Shown here piece by piece: positions 1 to 64,000 of a stretch of 64,000 nucleotides of DNA. The first letter of the stretch is position 1, and each line of letters opens with the position of its first letter. This stretch comes from SAR86 cluster bacterium (GTDB lineage Bacteria > Pseudomonadota > Gammaproteobacteria > Magnimaribacterales > AG-339-G14), in the NCBI GenBank assembly GCA_028140145.1, contig JAOIOC010000001.1, positions 61,608 through 125,607 of the forward strand, written 5' to 3'. A program made the position numbers and the translations under genes. A model generated the notes under the pieces. That model had not been told where the DNA came from and ran no database searches. It saw only the letters and a program-made list of their open reading frames with translations.

Positions 1-126
1 GAGAGAATTCCAGACGATGTAGCTCAATTAACAAAATCGCAAGTGGGTTCGGATATGGCAATGTGGGCGAGTTATCAGCCTCTGTATGACTTAATGCTTG
101 AGAAAGATCCAAGCTTCTTAAATTAG
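1..126 (+). CDS. 3' end of an unidentified CDS (partial, runs off the window start)
   Basis: Frame 1 is open from base 1 to the TAG at 124-126, 3 nt before the next start codon. The C-terminal 41 aa (...AMWASYQPLYDLMLEKDPSFLN) are not recognised. Confidence 0.35.
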   Translation, partial: ERIPDDVAQLTKSQVGSDMAMWASYQPLYDLMLEKDPSFLN

Positions 127-129
127 GCC

Positions 130-1515
130 ATGTTTCTGGTTTACCTGCTTGGGGTAGTACTATTTTTTTCCTTTCTTGCAAATTTTGCATTCAGGAAAAT
201 TTTTAAATCTTTACGCTGGGTAGATAAGCCGGATGGAATAAAGAAACTTCATAAGAATGATATACCTCTTTCTGGAGGAATATCTTTCATATCATCATTA
301 ATTTTTGCAGTTCTAATCTTTGATTTCTTTGCAGGGGTAAATTTCAATTTATCCTGGAATGGCTTTTTTGTTGGAGATTCTATCAAACAAGATAATTCAT
401 TAAATCAAAATCTTGATAAAAAAATTGATCTTATTGGTAATGACTCTTTTGAGATTGAAGTTGTTGATATTAATGAAAATTCTCAAGCAGTCGTAGTCAT
501 AAATAAGAAAACTTTTGAAACAGAATTGATGGAAGTTTATAAAGATGAGTCTGGTTCTTTCCAAATCAAAGGTAATGGTTTCGAGGCTAACTCAAATTAC
601 ATTCAAGACGCCCTGTTACCTCCAAAAGTTACTGTGAATATTAATGGCAATGAGTCAACTTACTATCAAAAAATTAATGTTAACGTTCCACCTTTTTTTA
701 TATGGATGTTAATAACAGGAATAATTCTTGCTTTTATAACTTTAATTGATGATTTATGGGGATTAAGCGTCCCAACGAGATTCTTATCCCAAGCTTCAGC
801 ATGTTTGGTTCTTATCACTCAGTCTGGTTTATATATAGATAATCTAGGAAATTTATTTGGTTTAGGTTTCATTGAACTCAATCCAGCACTAGGAGTCTTA
901 TTCACAATTTTTTGTGTGATGGGCATTCTGAATGCTTTTAATTGGATTGATGGCTTCAATGGAGGCTTGACCAGCCAATTTCTTGTAGGTATCACGGCCC
1001 CTTTAATACTTTTATCAACGAACGACTCCCTTTTCATTGAGCAAATATATTTATTTCTAGTCATATGTTTTCTTCCTTATGCGCTTATGAATTTGAAAGT
1101 CATTGGAAAAAGGTTCGTAATTTTTATGGGAGATCATGGATCAATGTTTTGTGGATACATTGTGGCATGGTGCTTAATTTATTTTGCAATGGAAAGGGCA
1201 GACTACATGAATCCTATAACAGCTGTTTGGATCGTTGGGTTTGTTTTATTTAACGCGATATCTACAATAATTATTAGACTTGTGAATAAGAAATCTCCTT
1301 TAACGTCTGATAGAAGCCATATTCATCATGCACTAGATAGACTTGGCCTAAAGGGGCTAAGAGTTTCTTTTGTTGTTTTAGTAATCTCATCTATGCTCGC
1401 TCTAACCGGTGTAACTCTTGAATTAATTGGCATATCAGAGTTAGTTTCCATGCTTCTTTTAGTTTTTGTAAGCATAGTATTTCTGAGATATAGGTTTAAT
1501 TTAGAGAATTCCTAA
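130..1515 (+). CDS. Polyprenyl-phosphate N-acetylhexosamine-1-phosphate transferase (WecA/MraY family, PNPT) with a large loop insertion
   Basis: Multi-TM protein with PNPT motifs VDKPDGIKKLHKNDIPLSGG, IDDLWGL, NAFNWIDGFNGG, MGDHGSMFCGY and HIHHALDRLG. An extra hydrophilic segment of about 115 aa lies between predicted TM2 and TM3. Confidence 0.8.
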   Translation: MFLVYLLGVVLFFSFLANFAFRKIFKSLRWVDKPDGIKKLHKNDIPLSGGISFISSLIFAVLIFDFFAGVNFNLSWNGFFVGDSIKQDNSLNQNLDKKIDLIGNDSFEIEVVDINENSQAVVVINKKTFETELMEVYKDESGSFQIKGNGFEANSNYIQDALLPPKVTVNINGNESTYYQKINVNVPPFFIWMLITGIILAFITLIDDLWGLSVPTRFLSQASACLVLITQSGLYIDNLGNLFGLGFIELNPALGVLFTIFCVMGILNAFNWIDGFNGGLTSQFLVGITAPLILLSTNDSLFIEQIYLFLVICFLPYALMNLKVIGKRFVIFMGDHGSMFCGYIVAWCLIYFAMERADYMNPITAVWIVGFVLFNAISTIIIRLVNKKSPLTSDRSHIHHALDRLGLKGLRVSFVVLVISSMLALTGVTLELIGISELVSMLLLVFVSIVFLRYRFNLENS

Positions 1516-2050
1516 AATTTTTTAAATACAGGTATCCTCCTAAAGCACCAAGAACAGCTCCGTAACACGCACCAGCAAAAACCTGATATGGAAAATGTTT
1601 TCCAAGATAGATTCTAGATATAGCTACTGAGCAAGAAATTAAAAGAAAAGTAAGAGAATATCTATTAATTTTAAAAATAATTAATAAAAATAATGCCCCT
1701 GCAAAAAAATTAGCTGAATGATTTGAAGGCATTCCTGTCAAAGTTGCAGAACATTGATTCAAAAGTTGACCTTTACTATCTAAAAGATATGAATAGTCAG
1801 AAAAACATGGCCTAAAGTCTAAAAAGTAGCTTTTTAAAAGATTTGCACTGAAGTCAGTTATTCCAACGGTCAAAATCCAAGCTACAAAAACCCAAAATAA
1901 TTTCTCTTGAGATTTGTAAAAAAAATACGGAGTAACAAAAAAAGCCAAAAACAATCCAAACAAATTATTGCTTAGGGTTTGCATCAGACTCTCTAAAAAA
2001 TTGCTTTGACCTCTCAGAGAGTTAAATAATTCTAGGAGACCAAAATCCAC
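1496..2050 (-). CDS. PAP2-family lipid phosphatase (undecaprenyl-diphosphate or lipid A phosphatase type)
   Basis: Membrane protein with the three PAP2 motifs KSYFLDFRP, PSNHS and SRIYLGKHFPYQ. Its 3' end overlaps the convergent WecA-like gene by 20 nt. Confidence 0.75.
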   Translation of the reverse strand: MDFGLLELFNSLRGQSNFLESLMQTLSNNLFGLFLAFFVTPYFFYKSQEKLFWVFVAWILTVGITDFSANLLKSYFLDFRPCFSDYSYLLDSKGQLLNQCSATLTGMPSNHSANFFAGALFLLIIFKINRYSLTFLLISCSVAISRIYLGKHFPYQVFAGACYGAVLGALGGYLYLKNFRNSLN

Positions 2051-2055
2051 AAGAT

Positions 2056-2655
2056 TTACTTTAAGATTTCTTCCTCGACTTGTCCTAACCTGTCTTTTCC
2101 AAAAAACATTTCATTGCCAACAAAGAAAGTTGGAATCCCAAAAACACCTCTTTCTACAGCTTCAGAAGTTTTATCCATCAAAGAAGATTTAATATCAGGA
2201 TCATTCATACCATCCATTAGCAGTGAAGAATCAAAACCCCAATGATCGTATTCTGCCTTGATAACCTCAGGATCGTCCATTTTCTTTTCTCTTTCCCACA
2301 TGGATCTTGTAATTTTTTGAACGTAGTCCATAAGGAAGCCTTCTTTTTCGGCAACAACAGCTGCCCTCATAATTTGAAGTGTAATCACAGGAAAATTTGG
2401 ATTCATTTTAAAGTCTGAAAGATTATGCTTATTTATGAATCTCTGCATTTCTACACCATCATAATCAAGTTTATTTTTGATTCCTGCAAAAGCTACCATG
2501 GGAGGTTGATTGTTAGTCAATTTAAATATGCCTCCTAATAAAGCTAATTTAATATTGAATTTAAAACCTAACTTATCCTCAAGCTCCTTTCCAGCCATTA
2601 ACGAAAGATAAGCATTTGGACTTGCGAAATCAAAGTAAAAGTCTACTTCCTTCAT
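2056..2655 (-). CDS. 2-hydroxychromene-2-carboxylate isomerase / DsbA-like thioredoxin-fold protein
   Basis: N-terminal DFYFDFASPNAYL and C-terminal GVFGIPTFFVGNEMFFGKDRL are typical of the HCCA isomerase family. Confidence 0.75.
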   Translation of the reverse strand: MKEVDFYFDFASPNAYLSLMAGKELEDKLGFKFNIKLALLGGIFKLTNNQPPMVAFAGIKNKLDYDGVEMQRFINKHNLSDFKMNPNFPVITLQIMRAAVVAEKEGFLMDYVQKITRSMWEREKKMDDPEVIKAEYDHWGFDSSLLMDGMNDPDIKSSLMDKTSEAVERGVFGIPTFFVGNEMFFGKDRLGQVEEEILK

Positions 2656-2688
2656 AAAAACTCCTTTTTACTTATTATTCTTTCAATT

Positions 2689-2703
2689 CTTGCAGCTTGC
2701 AAG
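2689..2703. repeat. Perfect inverted repeat CTTGCA-gct-TGCAAG in a divergent intergenic region (possible operator)
   Basis: Read directly from the sequence. It lies between the divergent starts at 2655 and 2737. No regulator is assigned. Confidence 0.25.
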
Positions 2704-2736
2704 GGCAATGATAGAATCTTTGTTAGGAGATAAAAC

Positions 2737-3954
2737 ATGGATATAAAACCAATACCAACACTTTCAGAAGAAGTTAATGACATAAGAACTAGAACAGCAA
2801 ATATTGTTGCTGAACATATTATTCCAAATGAAAAGGATATTTATTTAGGTGGAGATAAATCTAAATCTCTCCGAGAGGATATTAGACAAGAAGTAAAAAA
2901 AGAAAAGCTATGGGCACCTCATCTACCAGAAGAGTATGGAGGAATGGGAATAGGTTTCATAGCTCATGCCTATATGAATGAGATTTTAGCCTGGTCTCCT
3001 TTATCCAATAGACTTTTTGGAGTCATAGCTCCAAATTCGGGTAATCAAAAAGTACTCCTTAAATACGGCTCTGAAGAACAAAAGAAAAAATGGCTGCTCC
3101 CATTAATAGAGGGAGAAATGGAATCATGCTTTTCTATGACCGAGCCTGATAATGCAGGTTCTGATCCTAGATCGATAAAAACAACAGCAAAAAAAGATGG
3201 AGATCACTGGGTTATAAACGGACATAAAGTTATGACATCTAACGGTATCAGAGCTGATTTCGCGATAGTTATGTGTCGAACTGAAGAAGAAGATGGATCT
3301 GGAGGGGTGAATTCAAGAATGTCTCAAATTATTGTTCCCACAGACTCAGCAGGATTCAATATAGTTAGATCAGTTCCTATATGGGGACATACCGGGGGAG
3401 ATCACGTGGAAATTAAATACGAAAATGTCAGGGTTCCTGTAGAAAATACTCTGGGGGCAAGAGGATCAGGTCATCAAGCTGCTCAGGATAGATTGGGAGC
3501 AGGAAGAGTTTTTCACTGTATGAATTCTATAGGACAAATGTGGCGAGCATTTGATCTAATGCTCAAAAGAACTATTGAGAGAGAAGTACATGGTGGAAAG
3601 TTAGAAACCAAACAACTTATTCAAGGTTTTATTGCTGACTCATACATTGATATTCAAACAGCCAGGCTTATGACTATTCATTGTGCAGAAGTAATGGAAG
3701 CTGAAGGCAACCCAAGAGTTGATATCTCCGCACTAAAAGTATACGTCCCAAATGCTATGCACAAAGTCGTAGACAGAGCAATTCAAGTATACGGTTGGAA
3801 AGGCGTTTCATCTGATCTACCTCTAGCCGGAATGTATCAGGGAGCTAGAACGTTAAGACTTGCTGATGGACCTGATGAAGTTCACAGAGTATTAATAGCT
3901 AAGGAGATTTTGAAAAAATATCACGAAGGTCTTTCTTGGGACTTTGGTTTTTAA
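2737..3954 (+). CDS. Acyl-CoA dehydrogenase family protein
   Basis: 405 aa with ACAD signatures CFSMTEPDNAGSDP, HWVINGHK and a C-terminal GPDEVHR. AGGAGA lies upstream of the ATG. Confidence 0.85.
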   Translation: MDIKPIPTLSEEVNDIRTRTANIVAEHIIPNEKDIYLGGDKSKSLREDIRQEVKKEKLWAPHLPEEYGGMGIGFIAHAYMNEILAWSPLSNRLFGVIAPNSGNQKVLLKYGSEEQKKKWLLPLIEGEMESCFSMTEPDNAGSDPRSIKTTAKKDGDHWVINGHKVMTSNGIRADFAIVMCRTEEEDGSGGVNSRMSQIIVPTDSAGFNIVRSVPIWGHTGGDHVEIKYENVRVPVENTLGARGSGHQAAQDRLGAGRVFHCMNSIGQMWRAFDLMLKRTIEREVHGGKLETKQLIQGFIADSYIDIQTARLMTIHCAEVMEAEGNPRVDISALKVYVPNAMHKVVDRAIQVYGWKGVSSDLPLAGMYQGARTLRLADGPDEVHRVLIAKEILKKYHEGLSWDFGF

Positions 3955-3955
3955 A

Positions 3956-4405
3956 TTATTTTCTTACAGTATCTTTCATCTGCTTCAGGTATTTTTTATT
4001 AATATCTGCCATTTTTGCTGTGCAAGTAGCTGAGGCAATCAATTTATCGTCTTGAAATAATTCCGAAGAGAGAAATCCAATTGATTTTCCAATCTTAGTA
4101 ACTTTTGCTCTAGCTAAATATTTACCAGGTGCTCCGGATGATAAATAATTGATATTCATATCAATCGTCATGGGAGATTTTTCGTAATCAGTTAACTCAA
4201 ATGCTAGAAAAGCCATTGAACAATCAAGCATAGTTGCAACGAAACCTCCTTGAAGAATTCTTCCGCCAGTGTGACAAAAGTCTGAAGAAGCTTCAAAGCT
4301 CATTGATAGAGTTTCTTCAGTCTTATTTACTTCTTCAACTTTGGCATTGAATATATCAAGATATACAGGTCTATGGTCTGAATTATTTGATTGATTTGAA
4401 CGCAT
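3956..4405 (-). CDS. PaaI/hotdog-fold thioesterase
   Basis: 149 aa. HTGGRILQGGFVATMLDCSM plus the C-terminal strand pattern (GKSIGFLSSELF) are typical of PaaI-type thioesterases. Confidence 0.65.
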   Translation of the reverse strand: MRSNQSNNSDHRPVYLDIFNAKVEEVNKTEETLSMSFEASSDFCHTGGRILQGGFVATMLDCSMAFLAFELTDYEKSPMTIDMNINYLSSGAPGKYLARAKVTKIGKSIGFLSSELFQDDKLIASATCTAKMADINKKYLKQMKDTVRK

Positions 4406-5780
4406 CTATTGCTCTAAGTCTTGAAGATTTCAAGTCTACAATCATTTCTGGATAGTTTAAAGATGATCTAGTTTCTTTGGAGGGGTTATGTATCTCATTT
4501 GATGGACATTCAACTAACTCAGGCACAAAATTTTTAATAAATTTACCGTCAGGATCAAATTTTTCAGACTGAGTAATCGGATTAAAAATTCTAAAATAAG
4601 GAGATGCATCAACTCCTGTAGACGCGCTCCATTGCCAACCACCGTTATTTGAACAAAAATCTCCATCTATTAAATTTTCCATAAAATATCTCTCTCCTTT
4701 TCTCCAATCTATGAGTAAATTTTTACTTAGGAACATTGCTGTAATCATTCTAAGTCGGTTATGCATCCATTTTGTCTGATTTAACTGCCTCATAGCTGCG
4801 TCAATAATGGGAATTCCAGTTTTACCTTCACACCATTTGATGAAAGAACCTTCATCTTCTCTCCAAGAAAGTAGATCATATTTTGGATTAAAGCTCTTTC
4901 CTTTAGATACGTGAGGGAAATGATAGGTAATATACTTATAAAATTCTCTCCAAATTATTTCGTTTACCCATGCAAACTGACCTTTTCCGGTTCCATCTGA
5001 ATTTGAGAGAACTTGATTTATAGCTTGCTTAGAAGTTATTAGACCAATTGCGAATGAAGAAGATAAGTTGCTTGTTGCAGACAGACTTGGAATATCTCTT
5101 AATTCTTTGTAATTTGAAATAGAAGTTTCAATAAACTCTTCAAGCCTTTTGGCTGCTGATTTTTCTGTCACAGGATAATTATCGATAGAAAAATTAAACT
5201 CTTTATCATAAGAATCTTTAAATGAGGGAATCTCATCTTCATCTGTTATTTTTTTGTTCTGTTTTAAAGGTTCAGGTTCTTCCTGAAGCATTTCTGATGT
5301 TAATAAAGCCCTGATTTTTTTTGAATAAGGTGTAAAAACTTTAAAAGGCTGTCCAGTATTATTTTTGACCTTATTTGGATCAATAAGCTGAGAATCAAAC
5401 ATCTTAAGATTGATTTCATTTTTATTACATAATGATTCTAGTTTTTTATTTCTTAGTTGTTCATTGAAGGGATATTCAGAATTCAGAAATATATTTGTAA
5501 TTTGATGTTTTTTACAAAATTCTAAAATTTCTTTTGGCTCGTCTTTAATTTCTTGCGAATGAAGAATTTTAATTGGGATATTTAGGGAAACTAGAGAATT
5601 GCTTATTTCAGCTAATGCCCTCAGTTTAAGTTTTAATTTAGCTAAAGAATCTCCATGTTCTTCATTTTTACCTTTATTAATTATGTAGAGGGCAATTAAG
5701 CCTTTTTGTTCTGAAGAAGCTTCGTAGAGTGCTCTATTATCTTTAATCCTAAGGTCTTCAGAAAATATATAAAGGTTCAT
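4383..5780 (-). CDS. phrB: Deoxyribodipyrimidine photolyase (CPD photolyase/cryptochrome family)
   Basis: Motifs WREFYKY, TGIPIIDAAMRQL, WMHNRLRM and GGWQWSASTGVDASPYFRIFNP. Confidence 0.9.
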   Translation of the reverse strand: MNLYIFSEDLRIKDNRALYEASSEQKGLIALYIINKGKNEEHGDSLAKLKLKLRALAEISNSLVSLNIPIKILHSQEIKDEPKEILEFCKKHQITNIFLNSEYPFNEQLRNKKLESLCNKNEINLKMFDSQLIDPNKVKNNTGQPFKVFTPYSKKIRALLTSEMLQEEPEPLKQNKKITDEDEIPSFKDSYDKEFNFSIDNYPVTEKSAAKRLEEFIETSISNYKELRDIPSLSATSNLSSSFAIGLITSKQAINQVLSNSDGTGKGQFAWVNEIIWREFYKYITYHFPHVSKGKSFNPKYDLLSWREDEGSFIKWCEGKTGIPIIDAAMRQLNQTKWMHNRLRMITAMFLSKNLLIDWRKGERYFMENLIDGDFCSNNGGWQWSASTGVDASPYFRIFNPITQSEKFDPDGKFIKNFVPELVECPSNEIHNPSKETRSSLNYPEMIVDLKSSRLRAIDAFKSIK

Positions 5781-5973
5781 AAATATGGTGGTAGATCAGC
5801 GAGAATATTTCGCCCAACCTATTAAAATTAATACCCACTAACCTACCATAATTTGGCGGGTCTATTAAACCCGCCATGTTCAGGAATAGGAGAGATTATG
5901 GGGGAGAAAGATTACCTGAACAGATGCATTCTATATAAAAAAAAGAAAGGTAGAGGTTATAAAGTGGCAATCT

Positions 5974-7146
5974 TTAGTTATAAGTAACTTCTTCGAATTT
6001 TATGCCAGACTTAACTAACCTCTCTAAAAGTGGATTACCAAGCCCATATGCAGAAGTTAAAACTCCACCTGTATCAAGTTCATCAGAGATTGCCAAAGTA
6101 ACAGCAGACTCACAAACCATTTGTGCAGTTGCTTTGTAACCGGGATCTCCTTCTCCGAAAATTTGAAAGTATTTGACCTCACCATCCTCAGCTTCGACCT
6201 TAAATAATCCTTTGAACCAACCATTTTCTCTGGTTTCCTTATTTGGACCTTCGCCTGGTTTAGGTAAAAATCTCCTGACTATGTGCCTTAAGGGTGTCGA
6301 GATTACTAAAAAAGCGAATATCAATCCGAAACTGGCTAATCTTGCTGATCTTTTTGAGGGATAACTTCCAAGCTCTTTGAAGATGAAATCAGAACCATAA
6401 CTTCTTTGATCAGCATCATATAAAGCTGAACTTCGTCTTACGACTCTTGTATTGGCAAAAGACATTAATCCGATTCCTGAGTATGAATCTGTATTTTGAA
6501 TTCGTTTTATTTCAAAACCATCTTTACTTAATTTCCTTTGTTTTTCAGAAACGCTATTTTCTGGATTCAAAAGAAAAGGGTCTCTTTTTTCTTTTGGAAG
6601 AGGTCCAATAGTAAACATTGTTTCAGTTGTGCCCCCACTTACTCCTCCTTGACCTGAATGATAAACAGTGACCTTTTTGACAGGCTTCCCCATTTGTTGA
6701 ACTGAGTAAAAAACTCCCATATCTGAGGGGATAGAGTCATATCCGCATGAGGGTATTATCCTTGTTCCCTCCTCTGAAGCTTTATTGTGATGTTCATCTA
6801 TCAAATCTTTTACCCAATGATTCTCTCCAGTTATATCAGTGTAATGAGTTTTATTTTCAACGCATGATTTGACGATAAAATTACTGTATCTGGCAAAAGG
6901 ACCTGCGGTAGACAATATTACTTTTGTTTTGCGCACAATATGATCGATTGAATCTTTATCTTCTCCGTCTGCAACAAAAATTTCACAATTAAGCCTCAAT
7001 AAGTCTTTTAGGTTTTCTAATTTTTTCTTATTTCGTCCAGCTATTGCCCATTTAATTTCAGGGTAATTATCCCTTAGATACTCAGCACAGAGCCTTCCGG
7101 TAAATCCGGTGGCTCCATATAAGATTATTTGATATGCCCTATCCAT
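5974..7146 (-). CDS. Saccharopine dehydrogenase-like NAD(P)-binding oxidoreductase
   Basis: N-terminal Rossmann motif [12 protein letters not shown]. Length and the [10 protein letters not shown] motif are typical of the saccharopine dehydrogenase-like family. Confidence 0.7.
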
Positions 7147-7152
7147 ATTGAT

Positions 7153-7229
7153 TGGTCGGGACGGCTGGATTTGAACCAGCGACCACTTGACCCCCAGTCA
7201 AGTGCGCTACCAGACTGCGCCACGCCCCG
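7153..7229 (-). tRNA. tRNA-Pro (anticodon GGG)
   Basis: The reverse complement reads CGGGGCGTGGCGCAGTCTGGTAGCGCACTTGACTGGGGGTCAAGTGGTCGCTGGTTCAAATCCAGCCGTCCCGACCA. It folds by hand into a 77-nt cloverleaf with a 7-bp acceptor stem (one G-U), a TTCAAAT T-loop, anticodon loop CTGGGGG and an encoded CCA. Confidence 0.93.
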
Positions 7230-7247
7230 AATTTTAATCGAGACAGA

Positions 7248-10200
7248 CTAAGATCCATCTACAGTCAAAGGCTTACAGACTTCGACTATCTCTCCATGAT
7301 CTACGCAAACTTCACCAGAATTTAGCAGTGTTGAATCATCTGGCACTACTCCAATAAAGGCAGAATCATAAATTTGTGGTTGAACATCGTCTAGGCCAGT
7401 TACTAAGGTAGTATAAATATTTTGACCTACAGCTCCTGGTAGTGGTTTAAGATAATACTCTCCTCTCAAAAACTTTGATTTAAGCTCAGTTTCACCGTCT
7501 TCACTCATTACAATAGTGCCATCAGGAATCACATAAGTGGGGAAACCTCTTGTATTTTGTCTGTCGGTTTCTGATAGTGAGTCCCAGTCGAGATACTCAC
7601 CAAGCTCTTCCCAGGTTGCGATATTAAAGTTAGTCCATTCAAAACCATGAAGTCTTCCAAAACCTGCATATTCAAGTGTCTTTTTCCTGCCCGCATCTGA
7701 ACCAAAACTTGCATCATTGGGAAGTGTTAAGGTGACTGCTTCAGGTCTTGAAATTTCTACTAATGCTCCATTAGAGTCATAAACTTGATAATTTACCCAA
7801 GGATCCCAAAAAACTTCGTAGTATTCTGTCATTTTCCAAAGCTTGCTATTGCAATATCTAAAATTTTCTGAAGATTGGACTGTAGAATCTGAATGATATT
7901 CATAAGCATTTTTAGAACCGTCATTGTTGGTGTCACGGGTTTTTTCACATTCAACTTCTGAGGCTTTTGACATATCAAAAAGTGTCATGTGATTCTTCAT
8001 GCCCCAGCAGTCTGTATCAACACCATTGGGTTCTTTAATACAAATATTTCCTTCGAATTTATTCCAAGGATTATTTAGTTCATACATCCCGGCAGGCAAA
8101 ACAATTGGTATATTAGTAACCGTATCTGCAATTGATTCTCCAGAAACTTGATATTGCATAACCTCATTAGACAAAACACCTTCTTGTGTCCAATTTCCTT
8201 TATCCGTTCCAGCACGGACATAAGGTCCTGTTGGAAGAGCTGATGTATCACCACCAGCTAAAGCTGGGCTCGAGTAAGGATTATTATCTAACGTTCCTGT
8301 AGCTGGAGCATCTTCAGTGCCTGTTGCAATTAAGGCTAACGCTTCATTGAAATATGCTGTGAAACTCGGTCCAGACAGACATCTCTCGATGCATCCTAAA
8401 GTCAATCCGGCAAGTTCAGAAGGAGCAATATCTTTCTCAGTTCTTCTCTTCACTAGCTCATCAGCAGGAGCAGCTAAAGCATCTCCCCTGATTTCATAAC
8501 CTTGACCACGACCATGTGCCCATAAGTTTCTCCAAACTTCATAGCCATTAGCACTATTTCTGTCATCGTCCCAAATTTCTAGATATTCGGCCGGCGTAAA
8601 AGTGAATGGAGTAATGTCAACTTCAGCAACCCATCTGTTATTGACTTCTTTAACAGCTCTATCAAAAACAAAAGCGCCTACTGGAGTAGTTCCACTTGAG
8701 GAATAGGCTGCATCCCAATAACCCATGAATATGTTATAAGGGTTACCGTTATCATCAACGGACTCAGTTGGAACTCCTAATTCTCGCCATCTTTCTATAG
8801 GACATCTATCATCTTCACCATTTGAATTATTATCCATATCGTTATCTGCAAGAGTAGTCCCAGTCCATACCTTGTAATCATTCCACCAACAGTTACCTCC
8901 GGTCTCAGTTCTGTCCCACTCAATATGAAGGTTTAATTCAACACCTGAAAGGCTATTCAAAGAAACCTTATCGATAGACATTTTTCTTAGGGTCATTTTT
9001 CTCTGTTTTAAATTGTATGAAGAAGTATCATCAGAATTTACTTTCTTAAAGACAGTCGTATCAGTAACATTAGATCTCATTTCTTCCCAAATATGTGTTC
9101 CCCAGTAATCAGCCCAAGCATAAATTGGTTCAGTTCTATTATCATCGTAAGGTGAAGTAAATTCTTCTTCTGTTTTAAGCTCGAAACCAGGATTTTTCAT
9201 ATCATAGCGAAGATCATCTGCTGTGGTATAGAGACCGTATTCCCAGACAGCTAGTTTTGCATCCGCTGCATTTGTAGATTCACATTTTTCCTGAACGCCC
9301 TGAGCAGGTCCTTGTTGAGCCAACCAGGGAAACTCATCTGTTCTGAAATCATAAGATAGATAATTTTCCAGATCAGGTGTAATTACAGCTTCAGATTGGT
9401 TATCTTGTCTAGTTCTTCTATTTGCACCAACTAATTTTGTGCAAGATGCTTTGGTATTCTCATCATAGGAAAATGCAAGAATCAGCTCACCGTCCCAAAA
9501 GTTTGGGTTTGCATCACTTTGTTCTCCACAAATTGAAGGGTCGGCCTGTCTTTCCTGCCACTCAACAAGTTTTCCATCAATGAAACACTCGGAAGCATAA
9601 GATTTCCAAATTCCATCTCGTCCGTTTGCATTATCACTCATCAAAATGCTTCTTCCTCTTGGACCAAGAAATAAAGTTTGAGCATCGGTTGTGTCTAATC
9701 TGCCTGCCCCCATCTGCTCTCCTGCAGGTGGGCACTTATAATAATGTTCCAAGTAGTCGCTATAAAAAGATTGAGTGCCCTCTGCTACGCCTGCGTCTAA
9801 GGCAGCTTGCCTGGCTTCTTCTTCATTCTGATAGGGCGCATTCTGACAATTCGACTCGGCCACGAAATCAAGCTCTATATCTCCATTAGGATCAGCTTCT
9901 GTTGCACCTGAAAGAACTTTCGCCAGAAAATAAATGAGCATGTCGGGTTCTGCATCCCACATTCCTTCATAATCTGCTTGGGCCTCTGAATAATCACCTT
10001 GTTGGAAAAACCAACCTCTAACCTCTATGTAATCTTTATTTCTTACTTCACTAAAAGCTGACTTAACGTCTAAAACAAATGAACTAGGTATTTCAACTTC
10101 TGATGCACCTTGTTGTTGCTGATTTCCTTGCTGAGCAGCGTTTTGTGCCGCTTGTCTGGCTGCACTTACATCACATCTAGAATCATAAACTTGAGCCCTG

Positions 10201-10385
10201 TAAGGACCTTTATCAATAAATTGCTCAACTTTAAGTTTTGAAATAGTACATAAAATATTATTGGCTTCGCCTAGGGTATTCTCAACTTCATTATTGGCCG
10301 TATAAATCTCTTTTTTATCTTCGTTATAGGATTGAGAGTAGCCAAGAGGACTCAAAATCAACAAAAGTAGTATTATTTTCTTCAT
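7248..10385 (-). CDS. Large secreted protein of unknown function (1045 aa, acidic, Trp/Cys-rich)
   Basis: AGGAGA sits 3 nt upstream of the ATG. Sec-type signal peptide [18 protein letters not shown]. Long uninterrupted ORF with no family motif I recognise. Confidence 0.8.
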
Positions 10386-10403
10386 GTTTCTCCTAGATTT
10401 TTT

Positions 10404-10655
10404 TTATTCGACAGCTATTGCTTCAACTTTTGTTGGCAAAACAAAATCAGCTGGATTTATAGAGGTTGATGAAGAATTTCCTCCCGTTGAACCTGTGCTT
10501 GATCCTGAGCCTGTGCTTGATCCTGAGCCAGCTCCTGAACCTGAAGCTGAACCAGAGGAGCTAACAGATGAGGATGAACTCCCTCCTCCGCCTCCACCAC
10601 AGGAAGCAAAAATTAAACAAGTTGTTACAAGTAATAATGACCCATATTTCTTCAT
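10404..10655 (-). CDS. Small Gly/Ser-rich lipoprotein
   Basis: Start taken at the internal ATG preceded by AGGAGA. Signal peptide plus lipobox MKKYGSLLLVTTCLIFAS-C, followed by a long G/S low-complexity tract. Its stop lies 18 nt upstream of the 1045-aa gene. Confidence 0.65.
   Translation of the reverse strand: MKKYGSLLLVTTCLIFASCGGGGGGSSSSSVSSSGSASGSGAGSGSSTGSGSSTGSTGGNSSSTSINPADFVLPTKVEAIAVE
10492..10545. repeat. 18-bp in-frame tandem repeat inside the lipoprotein gene
   Basis: CCTGTGCTTGATCCTGAG occurs twice in perfect tandem (10492-10527), followed by a degenerate copy CCAGCTCCTGAACCTGAA. Confidence 0.8.
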
Positions 10656-10692
10656 AATATCTCCTAATCTAATATTGATAATACTACTTAAT

Positions 10693-11022
10693 CTAAACTT
10701 TTCTAGCATTTTTAATGGTATTTCTAATTTTAATTAATTCTTTTTTTATTCCTAATTGTGGAGATTTGGAATTTTTTTTGGTGGTCAAATAAGTAGCAAT
10801 TTTCCCAGGTTTTATGCCTTGATCTTTAATGAGTTTTTTCATTTCAAGAAGAAGTTTTATTTTTTTTAAATCATAACTTCTAATGACACTTTTAGATCTT
10901 AACTTGGGTTGAAATTTCTCCCAGTATCTTATCTCTGTTTGCTTGATTCCAAGCAAAGTGGAGACTTCTGAAATGGAATAATACTTTTTGTTTGGAAGTT
11001 CTGAAAAATCAATATCAGACAA
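10693..11022 (-). CDS. MerR-family transcriptional regulator
   Basis: N-terminal HTH YYSISEVSTLLGIKQTEIRYWE. Position immediately after ihfA, as in many Gammaproteobacteria. Confidence 0.75.
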   Translation of the reverse strand: MSDIDFSELPNKKYYSISEVSTLLGIKQTEIRYWEKFQPKLRSKSVIRSYDLKKIKLLLEMKKLIKDQGIKPGKIATYLTTKKNSKSPQLGIKKELIKIRNTIKNARKV

Positions 11023-11293
11023 TTTTATCCCTTAGTTTTCGCCCAGGCTTGAACGAAATAGATGTTCTGGCAGAAATTGTATACTCTTTACCAGTTTTAG
11101 GGTTTCTCCCTGGGCGCGCTTTCTTTTTTAATAAGGAAAAATTCCCAAAACCACTTAATTTCACTTCATCACCTTTTTCTAAACTATTTGAAATTTCAGC
11201 AAAAAAAGAATTTACAAAATCTAGGCAGTCTTTTTTAGGCAAACCCATCTTTTTATGCAAATGATCAGCTAGTTCTAGTTTAGTTATCGCCAT
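11015..11293 (-). CDS. ihfA: Integration host factor subunit alpha
   Basis: 92 aa with LSGFGNF, ARPGRNPKTGKEYTISAR and FKPGRKLRD. Lies downstream of pheT. Confidence 0.9.
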   Translation of the reverse strand: MAITKLELADHLHKKMGLPKKDCLDFVNSFFAEISNSLEKGDEVKLSGFGNFSLLKKKARPGRNPKTGKEYTISARTSISFKPGRKLRDKIV

Positions 11294-11295
11294 TG

Positions 11296-13290
11296 TTACG
11301 ATCTTAATTTAGCATTAAAAATTTTAGCCGCATGATTTATTTGATTTTCAACACGTTGATCTACTTCTTTGTCTTCCAATGTAGCTCCTGTCGATTGCCA
11401 AAAGAGTCGAAAAGTGATGCTTTTTAAAGATTCATCTATTCCTTTGCCTTGATAAACATCGATCACTGAAACAGACCTCAAATTAATGCCTCCAGCTTTT
11501 TTAAGCTCCTTTATAAAATCATTTGCAGGTATTTCTTTAGAGACAAGAAAGGACAAATCTCTTTCGCTTCCAGGAAATTTTGGCGGTTGAGCTATCGCAT
11601 TAATTTTCGGTAATTTTATAGAGTCTAAATTTATCTCAAACAAAACTATTTCCGGCAACTTAAGTTTTTTTTGAATCACTGGATGCAAAACACCAATATT
11701 TCCAATTGATTTAGTTTTCATTTTAATTTCTGCTGACATTCCTGGATGCAAATGATTTGCAGAAGTTTTTTTATAAATAGGTTCAATATTTAATCTCGAA
11801 AAAAACATATCCAGACTTTTTCTTAGATCGTAAAAGCTACTTTGAAAAGAACCGGACCAATCAGATGAAGATTTATCAAAAAAGAGAAGTCCAGCAAGAC
11901 TCTTCCAACTCTCCTCTTTAGTAAAGACGTTCCCAACTTCAAAGATTCTGAATTTTTGAGTGCCTCTATTGAAATTATATTCAAAGTTACTTAATAATCC
12001 TGGAATAAGAGAGGGTCGCATAACATCTTGATTGCTCGACATAGGGTTGGCAAGCTGAATTGAATCGTTATTTAACCCAAGTATTTGAACAAAAGATGAA
12101 TCAACAAAAGCGTAATTAATAACTTCATTAAAACCAGCATTAACAAAAATATCCTTACTAAGTTTCTCCTTTTCAATAGATGTATCTTCAGGGGAGGAAG
12201 CTAGTAATTTCAGTCTTTTGCTAGGTAAATTATCGTATCCAATTATTCTCGCAATCTCCTCGATAATGTCCTCTTTTATTTCAATATCGTAACGATGAGA
12301 AGGACAAGTTAACTCCATTGAATTTCTTTTAGATTCAACTTTAAATTCTAGCGCCTTTAAAAGTTTTATAACCTTAGCAGAAGGAATCTCTGTCCCGAGC
12401 CTTGAATCAATGAATTCTTTACTTATCGATATTTTCTTTGCTTTATGATTTTTAGATTGTTTAAAAATCTTTGAAAAGTCTCCTCCAAAGATTTCAGCAT
12501 AAAGTTGTGCTGCAAAATTAATTGCATACTCTTGGATTTCTTTATCGACCCCTCTTTCGAATCTTAATGATGCCTCAGATTGAAAGCCTAACTTTCTTGC
12601 ATTTCCTCTGATGCTTGAAGGTTCAAAACAAGCTGACTCCAAAAAAATTTCTTGAGTTGTTTCATCCACTTCGGAATTAGCACAACCCATAATTCCAGCG
12701 AGAGCTATTACTTCTTTTTCATCGGATATTGTAAGGAAATCTTTAGTTATCTCATGGGAAGCACCATCCAAAAGTTTCAACTTTGTTCTTTTAGAGGGGA
12801 ATTTGACATAAATTTTTTTTCCAATTTTTTTGTTATCGAAAGCATGTAAAGGTTGTCCGGTGTGAAGCATTACATAGTTTGTTATATCTACTATTGGATT
12901 AACCTGGCCAATATCAGCAGCCTTTAAGGTTTTTTTGATATGTTGCGGAGTTTTGCCTTTACTTTTTAATTTAATGATTTGACCTAGATAGCTTGAACAA
13001 GCGCTCTTATCTACAGAAACAGTTTTTTTTGAATCGAGTTTTTGCTGTTGCTTCTTAAACTTTGGAAGTTTTAATTTTAAATTATTAACCGCACAAATAT
13101 CTCTAGCTATACCTATAAGGCTAAAACAGTCTCCTCTATTAGGAGTTAAATCTAGTTTAATTAATAAATCATTTTTTTCTTTTTTTGATTGGTCAACTTC
13201 TAGCCCCAACTCTGTAAGCTGTTCTAAGAGATTTGTATCAGAAATTGATCCTGATATGTATTGAAGTAGGTCGGATTTATAGAATTGCAT
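11296..13290 (-). CDS. pheT: Phenylalanine--tRNA ligase beta subunit, short form lacking the B2 OB-fold tRNA-binding domain
   Basis: B1 (GLEVD) runs directly into TPNRGDC. The B3/4, B5, catalytic-like and C-terminal FDX-ACB regions are present. Follows pheS with a 1-nt overlap. Confidence 0.9.
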   Translation of the reverse strand: MQFYKSDLLQYISGSISDTNLLEQLTELGLEVDQSKKEKNDLLIKLDLTPNRGDCFSLIGIARDICAVNNLKLKLPKFKKQQQKLDSKKTVSVDKSACSSYLGQIIKLKSKGKTPQHIKKTLKAADIGQVNPIVDITNYVMLHTGQPLHAFDNKKIGKKIYVKFPSKRTKLKLLDGASHEITKDFLTISDEKEVIALAGIMGCANSEVDETTQEIFLESACFEPSSIRGNARKLGFQSEASLRFERGVDKEIQEYAINFAAQLYAEIFGGDFSKIFKQSKNHKAKKISISKEFIDSRLGTEIPSAKVIKLLKALEFKVESKRNSMELTCPSHRYDIEIKEDIIEEIARIIGYDNLPSKRLKLLASSPEDTSIEKEKLSKDIFVNAGFNEVINYAFVDSSFVQILGLNNDSIQLANPMSSNQDVMRPSLIPGLLSNFEYNFNRGTQKFRIFEVGNVFTKEESWKSLAGLLFFDKSSSDWSGSFQSSFYDLRKSLDMFFSRLNIEPIYKKTSANHLHPGMSAEIKMKTKSIGNIGVLHPVIQKKLKLPEIVLFEINLDSIKLPKINAIAQPPKFPGSERDLSFLVSKEIPANDFIKELKKAGGINLRSVSVIDVYQGKGIDESLKSITFRLFWQSTGATLEDKEVDQRVENQINHAAKIFNAKLRS

Positions 13291-14261
13291 TATCCTTTTA
13301 TGACGAACCTTAAGTCATTCTCAAATAACATCCTAATATCAGATATCTGATATCTGAGCATAGTCATTCTTTCAATTCCCATGCCAAAAGCAAAACCCGA
13401 GTAAACTTCCGGGCTTAGACCAACGTTTTTCAATACATTTGGATGGACCATTCCACATCCCATAATTTCCAGCCAACCATTCTCTCCCTTTATATCTACT
13501 TCTACCGAGGGTTCTGTGAATGGGAAGTATGAAGGTCGAAACCTTACCTTTGGATTGTCTTTAAAAAAAGATTCGATAAACTCCAAAATTTCATTTTTCA
13601 GATGGGCAAAATTTATATCTTTATCGACAACAAGACCTTCCACTTGGTGAAACATAGGAGTATGAGTTTGATCTGAATCGCATCTAAATACTTTGCCAGG
13701 ACATAATATTTTTAAAGGAGGAGATTCCAATTCCATTGACCTGATTTGAACAGGTGAGGTATGAGTTCGTAGTAGATTGCCATTATCAAAATAAAAGGTG
13801 TCATGCATATCTCTAGCAGGATGATTCTCAGGAATATTCAATGCAGAAAAATTGAAATACTCCGATTCAATTTCAGGCCCCTCTCGAAGAACATAACCTT
13901 TGTTTTTAAAATAATTTGAGATTTCATTAGCTATCAAAGATATAGGATGGTAACTTCCTACGTCTGGACTTAATGGCAAAGTAACATCAATTGCTTCATT
14001 AGATAATTGTTCATTCAGAGCAGATTGTTCAATTTTTTCTAAAGACGAACTGATTGATTCTTCAATTAAAGATTTAAATTTATTGATCGATTTACCTAAC
14101 TCAGGTTTCTTTTCAGCAGGAGCGTTTGAAAGTTGAGACATTAGAGACGAAAGAATACCTTTTTTGCCAAGGTATTGAATTTTTAGAGAATTAAGAGAAT
14201 CTTGAGAATCTGCTTCTTTAAATTTACTTAAGAAAGATTTTTTCTCTTGGGCTAAATCCAT
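13290..14261 (-). CDS. pheS: Phenylalanine--tRNA ligase alpha subunit
   Basis: Class II motifs HPARDMHDTFY, LRTHTSPVQIR and GFAFGMGIERMTMLRY. Confidence 0.95.
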   Translation of the reverse strand: MDLAQEKKSFLSKFKEADSQDSLNSLKIQYLGKKGILSSLMSQLSNAPAEKKPELGKSINKFKSLIEESISSSLEKIEQSALNEQLSNEAIDVTLPLSPDVGSYHPISLIANEISNYFKNKGYVLREGPEIESEYFNFSALNIPENHPARDMHDTFYFDNGNLLRTHTSPVQIRSMELESPPLKILCPGKVFRCDSDQTHTPMFHQVEGLVVDKDINFAHLKNEILEFIESFFKDNPKVRFRPSYFPFTEPSVEVDIKGENGWLEIMGCGMVHPNVLKNVGLSPEVYSGFAFGMGIERMTMLRYQISDIRMLFENDLRFVIKG

Positions 14262-14267
14262 AGCCCA

Positions 14268-14624
14268 TTATGCAGCAATATCTTTAACCTTTGAAACTAG
14301 AGATGCAAAACCTGCTTTGTCTTCTACAGCCATATTGGCTAAAACTCTTCTATCCAAATCAATCTTAGCTTTTTTAAGACCATTCATAAAAACACTATAG
14401 CTAAGGCCATGCTCTCTTACTGCAGCATTAATTCTAATGATCCAAAGCGATCTAAAAGTTCTTTTCTTAACTTTTCTATCTCTATATGCATATTGGCCAG
14501 CTTTTAGTACAGCTTGATTCGCGACTTTGAAAGTCCTGCTACGAGCTCCTCTGTAACCTTTAGCTAATTTGAGAATTTTCTTGTGTCTTTTTTTGGCTTG
14601 AACGCCCCGTTTTACTCTACTCAT
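14268..14624 (-). CDS. rplT: 50S ribosomal protein L20
   Basis: [29 protein letters not shown] and the operon position. Confidence 0.95.
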
Positions 14625-14818
14625 GATTTTTCTCTAAACATTCTTTTAACCAATTTTTCATCGCCAGCAGCTAGTTGAGTTGTGCCTCTGAGTTGCCTTT
14701 TTGATTTTGTCGACATCTTGGTAAGAATATGTCTTTTATTAGCTTGTTTTCTCTTGAGTCCAGAGCCTGTTTTTTTAAAGCGCTTGGCAGCTCCTTTGTG
14801 TACTTTAACTTTTGGCAT
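14621..14818 (-). CDS. rpmI: 50S ribosomal protein L35
   Basis: [20 protein letters not shown], 65 aa, located between infC and rplT. Confidence 0.95.
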
Positions 14819-14820
14819 TT

Positions 14821-15369
14821 TTAATTTTTCTTTTTTGTTGGTGACATAACCATTACAAGCTGTCTTCCTTCTGACTGAGGCTCTTGCTCTACTACAGCCT
14901 GGTCAGAAAGGTCCATTTCAATTCTTTTCAGAAGCTCAAGACCTAAATCCTGATGCATCATTTCTCTACCTCTAAATCTCATTGTAATCTTTGCCTTATC
15001 TCCATCTTGAATAAATCTAGTTATGCTTTTTAACTTTATTTGATAATCGTTTTCTTCTGTTCCGGGTCTAAATTTTATTTCTTTAACCTGTGTTCTTTTT
15101 TGTTTTTTCTTTGAGGCAGATTTTTGTTTTTTCTTGTCAAAAAGATGTTTACCGTAATCCATGAGTTTGCAAACAGGATGATCGGAATCATTTGCTAACT
15201 GAACTAAATCAAGGCTTGCGGCTGAGGCTTTTTTCATGGCTTCTTCTATCGCAACTATTCCCAACTGTTCTCCTGATTCAGATATAAGCCTTACTTTTGA
15301 AGCGGATATTTGTTGGTTTACAGGTTGTCTTTTTTTAAAAGACGTCTGCCTAGGTTTGGGAGAAGCTAT
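14821..15369 (-). CDS. infC: Translation initiation factor IF-3, predicted non-canonical ATA start
   Basis: The frame stays open upstream of the TTG start in the ORF track and encodes the conserved N-terminus ...[22 protein letters not shown]. An in-frame TAG lies 4 codons upstream of an ATA at 15369-15367, which has GAGG 6 nt upstream. No ATG, GTG or TTG is available. Total length is 183 codons. Confidence 0.85.
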
Positions 15370-15398
15370 TTTAAACCTCTAACGAAAAATTTTAACAA

Positions 15399-17327
15399 TC
15401 AGACCTCCTTAGATCTTATTTTTCTCAAAACCATTTTTGAGAAATCACTCTCTGACATTGAAGATTGTTTTTGAGATTCTCTATCTCTTACACTAATAGA
15501 GCCTTCTTCAACCTCCTTATCACCTATCACAATTTGATATGGTATCTTTTGTATAGAGTGGTCGCGGATTTTATAAGTGATTTTCTCATTCCTCAAGTCT
15601 GAAATGACTTTTATTTCATTTTTTTTCAATATCTCAGTGATCTCAACAACTCTGTCAGTATGTTTTTCCGACACATTCATGACTACTGCATGAATAGGAG
15701 ATAACCATAAAGGAAAAGAACCATCATATTGCTCAATTAAAATTCCAATAAATCTTTCAAACGACCCCAGAATTGCTCTATGCATCATGACTGGCCTATG
15801 TTTTTTGCCATCCTCACCTATATAAGAAGCATCAAGCCTTTCAGGTAAATTAAAATCAGCCTGAAAAGTCCCGCACTGCCATTCTCTTTTTAAAGCATCG
15901 GTAAGAACAAAATCAATTTTTGGGCCATAAAAAGCGCCGTCGCCTTCTGCTACCTCGTACTCAATGTTTAGTGCTTCTATGGCATTCTTAAGAGCTTTTT
16001 CAGCCTTATCCCAAATCTTATCAGAACCAACTCTTACTTCTGGTCTTGTTGAAAGCTTTATATCAATTTTTTTAAAACCAAAATCTTCATAAACATTATA
16101 AAGAAGAGAAATAAATGAAGCAGTCTCTTCCTGAATTTGATCCTCAGTGCAAAATATATGTCCATCGTCTTGTGTAAAGCCTCTAACCCGCATAAGTCCA
16201 TGCATAGTCCCTGAGGGTTCGTATCTATGACAACTTCCAAACTCTGCTAATCTAATGGGTAGATCTCTATAAGATTTAAGAGATTGATTATAAATTTGAA
16301 CATGTCCTGGACAATTCATGGGCTTTAAAGCATTGGTTCTTTTTTCATTTGCATGTTCTTCATCAATTTCTGTGATAAACATATTTTCTCTGTATTTTTC
16401 CCAGTGACCAGATTTCTCCCATAATTTTCTATCGATGACTTGTGGAGTTTTTATTTCAGAGTAATTTGCGTTAACTTGCTTCTCTCTCATGTATTTTTCA
16501 ACCGCGGTATAAATGCTCCATCCTTTAGGATGCCAAAAAACCATGCCAGGGGCTTCTTCTTGTAGATGGAACAAATCATATTTTTTTCCTAGAAGCCTAT
16601 GGTCTCTTTTGGATGCTTCTTCTTTAATATGCAAATGATCTTCAAGCTCTTTTTTTGAATTCCATGCCGTTCCATAGACTCTTTGGAGCATTTTATTGTC
16701 TGATTTACCTCTCCAGTAGGCACCAGCAACATGGGTCAGTTTAAAAGCTTTAACAAAACTCATATTAGGAATGTGCGGTCCCCTGCACATATCTATATAT
16801 TCTTGATGATAATAAAGAGCAACTTTTTCTGATTTATCGATATCTTTGAGTATTTCAAGCTTGTAATCCTCTTTTCTACTTTTAAAAACTTTTACAGCCT
16901 CTTTATGCGGAACTAATTTTTTTTCAACCTCGTAAGATGTACTAGCTAACTCTTTCATACGTTTTTCAATCTTTGCAAGGTCTTGCTGGGTTAGTTTGTG
17001 ATCTAAATCGATATCGTAATAAAATCCATCCTCTACGATTGGTCCTATTGCCATTTTAGTTTTAGGAAAAATTTGTTTGATAGCATGTCCAAATAAATGC
17101 GCACAACTATGTCGAATAATTTCCATGCCCTGCTTATCTTTGCTGGTTAAGATAGAAACTTCAGAGTTTTTATCTATTAAGTCGCAGGCATCACGCTCTT
17201 CCCCATTGATAATACCCGCCAAAGTTGCTTTAGCTAAACCAGGACCTATGTCTTGAGCCAATTCAAATATGCTAGGAGGCTCATTAAAATTTCTCTTGGA
17301 ATTGTCAGGAAGTGTAATTTTTATCAT
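15399..17327 (-). CDS. thrS: Threonine--tRNA ligase
   Basis: 642 aa with a TGS N-terminus, an editing domain (HSCAHL), and class II core motifs FRHEPSG-like CHRYEPSG and [11 protein letters not shown]. Confidence 0.95.
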
Positions 17328-17382
17328 TTTTTGACCTATACGAGGGGCCTTTAAAGTTATTTTACTTAAAAATCACTATTTT

Positions 17383-17976
17383 TTAAGGAGAAAGGTAAGA
17401 TTTAATCCACTTTTTTTCTTCTAATTTAAAAAGCGTCCTCTCATGTCTTCGAAATTCTCCTTCTTTCCAAATTTCAATCTGTTCAGGTTTGATTTTATAC
17501 ATGCCACAATGATCTGGAAGTTTAATATCTTTCTCATCCAAGGAATTGATAGCTTCTTCAACTTTTTTTTGAAAACTTTCAAAAGATTCAATTTCTTCAC
17601 TCTGTTTTGAAACAATAGCCGATATTCTTGAGCCTTTTGGTCTAGAATTAAAATATTCTTCCGATTCTGACCTGGAAGCTTCTGATATTGACCCACTAAT
17701 CCTAATTTGTACTTGTAACTCTCTCCACCAAAAATTTACTGAAACATTATTATTTTTTGAAATATCTTGACCCTTTTTGCTTTTGTAGTTGGTATAAAAA
17801 AATAAACCATCATCAGTAAATTTTTTTAATAAAACGACTCTGGAAGAAGGTCTTTGATCTTTATCTACTGTTGAAACGGTCATTCCATTCCAGTCTCTTA
17901 AATCTTGATCTCTAGCTTCCTCAAGGAAATATTTGATTTCAAGAAAAGGTTCTTGAGAAATAGAATCAAAATTCAT
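17383..17976 (-). CDS. pdxH: Pyridoxamine 5'-phosphate oxidase
   Basis: SRVVLLK, FYTNYKSKKG, NFWWRELQVQIRISG and a C-terminal EIWKEGEFRRHER...LSP. Confidence 0.85.
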   Translation of the reverse strand: MNFDSISQEPFLEIKYFLEEARDQDLRDWNGMTVSTVDKDQRPSSRVVLLKKFTDDGLFFYTNYKSKKGQDISKNNNVSVNFWWRELQVQIRISGSISEASRSESEEYFNSRPKGSRISAIVSKQSEEIESFESFQKKVEEAINSLDEKDIKLPDHCGMYKIKPEQIEIWKEGEFRRHERTLFKLEEKKWIKSYLSP

Positions 17977-18447
17977 TTATTTTCTTTGAACCCAAAAATC
18001 TAGAGATAAATATTTACCTGGACCAAATAATAAGATGATTGACGTCATTAAGAGATAAGTTACTGACATCTCATAGCCGCCAGCATCTGCATTCCATCCA
18101 TTTGGAGAATGATAATAAGAAGCTACAATCATGCAGACTAAAATAGGTATGGTTGCCCATCTTGAGAAAAGGCCTATTAATAGAAGAACTGCTCCTCCTG
18201 CTTCTGCTATCACAGTAAGCCATGCAAAAAGGTCAGGAAGAATGAAATTGAGGTTATCTTTTCCTCCTGGACCTAAAAACTCTGAGAATCTATCAACGTT
18301 TGGTATGCCATCTTCCCACGCTATTTTTCTCACTCCGGCGTTCCAAAATATAAAGAATAAGTAGACCCTCAAAAAGAATTGGCCAATGAAGTCAAAAGCT
18401 TTCAAGTTACCCAAAAGGCTATCTATTTTTAAAATAAATCTAATCAT
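17977..18447 (-). CDS. DoxX-family membrane protein
   Basis: 156 aa with four predicted TM helices. The FxRVYLFFIFWNAG and GGAVLLLIGLFSRWA patterns are typical of DoxX. Confidence 0.6.
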   Translation of the reverse strand: MIRFILKIDSLLGNLKAFDFIGQFFLRVYLFFIFWNAGVRKIAWEDGIPNVDRFSEFLGPGGKDNLNFILPDLFAWLTVIAEAGGAVLLLIGLFSRWATIPILVCMIVASYYHSPNGWNADAGGYEMSVTYLLMTSIILLFGPGKYLSLDFWVQRK

Positions 18448-19175
18448 TTTTTTTCCTTCTCTATTATCTCAAATGCTGCTTGTATTTCTATAAATTTTTC
18501 TTTTGCTTTTTCAATTAATTCCTCTGGAAGACCTTTAGAAATCAATGCATCCGGATGAAATTCTTTTCTTTTGACTCTATAAATTTTTTTTATTTCATTG
18601 AAAGTCATATCTCTTGTAACTCCCAAAATTTCGTAAGCATCTGATATTTTTCCAACGTATCTATTATATAAATCCTCAAAAACATTTTTATCAAAACCGA
18701 AAATACTAGGAATTTTCCTTAACAACCTCTCTTCGTTTTCATGCATTTCTCCATCAGCCATGGCTAATTCAAATAAAAGCTCATAAAAAACCAAAAGTGA
18801 ATTTGGACTTGAGCCTAAAAGCTGGTAAAGCTGTTTTGCATATTCATCAAAAGAAATGCTATCTAATTTAGCTTTCTGAAAAATATTAATAGCAAAATTT
18901 CTTTCATCTTCGCTAAAGTTGAATTTATTAGAAATAAAACTTTCAATTTTTGAGACTTCTTCTTCACTTACTCTTCCATCTGCTTTAGCGATTTTTGCTA
19001 AACATGCAAATAGTGCTGTAAAAAAAGCTACTTGATGATCTAAATTATTTGGATTTCTTCTAGATTTTGCTTGCCTTGTCATTCTTGATCCCATGACACT
19101 TCCAACAAGAGCACCAATAGGTCCAAGCAAAGTGAAGCCAATCATTCCACCTACAATTCCGCCAATTAAACTCAT
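18444..19175 (-). CDS. djlA: DjlA-type co-chaperone (N-terminal TM, TerB-like domain, C-terminal J domain)
   Basis: Gly-zipper TM at the N-terminus. C-terminal J domain DAYEILGVTRDMTFNEIKKIYRVKRKEFHPD. Confidence 0.8.
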   Translation of the reverse strand: MSLIGGIVGGMIGFTLLGPIGALVGSVMGSRMTRQAKSRRNPNNLDHQVAFFTALFACLAKIAKADGRVSEEEVSKIESFISNKFNFSEDERNFAINIFQKAKLDSISFDEYAKQLYQLLGSSPNSLLVFYELLFELAMADGEMHENEERLLRKIPSIFGFDKNVFEDLYNRYVGKISDAYEILGVTRDMTFNEIKKIYRVKRKEFHPDALISKGLPEELIEKAKEKFIEIQAAFEIIEKEKK

Positions 19176-19243
19176 TTTTTCTTAATTTTTATGCATTGCT
19201 ATGGTTTAATAATTGTACATGGATAAGTTTTATTGGGGGAAAC

Positions 19244-19660
19244 ATGTCTGAATCAAAACCTTTACCTGTTGTAGATTTCCTAAAAATTCCAGAGGATGGA
19301 GATCCTTATCTTGAAGGATATAGATGCAAAAAATGTGGGTCTATTTATTTAGGCGAGAGAAATGTTTGTTCAAAGTGTTTTGCTAGAGACGAGATGGAAG
19401 TTATCAAACTTTCTGATACAGGTATTTTGCATAGTTATGCAATAGTTTTTAGATCTTTTCCTGGAATTGATGTCCCTTATATTTCTGCAATAGTAGATCT
19501 TGATGGAGGCGGAACAATCAAAGGAAATTTGATTAACATAGATCCAGATCCTGATAAAATAGATTTTAATATGCCAGTAAAAATAACTTTTGGTGATGCT
19601 TTAGGCAGGAAAGATAAAGAAGGAAATTCTTATCTGAGTTATTTTTTTGAGCCAGCTTAA
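19244..19660 (+). CDS. Zn-ribbon/OB-fold protein (DUF35 family), partner of SCP-x-type thiolase
   Basis: Start moved to the ATG preceded by GGGGGA. Zinc ribbon CKKCGS...CSKC followed by an OB-fold-like C-terminus. Adjacent to the thiolase gene. Confidence 0.7.
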   Translation: MSESKPLPVVDFLKIPEDGDPYLEGYRCKKCGSIYLGERNVCSKCFARDEMEVIKLSDTGILHSYAIVFRSFPGIDVPYISAIVDLDGGGTIKGNLINIDPDPDKIDFNMPVKITFGDALGRKDKEGNSYLSYFFEPA

Positions 19661-19673
19661 AAGAGGTGAAATT

Positions 19674-20816
19674 ATGAGCGATGTTTATGTAATGGGTGTT
19701 GATATGATTAAGTTTGGAAGATTTCCAGACAGAAGTGTTCCTAACATTGGAGCCGAAGCAGCTTTGATGGCTTTAGATGATGCAGGATTAGGAATTCAAG
19801 ATATGCAAGCTCTCTACTGTGGAAATCTAGGTCAGGCAAATGCAATGGTTGGACAAAGAATTCTCCAAGAAATTGGACAAACTGGCATGCCTGTTGTGAA
19901 TGTTGCGAATGCATGCGCAACTGGAGCAACTGCTTTTAGAGAAGCTTGGATGTCTATAAAAGCGGGCATGTACGATGTTGTTCTTGCAGTAGGTGTAGAA
20001 CAAATGGGTAAAGGGCTTCTTGGTGGAGCCGGAGGAGGAGATGGTATACCAAAAGAAGGTCTTCTAGGTTCTGGAACTATGCCATGTGTATTTGCTGAAG
20101 CTGGTATGGAGCATGCAAAAGAGTATGGAACTACCTTTGAACAATTTGCAAAAATTTCAGTTAAAAATCATCATCATTCAACAATGAATCCTAAGGCAAT
20201 GTATCAAATAGAGACTCCTCTTGATGAGGTCATGAATGCTGAAATGATCTCTTATCCAAATACAAAATTGATGTGTTCAGTTAACGTAGATGGATCTGCG
20301 GCAGCAGTTTTAGTTTCAGAGAAAAAAGCAAAGGAACTTGGCATGAAAAGAGCGGTTAAAGTGAGGGCTTCAGCAATGGCAAGTGATCCATATACTGATA
20401 GAGACTTGGTAATGCCTGACGTAAATGCATGCACTAGACTAGCTGCTAAGGATGCTTACGAGCAAGCAGGAATTGGTCCAGAAGATGTTAACCTTGTTGA
20501 GCTTCATGATTGTTTCGCAACAGCGGAGATGCTTCATTATGAGAATCTTGGCTTATGCAAAGACGGAGAAGCAGGAAAAATGATTGATGAAGGTCATGTT
20601 GAGCTTGGAGGAAAGGTGCCAGTTAATGTTTCAGGAGGTCTTCTATCAAAAGGTCATCCCTTGGGAGCGACTGGAATAGCTAATATTTATGAAGTATGCA
20701 CTCATCTCAGAGGTGAGGCTGGGAAAAGACAAGTTGAGGGAGCCAAAATTGGTATGACTCATGTAATTGGCCTTGGAACAGCATGCGGTATCCATATTTT
20801 AGAAAAAACAAACTAG
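19674..20816 (+). CDS. Thiolase-fold protein (SCP-x / nonspecific lipid-transfer thiolase type)
   Basis: Start at the ATG after AGAGG. NACATGATAF active-site Cys region, and C-terminal NVSGGLLSKGHPLGATG and GLGTACG. Confidence 0.85.
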   Translation: MSDVYVMGVDMIKFGRFPDRSVPNIGAEAALMALDDAGLGIQDMQALYCGNLGQANAMVGQRILQEIGQTGMPVVNVANACATGATAFREAWMSIKAGMYDVVLAVGVEQMGKGLLGGAGGGDGIPKEGLLGSGTMPCVFAEAGMEHAKEYGTTFEQFAKISVKNHHHSTMNPKAMYQIETPLDEVMNAEMISYPNTKLMCSVNVDGSAAAVLVSEKKAKELGMKRAVKVRASAMASDPYTDRDLVMPDVNACTRLAAKDAYEQAGIGPEDVNLVELHDCFATAEMLHYENLGLCKDGEAGKMIDEGHVELGGKVPVNVSGGLLSKGHPLGATGIANIYEVCTHLRGEAGKRQVEGAKIGMTHVIGLGTACGIHILEKTN

Positions 20817-20823
20817 TTTAAGC

Positions 20824-21312
20824 TTGAAGTTCGGCTTAACCGGAGATACGCATAATAATTTAAAAAACATAGCAATTATTTGCGAGTTATTTAATAAATT
20901 TAAACTAGATTTTGTTATTCACACTGGTGATATTACTTTGCCTAAATCACTCATTTTATTTGAAAAATTGATGATGCCTTTAAATATTGTCTTCGGTAAC
21001 AATGATCAGGGAGATAAAGAAGAACTAATAAAGGTCTGCAAGCAAAAAAAATTTTCCTATCATGATGAACTGCATATTGATTTACCAAATGATAAAAAAA
21101 TTATTGCATTACATGATCCTAAGGATATCAAGGAGGAATTCTACAAAGATGGAAACATAATAGTTCATGGTCATACTCATCGATTTAGAGATGAGAAAAT
21201 AAATGGATCACATATATTTAATCCAGGAGAATGTGCAGGTTTTATAAAAGGGCAAAACAAAATTGGAATTATTGAAACTCTATCTCCCCAAATGAAAATT
21301 ATTAGTTTTTGA
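20824..21312 (+). CDS. YfcE/MJ0936-family metallophosphoesterase
   Basis: TTG start. Motifs GDTH, HTGDI, GNND and HGHTH. Confidence 0.75.
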   Translation: MKFGLTGDTHNNLKNIAIICELFNKFKLDFVIHTGDITLPKSLILFEKLMMPLNIVFGNNDQGDKEELIKVCKQKKFSYHDELHIDLPNDKKIIALHDPKDIKEEFYKDGNIIVHGHTHRFRDEKINGSHIFNPGECAGFIKGQNKIGIIETLSPQMKIISF

Positions 21313-21607
21313 TTTTATTCCTAAAAAGAATGAAATCAAAAAGTAAAATAATTAAAAATAGTGAAAGAAAAGGTCTGACCAACCTCATTTCGAAATAGAA
21401 TCTACTCTCCAATATATCAATAAGGTATATTGAAATGATTGGAGAGAGATCTTTACTTCCTGGTACAGAAAACCAAATTGAAATCATCATACTTAAAAAT
21501 AAAGAAAAAATAACTTTCTTGAAAAATTTATTTCTAATCAATTTTCTTACACATAGAGATAAAATGATTGAAATAAAAAAATAAATGAACCAAAAAATAA
21601 CTATCAA
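21302..21607 (-). CDS. Small membrane protein, unknown function
   Basis: 101 aa with about three hydrophobic helices. Its start overlaps the rnd stop by 4 nt, suggesting translational coupling. Confidence 0.4.
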   Translation of the reverse strand: MIVIFWFIYFFISIILSLCVRKLIRNKFFKKVIFSLFLSMMISIWFSVPGSKDLSPIISIYLIDILESRFYFEMRLVRPFLSLFLIILLFDFILFRNKIKN

Positions 21608-22464
21608 ATAAATTTCTCCAAAAATTGCTTTCTAAGATTTTCATCTTTTATTATCCATAAAATTTCTTTAATTTTATTTTCTAAAATTACAGTTTTTAGT
21701 CTTTTTAAGTCTTTTTCTTTAAAAATTTTGTTAGGAGGAATATTTAATTCTATAGCTTTTTCCTCTCTCCATAAAAAAATCTGCTCTTCTAAAGGTGATA
21801 TTTTTTTATTTTTTTTAAGCCTTTTGAGCCTTGAAATAGAAAAATTTGTTTCAGCTAAAACTTTCTCTGCTTCACAAGCCTGTTCAAATTTATCTTGCAG
21901 ACATAGATCCCTTAATATTTTAGTTTGAATTTTAAAAATATCATTGAGATATCTTACATCTTCTGAAGCATAAAGAATTTGCTCTTTTGATAGGGGGCGT
22001 TTCTCCCAGTCTGAATTAGTTTGAGATTTAGATAAATTTTTATAAAAGTATTTTGAAACAAGATCTTTATAGCTAATTTGCTGAGTGTCTTGATGAATAA
22101 GACTATAAGCTAACTGAGTATCGAATATATTATTGATTTTTGTGTTTAAACAATTAAATATAACTGAAATATCGCCTCTTGAAGAGTGGAAAATTTTTGT
22201 AATCTCACTTGAATTTAGAATTTTTTTTAATATTGATAAATCTTCAATTTTTTGAGAATCAATAATAATAATTCTATTTTTCATTCCTACTTGAATTAGA
22301 TTCAATCTAGGAAAATAAGTATTACGCCAAGTAAATTCAGTATCTACAGCAATAATTTTTTCAGTAAATTTGTCGGAGAATTCTCTTTGCAAAGAATCTA
22401 AAGAATCTATATAAATTAATTTCTTTTTAATAAAAAAATCTTTTGCAGAATAAAAAAGTTTCAA
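21604..22464 (-). CDS. rnd: Ribonuclease D-like 3'-5' exonuclease (DEDDy) with one HRDC-like region
   Basis: Exo motifs AVDTEF, FHSSRGDISV and YASEDVRYL. Confidence 0.75.
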   Translation of the reverse strand: MKLFYSAKDFFIKKKLIYIDSLDSLQREFSDKFTEKIIAVDTEFTWRNTYFPRLNLIQVGMKNRIIIIDSQKIEDLSILKKILNSSEITKIFHSSRGDISVIFNCLNTKINNIFDTQLAYSLIHQDTQQISYKDLVSKYFYKNLSKSQTNSDWEKRPLSKEQILYASEDVRYLNDIFKIQTKILRDLCLQDKFEQACEAEKVLAETNFSISRLKRLKKNKKISPLEEQIFLWREEKAIELNIPPNKIFKEKDLKRLKTVILENKIKEILWIIKDENLRKQFLEKFI

Positions 22465-23375
22465 AACTGTAGATTTTTAATAATTTTTCTAGAATATTTT
22501 CCAAGATCTTTATGGTGAATTGCAGTCTTAAAAATTGCTTCCAGGTAACCTTCTTTTGTTCCGCAGTCAAAACATTCACCGTTCAGAAATGATGCTAAAA
22601 CTTCATTACCTGATTTTATATAGTCTTTGATTGCATCGGAAAGTTCGATTTCTTTTGATGTTTTATTGTCACGATCAATATAATCAAAGATGTCAGGTGT
22701 AAATATATATCTTCCGACGGCTGCAAAGTTTGAAGGTGCCTTTTTTTGGAGAGGTTTTTCTATAATGTCTTCAATTAATTTAAGATTTTTATCTTTTCTA
22801 TACTTACCTAGTCTAACTATTCCATATTTACTTACATCCTTTCTGGCAACTTTCTCAAGAAGAATGATACTTTTTTTTTCTTGATTAAAAATATTCATCA
22901 TATTTGATAGATTTTCCTTTTTTAAGTCAGAACTATTTTGGTTCATTACCCTATCAGGAAGAACTACAACAAACGGATTGTTACCTACAACTTCTCTTGA
23001 TTGTAAAATTGCATGACCAAGACCCTTTGCTTCGCTTTGCCTGACAGAAGAGATGTTAATCTTAAGATTAGCAATATTTTTTATTTCCTTTAATGAAGAT
23101 CTTTTAAGTCTGTTTTCTAAAACAGCCTCTAATTCAAAACTTTTATCAAAGTGATTTTCAATTGAATTTTTTGAAGCATGAGTTATGAATACAATTTCTG
23201 ATAAACCAGCTGAGATCACCTCTTCAACAATATACTGGATTATGGGTTTATCTATGATAGGTAGCATTTCCTTTGGAATAGCCTTCGTTGCTGGAAGCAT
23301 CCTTGAACCTAAACCAGCAACAGGAATAACTACTTTCATATCATTCCCTGCCATATTTATCTTCTTTCCTAACAA
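22461..23375 (-). CDS. galU: UTP--glucose-1-phosphate uridylyltransferase
   Basis: VIPVAGLGSRMLPATKAIPKEMLPIIDKPIIQY, VVLPD and RYIFTPDIF. The real start is probably the internal Met at 23339 (MKVVIPVAG), which removes the overlap with the upstream gene. Confidence 0.9.
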   Translation of the reverse strand: MLGKKINMAGNDMKVVIPVAGLGSRMLPATKAIPKEMLPIIDKPIIQYIVEEVISAGLSEIVFITHASKNSIENHFDKSFELEAVLENRLKRSSLKEIKNIANLKINISSVRQSEAKGLGHAILQSREVVGNNPFVVVLPDRVMNQNSSDLKKENLSNMMNIFNQEKKSIILLEKVARKDVSKYGIVRLGKYRKDKNLKLIEDIIEKPLQKKAPSNFAAVGRYIFTPDIFDYIDRDNKTSKEIELSDAIKDYIKSGNEVLASFLNGECFDCGTKEGYLEAIFKTAIHHKDLGKYSRKIIKNLQF

Positions 23376-24087
23376 TATCTTCTTCTAATAACTTTTCTCC
23401 AAGCTGTATTTCAATAAGAACGGCATCTTCATTTTCTTCATTGCTAGCCCTGTGAAATTTTTGTGAAGGAATAAATGCTGTATCTCCGGAATTCAAAAAA
23501 ATTTCTTTATTATTTAACTCCAATCTTATTTTTCCTTTAACCAAGAGCCAATGTTCATCTCTGAAAGAATGCTTTTGAAGAGATATGCACTCTCCAGGTT
23601 TAATTAAAATTTCTTTGACTTTGTAACAATTGTCGACAGCTAACAGCTTAAAATTACCCCAAGGTTTATCAATCATAGGATTAATCAAGTTTGAGCTTGA
23701 TTGAACTTTACTACCTCCAACTCCGAATACCATATTTATTCCGAGCTCATCACAAACATCAGCTTCTAAAATATCATTTTTATTAGTTCGATCGCCTCCG
23801 TTAGCAAAAATTGAAATACTTTGATTTTTGTTTATTTTTTTCAAAGTTTTTCGAACAGATTGGTCCTTATCTATAGAGATAACAACCTCATCAATCATTA
23901 CAAGATTTTCTAGAATTTCCTTTCTCTCTTGTAATGGCATAAATTCATAACCTTTTTTCTTCTTTAAAAAAAGAGAATTATTTAAAATAACGATAAGTTT
24001 ATCGCCAAGCTTTGAAGCTTCGTCAAACATTTGTAAATGTCCAACATGAACAGGATCAAATCCTCCAGAGACTACAACAACAGACAT
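23341..24087 (-). CDS. Fusion protein: cytidylyltransferase-fold nucleotidyltransferase (RfaE domain II / TagD-like) + type II phosphomannose-isomerase-type cupin
   Basis: The N-terminus has GGFDPVHVGH (HxGH) and a later GGD...S motif. The C-terminus has KPWGNF, KPGECISLQKHSFRDEHWLLVKG, and IEIQLGEKLLEEDIVRKEDKYGR as in the ManC C-terminal domain. Confidence 0.7.
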   Translation of the reverse strand: MSVVVVSGGFDPVHVGHLQMFDEASKLGDKLIVILNNSLFLKKKKGYEFMPLQERKEILENLVMIDEVVISIDKDQSVRKTLKKINKNQSISIFANGGDRTNKNDILEADVCDELGINMVFGVGGSKVQSSSNLINPMIDKPWGNFKLLAVDNCYKVKEILIKPGECISLQKHSFRDEHWLLVKGKIRLELNNKEIFLNSGDTAFIPSQKFHRASNEENEDAVLIEIQLGEKLLEEDIVRKEDKYGRE

Positions 24088-24097
24088 GGCTTCATTA

Positions 24098-24772
24098 TTA
24101 CAAATTTAGGATTCTCTTTAAACTTTCGTCAGGCTCAGGAAGATTTCTAAGAAAGATTTTATGAAAATTTTTATTTGGTAATAGTACCACTAACAAAGTC
24201 AATAAAATTAGATGGAAGTAAAAAAAGATATTAATCTTCTTGCAATACCATATTTCCAGTTCGCCTTTATATGGAGCAATAACATCAAAGTAAAAGGAAC
24301 TTGCATCATTTGTATTGGTGACTATCTCCTCTTCATTCCTAAAAATTATTGATCCGACTCCTGATAATCCTGGCCTATGTTTAGAAATTGTATTCTTTAC
24401 CTTGCATGAATATTTTTCAAATGTATCGGGAGTAAGAGGTCTTGGTCCAATCAGACTCATATCACCTTTTAAAACGTTTATAAGTTGTGGCAGTTCATTT
24501 ATTTTTGTTTTTCTCAAAAAGGATCCTATGGGCAATATTCTTGGATCATTTTTAATTGTGAGAGTTTTTGTTCCAATTTTTTCACTATTTTTTAACATAG
24601 TCGCAAATTTAAATAGACCGAATATTTTTCTATCAACACCTACCCTTTTTTGGAAATAAAATATTTCACCCTCTCCTGAAAATTTTAGTAGCGGAATAAT
24701 AATAACAAAAAGGGGAAACAGAAAAAAAAGCCCAAGCGATGAAAATAAAATATCAAAAAACCTTATCATCAC
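24098..24772 (-). CDS. Small monotopic phosphoglycosyl transferase (bacterial sugar transferase, PglC/WbaP C-terminal type)
   Basis: N-terminal re-entrant helix FDILFSSLGLFFLFPLFVIIIPLL, plus NELPQLINVLKGDMSLIGPRP. Confidence 0.85.
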   Translation of the reverse strand: MMIRFFDILFSSLGLFFLFPLFVIIIPLLKFSGEGEIFYFQKRVGVDRKIFGLFKFATMLKNSEKIGTKTLTIKNDPRILPIGSFLRKTKINELPQLINVLKGDMSLIGPRPLTPDTFEKYSCKVKNTISKHRPGLSGVGSIIFRNEEEIVTNTNDASSFYFDVIAPYKGELEIWYCKKINIFFYFHLILLTLLVVLLPNKNFHKIFLRNLPEPDESLKRILNL

Positions 24773-25944
24773 ATTTTTGAGTCTAGGCTTTTCCCTAAAT
24801 CTTTATGTTTAAATTCAGGCAAGAAATTGCTAAATAATTTAATTAAGTCATTTGTTTTTGCTGACTTATCAACTCGTATCAAATTAATAGCTTTCAAAAA
24901 ATTTTCGAGTTCAAATTCCTTCTTATCGTCTAACTTAATAACTCCGACATTTTTATACTTATTAAAATCTGTATTTTCATTTTCTGAGTAAAACTCTTCA
25001 AATTCTTTTTCTCCAGTTGTATCACTTTCAAAAAAATAACATGGCCATTGCTTTTCGCTCTTATCTGTCTTTAAGAATGATCTTGCCTCATCTTCTGATT
25101 TACATTCATAGGGAACCTTTCCAATCTCATGAAGAAAGTTCAGTGCAATTTCTGAAAATGAAGTAAGCTTTATTTCAGCATCATTATTAGGAAAAAATAC
25201 TTCTCCCTTTTCACCAAAAATAGCGGACAGTAGGCAAAGCTGACCAGCCTCCTTTGCTGTAATAAAGTACCTACTGATATCACAAGGTGCTGAAATTGGT
25301 TGTCTTTTATTAATTCTATTTATAAAGCCTGATAGAAGAGATCCGTCTGAAAAGGCAACGTTAGCAAATCTTGCAGATGAAAAAATGAAATTATCGCTTT
25401 TAAGTAATATATTTTCCATTGAAAGTTTGCTTGCTCCCATTAGATTCACAGGATTAGTAGCCTTATCAGTTGAAACAGAAAAGTACTTTGAGTTTTTCTT
25501 TTCTAATAATGAAATAATTTTGGCAGTTGAAATGACATTGACATCAATCATTCTTAATAAAGTAAAAATATCTCTCTCGCTTCTTACATGCTTAAGGGCT
25601 GATAAATTTAAGATAAAATCATAAGAATTATTTTTTAAGAAGTTTTCAAATATATCTGAACAAATATCTATGCAAAAAGTTGAAAATTCACCAGAGATAT
25701 AGCCTTTACTGCTTCTTAACTCTCTCACTAATTCAACAAGATTATTTTCACTGATATCAATTGCATGTAATAGTTTAGGATCTCTAGAAAAAATCTCCTT
25801 CGTTACGGACATTCCAATTGAGCCTGCAGCACCAATAACTAGAAAACTTGACCTATTAATAACCTTTTTCAATTCTTCCTCTTTGAGATGAATATCTTCA
25901 TCAAAAATTCCTTTTTTTCTATTTATAATTTTTAAAATATCCAT
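24769..25944 (-). CDS. CapD/PglF/WbpM-type nucleotide-sugar 4,6-dehydratase (soluble form)
   Basis: Rossmann motif VIGAAGSIG, ALKHV, and MGASKLSME (YxxxK-equivalent region). Length is typical of the short CapD family. Confidence 0.7.
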   Translation of the reverse strand: MDILKIINRKKGIFDEDIHLKEEELKKVINRSSFLVIGAAGSIGMSVTKEIFSRDPKLLHAIDISENNLVELVRELRSSKGYISGEFSTFCIDICSDIFENFLKNNSYDFILNLSALKHVRSERDIFTLLRMIDVNVISTAKIISLLEKKNSKYFSVSTDKATNPVNLMGASKLSMENILLKSDNFIFSSARFANVAFSDGSLLSGFINRINKRQPISAPCDISRYFITAKEAGQLCLLSAIFGEKGEVFFPNNDAEIKLTSFSEIALNFLHEIGKVPYECKSEDEARSFLKTDKSEKQWPCYFFESDTTGEKEFEEFYSENENTDFNKYKNVGVIKLDDKKEFELENFLKAINLIRVDKSAKTNDLIKLFSNFLPEFKHKDLGKSLDSKM

Positions 25945-25945
25945 A

Positions 25946-26884
25946 CTACTTTTCTAAAAAATTAAAGACTTGTGTCTCGTCAAATGGTGGTTCCCAGCCT
26001 AATTTATTTTTAATCTCGTTATTATCTATCAAAAACTCATCACTTAATTTTTTAAAAGTACTTCTTTGGAAAAAAAGCGTGCTAATAAAGCTCAAAAGAG
26101 GTTTTGGTAAATAAAAGTTTAAAAGTTTTGATCTGTTTTTCTTAATAAGGATCAAATCATATAAATCACTTGTACTTATATCAAAATCATCACATACGTA
26201 ATAGGAACCTTTAAGGATTTTTGGAGAGTAGATAATCTCTTTGATGCAAGCAACTAAATTGCCAATAAAAATCATTTTTCTTACATTTTTTAACCCTCTG
26301 AGAGGAAGAGGAAGCCTATATGAAGCAGCACGCATCAATAAATTAAAATTTGCTTTTACTCCCTCCCCATAAACCAATGGAGGCCTGAGACATATAATTT
26401 CCATAGTATCATCAAGAATTGTGTTTAAGAGCTTTTCTGCATTAAATTTTGAAGTAGCGTAAAAGTCTTTCCTTTTATGAAGTTTAAATATTTTCTTAAG
26501 TATATGTTCATTATCATTATTTAGTTCTTTAACTTTCGCCGAACTAATAAAAACGAATCTTTTAACTTTATTCTTTGATGATAACTTTGCTAATTTGTAT
26601 GTAAGAACTTCATTTATGAGTTTATATTTTGAAGCATTTTTCTCTTTTTGGTGTGCGATGCCTGCTAAATGAACCAGTACATCAACTCCTTTAAAAATCT
26701 GATTTAAACCTTCTTCCTCATATTCTTCATTGACTTTATGGAATGTAATTTTGTTTGAAGATTTAATATTGTTTCTTGAAATTACATGGATATCTAAATT
26801 TTCATGATTCAAAAGTTTTATAAGGTTGGATGCTATCCAACCAGAACCTCCAGTTATCAGGACCTTAGCTTTTTTATCTTTCAT
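25946..26884 (-). CDS. NAD-dependent nucleotide-sugar epimerase/dehydratase (extended SDR)
   Basis: VLITGGSGWIASNL and YATSKFNAEK. Confidence 0.75.
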   Translation of the reverse strand: MKDKKAKVLITGGSGWIASNLIKLLNHENLDIHVISRNNIKSSNKITFHKVNEEYEEEGLNQIFKGVDVLVHLAGIAHQKEKNASKYKLINEVLTYKLAKLSSKNKVKRFVFISSAKVKELNNDNEHILKKIFKLHKRKDFYATSKFNAEKLLNTILDDTMEIICLRPPLVYGEGVKANFNLLMRAASYRLPLPLRGLKNVRKMIFIGNLVACIKEIIYSPKILKGSYYVCDDFDISTSDLYDLILIKKNRSKLLNFYLPKPLLSFISTLFFQRSTFKKLSDEFLIDNNEIKNKLGWEPPFDETQVFNFLEK

Positions 26885-28052
26885 TCTCTGAGGCAGTCAT
26901 GAAGATATCTTCACTCAATTTGGAAGTTAGAAACTCTCTAGAAAACTTTTTCTTAAATTCAGATCTATTTGAATGCATAAGGTTTATCTTTTGAATTTGC
27001 TTTATAGCTGATTCTACTGAGCAGGGATCGAAAACATAGGAGTTCTCTACAAATTTCTTTAAGAAGATTTTGGATTGACCTTTAAGGCCTGCAAGTATCG
27101 GTTTACCAGTTGCGCCGTATTCAAAAATTTTAGAAGGCAACACTCTATCCAATGACTTAAGATCATTCAGATGCAGAAAAAGTATATCTGCCTTCTTATA
27201 ATAATTAATTAATTCTTCTCTAGGAAGAGGTTCAATAAATTGTATTTCACCGTCACAATGCAATTTAGTTTCATTCTTGAGTTTTTTTAATCCTCCACCA
27301 TCTCCGATAATTGTAAATTTATATTTATCAGGAAGGGCTGTGACTAATGCTGGTATTATTTTTTCTAGAGCTTGTCCTTTTCCTATGTTTCCAGCATACA
27401 AGATTTCTATTGTTGAATTTTCAAGATTTTTACTGAAATCTTTTTGTAAGAAAATATCGTCTATTCCATTAGGGATATAGGAATATTCTTTATTGGGATA
27501 TTTCAAATCAAAATAATCCTTAAATCCTTCTGAAACTAAGTTTATTTTACTGGCCCGACTCATCGTATATTTTTCCAAGAAATTAAAAAAAGGAAAAAAT
27601 AAATAAAAAATACTTCTTGGTATTAATTCTGAAAAAATATCTAAAAAAATATCTCTTATATCTAAGTAAAGAGGCGTTTTAATTTTTCTAGATATTAAGG
27701 AAGCTAAAAAGGCCGTCATTAATCTAGATGAGGTAGCAAAGACAAGATCGTATTCTTTATTTTTTGTTTTTTTGTAAACTCCAATAGCAAAATAAATAAA
27801 GGAAATAGATTGATCGAAAAAACCACTTTTATGAGATGGTACTTTTATTCTATTTATTTTTAGTTTTTTGTAAGTTTGAAAAGTCTTAGCGGTGACTTTA
27901 AAAGAATCATATCTATTTGGTTCTGTTGTAAGAATATCAATACTTGAATGCATATCTAGTTTTTCGGATAATTCATTAGCTAATGTTGTTGCTCTAAAAG
28001 AACCAGCACATAAATCCGGCTCATAATAAAAGGAAATGAATAAAATCCTCAT
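26874..28052 (-). CDS. GT4-family glycosyltransferase (WbuB-like)
   Basis: N-terminal MRILFISFYYEPDLCAGSFR is typical of WbuB-like proteins. C-terminal LPSKIFEYGATGKPILAG matches the GT-B EX7E region. Confidence 0.7.
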   Translation of the reverse strand: MRILFISFYYEPDLCAGSFRATTLANELSEKLDMHSSIDILTTEPNRYDSFKVTAKTFQTYKKLKINRIKVPSHKSGFFDQSISFIYFAIGVYKKTKNKEYDLVFATSSRLMTAFLASLISRKIKTPLYLDIRDIFLDIFSELIPRSIFYLFFPFFNFLEKYTMSRASKINLVSEGFKDYFDLKYPNKEYSYIPNGIDDIFLQKDFSKNLENSTIEILYAGNIGKGQALEKIIPALVTALPDKYKFTIIGDGGGLKKLKNETKLHCDGEIQFIEPLPREELINYYKKADILFLHLNDLKSLDRVLPSKIFEYGATGKPILAGLKGQSKIFLKKFVENSYVFDPCSVESAIKQIQKINLMHSNRSEFKKKFSREFLTSKLSEDIFMTASENER

Positions 28053-29305
28053 TTGTACTTAGAAATCCAAATACCTCTAGTATCAATAATGATTTTCCCT
28101 TCTTGTTTTTTCAAAGCTTTTCTTCTGAACTCACTATGATCAACTAGCAGCAGAACTATATTTGATTTTGAAACTGCACTTTTAAAATTAACTAATTCAA
28201 ATTTATTTTCATCAAGATAAGATGGCAATTTTTTTATATTCGGCTCAACTAGATATATCTTTTTGAAATTCAAACTTTTTAATTTATTCACGACTTTTAC
28301 TGCAGGGCTTTCTCTTAAGTCATCAATATTTGCCTTAAAGGAAAGGCCAAGACATGTAATTATTGAATCCTCTGGAACTAAATTATTCACTTTTAAGCTT
28401 CTTTTAACTTTTGAAACAACTTTGAATGGCATCTGATCGTTAATTTCTCTTGATAACTTAATTAATCTAGCCTGCCTGGGTGCTGAATTAATAATAAACC
28501 AAGGATCGATAGCAATGCAGTGACCGCCAACTCCAGGCCCAGGATTTAATATATTTACTCTAGGATGATGATTAGCAAGTTTAATTAGGTTCCAAACATC
28601 AATTTCATGATTTTCACTAATTAGAGATAGTTCATTTGCAAAGGCAATATTTACATCTCTATAGGAATTCTCAACAAGTTTGCAAAGTTCAGCAGTTCTA
28701 ATGTCAGTCTCCAAACATTTACCTTTTACAAAAGACTTATAAAAAGCTAATGAAATTTTAGTAGATTTTTTATTTATACCTCCTATAACCCTATCATTCA
28801 TTTCTAACTCTTTTAAAATGTTTCCAGGTAAAACTCTTTCAGGACAATAAGAAATATTTATATCTCCTTTCTCGCCCACAGATAATGGAACTCTTAAGTC
28901 CTTTCTTTCTGAGCTGATGATTTTTGCTATTTCTTGTGTAGCTCCAACCGGAATTGTTGATTCAAGGATTACAGTATTATTTTTTTTCAAAACTTTACAA
29001 ATATTTTTTACAGCAGACTTTACGAAAGATATATCGGGTTCTTTATTTTTTTTAATAGGAGTTGGAACAGCAATTAAGAAAATATCCGATTCATAAAGAA
29101 CAGTATCTGCCTTCAAGTAACCTTTCTTTACTACCTTTTTTAATAGTATGTCTAGGTTTTTTTCTCTGATATGAGCCTTTCCCTTATTGATGCTACTAAC
29201 GATCTCTTTATTTACGTCATATCCGTGCACTTTGATATTTTTAGAAGCTATTAATGCGGCGGTAGGAAGGCCTATATATCCTAAACCTAATATTGTTATT
29301 TTCAT
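28049..29305 (-). CDS. UDP-N-acetyl-hexosamine 6-dehydrogenase (WecC / WbpA type nucleotide-sugar dehydrogenase)
   Basis: MKITILGLGYIGLPTAA, GGHCI, and the C-terminal UDP-binding domain. Substrate (ManNAc versus GlcNAc) is not decidable by eye. Confidence 0.8.
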   Translation of the reverse strand: MKITILGLGYIGLPTAALIASKNIKVHGYDVNKEIVSSINKGKAHIREKNLDILLKKVVKKGYLKADTVLYESDIFLIAVPTPIKKNKEPDISFVKSAVKNICKVLKKNNTVILESTIPVGATQEIAKIISSERKDLRVPLSVGEKGDINISYCPERVLPGNILKELEMNDRVIGGINKKSTKISLAFYKSFVKGKCLETDIRTAELCKLVENSYRDVNIAFANELSLISENHEIDVWNLIKLANHHPRVNILNPGPGVGGHCIAIDPWFIINSAPRQARLIKLSREINDQMPFKVVSKVKRSLKVNNLVPEDSIITCLGLSFKANIDDLRESPAVKVVNKLKSLNFKKIYLVEPNIKKLPSYLDENKFELVNFKSAVSKSNIVLLLVDHSEFRRKALKKQEGKIIIDTRGIWISKYK

Positions 29306-30423
29306 GAAAAATATTTATTTATGCTATTGGATATTTTTTGACTTGCTTGACCGCTGCCATAAGGATTTTTCGCTAGTGACATATTAATGTATTCATCTTG
29401 GTTATCAAGAAGTCTATTAACCTCTGCTACAATTTTTTTTGATTTTGCACCAACCAACTTTGCTGTTCCAGCTTCAATAGCCTCAGGTCTTTCTGTATTA
29501 TCTCTCATAACTAAAACTGGCTTTCCTAGGCTGGGGGCTTCTTCTTGAATTCCACCACTATCAGTTAGAATGATTGTTGATAGCTTCATCAACTTCACAA
29601 AATAAATGTAATTAAGTGGCTCTATAAGGTGGATGTTTTTTGAGGATTTTAAGTATTTATTGACTACAACTTTCACATTTGGATTCAGATGAACAGGATA
29701 AATAATATCTACATCTTCTCTTTTGCTAATTTCTTTCAGCGCCAAACATATTTGCTTAAGCCCTTCGCCAAAGTTTTCTCTTCTGTGACCAGTGACTAAA
29801 ATAATTTTTTTTTCCGGATTAGATAAAAATGGCAGGCTCTTGTTTATGTCATCAGAAAAATTAATTTTTTCAGATTTTTCAGATATCTCTAGCAAGGCAT
29901 CAATAACAGTGTTACCAGTAACCACGATTTTTTTTAATGCTATTTTTTCATTCAATAAATTATTTTTTGCTTTTATGGTTGGTGCAAAGTTTAAAGAAGC
30001 TATTTTTGAAACTACTTGCCTGTTAAATTCTTCTGGATAGGGAGAATGTATATTGTAAGTTCTTAATCCAGCTTCAACATGTCCAATTGGTATTTTTTTA
30101 TAAAAGGCTGCCATTGCACTTGCTAAGGTAGTGGTTGTATCTCCATGAACTAATAGAAGGTCAGGATTTACTTCTTCAATTATATTTCCCAATCGCAACA
30201 AGACCCTAGAAGTAATATCAAATAAATCTTGATCATTTTTCATCGAATCTAAATCAAAATCTGGTTTTACTTCAAAAATTTCTAAAACTTGATCAAGCAT
30301 TTCTCTGTGTTGAGCTGTAACACAAACAGAAACGTCAAAATTTTGTTTTAAGTTATTTACAAGTGGGCACATCTTAATAGCCTCAGGACGTGTACCGAAT
30401 ACGACTAGTATTTTATTTACCAT
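29302..30423 (-). CDS. wecB: UDP-N-acetylglucosamine (or UDP-GlcNAc3NAcA) 2-epimerase, non-hydrolysing
   Basis: ILVVFGTRPEAIKMCPL, HVEAGLRT and TDSGGIQEEAPSLGKPVLVMR. A WecB versus WbpI role is ambiguous. Confidence 0.85.
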   Translation of the reverse strand: MVNKILVVFGTRPEAIKMCPLVNNLKQNFDVSVCVTAQHREMLDQVLEIFEVKPDFDLDSMKNDQDLFDITSRVLLRLGNIIEEVNPDLLLVHGDTTTTLASAMAAFYKKIPIGHVEAGLRTYNIHSPYPEEFNRQVVSKIASLNFAPTIKAKNNLLNEKIALKKIVVTGNTVIDALLEISEKSEKINFSDDINKSLPFLSNPEKKIILVTGHRRENFGEGLKQICLALKEISKREDVDIIYPVHLNPNVKVVVNKYLKSSKNIHLIEPLNYIYFVKLMKLSTIILTDSGGIQEEAPSLGKPVLVMRDNTERPEAIEAGTAKLVGAKSKKIVAEVNRLLDNQDEYINMSLAKNPYGSGQASQKISNSINKYFS

Positions 30424-32087
30424 TTAAATATTGATTTTATCTCTGAGGTTGATTTAGCTTCAGCTTCAAAAACAATTTTTTTCGTTTCTTCTTGAGAATC
30501 AAAAGAATAATTATAAATTGAATCTTCAATTTTTATTTTTTTATTATCTAATCCCGAATAAATAAATGAGATCACAATTTCCTTGTCTGCCAGTTGCAAG
30601 AATATATTATCCTCACTGACTTTATTGATTTTTACGTTAGGGTGTAAAGGAAAGCATAACTTCAAAATATTTTGCTTACCTGAAAGAACATTATCAATTA
30701 TAGTTATTTGATTATTGCATATAGACCACTTTCTTCTATGAACTGGGGATCCAGGTAAATTTGAGTAACCATTGTGTGAAGCTGAAAACTCAATCTCTTG
30801 GTTAGAAAAATTATTTTCTTTAGTTAAAATTTTTGCTCGATTGCCAACTCGAAAACTACTCCATACTTGGCTTGAATTAAGATCGTTAATAATTAAACAG
30901 GAATGATTTGTTGAAGATCGTTCTAAGATTCTCGTTTTGTTAGTTTCATAAGTTGATATTCCAAGATTTACAATTAATTTTTTTTTAAAAAGTGAAAGTT
31001 CGAAACTAAGTGTATCTGCATGAGCATGGCCTGGAAGTTCATCAGGACCAATATTTCCTCGATCAGAAATCAAATAAATATCTTCATCAGAATACACAGT
31101 GTATCCCGAATCATCAAAATCTAAGATTTGTTTATTATTTTCTGATGTTTTAACTCCCATCCTTTTTGCATAATCTATTAGTTGATGGCAATTTAAACAT
31201 TCATCATTTGTGCTATCGTTAAAATGAGATAAAGAGCCATCTGGATGAGTCATTGCTTGCAGCCAGAAAATCATTTTTTTTATAAGACCTTCATCAAAAA
31301 TATCATCCTCTAAAGAAAAAGCTTGATGAATATTTTTTATATCTAACAAATCTTCTAATATTATGGAGTGGTACATCGGAGACAACTCATAATGACTGCC
31401 GTCCTGTAATATTTGAGTATCTAATTGAGATTTCAATAATTCAATTCCCTTTTCATACCAAATACGAGCTTTCTTTCCAGAAAATAAGATGCCTAAGAAA
31501 ATTAATGCTTTAGCATTTGATATTAAATGATTACCACCTAAGTGATATTCTAAATTTTTGTATAGGTAATCTGCTTGAAGAATTAAGTTATTTTTTATTT
31601 TTTTTGGTGGATCGAGATCAAAATATACCAACCACTTGATCCAGTTCACTGTCCTTAGGGAAATTGGATATGGGTCCCATGCTGACCTTAAAAAGTTAAT
31701 GTTTTTATCTATCCAACTATTAACTAATTTTTCAGGTAACCCATTTTGATTTGAAACCTGATTTGAAAGTAAAAAATCAAAATAATTTAAATTATAGTTC
31801 CATAACTTGGGATGATTATTTTCATTCCATAAATCATTATTATTTAGATCGGTAGAAATTTTCATAAAACTAAACGTTTGCTCATCATTTATTTTTGATG
31901 AATTTGGATTAATTAAAATGAAATTTTTTGTTGCTTTATTTAAAAATAAATTGTGTAACTTTGGAGATTTGAGCCTACTGAAAGATTTGAAAAATCTATA
32001 AAAAATTTGTTTTAAAGTGAGAAATTTAATGGTGTTAAAGTAAAGAAGAAAAGCAGGTATAAGACCTTTTATTTTTTTTTTCGTCAC
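30417..32087 (-). CDS. Heparinase II/III-like family protein (cytoplasmic, biosynthetic-locus type)
   Basis: GTG start overlapping the upstream stop (GTGA). LPGHAHADTLSFEL is the hallmark of heparinase II/III-like proteins. No signal peptide. Confidence 0.75.
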   Translation of the reverse strand: MTKKKIKGLIPAFLLYFNTIKFLTLKQIFYRFFKSFSRLKSPKLHNLFLNKATKNFILINPNSSKINDEQTFSFMKISTDLNNNDLWNENNHPKLWNYNLNYFDFLLSNQVSNQNGLPEKLVNSWIDKNINFLRSAWDPYPISLRTVNWIKWLVYFDLDPPKKIKNNLILQADYLYKNLEYHLGGNHLISNAKALIFLGILFSGKKARIWYEKGIELLKSQLDTQILQDGSHYELSPMYHSIILEDLLDIKNIHQAFSLEDDIFDEGLIKKMIFWLQAMTHPDGSLSHFNDSTNDECLNCHQLIDYAKRMGVKTSENNKQILDFDDSGYTVYSDEDIYLISDRGNIGPDELPGHAHADTLSFELSLFKKKLIVNLGISTYETNKTRILERSSTNHSCLIINDLNSSQVWSSFRVGNRAKILTKENNFSNQEIEFSASHNGYSNLPGSPVHRRKWSICNNQITIIDNVLSGKQNILKLCFPLHPNVKINKVSEDNIFLQLADKEIVISFIYSGLDNKKIKIEDSIYNYSFDSQEETKKIVFEAEAKSTSEIKSIFKW

Positions 32088-34210
32088 TTAAATGACTCTG
32101 TTATTTCAATAGCAACTTTTGATACTTCAAAGATTTCCTCAAATGGTATTGGACTGGGCTCTCCATTAGTGATTGCTCTAAAAAAGCTTTCAACGCATTG
32201 ATCATGTCCCTTATTTTGAAAAAGATTTCTAGCAAATTTGAAATTAGGCCAATTGTATCCTTTCAGATTCCTAAAATTATTTAATTGTAAACAAGATTGT
32301 GAGCTAAAAATATCAATTCTTTCTTTAGGAAAAGATTTTCCTCCATTAGATAGATAGTTTATTGATCCCATAGATCCATCTTTGAAATTCATATTTATCA
32401 ATACTTGATCCAATTGAGTGAACTTATCTGGCTTTGTTTGGCCAAAGTTCACACTGTGGCTTTCAATTTCAGACCCTGCAAAAAACCTCATTAGATCTAT
32501 AAAATGACAAGCCTCTCCTATAATTCTCCCTCCACCAACCTCAAGATCTTGCTGCCAATTTTCTTCCTCGATAAAGCCAGCATTTATTGTCATTATGAAT
32601 GTTTTTGGATCTTTATTTTGTTCAAGGAGTTTCTTAATTTTTTTTGATAGTGGAGCAAATCTCCTATTGAATCCAATCATTAAAATTTGACTCGACTTTC
32701 CTCTTTCGTCCATACAAGTTTTTACTTCTTCTAGTTGCTTTAAGTTAATAGCAAGAGGTTTTTCAACAAAAATATTTTTATTATTCTTGATGCCCTCGCA
32801 GACTTGATCTGAGTGAAAATTATGAGGGGTAGCAATAAATACAGTATTTATATTTTTATTTTCCCAAAAAGACTTTTCGTCGGTTGTAATGTCTTTAAAT
32901 TTAAATTTTTTAGCTTGATTATGCGCATTAAGACCTTGAGAAGATAAAATTGAAGCAAACGAGTATTTATACTTTTGTTTTTTTATAGCTGGCAGTAAAG
33001 TTCTCATAGAAAAATTGCCTGGCCCTACTAATCCAATTTCGATTTCTACTTCGTCTTGTGTCTGAACATCTTCATAGATGAAGTCTGTTTTTTGAGTATG
33101 AATTTCTTCATTTTTTGAATATTTAATTAGTGTTGCTAAGTTTTTTTTATCTTCAATTGTTTCATATGCTTTAAGTGAATTATCAACATCAAAAATTTGA
33201 GAGATCAAAGGTTTCATATTTATCTTTTCTTCCGATAATAAATTCAGAAAAGTCTCGAAATTTCTCTGCGCCGTCCATCTTACAAACCCTATTGGATAAT
33301 CTACTCCTCCCTCTTCATAAACTTTATCGTATCTACCTGGCCCATAAGATGATGAAACTTGAAACGAAATTTCTTTTTTATAAAAGTCATCTCTTTTAAG
33401 ATTAAGACCAACTTGACCTACTAAAATTATTCTTCCTCTTTGTCTGGTTGATTGAGCTGAATTATGGATAACAGAATTGCTTTTAGTATCAGCACATATA
33501 ATTGTTCCATCTACTTCTTTTCCTTTGTTGAAAGATATAACACTCTGATAGAAGTCCTCATTATTTTTTAAGCAAATAATTTTAGCTCCAAAGCTCTTAG
33601 CAAGTTGGCACCTCTTTTCATCATGATCTACTCCGATAACATCACAACCATTTGCAATAAGAATCTGAGTTGTGATTAAACCCAATAGTCCAAGGCCAAT
33701 AACAAGAAAAGTCTCCCCTATATTAGGTTTTGCTAGTCTAATTCCTTGAAGCGAGACTGATCCAATAACGGTAAAAGATGCTTCTTCAAAAGTTACTTTT
33801 TCTGGAATCAGTGCACATAGATTCGATGGGACTCTCAATATCTCTGCATGAGGCCCGTTTGAAATCACTCTATCTCCCTCTTTAAACTTTTGGACTGAGC
33901 TTTCAAGAACGACTCCTGCATTTGAATAACCCAATGCTATAGGATCATTTAACTTTGATTTTACTGCCTCATAAGTTGGCAGAATTCCATCTGTTTTTAT
34001 TTTGTCAAAAACTTGAAGAACCCTATCAGACTCACTGATGGCCTTTTGAAGGAGATTAGATCTACCAAAATTTATTAGCATTCTCTCAGTCCCAGTTGAA
34101 ACGAGAGAATATTTTGAAGAGACAATTAAATGATTTTTTATATTTTTCGGCGGAGGTATATCAACAATTGAAGTTTCTCCATTTGAGAGGTTTTGAACAA
34201 TCTGTTTCAT
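32084..34210 (-). CDS. Bi-domain oxidoreductase: N-terminal MDR/zinc-type alcohol dehydrogenase + C-terminal Gfo/Idh/MocA
   Basis: The N-terminal half has a GroES-like region plus VIGLGLLGL Rossmann motif. The C-terminal half has VGPGNF..., FVEKPLA (EKP motif) and an alpha/beta C-domain. Confidence 0.75.
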   Translation of the reverse strand: MKQIVQNLSNGETSIVDIPPPKNIKNHLIVSSKYSLVSTGTERMLINFGRSNLLQKAISESDRVLQVFDKIKTDGILPTYEAVKSKLNDPIALGYSNAGVVLESSVQKFKEGDRVISNGPHAEILRVPSNLCALIPEKVTFEEASFTVIGSVSLQGIRLAKPNIGETFLVIGLGLLGLITTQILIANGCDVIGVDHDEKRCQLAKSFGAKIICLKNNEDFYQSVISFNKGKEVDGTIICADTKSNSVIHNSAQSTRQRGRIILVGQVGLNLKRDDFYKKEISFQVSSSYGPGRYDKVYEEGGVDYPIGFVRWTAQRNFETFLNLLSEEKINMKPLISQIFDVDNSLKAYETIEDKKNLATLIKYSKNEEIHTQKTDFIYEDVQTQDEVEIEIGLVGPGNFSMRTLLPAIKKQKYKYSFASILSSQGLNAHNQAKKFKFKDITTDEKSFWENKNINTVFIATPHNFHSDQVCEGIKNNKNIFVEKPLAINLKQLEEVKTCMDERGKSSQILMIGFNRRFAPLSKKIKKLLEQNKDPKTFIMTINAGFIEEENWQQDLEVGGGRIIGEACHFIDLMRFFAGSEIESHSVNFGQTKPDKFTQLDQVLINMNFKDGSMGSINYLSNGGKSFPKERIDIFSSQSCLQLNNFRNLKGYNWPNFKFARNLFQNKGHDQCVESFFRAITNGEPSPIPFEEIFEVSKVAIEITESFK

Positions 34211-35310
34211 AAAAATTGTTTCAATTCTACATGACGATAAGCATACTTAAATAAGTCTTTTTTATCTTTTTGAAAAACAGTCTTAAAAACATCAAAAACA
34301 TTATTTTCACTGATTTCTTCCAAATCTGAAAAATTTTTTTTTCCCTTAACAGTTTTTCTTGAATACCAAGGAGAATAATTTTTTGAAGTTACCGGGTAGA
34401 AATTTTCTATGAAAGGACCGGTTTTCTTATAATCTGTTGGCCCATATATCCCTATGACGCGGCAGCCTAAAGCTCCTGCTAGGTGGGAAATTCCATTACA
34501 ATTGGTAATTGCTATACTGCATCGGGAGAGGAAATTTGCTGTCTCTTTAATTGATAAATTTCCACATAGATTTACAACATTTACGTTATCTTTGACTAGT
34601 TCTTCGCCGATAATATTTTCAAGTTCGTTCCCTAAGATGAATATTTTTACCTCTGGATATGAATTATTTATTTTTGATATAAGATTTTTAAATTTATGAG
34701 AAGGCCATCTCTTATATGACTCTATCTCACCAGAACCCGGAGCTATAGCAAGACAATTCTCTTTTAAAGCATCTCCATAAGCTTCAAAATCACTGATAAT
34801 TTCTTTTTTACTTATCAACTCATTGAAACGTGCTTCAAGATCAATATCATTTAAATCAAATTTATTTGATACTAATTTGTAATTGCCAATTACCTTGTGA
34901 GTGTGAATATTATGGTTTGCCTTAAATAATTTATAAAAAAGATTTTTTCTACTTGGAATTGTTTGAAAAACGTTCAAAAAAATGCTCAAAAGTATTGATT
35001 TCTTGTATTCCATTCCATTTGCGAATATCAACTGATCTATTTTTTGTTTCCTCAGATTTTTAAAGAGAGAAAACATTTTGAATGAAAATAATTTTGTATT
35101 TTCAAAAAAGAAGTAATCAAAGTTTTCGTCTTTAATGAAAAGTTGGATTACACTTTTTTCAACCTGACTTTTAAGGGTGAAGGATATTTTTTTAGGTTTG
35201 TCCCTCAATACTTTAAAAATCAAAGGAATCATCATTACCACATCTCCTATTCCATGAGTATTAACAAAATGGACATGGCTTCCGACAATAATTTTATCTT
35301 CATTAACCAT
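34207..35310 (-). CDS. GT9-family glycosyltransferase (heptosyltransferase-like)
   Basis: N-terminal HGIGDVVMMIPL and C-terminal ITNCNGISHLAGALGCRVIGIYGPTD. Confidence 0.75.
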   Translation of the reverse strand: MVNEDKIIVGSHVHFVNTHGIGDVVMMIPLIFKVLRDKPKKISFTLKSQVEKSVIQLFIKDENFDYFFFENTKLFSFKMFSLFKNLRKQKIDQLIFANGMEYKKSILLSIFLNVFQTIPSRKNLFYKLFKANHNIHTHKVIGNYKLVSNKFDLNDIDLEARFNELISKKEIISDFEAYGDALKENCLAIAPGSGEIESYKRWPSHKFKNLISKINNSYPEVKIFILGNELENIIGEELVKDNVNVVNLCGNLSIKETANFLSRCSIAITNCNGISHLAGALGCRVIGIYGPTDYKKTGPFIENFYPVTSKNYSPWYSRKTVKGKKNFSDLEEISENNVFDVFKTVFQKDKKDLFKYAYRHVELKQFL

Positions 35311-35332
35311 AATGATTCTTTTCAGACTAGTG

Positions 35333-36550
35333 TTAGGCGCGAATAATATCGAATTCTTCTTTAGGCTGCAATTTTAAAGAAATAATGTGGATGAAGTAGA
35401 TAATTAAGAGAAAATCTAAACCAAAGTTCCCTCCAGGGGGATTAAAAAAGGATATAAAAACATAAGATAAAATTAGTGGCCTAAAAATATTATTTGTGGA
35501 TTTATATATTCTTAAAAAGAAATATGAAATTAGAATAAATCCAATAAGTCCGAACTCCGCTATTATGTAAATTGGCCCATTAAAAACATCCTGCAGATCA
35601 TCAAGAAGAATTGTTTGACCTCCTGGGCCCATGCCAAAAAGTAAAATTAGAGGGTTAAATTCCAAGAAGTAGAATTGTGTAAGAAATAAAATTACTCTTG
35701 ATCCATTTGTATAATCAAAATTTTGCCAATTTGAATTACTTATGAATTCATTAATCAAAAGAAGTTCTTGATAAACTCTTGTAACGTCTCTCATAAAATA
35801 ATTTTCAGGAATTATAAAAAATAAAAGTATTGAAAAAGGAATTAAATAAAAGAAATATCTGAAATTTCTAAATAAAAAAATAAAAAAAATGTTAGTTAGT
35901 GCGAAAACAACTCCTGTGGCAGAAATAGATAAAGTAAAAGCTAGAAATGAAATTATTTTCATCAAATTACTTTTCGTATCAATTAAAAAGAAATACATAA
36001 AGGTTATCCAAGCAAATATTGAATAATGGGATGGCTCAGGAAAAAGACCTCTCATTCTTGGCCAATTATCTGCAGGATCATGGACTCCAAATGACAGAGG
36101 ATTTAACCCCACAAGATAAATGAGATACAGGAAAATTGAAAAAAATAGGTGAAATTTTAGAAGTTTTATTGAGATTTCAATGAAATCGACATTTTTTCTA
36201 AGTGTTGAGAAAAAATAAATGATGACTAAAGAGTGCATCCAGATAAAAAAAGAAATAAATATAAAGGGTGTTTCGTTTATTGATACTCCAATATTAACCA
36301 GGATATTTCCAATAAAAACTAAAAATAACCATAGAAATAATATAAAAGTAGTTATAGGGATAAAATTTTCCCTTTTATTAATTAATGAAACAACATAAAA
36401 AAAAATTAAGGATAAAAATATCAATATTTCTATGTATCTAAAAGGAATTGAAATCCTCGTGCTTATTCCAAAAGTTAATTGATTAAAGAAAACTGAGAAG
36501 ATTGTGACTATAAACAATAAAGAACTTAAATGTTTTATGCTAATTGTCAA
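35333..36550 (-). CDS. O-antigen ligase/polymerase-family membrane protein (Wzy_C-like)
   Basis: 405 aa with about 10-12 TM helices. A loop RMRGLFPEPSHYS resembles the RxxGxxxxPN motif of the WaaL/Wzy family. Confidence 0.55.
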   Translation of the reverse strand: MTISIKHLSSLLFIVTIFSVFFNQLTFGISTRISIPFRYIEILIFLSLIFFYVVSLINKRENFIPITTFILFLWLFLVFIGNILVNIGVSINETPFIFISFFIWMHSLVIIYFFSTLRKNVDFIEISIKLLKFHLFFSIFLYLIYLVGLNPLSFGVHDPADNWPRMRGLFPEPSHYSIFAWITFMYFFLIDTKSNLMKIISFLAFTLSISATGVVFALTNIFFIFLFRNFRYFFYLIPFSILLFFIIPENYFMRDVTRVYQELLLINEFISNSNWQNFDYTNGSRVILFLTQFYFLEFNPLILLFGMGPGGQTILLDDLQDVFNGPIYIIAEFGLIGFILISYFFLRIYKSTNNIFRPLILSYVFISFFNPPGGNFGLDFLLIIYFIHIISLKLQPKEEFDIIRA

Positions 36551-37563
36551 AATATCTCTCTTAAATTATTGTTTATCTTTTGAAAAAATTTCTCCATAGA
36601 ATTTAGTTTTAAAAATTCATTATATTTATCAAGGTCAATATCTTCATTCATAAGTCTCTTAACTTTTTCAATAAAATTTTCTTTATCGTCTGTTAAATGT
36701 ATGACCTCTGTTTTAACAGAGGTAGATGAAGATAACATAACGACATGCAATCCTGCAGATAAATAATCATATGTTTTTAATGGTATTTCCATATGTGTAT
36801 TTTTCTGATCAATATCAAATGGTATCAAGCCAACTTTGAACAAAGATAATTGCTTTTGTAAATCACTCTTGTTAACGAGGCCATGAAAAATTAGATTTTC
36901 ATGGGAAAATGGAATTTTTTCAGAAAATAAATTAATGACTATACCTGAATCTAAAAGTTGTCTTAAGAAGTTATTGTCAAATTTATTTGATCCAACATAT
37001 ACAGCCTCCTTAAGCTTTTCTTTTCTGGAATAAACTTCTGAAAAATAAGAAGGATTAGGTAAATAAATACTGTTTTTATATTTTCTCGAAGACGAGAGTA
37101 ATACACTCCAAACTTGGCTAGTTTTATTAATCATTTTTGCCAGTTGTTCTGACTCATCTGAAAAAAAATTCAGATAGCCTTCATCATCTGACATTCTATA
37201 AATAAGTTTTTTGAATTTAATCTTTTCAAAAAAGTATGCAGACTGATAGCCCTCAGATATCATCAAATCAAAAGAGAGCCTTTTTGTAGAAAAAAAATAA
37301 ATTGGAATTGAAAAAATATTTCGAAAAAAAATATTTCTTATAGCATATGGAGGGATTAGAGAGATTACATGTAACTGTCTAAAGAATCCTTTTATCAATG
37401 CTTTAAGTTTATATCTGTTATGTTTTCTAAAAATTGATATAGATAAAGGGTAAGTGACCCAACATACAGAATGGCCATCATTTACTAGCCCCTCATAAAT
37501 ATAATGAATATTTACTTTTTTATCAGACTCTAAAAGATGACTAGTAAGAATAACAATTTTCAT
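36547..37563 (-). CDS. Putative GT-B glycosyltransferase
   Basis: Only the C-terminal EIPLKTYDYLSAGLHVV, resembling the GT-B donor-binding motif, is recognisable. Confidence 0.45.
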   Translation of the reverse strand: MKIVILTSHLLESDKKVNIHYIYEGLVNDGHSVCWVTYPLSISIFRKHNRYKLKALIKGFFRQLHVISLIPPYAIRNIFFRNIFSIPIYFFSTKRLSFDLMISEGYQSAYFFEKIKFKKLIYRMSDDEGYLNFFSDESEQLAKMINKTSQVWSVLLSSSRKYKNSIYLPNPSYFSEVYSRKEKLKEAVYVGSNKFDNNFLRQLLDSGIVINLFSEKIPFSHENLIFHGLVNKSDLQKQLSLFKVGLIPFDIDQKNTHMEIPLKTYDYLSAGLHVVMLSSSTSVKTEVIHLTDDKENFIEKVKRLMNEDIDLDKYNEFLKLNSMEKFFQKINNNLREIF

Positions 37564-37564
37564 T

Positions 37565-39028
37565 TTAAAAATTTTTGTAAACTCTAATTGTATTTTTTTT
37601 CTTTAAGCCAAACGATCCATAGTAATAATCCTCAAAAGAAGATGAAAGTTTAAAATCATCTAAAAATGTATCTGGAATATTACTTACTCCGGTATTTAAG
37701 CCAAGCTCAATTCCTTCATTTTTAAAGAGATGATAAAGTTCATTAGAAATAAAAATAACTTTTTTATCTCTTAAAATTTCTTTGAAGTTGACCCTGGCTT
37801 GATAGGAATAAAAATCATTTTCTTTAAAAATAAACCAAAAATTATCTGGCCCTACAATAGTGACATCTTGTGTGAGTTCAATTTCTTGACTTGCTTTGTC
37901 GTAAAATCCTCGAAGGTCTGAGGAGTAAAAATTCACTGCATTATAAAGTTGAAAAAATATTGAGTATGAAAAGAGGACGATCAATGACAGCTTCAATATA
38001 GTTTTTCTTTTTTTATAAGAAATACTTATTAAGAAAGCATATAAAAAGGGAAAAAAAATAATCAAATAATGGTGATTCATTCTCCCTAATAAAATATAGC
38101 CAGTTAATCCTCCTAAAAACATCCAAAATGAAGACCTAAATTTTGAATTTTCTAAACTTCTCTTTTCCAAGAAGTAATAGACGCCGATTAAAAGAAATAT
38201 AGGAAAATGTAACCACCGATATAAGGTACTATCAAATCCAAAAAGAAATATCCAAGAAAACCTATCGATCAATGAAGTCGAAATAACTTCATTAGCAAAT
38301 TCTAGGGAATTTTTAATTTCTTGGTAATGATTAATATTATTAAAGATAACAATTAATAATCCAATAAAATAACCTATCAAAAAAAACATTAATTTATGGA
38401 AATTACTTTTTCTAAAGAACTTTTCATCTTTAGAAAGCTCATAAAATATCAAAATAAATATAAATATTTGACTACTCAAATGAATGTCTATCGAGATAGA
38501 AATAAATAAACCAGATGCAATAATTTTTAGAATAGTTTGATTTTTAGATGTAAATAAATACAAAGACATGAATCCAGTTAATAAAACTAAGATTTCTGGT
38601 CTTGCTGAATGAGAACTAAGCAAAAAATGCTCTGAAAAAGAAAGAAATAATACTGCTAGAAGACATATAGTTCTTTCAAAATTTATGTTTCTTAATATTA
38701 AATAAAATAGGATCAAAACCGGGAAAGAGATAATCCATGATAAAAACCTATGCGCATAAATGAGGTTCGTAAAATACAGCATGAAATTTCCATACAAAAG
38801 ATCCATTATTCTTCCATGGCCTATTGCCAGACCAGGCTCTCTGCTCAAAACATCCAGTAAGTAACCTTCTTTAGCAAAATTGTAAGCAAATGAGGCAATC
38901 CATAGACTGTCTCGGTAATAAATCTTAAAAAAATAAAGAGAAAAGTAAGAATAAATTAAAGAGGAAAAAATAAAGATAATTAATAGCTTGTCAACCGAAG
39001 TAAATTTATCAAATTTCAAAGACTTCAT
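37565..39028 (-). CDS. GT-C-type membrane glycosyltransferase (ArnT/PMT/GtrC-like)
   Basis: 487 aa with about 11 TM helices. An early loop YYRDSLWIASFAYNF resembles the first-loop acidic motif of GT39/GT83 enzymes. A soluble C-terminal domain of about 110 aa follows. Adjacent to a GT2 and a GtrA gene. Confidence 0.55.
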   Translation of the reverse strand: MKSLKFDKFTSVDKLLIIFIFSSLIYSYFSLYFFKIYYRDSLWIASFAYNFAKEGYLLDVLSREPGLAIGHGRIMDLLYGNFMLYFTNLIYAHRFLSWIISFPVLILFYLILRNINFERTICLLAVLFLSFSEHFLLSSHSARPEILVLLTGFMSLYLFTSKNQTILKIIASGLFISISIDIHLSSQIFIFILIFYELSKDEKFFRKSNFHKLMFFLIGYFIGLLIVIFNNINHYQEIKNSLEFANEVISTSLIDRFSWIFLFGFDSTLYRWLHFPIFLLIGVYYFLEKRSLENSKFRSSFWMFLGGLTGYILLGRMNHHYLIIFFPFLYAFLISISYKKRKTILKLSLIVLFSYSIFFQLYNAVNFYSSDLRGFYDKASQEIELTQDVTIVGPDNFWFIFKENDFYSYQARVNFKEILRDKKVIFISNELYHLFKNEGIELGLNTGVSNIPDTFLDDFKLSSSFEDYYYGSFGLKKKNTIRVYKNF

Positions 39029-39039
39029 TTTGAAGGATT

Positions 39040-39987
39040 TTAAAAATTGATTCTTTCTTTTTCAATTACTAGGGGTTTTTTTCTAACTTGATTAAAAATT
39101 GCCAATATGTATTCTCCCAAAATTCCTATGAAAAATAGCTGAACTCCTCCAAAAAAGAAGAGAGCTACTATAATTGTTGGTATTCCTGCTTGAGAATCAA
39201 CAAACCCAAAGAGCGTCATTATGAAAATTGAAATAGAGTAAAGAATGCTGAGTGAAGAAATTAATAAACCAATAATTAGTGACAACCTTAAGGGAAGTCC
39301 ACTAAAACTTATTAATCCATTTAATCCTTGCTCAAACATTTTTAGAAGACCATTTTGTGATTTGCCGTACTCTCTTGCTCTCCAAGTATATTCAACCCCG
39401 GTAGATCTGAAACCAGCATCAAATGTCATTAACCTCATGAAAGGATTAGCATCTTCAGTTAATTTCATTGCCTCAATTACTTTTTTATCAACCAGTTGAA
39501 AATCTCCTACATTTTCTGGATAGTCGACATAAGTAACTTTCTTTAAAAGCTTATAATAGAGTCTTCGTGAAGTTCTTAAAAAAAATCCTTCCTCTCTTTT
39601 TGCTCTTACTCCATATACAATATCGTTACCCTTTTCCCAAAGTTCAATGAAGTTAGGAATTAATTCTGGTGGATCTTGCATATCAATTGGCATAAACAAA
39701 AGAGTTGCGTCTCCGGAGGAGTTCATTACTCCGTTATAGGTGTTATTCAATAAACCAAAGTTTCTTGAATTAAGTATGATTTTTATATTCTTATCTTTTT
39801 CTGCAATTGATTTCAAAATATCAACAGTTCGATCAGAAGAACAGTTATCACAGAAAATATGCTCATATTCATAATCCTCAAGATTAAGAAAAATATCTTT
39901 AATTGTCTCGTAACATTTTTTAATACCTTTTTCTTCATTAAAGCAAGGAGATATTATTGAAATTAGTTTTTTAGGCATTTTATTCAC
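39040..39987 (-). CDS. Polyprenyl-phosphate glycosyltransferase, GT2 (ArnC/GtrB/DPM1-like)
   Basis: ISIISPCFNEE, CDNCSSDRT and MPIDMQDPPELIPNF, with two C-terminal TM helices. Confidence 0.85.
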   Translation of the reverse strand: MNKMPKKLISIISPCFNEEKGIKKCYETIKDIFLNLEDYEYEHIFCDNCSSDRTVDILKSIAEKDKNIKIILNSRNFGLLNNTYNGVMNSSGDATLLFMPIDMQDPPELIPNFIELWEKGNDIVYGVRAKREEGFFLRTSRRLYYKLLKKVTYVDYPENVGDFQLVDKKVIEAMKLTEDANPFMRLMTFDAGFRSTGVEYTWRAREYGKSQNGLLKMFEQGLNGLISFSGLPLRLSLIIGLLISSLSILYSISIFIMTLFGFVDSQAGIPTIIVALFFFGGVQLFFIGILGEYILAIFNQVRKKPLVIEKERINF

Positions 39988-40343
39988 TAATTTTTATAAA
40001 CAATTTTTTTTAAAAGAACATAAGTTAATGGAACAACAAATATCATGCAGATTAGTTGGGATAAATATTTATTTAGGCTGTTAAAAATTAAAAAATTCAA
40101 AATAGTGAGGTTTAAAAAGTAAATAAAGATATAGATTAATACAAATTTTAAGAAAGGAGAAAAACTTACCTTCTGAAAAACAATTATACCAGTAGAGAAA
40201 TAATTGAAGATTATTCCAAATAGGTAACTTAATGCTAGAGAAACCTCAACCTTAAAGTTTAAAAATATGAAGAAAGAATAAAATCCAAATCCAATCAAAG
40301 TGTTAAGGAAACCTACGGCAATAAACTTTATAAATCTTTCCAA
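39987..40343 (-). CDS. GtrA-family membrane protein
   Basis: 118 aa, four TM helices, N-terminal FIKFIAVGFLNTLIGFGFY. Confidence 0.8.
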   Translation of the reverse strand: MERFIKFIAVGFLNTLIGFGFYSFFIFLNFKVEVSLALSYLFGIIFNYFSTGIIVFQKVSFSPFLKFVLIYIFIYFLNLTILNFLIFNSLNKYLSQLICMIFVVPLTYVLLKKIVYKN

Positions 40344-40350
40344 TATAACC

Positions 40351-41268
40351 TCATTCTGAAATTACTTTTGAATTCTGTTCAATTTCTCTCCATAAATTAA
40401 TTACATCCTCATTGAGGGTTAAGAAGCTTTTAGATTGTCTTAAATTATTTAAAGAATCTGAGATAAATTTTACTCTTCTATCAGATTTAGAGTTTTCAAT
40501 ATTCTCAAACGGATCTACTAGGTTGCAAATAAGTTCATTTGATTTCTTAGATCTGAACCTGCAAATAGAGAATTCCTTTTTAGGTGAAAGAGAGTTTAAT
40601 TCTAATGCAAAAGTAGATTTATTTTCGTTAGAAAATTTAGCTTCCCACCTATATGAACTATTATCTTTATATGTGATCTTAGATTCCAATAAATTACTGA
40701 ATTTAATCTTAGAAAGCAGTGCTATTAATTGGATACCATAAAATCTTATAATTCCTCCACCTTGATCATCTTCTCTTTTCCATGATTCAACCTCATAGGT
40801 GAAGTGATATGCATGGAATTTCCATTTTAAAAAATAATCATCGATTGATTTCTTAGACGAGATAATCAAATCTTTACCCCAAGAAGTATATTGAAATAAA
40901 TACCCTATTGAAAAATTTACTTTTTTTTCTTTCAATAAATTTAATAACTCAATTGATTGATAAGGATCAATTGATAAAGGTTTCTCAAGGAGATAATTTT
41001 TGATATTGGATTTATCTAGTAAATATCTAATTTTAGAATCTTGATCTTTTGGTCTTAATGCCAATACGGCTGTATCGATCTTATTGACGACATTTATCTC
41101 GTCATCATACCAACAGATTTTATTAGCGTATTCTTCAAGCTCCTTCCTAGTACTGAATTTGTCTCTGTATCTTACATGCAAAAATATTTCAATATTATCT
41201 TTCTTTGCAATTGATGGTAGGTATCCATAAAGTCCAAATCCAGATCCGTAGATTATTACTTTATTCAC
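40351..41268 (-). CDS. Gfo/Idh/MocA-like oxidoreductase (divergent)
   Basis: N-terminal VIIYGSGFGLYGYLPS Rossmann-like motif and LLEKPLS (EKP motif). Confidence 0.5.
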   Translation of the reverse strand: MNKVIIYGSGFGLYGYLPSIAKKDNIEIFLHVRYRDKFSTRKELEEYANKICWYDDEINVVNKIDTAVLALRPKDQDSKIRYLLDKSNIKNYLLEKPLSIDPYQSIELLNLLKEKKVNFSIGYLFQYTSWGKDLIISSKKSIDDYFLKWKFHAYHFTYEVESWKREDDQGGGIIRFYGIQLIALLSKIKFSNLLESKITYKDNSSYRWEAKFSNENKSTFALELNSLSPKKEFSICRFRSKKSNELICNLVDPFENIENSKSDRRVKFISDSLNNLRQSKSFLTLNEDVINLWREIEQNSKVISE

Positions 41269-41273
41269 AAAAA

Positions 41274-43706
41274 TTATTTGAAATCTTTAAGTTCAAGGAT
41301 ATTAAAAATTTCTCCTTGATATTTTTCTTTAAGGTAATTTTTAATTTCTTTCTTAATATGCCAAGCTAAATTTATTATTATTGGTGGTTGATTTTTTTTA
41401 CTAAATAAATCTTCATCAGACAAGATTGGGATTCTTGTTCCTGGGACGAAATGGCCTATTTTTAAAGAACCTGGTTTTTCATAAACACATGAAATTACAT
41501 TTTCATTAAGTTCTAAAAGTTTAATTAGTATTGCTGCCCTGCCAGGGAAAGCCTTGCATGAAAGAGGGCCATGTTTCTCGTAGAGACTTAAAATATGTTT
41601 TTTTGTTCTCAGCTTCCAAGAATTGATTTGATCATTCATTGATACGAGATCATCAAAAAAATTTTTTTCGCGAGTAAGTATATCGTTTTTACTTAGATTC
41701 TCTTTTGTTTTCTTTTTTGAAATAAATACTCTTATATTTCCACCATATCTTGAGGGAAACTCAACTGATTGGACTTTTGCCTTCAAAGACTTTGCAATGT
41801 GAATAAAAGAATTGAAGCTATAAGTTCTTGGATGCTCATGATAAAAAGTATCAAATTGATACTTCTCTAAAACCGCACCCAAATAATGATTCTCAATCAC
41901 AAGGACTGTATCTTTGTTAGATAAAATTTCTAAAGAATCTAAGACTTCAGGCAGATTTTCAATATGAGCAAAGACATTTGTAAAAGTAATTATATCTGGA
42001 ACACCATTCTCTCTTAGCACTTTCTTTGCAGTAGCTTTTGATAAATAATTGCCATATGACTTATGTCCCTTATCCTGACATTCTTTGTATGCATTAGTTG
42101 GTTCAATGCCAATTGTCTTACAACCTTTCTGACTAAAAAAGTCCAAGAGACTGCCATCATTGCACCCAATATCTAGAACAGTTTTATTTTTCAGCGTTCC
42201 ACAAAATTCCTCACATGAATTTACTAAGTCACTCATACCTTTCAATACATCAGCTGTAAATCTTGATCTGTAGTGATAGTCAGATGGAAATAATTTTTTC
42301 TTAGGAACTTGATAAATTTGATGGGCAGTAAAACAATTTTTACAATAGGCAATTTTTATTGGATATTCCTCACATATTGAATCTTCCGAAGTAGGAATTA
42401 AATCATCACACATTGGATGATTACCTAAATCAAGGACTGGAGATAATTTTTTTGATCCACAGACTTCACAAGCTTTGATTTGATGTAATTTTTTTGAATT
42501 AATTTGTGATTTTTTATTAATAAAATTATCAAAAGAATTATGAACATGATCAATCATTTCTTTTGTTAAACCATTGTGGCAAGCTATGAGAATACCCCCC
42601 CTCATAACCTTATCTGCATTAATAAAATCATCCGCCTTACCAATACAATTTATATTTTTAAAGCCAGGTTGCCTTAAAATATTTCCTGTAAATATAACGC
42701 GGGTTTGTATGTTCCTCTTTTCTAAATATATTTGTAAATCTGTTCTTGTGAAAGGTGAGGACTCTTTAACAATAAGCGGGTAAGCAAGCCATCCCGAATA
42801 AATGTCATCTTTTTCGTAAGGGAGATCTAAAAATTCTTCATACTTAGAAAAAAATTTTTGATGTTGATTGAATATTTCTCTTCTTTTTTTGATACCTTTT
42901 GAAAGACTTTGCAATTGAGTTAAAGCAAAAGCAGAGCTAATTTCTGATGGTTCTAATTGATATCCCATTTCTTCAAAAATAAACTTTGAATCATAAGTGA
43001 TCCCATCTAATGAAACATTGAACCTATTTTCTATTGACTCGCTGTTATCAAAAAGAGATGAAGATCTCCCCCAAGATCTTAGTAATTTTGCTTTCTTAAA
43101 TAATTCTTCATCATTAAGACATAACATTCCACCATTTCCAGCTCCATTTATAATATGAGAACCATAGAAACTTGTTATAGAAAAATCTGAATATTTTCCG
43201 GTAGAAATTCCTTTTATTTTTGCTCCTAAAGTATCTGCACTATCTTGCAAAACAAGCAGATCATTTTTGTCAGCTATTTCTCGAATTTTTGGCCAATTAC
43301 ATATATTTCCAAGTAAATCAGGCGCAAGAATAGCTTTTGTTTTCCCATTTATTTTTTCTTCAATTAAATTTTCATCGATACAGAGTGTTTTTGAATCTAC
43401 ATCAACAAAGCTTGGGATTAATCCTGATTTTACGATTGGTGCGATAGTAGTAGAAAAAGTTAGAGCTGGAGTTATGATCTCGCTTCCTGGATCTAAATTT
43501 AATATATCCATCAAGATATAAAGTGCCGATGATCCTGAGTTAGTCATTAAACCAAAGTCTTTGTTAAAAAGATTTGATATTTTCTTCTCTAGTTTGACTG
43601 TGTTTCTTCCCATCTGAGTAGAGCTATTAAGGACCTTAAGAACAGCATCTATCTCTTTCTTTCCATGTACACTTTTTGCATATGATACTCTAATATTCTT
43701 TTTCAA
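41274..43706 (-). CDS. Fusion: RfbH/E1-like PMP-dependent NDP-4-keto-6-deoxyhexose 3-dehydratase + NDP-hexose C-methyltransferase (TylC3 class)
   Basis: The N-terminal half has the DegT fold with His in place of the Schiff-base Lys (TSFYGSHIINGAGNGG). The C-terminal half has the Zn ribbon CEVCGS...CKNC, the SAM motif VLDIGCNDG, NVFAHIENL, FDTFYHEHPRTYS, and a C-terminal C-methyltransferase domain. Confidence 0.75.
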   Translation of the reverse strand: MKKNIRVSYAKSVHGKKEIDAVLKVLNSSTQMGRNTVKLEKKISNLFNKDFGLMTNSGSSALYILMDILNLDPGSEIITPALTFSTTIAPIVKSGLIPSFVDVDSKTLCIDENLIEEKINGKTKAILAPDLLGNICNWPKIREIADKNDLLVLQDSADTLGAKIKGISTGKYSDFSITSFYGSHIINGAGNGGMLCLNDEELFKKAKLLRSWGRSSSLFDNSESIENRFNVSLDGITYDSKFIFEEMGYQLEPSEISSAFALTQLQSLSKGIKKRREIFNQHQKFFSKYEEFLDLPYEKDDIYSGWLAYPLIVKESSPFTRTDLQIYLEKRNIQTRVIFTGNILRQPGFKNINCIGKADDFINADKVMRGGILIACHNGLTKEMIDHVHNSFDNFINKKSQINSKKLHQIKACEVCGSKKLSPVLDLGNHPMCDDLIPTSEDSICEEYPIKIAYCKNCFTAHQIYQVPKKKLFPSDYHYRSRFTADVLKGMSDLVNSCEEFCGTLKNKTVLDIGCNDGSLLDFFSQKGCKTIGIEPTNAYKECQDKGHKSYGNYLSKATAKKVLRENGVPDIITFTNVFAHIENLPEVLDSLEILSNKDTVLVIENHYLGAVLEKYQFDTFYHEHPRTYSFNSFIHIAKSLKAKVQSVEFPSRYGGNIRVFISKKKTKENLSKNDILTREKNFFDDLVSMNDQINSWKLRTKKHILSLYEKHGPLSCKAFPGRAAILIKLLELNENVISCVYEKPGSLKIGHFVPGTRIPILSDEDLFSKKNQPPIIINLAWHIKKEIKNYLKEKYQGEIFNILELKDFK

Positions 43707-43762
43707 AACTCTCTCGCAAATCTAGGAGGTTGATACTACATGTTTTCATACAAAAAGAAACA

Positions 43763-44632
43763 TTACGAATTTAAGAAATCAGCTATACCATCATTCAATG
43801 TATAGCTTGGGGACCAAGACCTTGGATTTGGTAAATTAATTTCCATTCTAGGTCTTTCATAAGAAGTTTTTTTTCCATAATGGATGAAATTTGAATAAGG
43901 AAAGTCATCTACTTCCTCAAAAATAGATACTAATTGTTTGAGAGTTACATAATTTTGTGGATTCAAAGAAAATTCATACAACTCACCGTTACTCTCCTTT
44001 TTTCTTACTTGATTCCTAGCTAAAAAAATTCCTTCAACTGCATCTTTTATCTGCAGAGGATTTATGAGTTGATCAGGATGAGTCAATTGAATGATTTTTT
44101 TTGTCTTTTTAATACTCTTAATTAAATTAAAAATTTTTCCTCTTCTATCCCCTCTCCCATACACATCGTAGAGCCTTATCGTAGATATTTTTAGACCATC
44201 ATTTGCAAAAACCTTCATAGTTTCTTCTGCTGCAGTTTTCGAAGCCGCATAAAAATTAGAGGGATTCAAGTTAAGTCTTTCATCAAATTGCCAATATGAT
44301 CCAAAATGAAAAATTTCAGTTTCCGAGGAGTACTTTTTAACTGCCTTACAAACGTAATTTGGCAACAAAATATTAGAGGATACTATTTCATCGATAGTTT
44401 TATATGAATCTGAATAATCAATCTTTGAACCGCAAATAAAAATGCTAGCAATTTTATGATTTCGAATTAATCCCTCTAAATTATCTTGGAAGCTCTTCTT
44501 TTTATTTGGTCTGTAAGAAATGTCAAAAACTATTTCCTCTCTATCTCTTAAAAATAACTCAAGATTTTTGCCTAGAAAGCTTCTCAAACCTATTATTAAG
44601 TTGCTATCTTTTGATAAATTTTTTTTGCCCAT
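43763..44632 (-). CDS. Extended-SDR NDP-sugar reductase/epimerase (CDP-paratose/abequose synthase-like)
   Basis: Degenerate glycine motif IIGLRSFLGKNL and catalytic YAASKTAAEE. Position next to rfbG. Confidence 0.6.
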   Translation of the reverse strand: MGKKNLSKDSNLIIGLRSFLGKNLELFLRDREEIVFDISYRPNKKKSFQDNLEGLIRNHKIASIFICGSKIDYSDSYKTIDEIVSSNILLPNYVCKAVKKYSSETEIFHFGSYWQFDERLNLNPSNFYAASKTAAEETMKVFANDGLKISTIRLYDVYGRGDRRGKIFNLIKSIKKTKKIIQLTHPDQLINPLQIKDAVEGIFLARNQVRKKESNGELYEFSLNPQNYVTLKQLVSIFEEVDDFPYSNFIHYGKKTSYERPRMEINLPNPRSWSPSYTLNDGIADFLNS

Positions 44633-44643
44633 TAAGTCTTAAA

Positions 44644-45753
44644 CTACGAGCATTGAGTGTATTCATTAATTTGCCGAAGAGTGATAGCTTCCATATCTTC
44701 TCCATTTTTATGAGACAAATACCAGTCAATTAAATTATCAAGAGTTTCTTTAAGAGTTAATTTAGGTTCCCAATAAAGTAAATCTTGAGCTTTATCACAA
44801 TTTAATTCTAAGTATTTTGCTTCAGGCAGAGGTTCTTTTTCTGGTTTGGTCCAGCCTACTTTTTCGGGCCAAGAACTATCTATGTACTCTACAATCCACT
44901 CTACCGTTTTCAAATCATAATCTTTTGGACCAAAGTTCCAGCCTGAACAATAAATTGAATTTTTACTATCATAAATTTTTTCCGCAAGCATTAAATAGCC
45001 GCTTAAAGGTTCAAGGACAAATTGCCAAGGCCTTACAGAATTTGGATTTCGAATAATAGGTTTTTTATTGTTAATGAAACTAGTTATTACGTCTGGAATT
45101 AATCTATCTCTTGCCCAATCGCCCCCTCCGATGACATTTCCGGCCCTTACACTAGCCAAGAAAATATTTTGGTTGGAATTCTCTTTATTAAAATAAGACT
45201 TATTATAAGAGTTAGTAATAAGTTCTGCACATCCTTTGCTGCAACTATAAGGATCAGAGCCGCCGAGTCGATCGCTTTCCTTAAAGGACTTTTCCTCATT
45301 ATCATTTTCGTAACATTTATCGCTGGTGACATTTATAGCAATTTTGTCTGCATCAATATGCCTTAATGCTTCAAAAAAATTTATAGTTCCAATGATGTTG
45401 GTTGAAAATGTATCATAAGGATTAGCATAGGATTCATTAACAAGGGGTTGTGCTGCTAAATGAAAAGCTATGTCAAAATTAGACCTTTTAACTATCTTTT
45501 TAAAAGAATCTCCGTCACGTATATCTCCAAAATGACAATCTGTATTATCTTTTAAGTTTAAAATCGAAAATAAGTTTCTATCTTCTTCAGGGGCTAAAGA
45601 ATAACCAGTTACTTCAGCCCCCATGTTTAGTAACCAATAAGATAGCCAACTCCCTTTAAAACCAGTATTTCCTGAAATAAATACTTTTTTATTCTTCCAA
45701 AAGTCTTTATTTACTTTTCCCATAGTCTCCAAGGAGCGCTGTTGGTTCTCCAT
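44644..45753 (-). CDS. rfbG: CDP-glucose 4,6-dehydratase
   Basis: FWKNKKVFISGNTGFKGSWLSYWLLNMGAEVTGYSL and YSCSKGCAE. The likely real start is the internal Met at 45723 (MGKVNKDFW). Confidence 0.88.
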   Translation of the reverse strand: MENQQRSLETMGKVNKDFWKNKKVFISGNTGFKGSWLSYWLLNMGAEVTGYSLAPEEDRNLFSILNLKDNTDCHFGDIRDGDSFKKIVKRSNFDIAFHLAAQPLVNESYANPYDTFSTNIIGTINFFEALRHIDADKIAINVTSDKCYENDNEEKSFKESDRLGGSDPYSCSKGCAELITNSYNKSYFNKENSNQNIFLASVRAGNVIGGGDWARDRLIPDVITSFINNKKPIIRNPNSVRPWQFVLEPLSGYLMLAEKIYDSKNSIYCSGWNFGPKDYDLKTVEWIVEYIDSSWPEKVGWTKPEKEPLPEAKYLELNCDKAQDLLYWEPKLTLKETLDNLIDWYLSHKNGEDMEAITLRQINEYTQCS

Positions 45754-46484
45754 AGTTCCTCTAGATTATTTTTATCTCTTAAGGTGTCCATTGGCTGCCA
45801 GAAGTTCTTATGAAAAAACGCTCGCATCTGATTATTAGATGCAATTCTTTCCATAGGATCTCTCTCCCATATAGTTTGGTCATTATCAATGTAATCAATT
45901 ACTTTTGGGGAAAGAACAAAAAAACCTCCATTTATCCATGAACCGTCTCCATCCGGCTTTTCCTTGAAACTTAAAATTTTATCTTCTTCTAGCTCAAGTG
46001 AACCAAACCTTCCTGGAGGAAGTACAGCGGTAGTCGTTGCAAGTTTTTTATGTGATTTATGGAAATTAATTAAATCTCGAATATTTACATCTGACAGCCC
46101 GTCGCCATAAGTAAAACAAAAGTCCTCTTTATCTAAATAATTTTTTACCCTCTTTAATCTGCCTCCGGTCATAGTATCATTTCCAGTATCTACTAGAGTT
46201 ACTCTCCAAGGCTCTGAAGAATTTGAGTGGATGATTGTTTCATTCTCAACTAAATCTATGGTCATATCAGAGGAGTGAAGAAAATAGTTTGCAAAATATT
46301 CTTTAATTAAATAACCCTTGTAACCACAGCAAATGATAAATTCGTTTATTCCATAATATGAATAGATTTTCATAATATGCCAAAGAATTGGTTTGCCCCC
46401 TATCTCGATCATTGGTTTTGGCCTCAAATTAGTTTCCTCGCTAATCCTAGTACCAAGACCTCCAGCCAGTATTACAACTTTCAC
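45711..46484 (-). CDS. rfbF: Glucose-1-phosphate cytidylyltransferase
   Basis: [58 protein letters not shown] and a C-terminal FWQPMDTLRDK. Confidence 0.9.
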   Translation of the reverse strand: MKVVILAGGLGTRISEETNLRPKPMIEIGGKPILWHIMKIYSYYGINEFIICCGYKGYLIKEYFANYFLHSSDMTIDLVENETIIHSNSSEPWRVTLVDTGNDTMTGGRLKRVKNYLDKEDFCFTYGDGLSDVNIRDLINFHKSHKKLATTTAVLPPGRFGSLELEEDKILSFKEKPDGDGSWINGGFFVLSPKVIDYIDNDQTIWERDPMERIASNNQMRAFFHKNFWQPMDTLRDKNNLEELWRTNSAPWRLWEK

Positions 46485-47566
46485 AGATTTTCCTTAATGA
46501 ATTTAATTTGGTTTAAGTCAAAGTTACCATGAATAGGTAAACTAAAAAGCTCTCTATCCGATATCCAAGCAAAACCATCTTCATCTCCTTGATTTAGGTA
46601 ATTGAATGCTTTCAATTTAGGTAAGGCAATTGGGTAATGAATGCCGGTCTCTATTCCAGCATTCGATAGTTTTTCTCTAATTGCATCTCTTCTATTAGAT
46701 CTAACCACAAATAAATGGAATACGTGTCTGACATTTTCTTTAATATTGGGTAATTTTATTTCGTCAATATCACTTAATTGTTTGATATATTCCATAGCAG
46801 TTTGAATCCTTACTTTTGTCCACCCCTCTAGATGTTTAAGTTTGACACTTAAAATAGCTGCTTGTATTCCATCAAGTCTAGAATTTCTTCCTTCAAACTC
46901 ATGGTCATACTTAGCTATTCTTCCATGATTGGCAATTTTTTTACATTTTAAATAAAGCATTTCATCATTTGTAATAATTGCTCCAGCATCACCAAATGCA
47001 CCAAGATTTTTTCCTGGATAGAAGCTAAAACAACCTAAGTCCCCAAATGTTCCAACTTTTTTTCCCTCATACTCTGCTCCATGAGCTTGCGCACAATCTT
47101 CAACTACCTTCAGAGAATGATTATTTGCTATCTCTATGATTTCTTTAATTTGGCAAGGTTGGCCATACAAATGGACTGCGATTATTGCAGAAGTATTTTT
47201 TGTAATTCTTTTCTTAAGATCATCTAAGTCAATATTATAATCAAACGGACTTACATCGCAGAAAACAACCTTAAAATTATTTCTTGATATTGCTTCAGCT
47301 GATGAAATAAAACTATTTGCAGGGACAATAATTTCACTACCAACAGGAAGATTTAATGCTTCAAGGGAAATTTCCAAAGCATCAGTTCCATTTCCAACGC
47401 CCAAACAATATTTAGACTCATGGTATGTTTTAAATTTTTCTTCAAATTCAATAATTGAATTTCCTCCAACAAAAGAAGACTTAGATATTGTTTCTGAGAT
47501 AGCAGAATCAATTTCATCTTTGATTGACAAATACTGCTGATGTAAGTCCAAAAATTTTATCTTCAT
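46481..47566 (-). CDS. DegT/DnrJ/EryC1-family PLP aminotransferase (WbpE-like)
   Basis: [18 protein letters not shown], and [16 protein letters not shown] with the catalytic Lys. Confidence 0.85.
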
Positions 47567-48153
47567 ACTTGTTCAACTTTCCCTATGATTTTTGCTGGAT
47601 TCCCAGCAACTATACTAAAATCAGGAACATTTTTGGTTACTACTGAACCAGCACCAACTATAGAATGTTGACCAATGACTATCGATGGTAAAATCGTTGA
47701 GTTTGCTCCCAAAACAGCAAATTTCCCAATTTTTGGGCCTTTTAAATTTTTTTTTGAATCTGGTCGATTTGGGAACTTTGAATTGGTAAAGACAACATTT
47801 GGTCCAATCCAACTATTTTCTTCAAGAACGCTATATTCCGGGATAAAAACCTGAGAATGTATCCTAACGTTATTTCCAATTTTTACGTTATGTTCTATTA
47901 CAGAATGCGTTCCAACTGAGACATCATTTCCAATTTGATTATTCTCTCTAATATTGGCCTTATTACCAGTAATAAAATTTTTACCGATATCATTTCCCTG
48001 ATAAATGTATGTCCCGGAGCGAATGTAAGAATTGTTACCAATTGAACATTCTCGATTTGCTTCTTTTATGGGAATGCCTACTATACAAAATTCCTCAATC
48101 AAAACATTTTCACCAAGTGAAACATCTGGATAAATTATGTAATTACCTTTCAT
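47563..48153 (-). CDS. Left-handed beta-helix (hexapeptide) N-acetyltransferase (WbpD-like)
   Basis: Repeated [LIV]-G-x4 hexapeptide pattern throughout. Lies between the aminotransferase and oxidoreductase genes. Confidence 0.8.
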
Positions 48154-48167
48154 CTTTTCTAAATTTT

Positions 48168-49223
48168 TTAGTTTCCAAGCTTAGTTTCAGGAATTTCCGA
48201 AGACATATAGACTTCTTTTCCAGTCTCAATTGAGTGATAAATTGCGTTGATAAGTTGTAAACTTTTTCTACCCTCTTTTCCATCAACGATATCTTTTCCA
48301 TCATTGTTAATACAGTCAACAACACTATCATAATAAGACTTATGTCCAAATCCATATACATTTGGCGGATTTTCAGAAAATCTTTCTATTACTTCCTTAT
48401 CATCAGCAGTAGAATCCTCGAAATTCCATGTATTCATTTTATTTACAGAGAACCCACCGATTACAACGCTTCCTTTTTCCCCCATTATAGAAAGTGAGCC
48501 TTCTAAATCTTTGGGTCTTGTAGCTGTAGTTGCTTCGATGATTCCTAAAGAACCATTTTTAAAATTTAAAATAACTACAGCAGTATCTTCAGTTTCAATC
48601 TTTGCAATGGCTTGAGTCGATCTAGCAAATACTGAATCTACTTCGCCAAGCATCCACTCTAGAAGATCAATATGATGACTCGCTTGATTAGTAAGAACCC
48701 CCCCATCATTCAACCAAGTACCTCTCCATTCATCTTGATCATAATATTCTTGATGTCTTGCCCATCTAACTCTCGTAGTTCCCATAAAAATTTTGCCGAA
48801 TCTATTTTCTTCTATTGCTTGACGTAGTTTTTTGACTGGTACGTTAAACCTATTTTGCTTTACAACAAAAAGTAAACATTTATTTTTTCTACAGGCTTCA
48901 ATCATTAAATCTGCATCTTTCAATTTAAGCGCCATTGGTTTCTCGACAATGATATGTTTTCCATATTTAGAAAGTTCTATAACATTGCTAGCATGCATCC
49001 CGCTAGGTGTTAAAACTACCGCGACATCAATATCTTCTGAAAGCATCATTTTATGCATATCTTCGTAGTAGGGAATATTGTATTTACTTGCAATATCAAT
49101 ACATTTTTCTAAATTTGGATCGCAAACAGCAACTAATTTTGCACCTTTGATATGATTTTCCCCTAGTAGCTGAGAATGACGAACTGCTATCCTTCCACAA
49201 CCTATTAAAGCAAATTTAAGCAT
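48168..49223 (-). CDS. Gfo/Idh/MocA oxidoreductase (WbpB-like UDP-GlcNAcA 3-dehydrogenase type)
   Basis: [22 protein letters not shown], and the gene order with WbpD/WbpE-like genes. Confidence 0.8.
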
Positions 49224-49227
49224 TTTC

Positions 49228-50571
49228 CTAAGAGTTTATAATTGTCAAATACAGTTCTTTTTTGTCTTGAGTGTCAAGATTATTATTATGCCAAAGCAAA
49301 GAAAATTTTCCTCCAAATAATTTACATATCCTCTTGAGTTCAAGGCATTTTTTCAGAGTGTTTTTACGATCCAGGCCCATATATTTATTTGATATTAAAG
49401 AGACCTCCATTGCTATAAGGGGCTTAAATCTTATACCTAAGGGTCTATCATTTAAAATATCATATGCTGGATATTCAAAACAGGTTCCAGCTCTGAATCC
49501 TACTCTATCTGCATACCCCATAGAAGAATCTATTTTCACTCCAGCTTTTGATAACAAATATGGAGTTTTGTATGAGTCCCATCTTAAAAAATGCATTCTA
49601 GATTCATAAGAAAACTTTATTCCTAGTTTGTTGCAAATTTGGATGATCTTTTGAAGTTCTTTTTTAATTAAATAAATGTTATTGAAGGTTTTATAACTTG
49701 GATGAATGCCAATTTTATGACCTCTTTGACCTATATTCAAAAGTAATTTTTTTATTCGCAGATCATCAATTGAATATTCAGGATCATGATCTAAATCTGT
49801 TTTGCCTGCCACAAAATTAAAGGTACTTTTTGTACCTAATCTTTCAGATTGGTCCATTATCCAATCAAAAGTGTTTGCTGGATCAATTTTGCTTATAGAG
49901 CTTCTTGAAAAAATAAATATAAGAGGACCTAATAGAAAATTCTTTATGTTTCTTCTTTTAATTAAATCACCAACTATAGACTTAAAAAGATTAAATTTAG
50001 TTTTAAAGGCATAATTGCTTGGAAAATCAACGTCATGTGAAAGATCAATTGAAAAACTATTATTTTTGATATCCAGCGATTTCCATGTCTTTTTTATCAA
50101 TTGCTTCATAACATCAAGCCATTCGTCCACAATTGGTCGCTCGAGATAATTATGTTTGAATGCATGAGATAAAGAGGATGAAAATCTTTGATGAGAGTCA
50201 AGATTATTAACGGTTCCCATCTCTTCGTATCTGGAAAGCATCCACAAAATTAAGCCAAAAACATCATAATAAAGATAATAATCTTCATCTTTCTTTTCAA
50301 TTAGAACATCTAAAGTTTTATCCAAGCCAGGCGCAGCGAGATCTTCATTTAGCTTTGCATTAAATTCTTCTTTGTTTAATTTTTGGTTGCAGAATTTGAC
50401 TTCATCCTGATTAAAAAAAGAACTCTTATTTGACTTAACAAAAATATTTCCAGAGTAATTTTGTAAAGAAATTGAAACATAATTTTCATTGTAATTTTGG
50501 ATTTTAAATCTAGTGCCAAATCTTTCATAAAAAATTTTACCGAACCAGGAGATTTGTTGATCAGAGTACAT
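49228..50571 (-). CDS. Polysaccharide deacetylase-like protein (NodB-related, with an extra N-terminal domain)
   Basis: Weak call based on LSHDVDFP, GHKIGIHPSY, SRMHFLRW and GFRAGTCFEYP. These resemble an uncharacterised deacetylase family often paired with FemAB-like genes. Confidence 0.45.
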   Translation of the reverse strand: MYSDQQISWFGKIFYERFGTRFKIQNYNENYVSISLQNYSGNIFVKSNKSSFFNQDEVKFCNQKLNKEEFNAKLNEDLAAPGLDKTLDVLIEKKDEDYYLYYDVFGLILWMLSRYEEMGTVNNLDSHQRFSSSLSHAFKHNYLERPIVDEWLDVMKQLIKKTWKSLDIKNNSFSIDLSHDVDFPSNYAFKTKFNLFKSIVGDLIKRRNIKNFLLGPLIFIFSRSSISKIDPANTFDWIMDQSERLGTKSTFNFVAGKTDLDHDPEYSIDDLRIKKLLLNIGQRGHKIGIHPSYKTFNNIYLIKKELQKIIQICNKLGIKFSYESRMHFLRWDSYKTPYLLSKAGVKIDSSMGYADRVGFRAGTCFEYPAYDILNDRPLGIRFKPLIAMEVSLISNKYMGLDRKNTLKKCLELKRICKLFGGKFSLLWHNNNLDTQDKKELYLTIINS

Positions 50572-51513
50572 CTAATAAAGGCTTTTGAGAGAATGAAAAA
50601 AGCCATAAAACTTGGATTGTTTTTCAACTTTATAAAACTCTATTTGCTTTGCACCAAATGCTCTAACAAATTTTTCAACAGGTTGAATCATAGACCCTTC
50701 GAAATCAAATTTTTTTGTTTTATCCTTAAAGAATTTTATTGCTTCCCAGAGACAAAAACTTGTAGCTCCACTATTTCTTAACTCAGGGTCACTTCCTCCT
50801 AGGAGATAATATGCAGATTCTTCATCCCAAATTATAAGTGCTCCGGCATGAATTCTTCCCTCAGGATCCTTAGCCATAAATAATTTTCCTGAATTATTTT
50901 TTAAGCAAGCAGAATATATATTTCTTATTAGTTCTTCTTTATAAGGTAACTTTTTATCCTGCCTAAGAAAAACTAACTTATTCAACTCAATAAAATCAGA
51001 AATATTTGGTTCTTTTTGAATTGTCAGATTGAATCTATTTTTAGCTTTTTTTATATCGCTTTTAATATTTGACTTCAAATTATCCCAAATCTTTTCAATT
51101 GATTTTTCATAATTCAGGTAATAGGAATATTTTGTTGTTTGTTGATACCCTTGCCAATAAAACGGTAACCAATTCTTGGAAGAGTAATGCCAACATTGAG
51201 AGAACTTAGTTGATTTTGGAATTTTTCTTAAAATTTCTTTTAATACTTTGATTTCAAAAGAATATTTTTCAGATTTTTTTACCTCTTTAAAATTTAAATA
51301 TGGTCCGTTGAATTGAGTAAGTGGAGGCATTTTAATAAATTTAAAACCAAATTTATTCTCTTTAAAATATGGCATCACTCCAAGAATGGATTTATTGTCT
51401 TTGATAACAATTACATCCCAATTATCCGGTCCTGCAGATGCATCCATCCACCAAGGTTTCAAAAAGATTGGAATTTTGTTTTCTACACAGAATTGTTCAT
51501 AAAGTTTTTTCAT
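50572..51513 (-). CDS. FemAB-like / GNAT-fold acyl(aminoacyl)transferase
   Basis: 313 aa with a duplicated GNAT-like layout. C-terminal AYYLLGGSDPELRNSGATSFCLWEAIKF...FDFEGS resembles the FemAB/BioF2-like family. Confidence 0.5.
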   Translation of the reverse strand: MKKLYEQFCVENKIPIFLKPWWMDASAGPDNWDVIVIKDNKSILGVMPYFKENKFGFKFIKMPPLTQFNGPYLNFKEVKKSEKYSFEIKVLKEILRKIPKSTKFSQCWHYSSKNWLPFYWQGYQQTTKYSYYLNYEKSIEKIWDNLKSNIKSDIKKAKNRFNLTIQKEPNISDFIELNKLVFLRQDKKLPYKEELIRNIYSACLKNNSGKLFMAKDPEGRIHAGALIIWDEESAYYLLGGSDPELRNSGATSFCLWEAIKFFKDKTKKFDFEGSMIQPVEKFVRAFGAKQIEFYKVEKQSKFYGFFHSLKSLY

Positions 51514-52576
51514 TCAATCTAAAATTAAGATGTTCATATACATCCTCAACATCTAAAGAATTCATACAATATTCATGAGGATAAATCTCTAAAAGTTGAT
51601 CTTCCGTGCATGAAAATCCTTGCATAGATAGTAAAGAATTATTGCAAGAAAATAGTATGGAAGAAGTTCTAGATAATGGTCTTGTTCGATGAAAGTCTGT
51701 TGGTCCATAAAGTGCAATAAGAGGTGTATTTAAAGAATCAGCAATGTGCATTATTCCGCTGTCATTTGCGATAACAATTTTAGCATTTTGAATTATATTG
51801 CATAGCTGAGAGAAATTAGTTTTTCCTACAAAGGAAGTCACACAGTCTAAATCTTCAAATTTGAATTTTTCTACAGTTTCCTGTTCCCCTCTGTCTCCCA
51901 GCAAGACTACTTGATAACCTTTAAGTTCATTGCATATTTTCTGTGAAATTTCATAAAAGCTCCTTATAGGCCAATTCTTTGGTGAAGGCATTCCATTTCT
52001 TGAGACAGGTTGAAGAACAATATAGTCACCGGAGATGACTTTACTGTTGTCCTCCTCAAAAAAGATAAAAGTTTTAGTATTGAAATCAATTTTTTCAGAT
52101 ACATAATTTTTTACCAGATCCATATTTAGTTTAATTTCATGCCTGTTGGTTTTTACTTGGACCCAATTTATATTTTTTAAAAAAATCAGAAACAAAATGT
52201 TAATAAAATTTCTCTTAAAATTTTTTAAATGAAAATTAATATGAGCAGTTATGTAACTTTTTTTAGCTAAGAAATTAAAGAAAAAAATTACGAAATTTGG
52301 AGATGAATCAAAAGGGAATATTATTAAATCATAATCTCTTCTTGAAATTTTTTTCAAGCTAAAAAATCTTGAAATTAAACTTTTTCCTGGATCAACCCAG
52401 TGAATTTCATTAATAAAAGTAGAGTTTTTTAAAACATTCTCAGCCCCCCAGGGAAGACCGCATAGAATATCAAGTTCAGATGAAGGATACTTTTTTTTTA
52501 ATTCTGATATCAAAGGTGTTTTCAAGATGAAATTACCTAAACCTGTATATGCAGATAGCAAAATCCTTTTCTTCAT
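51497..52576 (-). CDS. GT9-family glycosyltransferase (heptosyltransferase-like), second copy
   Basis: YTGLGNFILKTPLISELKKKYP and IANDSGIMHIADSLNTPLIALYGPTD. Confidence 0.75.
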   Translation of the reverse strand: MKKRILLSAYTGLGNFILKTPLISELKKKYPSSELDILCGLPWGAENVLKNSTFINEIHWVDPGKSLISRFFSLKKISRRDYDLIIFPFDSSPNFVIFFFNFLAKKSYITAHINFHLKNFKRNFINILFLIFLKNINWVQVKTNRHEIKLNMDLVKNYVSEKIDFNTKTFIFFEEDNSKVISGDYIVLQPVSRNGMPSPKNWPIRSFYEISQKICNELKGYQVVLLGDRGEQETVEKFKFEDLDCVTSFVGKTNFSQLCNIIQNAKIVIANDSGIMHIADSLNTPLIALYGPTDFHRTRPLSRTSSILFSCNNSLLSMQGFSCTEDQLLEIYPHEYCMNSLDVEDVYEHLNFRLNEKTL

Positions 52577-53307
52577 TTTTTTTCTTTGAATTTAAATAAT
52601 AGATCGAATCTGTACCATGAATCAGATGGTAAAGTTTCGACAAAAATATTTGGTCCTTCATAGTGCCTTTTTAACATTTGAGCATCCCACCAGAAACTAT
52701 TATGATCATATTTTTTCTTATTTTTGATAAAGATAAGGATTAATCGAAACCAAAATAATATGTAATTTTGAATGGAAAATTTTTTTGGTTTGAAATATTT
52801 TATTCTGCATTTGATATCTGGGATAGACATATGAACTATAAAACCATTTGGATTTAGAATAGCTTGAAGGTTTTTTGATAAGTTGATGCTTGAAATGTAA
52901 TCAAAATATTGGATCAAAGAAAAGGAGAAAATTAAATCAAACTTACCTAAGCCTTGATATCCATCTAATATATTTAAATTATAGTAAGAAGTATTATCTA
53001 AAAGATATTTTTCCTTTGCAGTCTCTATATTCTGTGAAGAAATATCAATCCCAATAAAATCTATATCCGGATAAAGTTTAGCAAAACTGGATAAAACCTT
53101 TCCTTCGCCGCAACCTACGTCCAGAATTCTCTTCACTTTGTATTTTTTTAGTATTTCACCAATTCGTAAGTCATAGTGGCTCAAATGTTCCTTGACAACA
53201 TTTTCTTTAGTATTTCTAAGTAAATTTTCATTAGATCCATCAAAAAATTTTTTTAGTGATTCCCAATTTTGCATATTTAAATTTAAAAGGTTAAAGATAT
53301 TTTTCAA
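52573..53307 (-). CDS. Class I SAM-dependent methyltransferase
   Basis: Motif I ILDVGCGEGK and post-I/II FDLIFSFSLIQYF. Confidence 0.75.
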   Translation of the reverse strand: MKNIFNLLNLNMQNWESLKKFFDGSNENLLRNTKENVVKEHLSHYDLRIGEILKKYKVKRILDVGCGEGKVLSSFAKLYPDIDFIGIDISSQNIETAKEKYLLDNTSYYNLNILDGYQGLGKFDLIFSFSLIQYFDYISSINLSKNLQAILNPNGFIVHMSIPDIKCRIKYFKPKKFSIQNYILFWFRLILIFIKNKKKYDHNSFWWDAQMLKRHYEGPNIFVETLPSDSWYRFDLLFKFKEKK

Positions 53308-54826
53308 AACCTAAAATATTCTCATCCGAAAACATATTTTTATAATCGTCTAAGTTATGCATTGGTATTAAGTACTTCTTGTTTAAATTATCAGAATCAA
53401 AGGTTTTCAGCTCTTCTAGGTCAATTTTATGTGCCAACCCATCTTGTGAGATTGCCTCCAAAAAGTTAAATGGAGTAACAAGATACCAAAGAGGAATATT
53501 TAAATACATCATCTCCAGAGCATAAACAGTTTGAGTGAACGCAATAATATCAAATACTTCAAGTTCTTCATCTGAAATTACAGATTTAAATTCTGCTTTT
53601 TCTTGCACAATCTTGGAGTAAGATAAAAAATCATAATCCTTTTCGCCGTCTGGCCTCAATTTAACAGTGACCTTCCATCCTAATCGAATAAATTCTTCAA
53701 GAAATTTTGAAACTTCTATATTGTCAGATAGAAATTCATACGGGACTAAAATCTTTAAATTTTCAGAATCTAATTTTCTTCCTCTTCTAAAATTTCGATA
53801 ATCAATATTTTTATTTAGGTGAGGACCTAGTAACGTATTTGATTCATGATATTTATTTGAATTTTTTAACAAAAATTCTTTCCAATACTTTCCCCATGTG
53901 ATCAATTTATCGGGAACTAAGTTACAGAATGCTCTTGGTATTCCATATCCAATCCATCCAGAATGATAATGCGTTATAGGGCCGTGCTGAATTGAAACAA
54001 CCTCAAAATTTAGACATTTAAAGGCAAGCATAAGGCCAAGACACTCTTCCACCTGATCAATAGTAACTAACTTACTTATATTTTTTTTTATAAAATACTT
54101 TTTCAAGTGTTTTGCTTCGTTGATAATGTGAGAACATCTTGAATCAATTTGGTTAATCAATTTTATTAATTCATCTCTTGAAAAAAAATTCATGATTTCA
54201 TCTGGGAATTCTTTGATCGCAAAGTTTTTTTCTTTATTCAAGGATGTCTCATATCTCCCCTGAACAAAAATACTATTATCAAAAAAGAGTCTTAAAAAAG
54301 AAGAAAATGAAAGTTTTTCTGTTCTTTTATAGTTTTTTGACTTGAAAGTTTTTTTAAATTTTTGGAACCTAAAACCTTCAAATCCATCATCATTTAATAA
54401 AAAAGTATTTTCAGGTTTAAATCTTTTTCTAAAAAAGTCAGCCAGAAAGTTATATAAAAACTTTTCATAAATGGTATGTTCTTTATTCAATGCCTTATTC
54501 CATCTTGATATTCTGCCTATAATCCAACCCTCATTGCTGATAATTTTTATTTTTTTTCCTCTTATATGATTTATGGCTTTTTGGTGTGAAACAACACCAA
54601 CGAAAATGTTCCAGTAAAGCCATTCTTGAAGAGCTGGAAGGATAAAATAATTTTCATAAGACCAAACCTCATAGAGTTTTTTCCCTTCTGAGGTCTCTAT
54701 GTTGTTAAACATTGATAAGAGCTGTTGAGACTTATTTAAATCAAATTTAGGAAAAAATTTTTGCGTAATGTTTTTCTCATCTGTGATCAAAACAGACTGA
54801 TCTTTTTTTTCTAGAACGTTCAGCAT
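53291..54826 (-). CDS. Hypothetical protein (511 aa), possibly a GT-B-like transferase
   Basis: Long ORF in operon context. Only a loose two-Rossmann-like layout in the C-terminal half (VSIQHGP...KILVPYEF...). No firm motif. Confidence 0.3.
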   Translation of the reverse strand: MLNVLEKKDQSVLITDEKNITQKFFPKFDLNKSQQLLSMFNNIETSEGKKLYEVWSYENYFILPALQEWLYWNIFVGVVSHQKAINHIRGKKIKIISNEGWIIGRISRWNKALNKEHTIYEKFLYNFLADFFRKRFKPENTFLLNDDGFEGFRFQKFKKTFKSKNYKRTEKLSFSSFLRLFFDNSIFVQGRYETSLNKEKNFAIKEFPDEIMNFFSRDELIKLINQIDSRCSHIINEAKHLKKYFIKKNISKLVTIDQVEECLGLMLAFKCLNFEVVSIQHGPITHYHSGWIGYGIPRAFCNLVPDKLITWGKYWKEFLLKNSNKYHESNTLLGPHLNKNIDYRNFRRGRKLDSENLKILVPYEFLSDNIEVSKFLEEFIRLGWKVTVKLRPDGEKDYDFLSYSKIVQEKAEFKSVISDEELEVFDIIAFTQTVYALEMMYLNIPLWYLVTPFNFLEAISQDGLAHKIDLEELKTFDSDNLNKKYLIPMHNLDDYKNMFSDENILGFEKYL

Positions 54827-55854
54827 TAAACTAAATTTAGTTTTTCTAAAAGAAACTTAGGAGACTTTTTATGAAAATTATTTCTTGCCCATTTAGAGGT
54901 ATCTTTATTATCAAGCCAGGTGAGATGAAGGATATCCAAACAGTTCGTAATCCATATGGAATAAGTAGAAGGCCAGTTTATAGTTACGTCAGATATTTCT
55001 TGGGCAATAAAAATTGATTGAGACATGGTAAATCCCAGATCTTCAAAATTTCTTAAGTCTACGAAATCAGACTGAATAAAGTTTTCCCAATCAACAGCCT
55101 TTTTACTTGCTAATACAAATCTAATTTTTCCTGTTTCAATTGCGAAATTATCTAATTCTTTAATGTAACTTTTTAGGTTTTCGAATTCTTCATCATGATT
55201 TTTTTGATATTTCGGACCTCCTTTCAATCTATCCTCTTGATTTTCAAACCTCATACTTTCATCCCATAAAACTGAAATTAGAATATTTTTAACCTTTGGA
55301 TCTCTATTACTTTCAATAAATTCATCAACTTTTTTTGTGCTCAGATTATTAGATAGAACATATCTGAAGCCTTTTGATTCAAATTTAGGTTTGAAGTTTC
55401 TGAAAAAATTTATATAAAAGAAAAAAAAGAGAAATCTAATGAAAGTAGTAAATCTAGGATTACTAAAGAATTTATGTATCTCATCTTTTTTCAAATTTTT
55501 AATAGAGGTTCTATCTAAAAACTGGGAAACGAAGTCATAGTGAACAAATCTATGTCTATTGAAAAAAGGAGGAATAAGAATTCTCAGTTTTTCTTTATAA
55601 GAGTTTTCTTTTTCAACAAATCTAATGTTATTGAATGTTGGCTTTATTAAATTTGAAATTATATCTTTTGGATGTAAATTCGGGTCCCATAAAAGAGGCT
55701 TTTGAGATTTTGTTTTTATTTCAAGGGACCAATCTTTCAATATTAAATCGACTTCATATCCTCTATCTTGAATGTCTTTGAGTGATTCAAATAATTTTGA
55801 TGATGGGCCCAACAAAGTTGTAGTCCTTTGATCAAAAACTAATGTCTTCTTCAT
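54826..55854 (-). CDS. Hypothetical protein (342 aa)
   Basis: The ORF overlaps its downstream neighbour by 1 nt (shared base 54826) and is separated from its upstream neighbour by a 1-nt gap. No recognised motif and no signal peptide. Confidence 0.3.
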   Translation of the reverse strand: MKKTLVFDQRTTTLLGPSSKLFESLKDIQDRGYEVDLILKDWSLEIKTKSQKPLLWDPNLHPKDIISNLIKPTFNNIRFVEKENSYKEKLRILIPPFFNRHRFVHYDFVSQFLDRTSIKNLKKDEIHKFFSNPRFTTFIRFLFFFFYINFFRNFKPKFESKGFRYVLSNNLSTKKVDEFIESNRDPKVKNILISVLWDESMRFENQEDRLKGGPKYQKNHDEEFENLKSYIKELDNFAIETGKIRFVLASKKAVDWENFIQSDFVDLRNFEDLGFTMSQSIFIAQEISDVTINWPSTYSIWITNCLDILHLTWLDNKDTSKWARNNFHKKSPKFLLEKLNLV

Positions 55855-55855
55855 T

Positions 55856-57640
55856 TTAATTTAACTCTGAATCAGTCAATTTTCTAAATAAATCTGAATT
55901 TTTAATCAAATTTTCATAGTCTCCACTAGATACAATTTTACCCTCGTCCAAAACATGTATAACATCAAAATCTCTGATGCTGTTCATTCTATGAGCAATT
56001 GAAATAATTGTTTTGTGTTTCGATAACTCAGAAATAGTCGTTTTTATAATCTTTTCGCTAATGTTATCTAGTGAAGATGTTGCTTCATCGAAAATAATAA
56101 GGTCTGGATCATTATAGATCGCCCTTGCAATTGCAACTCTTTGGCGTTGTCCGCCAGATAAAGAAATTCCCCTTTCACCAAGGATCGTATCTAAACCATT
56201 ATCAAGATCATTTAGTACTTCATTTAGGTTAGATATCTTAATAGATCTCTTTAGCTTCTCTTCATCATAAGTTCTACCAAATACAATATTATTTTCTATT
56301 GTATCGTCAATAATATTTATAATTTGTGGTACTAAACCTACATTATTATTCAAAGGTTCAAAGCTATCTGATAGCTTATTGTCAAAGTAAATTTCTCCTT
56401 GGCTTGGCTTGAGAAGACCGAGCAATATATTCATTAGGGTTGTTTTACCAGCTCCTGAAGATCCCACAAAAGCAATAGAATTCCCCCTAATAATGTTTAT
56501 ATCTAGAGACCTAAGTACCTTTTTTGAGTTGTAGGAAAAATCTAGATTTAAAATTTTAATTTCAGACCAATCTTTATATTTTTTATCTAATTTTGTTCTA
56601 TGGACATCCTCAAAGCCATCATATTCTTTTTTTGATAATTCCTCTTTGATAATATTTATGGATGGTTCTAATCCTTTCAAGGTGATGAAGTGTGAATTTA
56701 TCTGACTTACACTAGGTAGAAGTCTCCTTGCTACAGCAATAATAAATACAAATGAAGGAAATAAAGAAACAAAGTCGATATCAGAATTGAGAATGTACAA
56801 AAAGATCATCATTAAAATTGCTACAGCGATTATCTCAATGATTACATTTGGAACTGGAGGATAAAAAGTAGTAATTTTAAAAGCATTAGAAAGTTGGGAG
56901 GCATCTTTTAAAAATTTTTTTCTAAAAAAAGATATTGAATTTAATATCCTTATCTCTTGCATTGAAAGCATTAATTCGGAAGCATGTATGAAAATATTTG
57001 ATAAAGCATTTTCTCTATCTTCTCCACCTTTTTGCTGGACTGGCCTGATGTATTTAACAATTATTAAAGATATTAGAACTAAAAAAATTGAAGCACTTAG
57101 AGTAAAAACTGGATTAAATATGAACAAGAGAGAGAATAAAAAAATTGCCACGACAACGCTGGTAAAAAACTGCAATAAAACTACGTATGCGTATGCATTT
57201 AATTCGTTTGATTTTGTAATTGTTTTTATTAAATCATTTGAATTAAGTGTAATAAATTTTTGCCATGGCATCTTTGTATATATATCAATTAAAGAAAGAG
57301 ATTTGTTGAAAAGAATTTTATATGGAATGAAGGCTGTCATTCTATAGACAAAAATTTGAGTTACGGCTTTTAAAAGTGAAATTACAAAAAATATTGTCAA
57401 AACATAATAAAGCATAGAAATACCATAGGTTGGCAATCCAAAAAAATTAAAAATGTTTATTAGTGTTTTATTTTGAATTCCATTCTCAAAACTAATCATT
57501 AACTCCATTAAAGGAATTATTAAGGCTAGAGAGAATGAATCAAACAAAGCAAAGAGAATTAAGACAATAAAAAAGAAATATAGATACAGCTTTTCTTTCT
57601 TGTCTACAATATTGAAGAGTTTTTTGAAAATCCCAATCAT
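55856..57640 (-). CDS. Fused permease/ATPase ABC exporter (MsbA/PglK-like type I exporter)
   Basis: N-terminal six-TM domain. Walker A GSSGAGKTT, signature LSGGQRQRVAIARA, and Walker B LIIFDEATSSLD. Confidence 0.88.
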   Translation of the reverse strand: MIGIFKKLFNIVDKKEKLYLYFFFIVLILFALFDSFSLALIIPLMELMISFENGIQNKTLINIFNFFGLPTYGISMLYYVLTIFFVISLLKAVTQIFVYRMTAFIPYKILFNKSLSLIDIYTKMPWQKFITLNSNDLIKTITKSNELNAYAYVVLLQFFTSVVVAIFLFSLLFIFNPVFTLSASIFLVLISLIIVKYIRPVQQKGGEDRENALSNIFIHASELMLSMQEIRILNSISFFRKKFLKDASQLSNAFKITTFYPPVPNVIIEIIAVAILMMIFLYILNSDIDFVSLFPSFVFIIAVARRLLPSVSQINSHFITLKGLEPSINIIKEELSKKEYDGFEDVHRTKLDKKYKDWSEIKILNLDFSYNSKKVLRSLDINIIRGNSIAFVGSSGAGKTTLMNILLGLLKPSQGEIYFDNKLSDSFEPLNNNVGLVPQIINIIDDTIENNIVFGRTYDEEKLKRSIKISNLNEVLNDLDNGLDTILGERGISLSGGQRQRVAIARAIYNDPDLIIFDEATSSLDNISEKIIKTTISELSKHKTIISIAHRMNSIRDFDVIHVLDEGKIVSSGDYENLIKNSDLFRKLTDSELN

Positions 57641-57644
57641 ATAT

Positions 57645-58394
57645 TTAGAAATATTGAAGTTTTTCGCTTAATTTAAATGCATCTAAGTCTTCAGGCGTAC
57701 CTAAACCATACATTCCATTATTAAGTGATCCTATATTGAAAATTCCTATCCTTTTTTTTAAACCTATCAACTCGTTATAGACAGGCGCAACATAAAATTC
57801 TCCATTTATCTTTTTTTCTAAATCGATCATTTTATTAGCTGCTAAACAAAAATCAGAACCATATTTAAAATTGTAAATACCTACAGTTGCTTCATTAGAT
57901 ATGACCTTTTTCTCTTCAACTTTTTCAACTAAATTGGTGATTGTATTTTCCTTGGCATAAGACCATTTGGAATCATTTGCATTCATAGTCATGATTAAAC
58001 CATCTAAGTTATTTTTGCTCATGTGAGATATGTATTGATCTATATCTGTATCAACCCACTGATCAGAATTAGCTATCATCAGTTCGCTATTATTATTGAT
58101 ATATTTTTCAGCTTTTAAAACTGTACAAGCAGCGCCTTCTGTAATTTCGTCAATTGCTATTATTGTTAAGTTTTTTATCCTGCTATTAAGTTTTTTTTCT
58201 AAGTCGTATTCATTTAAATGATCTTGTTGACAGATAAAAATAAAATGAGCGTTATTATTTTTTGGAGTGAGGTTATCTACAACGCCCTCAATCATAAATT
58301 TACTATTAATTTTTATAAGGGGTTTTGGATCTTTGTATCCTGCCTCTTTAAACCTACTTCCTCTGCCAGCCATGGGAATAACTATGTTTATCAT
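57645..58394 (-). CDS. Nucleotidyltransferase-fold (GT-A-like) sugar/polyol-phosphate nucleotidyltransferase
   Basis: N-terminal NIVIPMAGRGSRFKEAGYKDPKPLIKIN (GxGxRF loop). About 250 aa. Confidence 0.65.
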   Translation of the reverse strand: MINIVIPMAGRGSRFKEAGYKDPKPLIKINSKFMIEGVVDNLTPKNNNAHFIFICQQDHLNEYDLEKKLNSRIKNLTIIAIDEITEGAACTVLKAEKYINNNSELMIANSDQWVDTDIDQYISHMSKNNLDGLIMTMNANDSKWSYAKENTITNLVEKVEEKKVISNEATVGIYNFKYGSDFCLAANKMIDLEKKINGEFYVAPVYNELIGLKKRIGIFNIGSLNNGMYGLGTPEDLDAFKLSEKLQYF

Positions 58395-58433
58395 GATAGA
58401 ACTAAGCCTTCATATGGACTTTAATTGATATGT

Positions 58434-58769
58434 TCATTCATCAACTTCAGAAAGGTACTTATCGTCATTTGCGCCAGGTATTTTAACCACCACAGTTGTC
58501 ACATCTGTTAGAGCTTTAAAATCTGTACTTTGTCCTGGGTTTATTTTAATGATATCGCCATGATCAAAACTTTTACCATTCATCTCGACCCGACCATTTA
58601 AAATAAGAGTTATTTCTGTTGCGATTTTGTGAAAGTGTGATTTTTCATAATCTCCTGATTTATAGTTTTGAACCGCTACCTCAACATCATTTGTCTTAAA
58701 TACTGATGGAGAGAAATTTCCTACAAACCACCCTCTAACCATTTTTTCTAATTTATCGACTTCGAACAT
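58434..58769 (-). CDS. Cupin-domain protein
   Basis: Exact cupin motif 1 G-x5-H-x-H-x4-E-x6-G in SGDYEKSHFHKIATEITLILNG. Confidence 0.75.
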   Translation of the reverse strand: MFEVDKLEKMVRGWFVGNFSPSVFKTNDVEVAVQNYKSGDYEKSHFHKIATEITLILNGRVEMNGKSFDHGDIIKINPGQSTDFKALTDVTTVVVKIPGANDDKYLSEVDE

Positions 58770-58771
58770 AA

Positions 58772-59500
58772 TTACTCCATAGAGTTTTTGTAATTTTCCA
58801 GTAATTCAACACTCATGAGAGAGTGATAATTTTCTGAATTAATCTCGTATGATGTAATTTCTTTTCCAGAGAGAATCATTTCGTTGAAAACTGGGCAAAC
58901 ATAGTAATTACCATTTACTTCAGAACCTTTCAAAATCATTTTCTTTGCATTTTCTACGAAATCCTCTCCATGACTATAAAAATAAAAACCAGCAGTAGCG
59001 TTGTTACTAATTGGAATTTTTTCCGAAGTTTCCAAGATTTTATTGTTATTGGATATTTTCACATAAGAGAATCTTGGATGGATGGAATTAAATGTAATGG
59101 TCCCACCATCGCAATTTGAGTCTGAAAAATAATCAATAACTTTCTCGAGATCATGATCAATCAAATGATCTCCACTAGTTATTAAAAGTTGTTCTTTGTT
59201 GGATATATCTTCAATAGCCAAAAGAGCAGTGCACGCTGCTCCTGAAGTTTCATTTTTAACTTTTATAACTTTCGCATCAGGCACAAGAAGCTTGATTATA
59301 TTAGTGATATGAAATTTATTATCATCCTCCTCAAGAATCATGAAAATTATTTTATTTGCTCTAGAAAAAATTGGTTTTATGTTATTGATGACTTTGGAAA
59401 TGATCATTTCACCATTTATCTCTATCATGGGTTTTGGATATTTATACCCTTCCTCGTAAAAAGACTGGCTTGATCCAGCCAATAAAAAAACTATATTCAT
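58772..59500 (-). CDS. Paralog of the 57645-58394 nucleotidyltransferase-fold protein with a degenerate NTP-binding loop
   Basis: Alignable end to end with the neighbour (GYKYPKPMIEIN, SGAACTAL, NNATAGFYFY, GNYYVCPVFNE). The loop GRGSRF is replaced by GSSQSF. Confidence 0.6.
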   Translation of the reverse strand: MNIVFLLAGSSQSFYEEGYKYPKPMIEINGEMIISKVINNIKPIFSRANKIIFMILEEDDNKFHITNIIKLLVPDAKVIKVKNETSGAACTALLAIEDISNKEQLLITSGDHLIDHDLEKVIDYFSDSNCDGGTITFNSIHPRFSYVKISNNNKILETSEKIPISNNATAGFYFYSHGEDFVENAKKMILKGSEVNGNYYVCPVFNEMILSGKEITSYEINSENYHSLMSVELLENYKNSME

Positions 59501-60126
59501 GATTCTATTTTATTAATATGATTTTTAATGTTTTCGTAATTTACTTCTTCTATTTCTCTAATTTCCATTACATGAGCTTTTGAAGATTTTGCAGATTTAA
59601 TACCATTTATATTATCTTCAACTACTAGACAGTTCTCAGGTCTTAAATTAAGTAATTCAAATGATTTGATGTAAATCTCTGGATCTGGTTTAGGATTTTC
59701 TACATCATCTGTACTCAAAATGACATCCATAAAATCGAGGAGATTAGATTTTCTCAACATAATTTCTACAGACGTACCAATTGAATTCGATGCACATCCA
59801 AGCTTAAATCCATCCCTTCTTAAATTACTCAATGCATACTCATGATGAAAAACTGGTCGACATTTTGTGTTGATTATTTCAAGAGTATATTTTTGTTTCA
59901 ATTTGTTTATAAAAGAGTGAAGTTCTTTTGGAAGGCCTTGGTCTCTCGAAAGCATTTGAAGTTTTTTAGCAGTAGGTAACCCATCATAAGTTACTAAATG
60001 GTCGCTTCTCGATATTGTAAATCCAAATAAACCTAAAGCTTGATTCAAAGCTTCATAATGCCAATCTTTTGCCTCAACAAGAACGCCATCAAGATCAAAA
60101 ATGATAGCCTTAATTTCATTCATCAA
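59497..60126 (-). CDS. HAD-superfamily hydrolase (beta-phosphoglucomutase/phosphatase subfamily IA)
   Basis: IIFDLDGVLVEA (DxDG) and VVEDNINGIKSAKSS. Confidence 0.8.
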   Translation of the reverse strand: MMNEIKAIIFDLDGVLVEAKDWHYEALNQALGLFGFTISRSDHLVTYDGLPTAKKLQMLSRDQGLPKELHSFINKLKQKYTLEIINTKCRPVFHHEYALSNLRRDGFKLGCASNSIGTSVEIMLRKSNLLDFMDVILSTDDVENPKPDPEIYIKSFELLNLRPENCLVVEDNINGIKSAKSSKAHVMEIREIEEVNYENIKNHINKIES

Positions 60127-60769
60127 AATACTCTTTAAATTCTGAAGGGAAATCAGTACAAATCATAATATTTCTTTTTTCTGTATTTGATAGTTCCTTT
60201 AATGTCGAAGAGATTACTTCCCAGCAATATTTATGATCTCTGGCATGTAATTCTGAGGAAACTATACACACTTTTTTCCCTGATTTAATCTTCTCAATCA
60301 GAATTTGTTTATCAAACCAATTTTCTTTGAATTGATCTAACCATATCCCTTCAAAAGAACTTTGATCTATCAATATTTTTTCATATTCGCTCTCTCTCAA
60401 AAAAATATTAAGACCGTAGTTCATATAATTGAAGGAATCAGGGAATGACATATCAAAAACAAAATAATTATTAATTTCATAATCTATTAACAATTTTTTT
60501 AGTTCTTCATGAATTCCATCAGACTTTATGTTTAAAGCAATTGGATTAGCAAAACCTTTTTCTTTTTGAATAGCTTTATATTCTTTAAATAGAACATTTA
60601 ATGGTATTGAATCTTTATTTGGAATATCGTGAGAAATTACTATTTTTCCATCAAAATCTCTTACATCAGTCTCAATTCCGAAATTTAGATTCAGAGCGAG
60701 CAATAAAGATTCAAGAGAATTCTTATCTTCCTCCTTTTCCCACTTACCTCTATGAGCCAGAATATCCAA
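60116..60769 (-). CDS. Glycerophosphodiester phosphodiesterase-like (GDPD-fold) protein
   Basis: MDILAHRG and GIETDVR...VISHD. Confidence 0.6.
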   Translation of the reverse strand: MDILAHRGKWEKEEDKNSLESLLLALNLNFGIETDVRDFDGKIVISHDIPNKDSIPLNVLFKEYKAIQKEKGFANPIALNIKSDGIHEELKKLLIDYEINNYFVFDMSFPDSFNYMNYGLNIFLRESEYEKILIDQSSFEGIWLDQFKENWFDKQILIEKIKSGKKVCIVSSELHARDHKYCWEVISSTLKELSNTEKRNIMICTDFPSEFKEYFDE

Positions 60770-60772
60770 TGA

Positions 60773-61726
60773 TTATTTTTTTTTATCAACGATTTTATTT
60801 AAAGGTTCTTTGTTTTCTAAAATCCTTTTTGCATTTTCAGCTGATTTTTGTCTCATTTCAAAATAAGACTCCTTAGAATAATATGATGTATGGGGATTAA
60901 TGATCAATTTTCCTTTTATCCAATCTTCATTTTTCTTCCAAGCTTTAATTAATTCACAATTAATCGGAGGTTCCTCAGGAAGAACATCAAGACTGACCCC
61001 GAAAAGAAGATTTTGCTTTAGAGGCTCAATTAAAATATCTAAACTTTCTAAAATTTCACCCCTGGCAGCATTTATTAATACAGACCCAATTAACATTTGA
61101 TCCAAAAAATCTTTATTAACCATTCCTTTAGTTTCAGGAGTTAGAGGAGTGTTTATTGAGATAATATTTGATGTCTTTAGAATTTCATCAAGTGATAAAC
61201 TTCTATTAGTATCAAGCATTTTTTCATAACCTGGTTCTTTGTAAGGATCATAAAAAGTTGTTTTAAATCCGATAGCTTTCGCTTTTCTAATAATACTCCC
61301 TCCAATTCTGCCTGCTCCAATTACTCCTAGCGATAAAGAAGAAGTTCTTTGAAGAGAGTTAATAGTATTTTCCTGCCATTTTTTATTCTTAAAATTTCTT
61401 GAGTGTTGATCATAGAAATGGATTCCTCTAGTCAACATCATTATCATTCCAATTACAGTATCGCTTACCTCATCTGTTCCATAGTCAGGCGTGTTACAAA
61501 AATAGATATTTCTTTCTCTTACTGCCGCAAGATCTATTGCATCATAACCAACTCCGTATCTAACAACTCCTTTAAGATTTGGGAATTTTGATAAATATTC
61601 TTTGGTAATCTCTTGATGCCAGACTAGAAGAACTTCAGCTTCTTTTTTTTCTTTTGTTAAACGTCCAGATAGGACTTTGGATTCGATATCAGGTTTTTCT
61701 ACATAGTCAGTAATAAAAACGGGCAT
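60773..61726 (-). CDS. D-isomer-specific 2-hydroxyacid dehydrogenase
   Basis: GVIGAGRIGG, NAARGEILE, and SLDVLPEEP...NPHTSYYS. Confidence 0.85.
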   Translation of the reverse strand: MPVFITDYVEKPDIESKVLSGRLTKEKKEAEVLLVWHQEITKEYLSKFPNLKGVVRYGVGYDAIDLAAVRERNIYFCNTPDYGTDEVSDTVIGMIMMLTRGIHFYDQHSRNFKNKKWQENTINSLQRTSSLSLGVIGAGRIGGSIIRKAKAIGFKTTFYDPYKEPGYEKMLDTNRSLSLDEILKTSNIISINTPLTPETKGMVNKDFLDQMLIGSVLINAARGEILESLDILIEPLKQNLLFGVSLDVLPEEPPINCELIKAWKKNEDWIKGKLIINPHTSYYSKESYFEMRQKSAENAKRILENKEPLNKIVDKKK

Positions 61727-61730
61727 ATGA

Positions 61731-62489
61731 TCAACTTTTAATTATTTTCTCGTAACCTGATCTCAGGACTTCACAATCAACTAAATATAAAATGTATTTG
61801 AGACCCATTGATTTAAAAAGATCAATTTTTTCTTTTGATGTAGCAATTGTTCCAGGATATTTTCCAGCATCATTTATTTTTTTGGTAATCTCATCTAAAT
61901 AATTTAATACTTTTGGATTATCGACTTCACCTGGAATACCTAGAGCCTTAGATAAATCAAATAATCCAATAAAAACTAAATCAAGATGTTCTATTTCCAA
62001 AATCTTATCTATATTTTTTATAGCTTCTATTCCTTCGATATTAACTCCTATCAGAGTATTTAAATTCGCCTTATCAGTTAATTTAGTTGCGTTTGATAAT
62101 GAGTAATCTCCTGCTTTAGTAAACGGAGAAAAACCTCTGTTGCCAATTGGTGGATACTTTGAGAAATTAATTATATTTTTTATATCATCTGATGAATTAA
62201 TATTTGGTATTTGTATGCCATGCATGCCAATATCTAAAGCTTTTAAGATTTCAGTTTCATTAACGCCGCCAACTCTCATTATCGGAGAAACCGACCTAGA
62301 TTCACAAACCATCGCCATTTGTTGAGCAGTTTCAAAGTTAATTGGTCCATGCTCTGAATCAATTATTATAAAATCTAAACCGGCAGAGCATAAAATATCA
62401 GTCACTACTGGAGAAGGGATAATTGACCAAGTCCCAATCGTTACTTTTCCTTCTGACAACTTAGTTTTCAAAAAGTTTTGGTTCAACAT
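61731..62489 (-). CDS. HpcH/HpaI-family class II aldolase
   Basis: FIIIDSEHGP, PIMRVGGVNE...LDIGMHGIQIPN and GIEAIKNIDKI. Confidence 0.8.
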   Translation of the reverse strand: MLNQNFLKTKLSEGKVTIGTWSIIPSPVVTDILCSAGLDFIIIDSEHGPINFETAQQMAMVCESRSVSPIMRVGGVNETEILKALDIGMHGIQIPNINSSDDIKNIINFSKYPPIGNRGFSPFTKAGDYSLSNATKLTDKANLNTLIGVNIEGIEAIKNIDKILEIEHLDLVFIGLFDLSKALGIPGEVDNPKVLNYLDEITKKINDAGKYPGTIATSKEKIDLFKSMGLKYILYLVDCEVLRSGYEKIIKS

Positions 62490-62490
62490 A

Positions 62491-63228
62491 TTACCAAGGT
62501 ATTTTTTCTTCAGTGTACCCGTGAGTTTTTAGCCAATATTCAATAACAACATACTGCCATTCTGTATCGATATCAAAACCAAAATCTGTTTCTATTGCTT
62601 TAGATTTTTTTCCTTGCCACTTAAAAGGCAATTGACCATTTTCCATATCCTCAAAGCAAATTGGTTTCATTACTTGAATAGATAAATCACAAAAAAAACA
62701 CGCCCCTTGAGAGTCTCTTATAGATGATACATTCTCGAGATGATTTAAATCTACAAAAGGATTAATCTCACCGTTCTTTGAAACTTTTCTAGCTCTTGCG
62801 GGTGAGAACATGTCATATTTAGCAACAGAAAAACAAGAGTCAAATTCATTAGATGAATTTAAAAATTCAATCGCTTCATTTAATTTAATAACATCTATTG
62901 CCGGATTATTACAAAACAATAAAGATATAGTTTTTATATCTTCAACATCTATATTTTTTTTTATTTCTTCATATGCATGAAGCAAAGCATCCTCAGTGAG
63001 AGCATCAGGTGTAGCTAGATTGGCAGGTCTTCTTATGTGAATGGCATCATATTTATAGCCAATCTGAGCTATTTCGTCAGAGTCAGTTGAAACAAAAATC
63101 TTATCAATTTTTGAGCTTGATGCGCAGATGAATGCATATTCGGCTGCAGGTCTTCCAACAATATTTCTTAAATTTTTTCCAGGAACTCCTATGCTATTTT
63201 TCTTGCCAATTATTAGCGCTATATTCAT
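62491..63228 (-). CDS. Acylneuraminate-cytidylyltransferase-family (NeuA/CTP_transf_3-like) CMP-sugar synthetase
   Basis: Start taken at the internal Met (MNIALIIGKKNSIGVPGKNLRNIVGRP), which matches the family N-terminus. The longer ORF-track start would overlap the upstream gene by 56 nt. Confidence 0.7.
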   Translation of the reverse strand: MNIALIIGKKNSIGVPGKNLRNIVGRPAAEYAFICASSSKIDKIFVSTDSDEIAQIGYKYDAIHIRRPANLATPDALTEDALLHAYEEIKKNIDVEDIKTISLLFCNNPAIDVIKLNEAIEFLNSSNEFDSCFSVAKYDMFSPARARKVSKNGEINPFVDLNHLENVSSIRDSQGACFFCDLSIQVMKPICFEDMENGQLPFKWQGKKSKAIETDFGFDIDTEWQYVVIEYWLKTHGYTEEKIPW

Positions 63229-63244
63229 TTTTTGATTATATACT

Positions 63245-63925
63245 CTACGAATATTTATAAATAGGATAACTAGAATTGGTTCCATACCCCCAATTTGCAA
63301 AATAGCAATTTACTCTACTATCACAGACGAAATCTAAATTATCAGTATGGTCGTCAATAAATATTGCTTTATTCTTACCATATTTATCTAAGATGCTGCT
63401 TATCAGAGTTCCTTTATTTCCATATTCTTCAATATCATCTTTAGCAAATATCTTGCTTACTTTGATCTTATAAAAATCAAGTATGATTTTAGATGCATCA
63501 TAATTTTTGGCGGTTATAATAAAATGATTTTCAAGTTTTTTGTTCACTAAAGTCTTCCCAAAATCAGTTAATGGATTTAATTCCATCCATGCTTTGATAT
63601 CATTTTTTTGATATTCTTTTCTCAAACTGAAAAATTTCTTTTCAAATTTTAATTTATCTTCCTTGCTTATTTTATTATTTAAAAATTTAAATTCGTCTCG
63701 AAAACTTACTTTTTGATTTATTTTTTTTCTAAAGTTGTCTATTGATTGCATTAAAACAAGATATTCTTTTGCTGGATTTACTAATCCTCTATATTCAAAA
63801 AATAAATTTTTGGTTTCTTCATATTTTTTGAAATTTTTTTTACCGTAAAATGCTTGAAGAGAAATTGAGAAACATTCATGTATGGAATCAATTATGACTC
63901 CATCAAGGTCTATAAACTTAATCAT
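63245..63925 (-). CDS. HAD-like hydrolase
   Basis: MIKFIDLDGVIIDS (DxDG) and a C-terminal FIDDHTDN. Confidence 0.6.
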   Translation of the reverse strand: MIKFIDLDGVIIDSIHECFSISLQAFYGKKNFKKYEETKNLFFEYRGLVNPAKEYLVLMQSIDNFRKKINQKVSFRDEFKFLNNKISKEDKLKFEKKFFSLRKEYQKNDIKAWMELNPLTDFGKTLVNKKLENHFIITAKNYDASKIILDFYKIKVSKIFAKDDIEEYGNKGTLISSILDKYGKNKAIFIDDHTDNLDFVCDSRVNCYFANWGYGTNSSYPIYKYS

Positions 63926-64000
63926 GATTTCTTGGTGATTTGTTCTGCTAAATCTAAAACTCTGTTGCTATATGCCCATTCATTGTCATACCATAAAACA
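63922..64000 (-). CDS. gap: Glyceraldehyde-3-phosphate dehydrogenase, C-terminal 25 codons (partial, runs off the window end)
   Basis: The reverse strand reads VLWYDNEWAYSNRVLDLAEQITKKS-stop. WYDNEWGYSNRV is the conserved GAPDH C-terminus. The TGA stop overlaps the next ATG (ATGA). Confidence 0.85.
   Translation of the reverse strand, partial: VLWYDNEWAYSNRVLDLAEQITKKS

Follow-up and report, generated by a model that had tools for sequence, protein, structure and literature searches.

The question raised by this region of the SAR86 cluster bacterium genome is whether a set of genes for a CDP-activated sugar supplies the GtrA, GT2 and GT-C proteins encoded beside it. The window, i.e., the whole stretch of 64,000 nucleotides analysed, is a SAR86 surface-polysaccharide locus, and we consider it rather probable that the block at 37565-46484 is a complete three-component system for glycosylation outside the cytoplasm, with its donor carried on CDP instead of UDP. 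The initial annotation had listed nine contiguous co-directional genes, no more than 56 nt apart. The coordinates, direction and gaps are as described, but there are eight open reading frames rather than nine; since one of them is a fusion of two enzymes, these eight carry nine enzyme or transport modules. All lie on the minus strand, as does every feature discussed below, with rfbF and rfbG overlapping by 43 nt, followed in order by gaps of 11, 56, 5 and 7 nt, a 1-nt overlap and a gap of 11 nt. The earlier domain calls for every listed ORF were reproduced by profile searches, complemented by structure prediction and fold search for the 487-aa protein. The block is embedded in a polysaccharide locus, likewise on the minus strand, that exceeds 40 kb (~22.4 kb to at least 64 kb of the window), and promoter and terminator scans returned nothing above chance that would mark the block as a separate operon. 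WbpB/D/E-like genes lie directly upstream of the block.

Synthesis of the CDP-hexose is assigned to two proteins, both of which match their equivalog models well above the cutoffs. RfbF (glucose-1-phosphate cytidylyltransferase, 257 aa, 45711..46484) matches TIGR02623 over its full length with 465 bits (cutoff 300), and RfbG (CDP-glucose 4,6-dehydratase, 369 aa as ORF, 44644..45753) matches TIGR02622 with 462 bits (cutoff 278). The latter match begins at residue 18, and the true start of rfbG may be internal since its ORF runs into rfbF. By established family chemistry RfbF makes CDP-D-glucose and RfbG makes CDP-4-keto-6-deoxy-D-glucose, the compound to which glucose-1-phosphate and CTP would be converted in the first step of the pathway we propose.

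The membrane proteins at the other end of the block are a GtrA-family protein, a GT2 and a GT-C. The first (118 aa, 39987..40343; PF04138, GtrA_DPMS_TM, 49.5 bits with a cutoff of 26.1) has four hydrophobic segments, the predicted transmembrane helices, and is a candidate polyprenyl-phosphate-sugar flippase. The GT2 (Glycos_transf_2; 315 aa as ORF and 312 aa in NCBI records, 39040..39987) is a polyprenyl-phosphate glycosyltransferase of the GtrB/ArnC type, which aligns full-length with GtrB sll0501 (5EKE) at 176 bits (217 bits with a family profile) and with ArnC at 103 bits (140 bits with the profile), the alignments spanning the juxtamembrane and two C-terminal TM helices. GtrB residues R122, D157 and R200 are kept as R128, D162 and R205. 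At the DxD motif it has P100-I-D102, and we treat the activity of the GT2 as assumed because the first Asp is replaced by a Pro that is invariant across the clade. The characterised GtrB and ArnC relatives known to us take UDP-sugars as donors (PMC4728340), whereas gene context suggests that the SAR86 GT2 would load a CDP-sugar onto undecaprenyl phosphate.

The 487-aa protein (37565..39028), which has a C-terminal soluble domain, gives a weak PMT profile match. The earlier description of it as GT-C-like was borne out by an AlphaFold2 model (pLDDT 78, pTM 0.84), for which Foldseek places GT-C enzymes in 22 of the best 25 PDB matches and subunit-U chains of GPI transamidase in the remaining three. 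The GT-C matches include ALG12 (E 8e-6, TMq 0.57), ArnT (TMq 0.59-0.61), PglB, AglB, ALG9, Pmt4 and AftA. An invariant Asp40 is found just past TM1 in the motif 'FYRDSxWxAxxAYN', and the protein may well be a periplasmic transferase that uses a polyprenyl-phosphate sugar.

Whether the GT2 tracks CDP-sugar genes was examined in 80 GTDB species-level loci anchored on GT2 relatives, taking 9 kb around the GT2 as the neighbourhood and counting over the 52 loci with at least 6 kb on both sides (GT2 identity 46-98%). RfbF homologues of 56-70% identity are present in 44 of the 52 and RfbG homologues in 42, together with a TylC3-type C-methyltransferase (CMT) in 41 and the 305-aa GFO-like reductase in 39, usually directly upstream of the GT2. 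Where the GT2 is at least 60% identical (n = 34), the corresponding counts are 30, 28, 33 and 32. The proposal that the CDP-hexose genes feed a GtrB-type GT2 thus survived the comparison of neighbourhoods that had been suggested as its test, as run for the GT2. The genes that do travel together across the wider family are those for RfbF, RfbG, CMT, reductase and GT2; GtrA and this particular type of GT-C do not.

The usual gene order is RfbF-RfbG-CMT-OxR-(GtrA)-GT2, with a large multi-TM protein next in many loci, and it is seen in Bradyrhizobium, Mesorhizobium, Bosea, Tardiphaga, Coxiellaceae, Legionella and Aquirickettsiella as well as in Myxococcota, Pirellula, Bdellovibrionaceae, Omnitrophota and Methylophilaceae; overall, GT2-anchored loci with CDP genes occur in several phyla and dozens of bacterial species. 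This canonical cassette is without any dehydrase, and in its minimal form no glycosyltransferase other than the GT2 was recognised in the conserved gene families, to which annotation was confined. A second group of loci places members of the GT2 clade (46-58% identity) beside a canonical E1-type RfbH and YerE-like or transketolase-like branching enzymes, a pairing which suggests that the whole clade tracks CDP-activated branched deoxyhexoses. GtrA homologues are found in 12-16 of the ~80 loci, and the large membrane proteins next to the GT2, at the GT-C position, vary by lineage and have no Pfam match. Since GtrA is sporadic and the GT-C family changes between lineages, the three-component architecture is conserved in kind, not in sequence. 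The SAR86 GT-C family is itself rare (8 homologues in 5.8 billion proteins), and the two relatives whose surroundings were examined each have rfbF, rfbG and a GT2 nearby, in locus L093 even with different tailoring genes.

A sceptical reading of the block is that two unrelated modules happen to be adjacent, with the CDP-sugar being used by a cytoplasmic Leloir glycosyltransferase and the GtrA/GT2/GT-C set adding a common UDP-sugar. Classical Gtr systems do decorate a glycan with such a sugar, e.g., glucose, and all characterised GtrB and ArnC relatives known to us use UDP-sugars. The surrounding locus also holds a GT4, two GT9 and a 338-aa glycosyltransferase, any of which could in principle use a CDP-sugar, and O-antigen loci routinely mix pathways, as the WbpB/D/E-like genes illustrate here. 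Against this stand the linkage of the GT2 to RfbF and RfbG across phyla and to CMT and reductase in nearly all close relatives, the usual fixed order, with no second glycosyltransferase recognised in the conserved families, and the recurrence of the same linkage with an independent fusion (locus L003, below) and with the GT-C family in L093. Chance adjacency cannot account for such a pattern, and we regard two separate modules as quite improbable. A single system would fit best, and the SAR86 cassette is a derived variant of the widespread RfbF-RfbG-CMT-reductase-(GtrA)-GT2 core and not a one-off.

What this variant has gained is an RfbH-like dehydrase and an SDR, with a recent fusion of dehydrase and CMT. 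A sister SAR86-like marine lineage (L091/L092) shares the block but keeps the two enzymes unfused, giving nine separate genes (with a GtrA call in L092 alone). The SAR86 fusion ORF (810 aa, 41274-43706) matches the Pfam profiles DegT_DnrJ_EryC1 (263 bits) and Methyltransf_13/23/14. Its N-terminal domain (residues 1 to ~405, 42492..43706) is identified by profile and by solved relatives as an RfbH/E1-like PMP-dependent 3-dehydrase, the best relative being E1, CDP-6-deoxy-L-threo-D-glycero-4-hexulose-3-dehydrase (3BCX, 206 bits, full length), with ColD matching at 139 bits. Dehydrases are told from aminotransferases by a His in place of the Schiff-base Lys, and the SAR86 domain has this His ('SFYGSH') along with the surrounding PMP-site motifs. 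E1 combines this His with Fe-S cysteines, whereas the SAR86 domain has the E1/ColD-type His without them: the segment aligned to the Fe-S Cys stretch of E1 reads RSWGRSSSLFDNSESIENRF and contains no Cys. The first description of the domain as an RfbH-like, E1-type PMP dehydrase is therefore right as to family and His, but this is not a canonical E1. No E3 gene (Fer2 / FAD_binding_6-type) was found in the scanned 14.8-64 kb of the window, and since the His is kept, the Fe-S cysteines are absent and E3 is missing from this interval, ColD-like dehydration is the more probable chemistry. The domain would likely remove the C3 hydroxyl by this E3-independent route, with an amino donor recycling PLP to PMP; alternatively, a general cellular reductase could serve.

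The 3-hydroxyl would instead be retained if the RfbH-like domain were inactive, regulatory or engaged in another PMP/PLP reaction, the product then being a 6-deoxy-C-methylhexose of the evalose, virenose or vinelose type, presumably as in the canonical cassette. That cassette makes do without a dehydrase, and there is clear orthology between its CMT, GT2 and reductase and those of SAR86 (54-59%, 60-70% and ~30-37% identity); moreover, the Fe-S-less dehydrase subfamily is without a characterised member, and the loop that follows the His has one residue more than that of E1. We nevertheless judge retention unlikely, given that the domain is full length with its strong match to E1, its His and its PMP-site motifs, that several lineages retain the subfamily at 46-71% identity (71% between the SAR86 domain and the unfused 398-aa gene in L091), always alongside rfbF/rfbG-type genes, and that the domain co-occurs with an extra SDR, dehydrase plus reductase being the classical pairing of 3,6-dideoxyhexose pathways.

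The C-terminal domain (residues 406-810, 41274..42491) is a TylC3/TcaB9-type SAM-dependent sugar C-methyltransferase, Methyltransf_13 representing the zinc ribbon. It matches the D-mycarose 3-C-methyltransferase 4RV9 with 125 bits and TcaB9 with 104 bits over its full length, keeps CxxC...CxxC, 'DIGCNDG', 'FAHIE' and 'YHEH', and shares 54-59% identity with the free-standing CMTs of canonical cassettes and 63% with its unfused counterpart in L091. A word-index search found just one further full-length fusion (P0002, 38% identity), which lies in L003 in the order rfbF-rfbG-fusion-SDR-GT2-GtrA and is independent of that in SAR86. The domain would methylate the carbon adjacent to the 4-keto group, most likely C3. 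Action at C5, as in NovU, a C5-methylating member of the TylC3 family, or on another intermediate would give a 3,6-dideoxyhexose that carries a 5-C-methyl group or is branched in some other way; the 4-keto group has C3 and C5 as its neighbours, and comparison of domains and motifs does not discriminate regiochemistry. The closest solved relatives, however, are all 3-C-methyltransferases (TylC3-type 4RV9, TcaB9 and KijD1), and to our knowledge the 6-deoxy-C-methyl sugars of bacterial glycans are all 3-C-methyl, so that we give C5 or another site little credence. With methylation and dehydration occurring in either order, the fusion would yield CDP-3,6-dideoxy-3-C-methyl-4-ketohexose, and the final product is probably a 3,6-dideoxy-3-C-methylhexose.

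Two reductase-like enzymes are encoded in the block, and the simplest pathway requires one. The short extended SDR (289 aa, 43763..44632; Pfam Epimerase, 61 bits) is a candidate CDP-sugar 4-ketoreductase or epimerase, with YxxxK (Y-AAS-K) and the upstream Ser present, a degenerate Gly-rich motif ('IGLRSFLG') and weak matches to RmlD and WbjC-type reductases. Its L091 orthologue is 45% identical and in the same position, and tblastn (E<1e-6) found no homologue in the non-SAR86 GT2-anchored loci; the SDR is part of the dehydrase+SDR insertion that is peculiar to cassettes of the SAR86 type. The 305-aa protein (40351..41268) is a divergent Gfo/Idh/MocA-family NAD(P) oxidoreductase, its Pfam GFO_IDH_MocA N-domain match of 22.8 bits falling just under the cutoff of 24. 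The profile of its family (A3, 25 sequences) matches only GFO-family PDB structures (best DgpA2, E 4e-6), and GxGFGxYG, LEKP and WK..GG are invariant in the family. We infer that it is the 4-ketoreductase of the C-methylated CDP-sugar, although reduction at C4, possibly with epimerisation, may be carried out by this protein, the SDR or both.

Two genes beyond the GT-C, outside the initial coordinates, may extend the cassette. A soluble putative glycosyltransferase (338 aa, 36547..37563; GumK_N / TuaH-like, GumK_N at 31.4 bits) has orthologues of 44-48% identity in L091/L092 and L093/L094, where they immediately follow the GT-C; because it travels with the GT-C it is a possible acceptor builder, and we include it tentatively. 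Membership is weaker for the ~10-TM protein that follows (405 aa, 35333..36550; ten hydrophobic segments), in which no Pfam domain was found even at E <=1. It has a 58% identical orthologue in L091, and in L093 a protein of equal size but without detectable similarity stands at this position, which is occupied in every relative. A role as a Wzy- or ligase-like partner is conceivable.

In the remaining steps, the GtrB-like GT2 would pass the completed sugar on from CDP to undecaprenyl phosphate at the cytoplasmic face, GtrA would assist the lipid-linked sugar across the membrane, and the GT-C would put it on an LPS-, O-antigen- or capsule-type glycan made by the surrounding locus. A fold or family is established for each protein of the block, as is the conserved linkage of its genes; gene context is what points to this sugar and its donor, and the acceptor is likewise our proposal. 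No paper on a characterised CDP-sugar to polyprenyl-lipid system of this kind was found in the literature searched, and the RfbF-RfbG-CMT-reductase-(GtrA)-GT2 core is apparently widespread and uncharacterised. In SAR86, the probable role of the block is to assemble on CDP a rare, methyl-branched deoxy sugar, which then passes to a membrane lipid and on to a surface glycan outside the cytoplasm.

The eight reading frames of the cassette (37565-46484, minus strand) are all present where the initial annotation had placed them, namely rfbF (45711-46484), rfbG (44644-45753), an SDR (43763-44632), a fusion of an RfbH-like protein to a C-methyltransferase (41274-43706), a reductase (40351-41268), gtrA (39987-40343), a GT2 glycosyltransferase (39040-39987) and a 487-aa GT-C-like protein (37565-39028). 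Nine genes had been claimed there, and the number falls to eight, one of which is a two-enzyme fusion; the close packing that had been described (gaps of 56 nt or less) agrees with the measured spacing, which varies between an overlap of 43 nt and a gap of 56 nt. That overlap is the one of rfbG with rfbF, and the family match of RfbG begins at residue 18; the GT2 frame starts at a GTG with a 1-nt overlap with the gtrA stop codon, and public records give the protein 312 aa. The start codons of these two frames are uncertain. The gene order of the cassette is also found in the assemblies GCA_902524645.1 and AG-337-I17 (single-cell and metagenome-assembled), and the GT2 is 100% identical to an NCBI protein of the SAR86 cluster. 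Scans around the block for promoters and terminators that would delimit it gave counts at or below the shuffled expectation.

The genes opening the pathway are well described by existing models, with RfbF scoring 465 bits against an NCBIfam equivalog cutoff of 300 and RfbG 462 bits against a cutoff of 278. They are followed by the SDR, a 289-aa short member of the extended type with YxxxK. Its counterpart in L093, a relative with the same GT-C family, resembles it weakly (24% identity, E 2e-7), and the SDR that comes after the fusion in L003, a locus with a 38%-identical fusion, has no detectable similarity to it. The 305-aa reductase is harder to place. Members of the Gfo/Idh/MocA family have as hallmarks an N-terminal Rossmann fold with EKP and a C-terminal alpha/beta domain with GGG...H. 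The N-terminal domain of the 305-aa protein reaches 22.8 bits against a GFO cutoff of 24 and its C-terminal domain has no Pfam match, while a profile of 25 members of its family finds GFO structures only (E 4e-6 to 1e-2). LEKP and GG are invariant in this family and the downstream His is in the consensus, with the preceding Asp replaced by Phe. We would place the protein as a divergent Gfo/Idh/MocA member or as a sister family.

The N-terminal half of the fusion has E1, the CDP-6-deoxy-L-threo-D-glycero-4-hexulose-3-dehydrase (3BCX), as its best relative at 206 bits, and its 'SFYGSH' aligns with 'SFYPAH(220)' of E1, which puts a His four residues past 'SF'. This is the position of the Schiff-base Lys in aminotransferases, and a His there is the hallmark of 3-dehydrases; an ordinary 4-aminotransferase is ruled out for the DegT domain since it carries His and not Lys at this site. 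The E1 region that holds the [2Fe-2S] cysteines (WGRDCYCxxGxxxxCxxRF) reads 'WGRSSSLFDNSESIENRF' in the fusion, with no Cys. Close relatives of this half (46-71% identity) all have 'SFYGSHxIN...' and 'WGR(S/R)SSLF', again with no Cys, and canonical RfbH homologues have 'SFYPAHHITMGEGG' and retain the Cys motif. The absence of the cysteines is a trait of this RfbH-like subfamily. The NCBIfam RfbH model gives 278 bits, under its cutoff of 423. A search of the reading frames of 14.8-64 kb for an E3 partner (RfbI/AscD/DdhD), which resembles ferredoxin-NADP reductases and has a 2Fe-2S domain, found no protein with a Fer2, FAD_binding_6 or NAD_binding_1 domain. Canonical E1/E3 chemistry can be set aside as the default because both the Cys cluster and an E3 gene in this interval are missing, and for the same reason we infer a ColD-like, E3-independent dehydration. 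The RfbH-like domain of the initial annotation departs from a canonical E1, as it has the His and lacks the Fe-S cysteines and, in 14.8-64 kb, an E3 partner.

Two known systems frame this half of the protein. ColD, the GDP-4-keto-6-deoxy-D-mannose 3-dehydratase of colitose biosynthesis, aligns with it over the full length at 139 bits, and likewise has His for Lys, no Fe-S cluster and no dedicated reductase, but acts on a GDP-sugar, whereas the window protein resembles E1 more closely and has a CDP-sugar gene context. The CDP-3,6-dideoxyhexose pathway of Salmonella and Yersinia (RfbF/DdhA, RfbG/DdhB, RfbH/E1/DdhC, RfbI/E3/DdhD, RfbJ/RfbS) shares with the window equivalog-level RfbF and RfbG, an E1-like dehydrase domain with His for the PLP-binding Lys and a nearby short SDR like RfbJ/RfbS. 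The window differs from it in lacking the E1 cysteines and, in 14.8-64 kb, an E3, in having a C-methyltransferase fused to the dehydrase and an extra GFO-type reductase, and in a product that would be loaded onto Und-P instead of being used by a Leloir transferase in the cytoplasm.

The other half of the fusion (residues 406-810) had been called a C-methyltransferase, and this call is confirmed: PF08421, PF13489 and PF08484 all score above their cutoffs, and the half aligns full length with 4RV9 and TcaB9, keeping the zinc ligands (CxxC...CxxC) and the Glu/His pair ('FAHIE', 'YHEH'). It has the zinc ribbon, SAM domain and C-terminal domain of TylC3, TcaB9 and KijD1. Those enzymes are stand-alone proteins that act on dTDP-sugars in secondary metabolism, whereas the window domain is fused and lies in a CDP pathway to a cell-surface glycan. 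The fusion is rare, as a word-index search returned only two other full-length proteins (96% and 38% identity), and two-domain proteins make up about 3 of the best 150 among 45,368 matches in an exhaustive search of representatives. In L091 and L092, the same locus in a sister marine lineage, two neighboring genes encode the dehydrase and the methyltransferase separately, at 71% and 63% identity. Because it is rare, and because its parts lie unfused side by side in these relatives, we conclude that the fusion arose recently by the joining of neighboring genes.

Two further loci also have RfbH-like genes. In L007 (ERZ25039524:contig_56875, 10001-12160) an RfbH-like protein, P0010, is 50% identical to the window N-terminal domain, and its C-terminus runs into a CxxC zinc motif of methyltransferase-like appearance with a Methyltransf_23 fragment gene next to it; this is probably another dehydrase-methyltransferase fusion, split by a frameshift or an assembly error. 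The groundwater MAG GCA_900206355.1 (L004, 8053-15872) has the order rfbF, rfbG, RfbH-like gene, SDR, YerE-like ThDP enzyme, HAD and HpcH aldolase, with SAM synthetase and SAH hydrolase genes just upstream and a gtrA gene about 6 kb downstream. Its RfbH-like protein belongs to the Fe-S-less subfamily, and the locus hints at more branched CDP-sugars in bacteria of the candidate phyla.

The three genes at the end of the cassette had been read as GtrA, an ArnC/GtrB-type GT2 and a GT-C-like protein, and each reading was reproduced. GtrA (118 aa, 4 hydrophobic segments) matches PF04138 at 49.5 bits against a cutoff of 26.1. Residues 9-308 of the GT2 align with residues 28-325 of GtrB (5EKE) at 176 bits, covering the juxtamembrane part and the two TM helices, with hydrophobic segments at residues 224-285; ArnC gives 103 bits. 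The functionally tested GtrB residues R122, D157 and R200 (PMC4728340) correspond to R128, D162 and R205 of the GT2, and these are invariant in an alignment of 25 sequences of its clade. The 487-aa protein has a marginal PMT match, and its AlphaFold2 model (pLDDT 78, pTM 0.84) finds GT-C enzymes as 22 of the 25 best Foldseek matches in the PDB, among them ALG12, ArnT (TMq 0.59-0.61), PglB, AglB, ALG9, Pmt4 and AftA, the other three being GPI-transamidase subunit-U chains. Its family also has an invariant Asp directly past TM1. The protein therefore has a GT-C fold, and would be the transferase that uses the polyprenyl-P-sugar. In the catalytic Arg/Asp/Arg of a GT2 matched over its full length, the GtrA-family 4-TM protein, the GT-C similar to ArnT, ALG12 and PglB and the gene order GtrA-GT2-GT-C, the trio is like the Gtr and Arn systems. 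It differs from them in its gene context, which speaks for a C-branched deoxyhexose activated by CDP in place of UDP-Glc or UDP-Ara4FN, and in its GT-C, which is of a tiny family that has no Pfam model. A 338-aa GumK_N-like putative glycosyltransferase comes directly after the GT-C in every relative (44-48% identity) and is followed by a membrane protein (about 403 aa, about 10 TM segments). The acceptor may be built or polymerized by this pair, which may belong to the functional unit.

Whether the CDP pathway feeds the GT2 was judged from the neighborhoods of the GT2. Relatives of the GT2 fall into 7,331 protein clusters at E<=1e-20, and a search on an alignment of such relatives, with one genome per GTDB species, gave 80 loci at 46-98% GT2 identity. 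Genes were counted by tblastn within 9 kb of the GT2, because simple ORF calling went wrong in GC-rich loci (spurious opposite-strand frames, with L003 garbled), in the 52 loci that extend 6 kb or more on both sides, 34 of which have a GT2 of at least 60% identity. RfbF is near the GT2 in 44 of the 52 loci and in 30 of the 34, RfbG in 42 and 28, the C-methyltransferase in 41 and 33, and the 305-aa reductase in 39 and 32. The recurrent order is RfbF-RfbG-CMT-reductase-(GtrA)-GT2, after which many loci have a large protein with multiple TM segments from any of several families (about 775, 577, 605 and 545 aa for those beside the GT2 in canonical loci), and this core is carried by Bradyrhizobium, Mesorhizobium, Bosea, Tardiphaga, Coxiellaceae, Legionella, Aquirickettsiella, Methylophilaceae, Myxococcota, Bdellovibrionaceae, Pirellula and Omnitrophota. 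The GT2 is the sole glycosyltransferase recognized among the conserved gene families of the minimal cassette, flanking reading frames being outside this annotation, and a Pfam scan of ten large membrane proteins encoded beside the GT2 elsewhere gave no match.

In a second group, with GT2s at 46-58% identity, RfbF and RfbG are accompanied by an SDR and by an RfbH of the canonical type that has the Cys motif. The branching system of this group is a YerE-like ThDP enzyme, a transketolase in split form or a pair resembling DmpF/DmpG, and enzyme sets of this kind make C4-branched 3,6-dideoxyhexoses, of which yersiniose is an example. L003 has the order rfbF-rfbG-fusion-SDR-GT2-GtrA, and the GT-C family, which has 8 homologues, is found in L093 near rfbF, rfbG, SDR and GT2 genes with no methyltransferase or dehydrase there. 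The locus counts together with L003 and L093 thus indicate that the GT2 clade tracks CDP-activated deoxyhexoses, most of them branched. The initial annotation had proposed that the CDP-sugar genes feed the GT2; the pattern named as speaking against it, in which one set is conserved without the other in most relatives, does not hold for the GT2, with RfbF and RfbG in 44 and 42 of the 52 GT2-anchored loci. A CDP-sugar donor for the GT2 is accordingly argued by gene context, and the simplest reading is that the clade would load CDP-activated deoxyhexoses onto polyprenyl phosphate. To our knowledge, the characterized GtrB/ArnC/DPMS-type enzymes use UDP- or GDP-sugar donors in every known case.

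The GT2 sequences themselves also depart from those enzymes. GtrB has 'NDGS' and ArnC 'DDGS', whereas the clade has 'DN(A/C)S', with Asn48 in the window GT2; both enzymes have 'DAD' where the clade has 'PxD'. Of the metal-binding DxD of GtrB (D94-x-D96), the GT2 keeps the second Asp as D102 and has at the first a Pro (P100) that is invariant in the clade. Both changes occur in 71 of 81 GT2s of related loci. Positions of this type contact the nucleotide in GT-A enzymes generally, so the changes fit an altered donor, of which we regard the signature as suggestive. The Asp-to-Asn change in 'NDGS' is also seen in the GT2s of L003 and L093. As a general marker of a CDP context it was rejected, as the CPR-type GT2 of L009, a CDP-context enzyme on a CPR-like contig, keeps 'DDGS' and the canonical motifs, and the motif is therefore a signature of the clade and no proof of base specificity.

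Judged by their similarity to the canonical genes, the methyltransferase domain (54-59% identity to the stand-alone methyltransferases of 56 loci by tblastn), the GT2 (60-70%) and the reductase (about 30-37%) of the window are orthologues. Relative to the canonical order, the SAR86 cassette has an extra SDR and dehydrase pair between RfbG and the methyltransferase, two enzymes that are classically paired in pathways to 3,6-dideoxyhexoses. One of the two reductase-like enzymes, the SDR or the 305-aa protein, would reduce C4, and the methyl group would be placed at C3 or, less probably, at C5. We therefore take as the most likely product CDP-3,6-dideoxy-3-C-methylhexose, with the exact sugar a tentative choice to which we give somewhat less than an even chance. 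Methylation could come first, with the tertiary 3-OH then eliminated, or dehydration could come first, with the C3 methylene or enamine then methylated; either order would lead to the same 4-keto intermediate, and the fusion might methylate the enamine intermediate of the dehydrase directly. We consider the overall mechanism of the cassette fairly probable. The full proposal, in which the GT2 clade comprises the first CDP-sugar polyprenyl-phosphate loaders, marked by 'DN(A/C)S' and 'PxD', on a widespread route to GT-C enzymes, with the SAR86 fusion making 3,6-dideoxy-3-C-methylhexose, is more doubtful still than the identity of the sugar, and is put forward as a possibility.

CDP-activated branched deoxyhexoses are known from Gram-negative bacteria, namely CDP-yersiniose (YerE/YerF) and the CDP-vinelose of Azotobacter. 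Yersiniose has a two-carbon branch at C4 that is made by a ThDP enzyme, and vinelose retains its 3-OH. Relatives of the window GT2 adjoin YerE-like ThDP enzymes and E1-type RfbH. We know of no description of vinelose genes, and of no polyprenyl-phosphate GT2 linked to either sugar.

The cassette is part of one long minus-strand polysaccharide locus that runs from about 22.4 kb to the 3' end of the window, where GC is about 30%. Directly upstream of rfbF lies a WbpB/WbpD/WbpE-like trio (46481-49223, minus strand: a 361-aa DegT aminotransferase, a 196-aa hexapeptide acetyltransferase and a 351-aa GFO oxidoreductase), and further downstream come genes for UDP-sugar 6-dehydrogenase and UDP-GlcNAc 2-epimerase (28049-30423, minus strand). 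These belong to pathways other than the CDP cassette and look like a WbpA/B/E/D/I-type pathway to a 2,3-diacetamido uronic acid. A 556-aa heparinase II/III-like protein and a 708-aa protein in which a zinc-type alcohol dehydrogenase domain is fused to a GFO oxidoreductase lie side by side (30417-34210, minus strand), and both are kept in the sister locus L091. On the same strand, a 248-aa protein (23341-24087) joins CTP_transf_like cytidylyltransferase and mannose-6-P isomerase-type cupin domains; this architecture also occurs in the related loci L008 and L009 at about 18.6-19.5 kb, and reading frames that cluster with it adjoin the GT2 in L049 and L050. The stretches 49228-51513 and 53291-55854 (minus strand) hold a 447-aa DUF7033 protein, a 313-aa Acetyltransf_6 protein that resembles FemAB/GNAT, and two proteins (511 and 342 aa) that gave no family match. 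A second nucleotide-sugar-like module (58772-63925, minus strand) combines a CTP_transf_3 cytidylyltransferase and two genes of the NTP_transferase family with a HAD phosphatase, a D-2-hydroxyacid dehydrogenase and an HpcH/HpaI aldolase, and may lead to a keto-deoxy acid activated by CMP or to some related unusual sugar. Elsewhere the locus has two GT9 genes, one GT4 gene, an ABC transporter and a Bac_transf gene of the initiating type.

Every part of the architecture is of a known family. A three-component system of the Gtr/Arn type is joined in it to a CDP-deoxyhexose pathway of the Rfb type and to a methyltransferase of the TylC3 type, and the functional assignments are drawn from homology and gene context. 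What appears to be new is the link from CDP-sugars to polyprenyl phosphate, seen in a cassette that is conserved and widespread, the RfbH-like subfamily that lacks the Fe-S cysteines with its methyltransferase fusion, and the predicted sugar. The full-text literature gave no description of any of these three, an absence that is no proof of novelty, and searches on a CDP-fed polyprenyl-phosphate GT2, a CDP-sugar C-methyltransferase, vinelose and the SAR86 O-antigen returned nothing relevant. As far as we know, neither 3,6-dideoxy-3-C-methylhexose nor a biosynthetic route to it has been reported. Sugars with a 3-C-methyl branch are described as uncommon (PMC9912281), and the only proposed route to a related sugar in the full-text literature searched is the derivation of virenose from GDP-mannose (PMC3204966, PMC3539893).

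If the proposal is correct, the CDP-linked clade would widen the donor range of GtrB/ArnC/DPMS-type enzymes, and would open the rare C-methyl and other C-branched sugars of LPS to genetic study. Glycoengineering would gain new parts from it: a 3-dehydrase for CDP-sugars that works without E3, a C-methyltransferase for CDP-sugars and a CDP-dependent enzyme for loading Und-P. The hypothesis can be tested directly, since the canonical cassette, which has no dehydrase, is found in the culturable and genetically tractable Bradyrhizobium (B. liaoningense and B. huanghuaihaiense among them), Mesorhizobium, Bosea and Tardiphaga. Periplasmic three-component glycosylation serves surface-antigen variation and resistance to phages and antimicrobial peptides in many bacteria. 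For SAR86, an abundant uncultured marine clade, the cassette indicates unusual surface sugars in a polysaccharide island that looks strain-variable.

Follow-up and report, generated by a model that had tools for sequence, protein, structure and literature searches.

A SAR86 gene joining an iron-sulfur-free, His-type sugar 3-dehydratase-like domain to a C-methyltransferase in a CDP-sugar cassette

An open reading frame (ORF) encoding 810 amino acids in a SAR86 gammaproteobacterium is a genuine gene, probably for a bifunctional enzyme of a CDP-sugar pathway, and this enzyme most likely serves the synthesis of an unusual branched dideoxy sugar for the cell surface. The stretch of DNA analysed here, 64,000 nucleotides in length and hereafter termed the window, had been interpreted before without database searches. 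This sequence-only reading had proposed that a single 810-aa ORF combines a dehydratase-like domain with a C-methyltransferase, and left its orientation unstated. We found the ORF to be encoded on the minus strand, all of the described motifs to be present, and both domains to be matched by Pfam. A DegT-family domain (residues 15-391) is followed by a three-part C-methyltransferase of the TylC3/TcaB9 type (residues 413-795). The features of the fusion, including those defined by comparison with the sugar 3-dehydratases E1 and ColD, are as follows.

41274..43706, minus strand: entire fusion ORF of 810 aa and a stop codon, starting with TTG (ORF listing and translation)
42507..43706, minus strand: N-terminal DegT-fold domain (residues 1-400), His-type, Fe-S-free and sugar 3-dehydratase-like (Pfam PF01041, E1 and ColD matches)
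43155..43157, minus strand: codon of His184, in the MAFFT column of the Schiff-base Lys, E1 His220 and ColD His188
43041..43082, minus strand: loop LRSWGRSSSLFDNS (residues 209-222), which contains no Cys and takes the place of the E1 iron-sulfur loop WGRDCYCAPGCDNTC (alignment)
42471..42521, minus strand: junction INKKSQINSKKLHQIKA (residues 396-412), where both domains abut with hardly any linker; the DNA is rich in A and free of in-frame stops
42288..42470, minus strand: four-cysteine zinc ribbon (C413, C416, C455, C458; Pfam PF08421, 1.8e-12; aligned with the N-termini of MtmC and TcaB9)
41790..42197, minus strand: class I SAM-binding domain, residues 504-639 (Methyltransf_23, PF13489, 4.4e-15)
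41322..41747, minus strand: C-methyltransferase C-terminal domain, residues 654-795 (Methyltransf_14, PF08484, 2.6e-12)

The TTG start is preceded by the purine run GAGAGAG, and the alignment with homologues begins at residue 5. The next ATG corresponds to residue 32, and initiation there would remove conserved sequence.

Runs of A6 and A7 occur in the junction DNA, the relatives of each half are mostly stand-alone proteins that end or begin at the junction, and the NCBI record MDA9729449.1 (P0125) annotates the methyltransferase half only (415 aa), so that at least one public record omits the dehydratase half of the gene. These observations would be in line with an artefact, in which faulty assembly or a homopolymer frameshift merged two adjacent genes. 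However, the 810-aa ORF was recovered on 16 other independent contigs, derived from metagenomes or single cells, and in one 90% cluster, NCBI, ENA, JGI/Tara and Logan together contribute at least 10 full-length sequences. The fusion is likewise carried by the single-cell genome SAR86 AG-337-I17, and an independent fusion is present in an unrelated high-GC organism. Moreover, 80 nucleotide differences separate one allele from the window, with 49 synonymous and 26 non-synonymous codon changes and not a single indel, the reading frame across the junction is unchanged in the L007-L010 allele, where one substitution is found, and purifying selection is seen in both halves. As the frame is preserved in independent assemblies and through 80 nucleotide differences, we rejected the artefact, which retains next to no probability.

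In the N-terminal half, Pfam DegT_DnrJ_EryC1 (PF01041) covers residues 15-391 with an E-value of 4.9e-78. The domain was aligned by MAFFT with E1, ColD, Fe-S-type RfbH homologues and Lys-type aminotransferases. His184, located within TSFYGSHIINGAGNGG (residues 178-193), shares its column with E1 His220, ColD His188 and the Lys of the aminotransferases, in agreement with the earlier claim that His replaces the Schiff-base Lys; the Lys of the neighbouring aminotransferase (46481-47566, minus strand) was confirmed as well. His-type enzymes are dehydratases (PMC8987622). His184 is invariant among 15 members of the clade to which the domain belongs, as are the other cofactor-binding positions N56-A61, F84, D155, D158 and S179.

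When the alignment was inspected for the [2Fe-2S] ligands of E1 (C193, C251, C253 and C261), all four cysteines were found to be absent, the aligned residues being A, S, L and I. In E1, four cysteines bind the cluster, while ColD functions without an iron-sulfur cluster and without a reductase (PMC8987622). The loss of all cluster cysteines rules out an E1/E3-type electron relay via an enzyme-bound cluster and favours ColD-like chemistry.

The best solved relative of the N-domain is nonetheless E1 (3bcx; E 7.4e-60, residues 12-396, 206 bits, 32% identity) rather than ColD (E 2e-39, 139 bits, 29% identity), and the second His of the HH pair found in E1 and ColD is Ile in the fusion; both are counterpoints to a ColD-like reading. 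The NCBIfam RfbH score is 277.7 bits, below the equivalog cutoff of 423. PDB entry 9WVY, a "putative NDP-4-keto-6-deoxyglucose-3-dehydratase", matches at E 3.9e-24, and a search of the PDB with the active-site region alone yielded nothing closer than E1.

The N-domain is a member of an iron-sulfur-free His clade that is present in at least 590 species genomes. In all 80 related species loci, Cys is absent from the 18 residues following WGR. Members of the clade are mostly stand-alone proteins encoded directly downstream of a 4,6-dehydratase gene; both CDP-glucose genes are present in 41 of the 80 loci, and a YerE-like ThDP enzyme is encoded in 20 of them. The acceptor of YerE is CDP-4-keto-3,6-dideoxyglucose (PMC9306805). 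In P0008, the clade domain and a CDP-glucose 4,6-dehydratase-like domain form one protein, and in an equivalent cassette an Fe-S-type homologue occupies the slot of the clade enzyme. From the gene neighbourhoods, the P0008 fusion and the YerE-like enzyme we infer that the clade acts on CDP-4-keto-6-deoxyglucose to give a 3-deoxy product. Neither a studied member of this clade nor an Fe-S-free CDP-type 3-dehydratase was found described in open-access papers and preprints.

The C-terminal half had been assigned to the TylC3/EvaC class of C-methyltransferases, and this assignment held, as the four zinc cysteines, the SAM motif and the Y-x-E-H motif are all kept. Methyltransf_13 (PF08421) covers residues 413-473, with CEVC at 413-416 and CKNC at 455-458; the SAM motif VLDIGCNDG occupies residues 510-518, and the catalytic motif Y622-H-E624-H625 lies inside FDTFYHEHPRTYS. 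Here FYHEH of the fusion corresponds in the alignment to IYDEH in TcaB9, whose catalytic motif is Y222/E224/H225, and to IYHEH in MtmC. Homology extends over the full length of MtmC, TcaB9 and KijD1 (PDB 4RV9, 3NDI and 5T6B; E 2.7e-35, 6.5e-29 and 1.1e-28, respectively), all of which are C3-methyltransferases. The half is part of a large family whose stand-alone members, 58-76% identical to it, bear only generic names in the databases searched. These proteins are mostly encoded in cassettes without any dehydratase, as exemplified by L094 and L095, where the stand-alone methyltransferase is accompanied by CDP-glucose genes and no dehydratase.

The fusion gene is embedded in a cassette of the following genes.

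45711..46484, minus strand: glucose-1-phosphate cytidylyltransferase, first pathway step (NCBIfam TIGR02623, 465 bits, cutoff 300)
44644..45753, minus strand: CDP-glucose 4,6-dehydratase, predicted to supply the 4-keto-6-deoxy substrate (NCBIfam TIGR02622, 462 bits, cutoff 278)
43763..44632, minus strand: 289-aa SDR, probable ketoreductase/epimerase (Pfam Epimerase, 1.5e-16; an SDR also follows P0002)
40351..41268, minus strand: Gfo/Idh/MocA-like protein of 305 aa with weak similarity, probable ketoreductase (Pfam GFO_IDH_MocA at 1.6e-4, which does not reach the family cutoff)
39987..40343, minus strand: GtrA-like small membrane protein, putative flippase for lipid-linked sugar (Pfam PF04138, 5.9e-13)
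39040..39987, minus strand: GT2 glycosyltransferase, GtrB-like, putative transfer of sugar to polyprenyl phosphate (Pfam PF00535, 4.6e-28)
37565..39028, minus strand: 487-aa membrane protein, putative periplasmic transferase of the GT-C type (one weak Pfam PMT match, 2.1e-5)

The GtrA-like gene is shared with the cassettes of P0002 and Stappia, and the GT2 gene is conserved in those of P0002, Stappia and L094.

The absence of an E3-like ferredoxin-flavoprotein from the window, likewise proposed from the sequence alone, is borne out by two approaches. Pfam scans of 60 ORFs (all non-overlapping ORFs of at least 100 aa in the 64-kb window except 58434-58769 and 63245-63925) revealed no Fer2, FAD_binding_6 or NAD_binding_1 domain. 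The plant-type motif C-x4-C-x2-C-x20-40-C, which is uncalibrated on a true E3, occurs in no six-frame ORF of at least 60 aa in the window, and a search combining R-x-Y-S with the plant-ferredoxin pattern returned a coincidental PRTYS within the methyltransferase as its sole match. Across the 80 related loci, the same expression, uncalibrated on a genuine E3, gave no match. However, the Fe-S-type control homologues P0108 and P0089 have no E3 within 6 kb either, indicating that adjacency of E3 is not diagnostic, and an E3 could be encoded elsewhere in the genome, outside the window.

In the absence of E3, the enzyme had been suggested either to act like ColD or to borrow the adjacent Gfo/Idh/MocA-like protein. 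The former suggestion is favoured by the missing E1 cysteines, whereas the latter did not stand up to comparison with other cassettes. A homologue of the Gfo/Idh/MocA-like protein (32% identity, 1e-44) adjoins the stand-alone methyltransferase in L094, a cassette devoid of a dehydratase, and one is found beside the stand-alone methyltransferase of L095 as well. The gene is absent from the cassette of P0002. It thus tracks the methyltransferase and not the dehydratase, which makes a ketoreductase more likely than an E3 substitute. On these comparative grounds, the role as an E3 substitute was rejected, and the protein is probably a ketoreductase accompanying the methyltransferase. Searches of the PDB and NCBIfam with this protein gave no significant match.

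Fusions between the dehydratase clade and a C-methyltransferase are rare. They were found in SAR86, in one 38%-identical protein of a high-GC organism (P0002) and in one fragmented copy. Among the best 120 word-index matches, the SAR86 protein (P0001) and P0002 are the only full fusions, and among the 150 best-ranked of 1.84 billion representatives, DegT and C-methyltransferase domains are otherwise combined only in P0216 and P0248, both of the Lys type. We therefore rejected the notion that the architecture is common; nor was a fusion of a His-type DegT domain with a C-methyltransferase found described in open-access papers and preprints. Compared with the SAR86 fusion, P0002 is 55% identical in the N-domain and 23% identical in the methyltransferase, and its cassette (cytidylyltransferase, 4,6-dehydratase, fusion, SDR, GT2, GtrA) is syntenic with that of SAR86. 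In Stappia sp. BW2, the dehydratase and methyltransferase genes are adjacent and unfused, 154 nucleotides apart in the same type of cassette, and at P0014 both genes reside in one cluster. We infer that the fusion arose by joining two formerly adjacent genes acting on the same intermediate. The independent fusion of the clade to two C-methyltransferase lineages, together with the adjacent unfused pair, constitutes evidence of the Rosetta-stone type for a pathway yielding a branched dideoxy sugar.

The following route is suggested by analogy with ColD and by the gene content. The upstream genes would supply CDP-glucose and convert it to CDP-4-keto-6-deoxy-D-glucose, an assignment that is shown at the level of the enzyme families. 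The N-domain would act as a PMP enzyme with His184 in place of Lys, forming a ketimine at C4, removing the C4' proton and expelling the C3 hydroxyl. As the domain has no iron-sulfur cluster, no reduction through E3 would follow; the enamine would most likely be released by hydrolysis to give CDP-4-keto-3,6-dideoxyglucose and ammonia, and an amino donor such as glutamate would restore PMP. By this analogy, turnover of the N-domain is most likely reductase-independent. The C-domain would methylate a carbon next to the 4-keto group via an enolate, C3 being the most likely site, and the ketone would be reduced by the SDR and/or the Gfo/Idh/MocA-like protein. Finally, the sugar might be loaded onto polyprenyl phosphate by the GT2 enzyme, flipped across the membrane by GtrA and transferred to a surface glycan by the GT-C enzyme. 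The fusion may allow channelling between both domains. A chemical coupling, in which the nucleophilic 3,4-enamine (glucoseen) is handed directly to the SAM domain and methylated instead of the enolate, would place a 3,6-dideoxy-3-C-methylhexose on the SAR86 surface and make the N-domain clade a third mechanistic class of sugar 3-dehydratase; we regard this as a speculation of low probability. To our knowledge, this hexose comes from no described glycan.

Three other readings concern the chemistry rather than the authenticity of the gene. The order of the steps might be reversed, such that CDP-4-keto-6-deoxyglucose is methylated before the His domain removes the tertiary 3-hydroxyl, or the methyl group might be placed at C5. 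The close stand-alone relatives of the methyltransferase, residing mostly in dehydratase-less cassettes such as L094 and L095 with their CDP-glucose genes, imply that this family presumably accepts a 3-hydroxy 4-keto sugar, and the methyltransferase may accordingly act first. Yet the sequence favours neither order, the C3 specificity of the solved relatives speaks against C5, and a reversal would alter the intermediate and not the nature of the enzyme. Taken together, we consider a reversed order or another regiochemistry rather unlikely.

The higher similarity of the N-domain to E1 than to ColD (206 versus 139 bits) would also fit an E1/SpnQ-like enzyme that is supplied with two electrons by a general cellular reductase system (a ferredoxin or flavodoxin plus a reductase encoded elsewhere) instead of using an amino donor. 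SpnQ does employ general reductases (PMC8987622), and an adjacent E3 is often missing at Fe-S-type homologues, too. In E1 and SpnQ, however, the electrons pass through the enzyme's own [2Fe-2S] cluster (PMC8987622), whereas the four ligand cysteines are gone in the fusion and in all 80 related loci, and the window contains no E3-like gene. We hold this source of electrons to be quite improbable. The missing Lys, the RfbH score below the equivalog cutoff and the lack of the HH pair could likewise indicate that the His domain is non-catalytic for deoxygenation, that is, a degenerate aminotransferase whose remaining role is to bind substrate for the methyltransferase or to serve it as a scaffold. 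This appears highly improbable given that the cofactor-binding residues and His184 are invariant across so widespread a clade, that its members are mostly stand-alone enzymes directly following the 4,6-dehydratase, and that the N-half of the divergent allele shows 26 synonymous versus 14 non-synonymous codon changes.

For the deoxygenation of CDP-sugars at C3, the textbook example is E1, which depends on an iron-sulfur cluster and on E3 as its dedicated reductase. The clade described here is E1-like and widespread, has neither of the two, and takes the place in the cassettes that E1 would be expected to fill. Should it prove independent of a reductase, a single enzyme and an amino donor could suffice for making CDP-3,6-dideoxy and branched sugars, which would be useful for glycoengineering. 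SAR86 is among the most abundant groups of marine bacteria; the sugar would be displayed on its surface, and surface glycans are plausible targets for recognition by phages and grazers.

Among the known systems, E1 (AscC/DdhC/RfbH; CDP-6-deoxy-L-threo-D-glycero-4-hexulose 3-dehydrase; PDB 3BCX/3BB8) resembles the N-domain in its fold, in the His at the Lys position and in its context, as a cytidylyltransferase and a CDP-glucose 4,6-dehydratase are encoded directly upstream of the fusion. Unlike E1, the fusion lacks the [2Fe-2S] cysteines, contains Ile instead of the second His, has an active-site loop longer by one residue, scores under the RfbH cutoff, is attached to a methyltransferase and has no E3 (AscD/DdhD) in the window. 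ColD (GDP-4-keto-6-deoxymannose 3-dehydratase; PDB 2GMS/3GR9), a PMP enzyme, shares the His at the Lys position, the lack of an iron-sulfur cluster and the reductase-free turnover that is proposed for the fusion. It differs in using GDP-mannose-derived substrates, in contrast to the CDP-glucose context of the fusion, where both CDP genes score above their equivalog cutoffs, and in its HH pair, its shorter loop, its separate branch in the tree and its identity of only 29%.

The C-terminal half shares the zinc ribbon, the SAM fold, the C-terminal domain and Y-x-E-H with MtmC, TcaB9, KijD1 and other enzymes of the TylC3 class. These are stand-alone proteins acting on dTDP sugars in antibiotic pathways, whereas the SAR86 enzyme is fused and encoded in a cassette for a CDP-sugar and surface glycan. 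P0216 and P0248 also unite these two Pfam families in a single chain, with the domain order varying, but retain the Schiff-base Lys, which marks them as aminotransferases and not dehydratases; they are 28-29% identical to the fusion. The GtrA-like, GT2 and PMT/GT-C-like genes directly downstream, the last recognised by the single weak PMT match, recall GtrA/GtrB/GtrC of Gtr-type systems and the analogous ArnC/ArnT. Gtr systems use UDP-glucose as donor, whereas the donor in SAR86 would be a CDP-activated branched dideoxy sugar. In comparison with these systems, the SAR86 fusion is a rare new pairing of two known enzyme types and not a new type of system.

The 810-aa fusion is a real gene. The 90% identity cluster of the SAR86 protein (P0001) comprises 15 sequences, at least 10 of which are full-length 810-aa proteins (NCBI, ENA, JGI/Tara, Logan). 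Sixteen contigs carry one fusion allele, all with the same gene order; relative to the window, 80 of its 2433 nucleotides are changed, without an indel, and the codon differences (49 synonymous, 26 non-synonymous) affect both halves. In addition, the single-cell genome of SAR86 cluster bacterium AG-337-I17 has the fusion at 96% identity. The frame is thus kept throughout, which argues against the assembly or frameshift artefact that the sequence-only reading had considered. At the junction, INKKSQINSKKLHQIKA, the C-terminus of stand-alone dehydratases essentially abuts the N-terminus of stand-alone methyltransferases. The NCBI entry MDA9729449.1 (P0125), a 415-aa SAR86 protein, starts at the Ile396 codon and is 100% identical to the C-half (window 41274-42521, minus strand); judged by its sequence, this annotation captures just half of the fusion gene. 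The gene and its domains are as follows.

41274-43706, minus strand: fusion ORF, TTG start, 810 aa
Residues 15-391 of the fusion ORF, minus strand: DegT_DnrJ_EryC1 (Pfam, E 4.9e-78)
Residues 413-473 of the fusion ORF, minus strand: Methyltransf_13, zinc ribbon (Pfam)
Residues 504-639 of the fusion ORF, minus strand: Methyltransf_23 (Pfam)
Residues 654-795 of the fusion ORF, minus strand: Methyltransf_14 (Pfam)

Upstream of the TTG a stop codon is reached after five sense codons only, a GAGAGAG run lies 5′ of it, and homologue alignments begin at residue 5; the G+C content of the window is 31.7%. The motifs quoted in the sequence-only reading were all found in the ORF at the positions checked. 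The nearest solved structure to the N-half is E1, the [2Fe-2S] CDP-sugar 3-dehydrase (3BCX, 7.4e-60), followed by ColD (about 2e-39). The C-half matches MtmC (4RV9, 2.7e-35), TcaB9 (6.5e-29) and KijD1 (1.1e-28) over the full length, and retains the catalytic Y-x-E-H motif together with the zinc and SAM sites.

For comparison, the N-domain was aligned with E1 and ColD, with six Fe-S-type RfbH homologues and three Lys-type aminotransferases, and with 14 close relatives. In this alignment His184 shares a column with E1 His220, ColD His188 and the aminotransferase Lys, in agreement with the earlier proposal that His replaces the Schiff-base Lys. The check for iron-sulfur cysteines proposed along with it revealed that the E1 cluster ligands, which we take to be C193, C251, C253 and C261, are all absent, the N-domain having A, S, L and I, respectively. 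Correspondingly, its loop reads WGRSSSLF, whereas the E1 counterpart is WGRDCYC...C. The residue following the His is Ile, in contrast to a second His in both E1 and ColD, and the active-site loop exceeds theirs by one residue, a length also seen in aminotransferases. The cofactor-binding residues (NSGSSA 56-61, F84, D155, D158 and S179) are invariant across the clade, and the NCBIfam RfbH equivalog scores the N-domain at 277.7 bits, below its cutoff of 423. Taken together, the His in the Lys column, the replaced cluster cysteines and the low RfbH score mark the N-domain as a His-type PMP enzyme, as predicted from sequence, and set it apart from E1 orthologues. Its relatives form their own branch, distinct from the Fe-S type and ColD, in a neighbour-joining tree built without bootstrap support.

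This clade is widespread, its motifs being matched in at least 590 species-level genomes. The best 80 loci (L012-L090) include SAR86, Legionella, Rickettsiales, Chlamydiae, Chitinophagaceae, Endozoicomonas and Pelagibacteraceae; all 80 keep the His and none has a loop cysteine. Both CDP-glucose genes are present in 41 of these loci and a YerE-like ThDP enzyme in 20 (Legionella, Rickettsiella, Coxiellaceae, Chlamydiae and others), the latter suggesting that yersiniose/erwiniose-like branched sugars are made without E1/E3. A C-methyltransferase occurs in only two of the 80, once fused and once adjacent, and the fusion partners of further members are 4,6-dehydratases or RmlC-like cupins. A literature search (open-access papers, preprints) returned no biochemical data on any clade member. 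Three DegT homologues outside the window (P0251, P0152, P0107) are interrupted by inteins with Hint, Intein_splicing and LAGLIDADG domains.

The two genes upstream of the fusion both exceed their equivalog cutoffs, one as glucose-1-phosphate cytidylyltransferase and the other as CDP-glucose 4,6-dehydratase, so that the substrate pool would be CDP-4-keto-6-deoxy-D-glucose. DegT enzymes of the His type act as 3-dehydratases; in E1 and SpnQ the electrons pass through the enzyme's own [2Fe-2S] cluster, while in ColD the enamine is hydrolysed and PMP is regenerated from glutamate (PMC8987622). Lacking cluster ligands, the N-domain is left with the ColD route. The earlier suggestion of ColD-like turnover without a reductase is thus strengthened by the lost cysteines and most likely correct, the mode itself being drawn by analogy: the N-domain would carry out 3-dehydration by ColD-type enamine hydrolysis, with PMP from glutamate. 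A screen uncalibrated on a true E3 yielded no E3-like gene within the 64-kb window; an adjacent E3 is missing from two Fe-S-type loci as well. The known YerE acceptor is CDP-4-keto-3,6-dideoxyglucose (PMC9306805). Together with the YerE-like co-occurrence, an Fe-S-type homologue that takes the corresponding position in a parallel cassette supports this compound as the putative clade product. The C-domain should methylate a carbon adjacent to the 4-keto group. The enzymes are identified at family level, and from there we infer turnover mode, step order, methylation site and final sugar. Two neighbours are candidates for the ketoreductase or epimerase.

43763-44632, minus strand: SDR, candidate ketoreductase/epimerase
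40351-41268, minus strand: GFO-like protein, candidate ketoreductase/epimerase

The sequence-only reading had also offered the GFO-like neighbour as a borrowed reductase for the dehydratase. This does not fit its distribution: the gene is absent from the cassette of the second fusion, P0002, and present in L094 and L095, cassettes without a dehydratase. L094 (4926-10346) combines both CDP-glucose genes with a methyltransferase (59% identical), a GFO-like protein (32%, 1e-44) and a GT2 (65%); L095 (5898-10732) resembles it, the two methyltransferases being 58-59% identical and the GFO-like proteins about 300 aa long. The GFO-like protein hence accompanies the methyltransferase and would more plausibly reduce the methylated keto-sugar than stand in for E3. 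The dehydratase-free cassettes probably make a CDP-6-deoxy-C-methylhexose. The methyltransferase family presumably accepts a 3-hydroxy substrate, so that the step order in the fusion could go either way.

GT2, GtrA and a weak GT-C match point to transfer of a lipid-linked sugar onto an acceptor in the periplasm, and heptosyltransferase-family genes lie near the cassette. Directly upstream, a Gfo/Idh/MocA oxidoreductase, a hexapeptide acetyltransferase and a Lys-type DegT aminotransferase (46481-49223, minus strand), which we take to resemble the WbpB/WbpD/WbpE acetamido-sugar pathway, form a pathway separate from the CDP cassette. For large ORFs of 1045, 511, 342 and 405 aa (7248-10385, 53291-55854 and 35333-36550, all minus strand) the Pfam thresholds applied gave no match; those inside the glycan cluster may encode polymerase-, ligase- or transporter-like membrane proteins. 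A 708-aa fusion of ADH_zinc_N and GFO_IDH_MocA (32084-34210, minus strand) adjoins a heparinase II/III-like gene (30417-32087) and UDP-sugar genes. The PdxH-like pyridoxamine 5′-phosphate oxidase gene (17383-17976, minus strand), about 24 kb from the PMP-dependent domain, is probably a housekeeping gene unrelated to the fusion.

The database search for the same architecture, proposed earlier, revealed how rare it is: the best 120 matches from 5.8 billion proteins include just two with the whole of it, P0001 and P0002 (834 aa, 38% identity). At L004 8001-10160, P0010 breaks off at the beginning of a zinc ribbon, and the ORF that follows shares 58% identity with the methyltransferase of P0002; the pair looks like a third such fusion, broken by frameshifts on an error-prone contig. 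Among the top 150 from 1.84 billion representatives, DegT is joined to a C-methyltransferase in two other proteins only, P0216 and P0248; both retain the Lys and are predicted aminotransferase fusions. The P0002 fusion shares its cassette (cytidylyltransferase, 4,6-dehydratase, fusion, SDR, GT2, GtrA) with SAR86 and with Stappia sp. BW2, where dehydratase and methyltransferase genes are unfused and 154 nt apart; at P0014, one cluster likewise holds both genes. The N-domains of the SAR86 protein and P0002 share 55% identity, a level that stand-alone relatives reach as well, and the methyltransferase domains, both with stand-alone relatives at 58-76% identity, share only 23%, all of which points to independent origins of the two fusions. 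In comparison with known systems, both parts are of known kinds; new is their rare, independently recurring join, that of an Fe-S-free E1-like dehydratase clade to a common C-methyltransferase.
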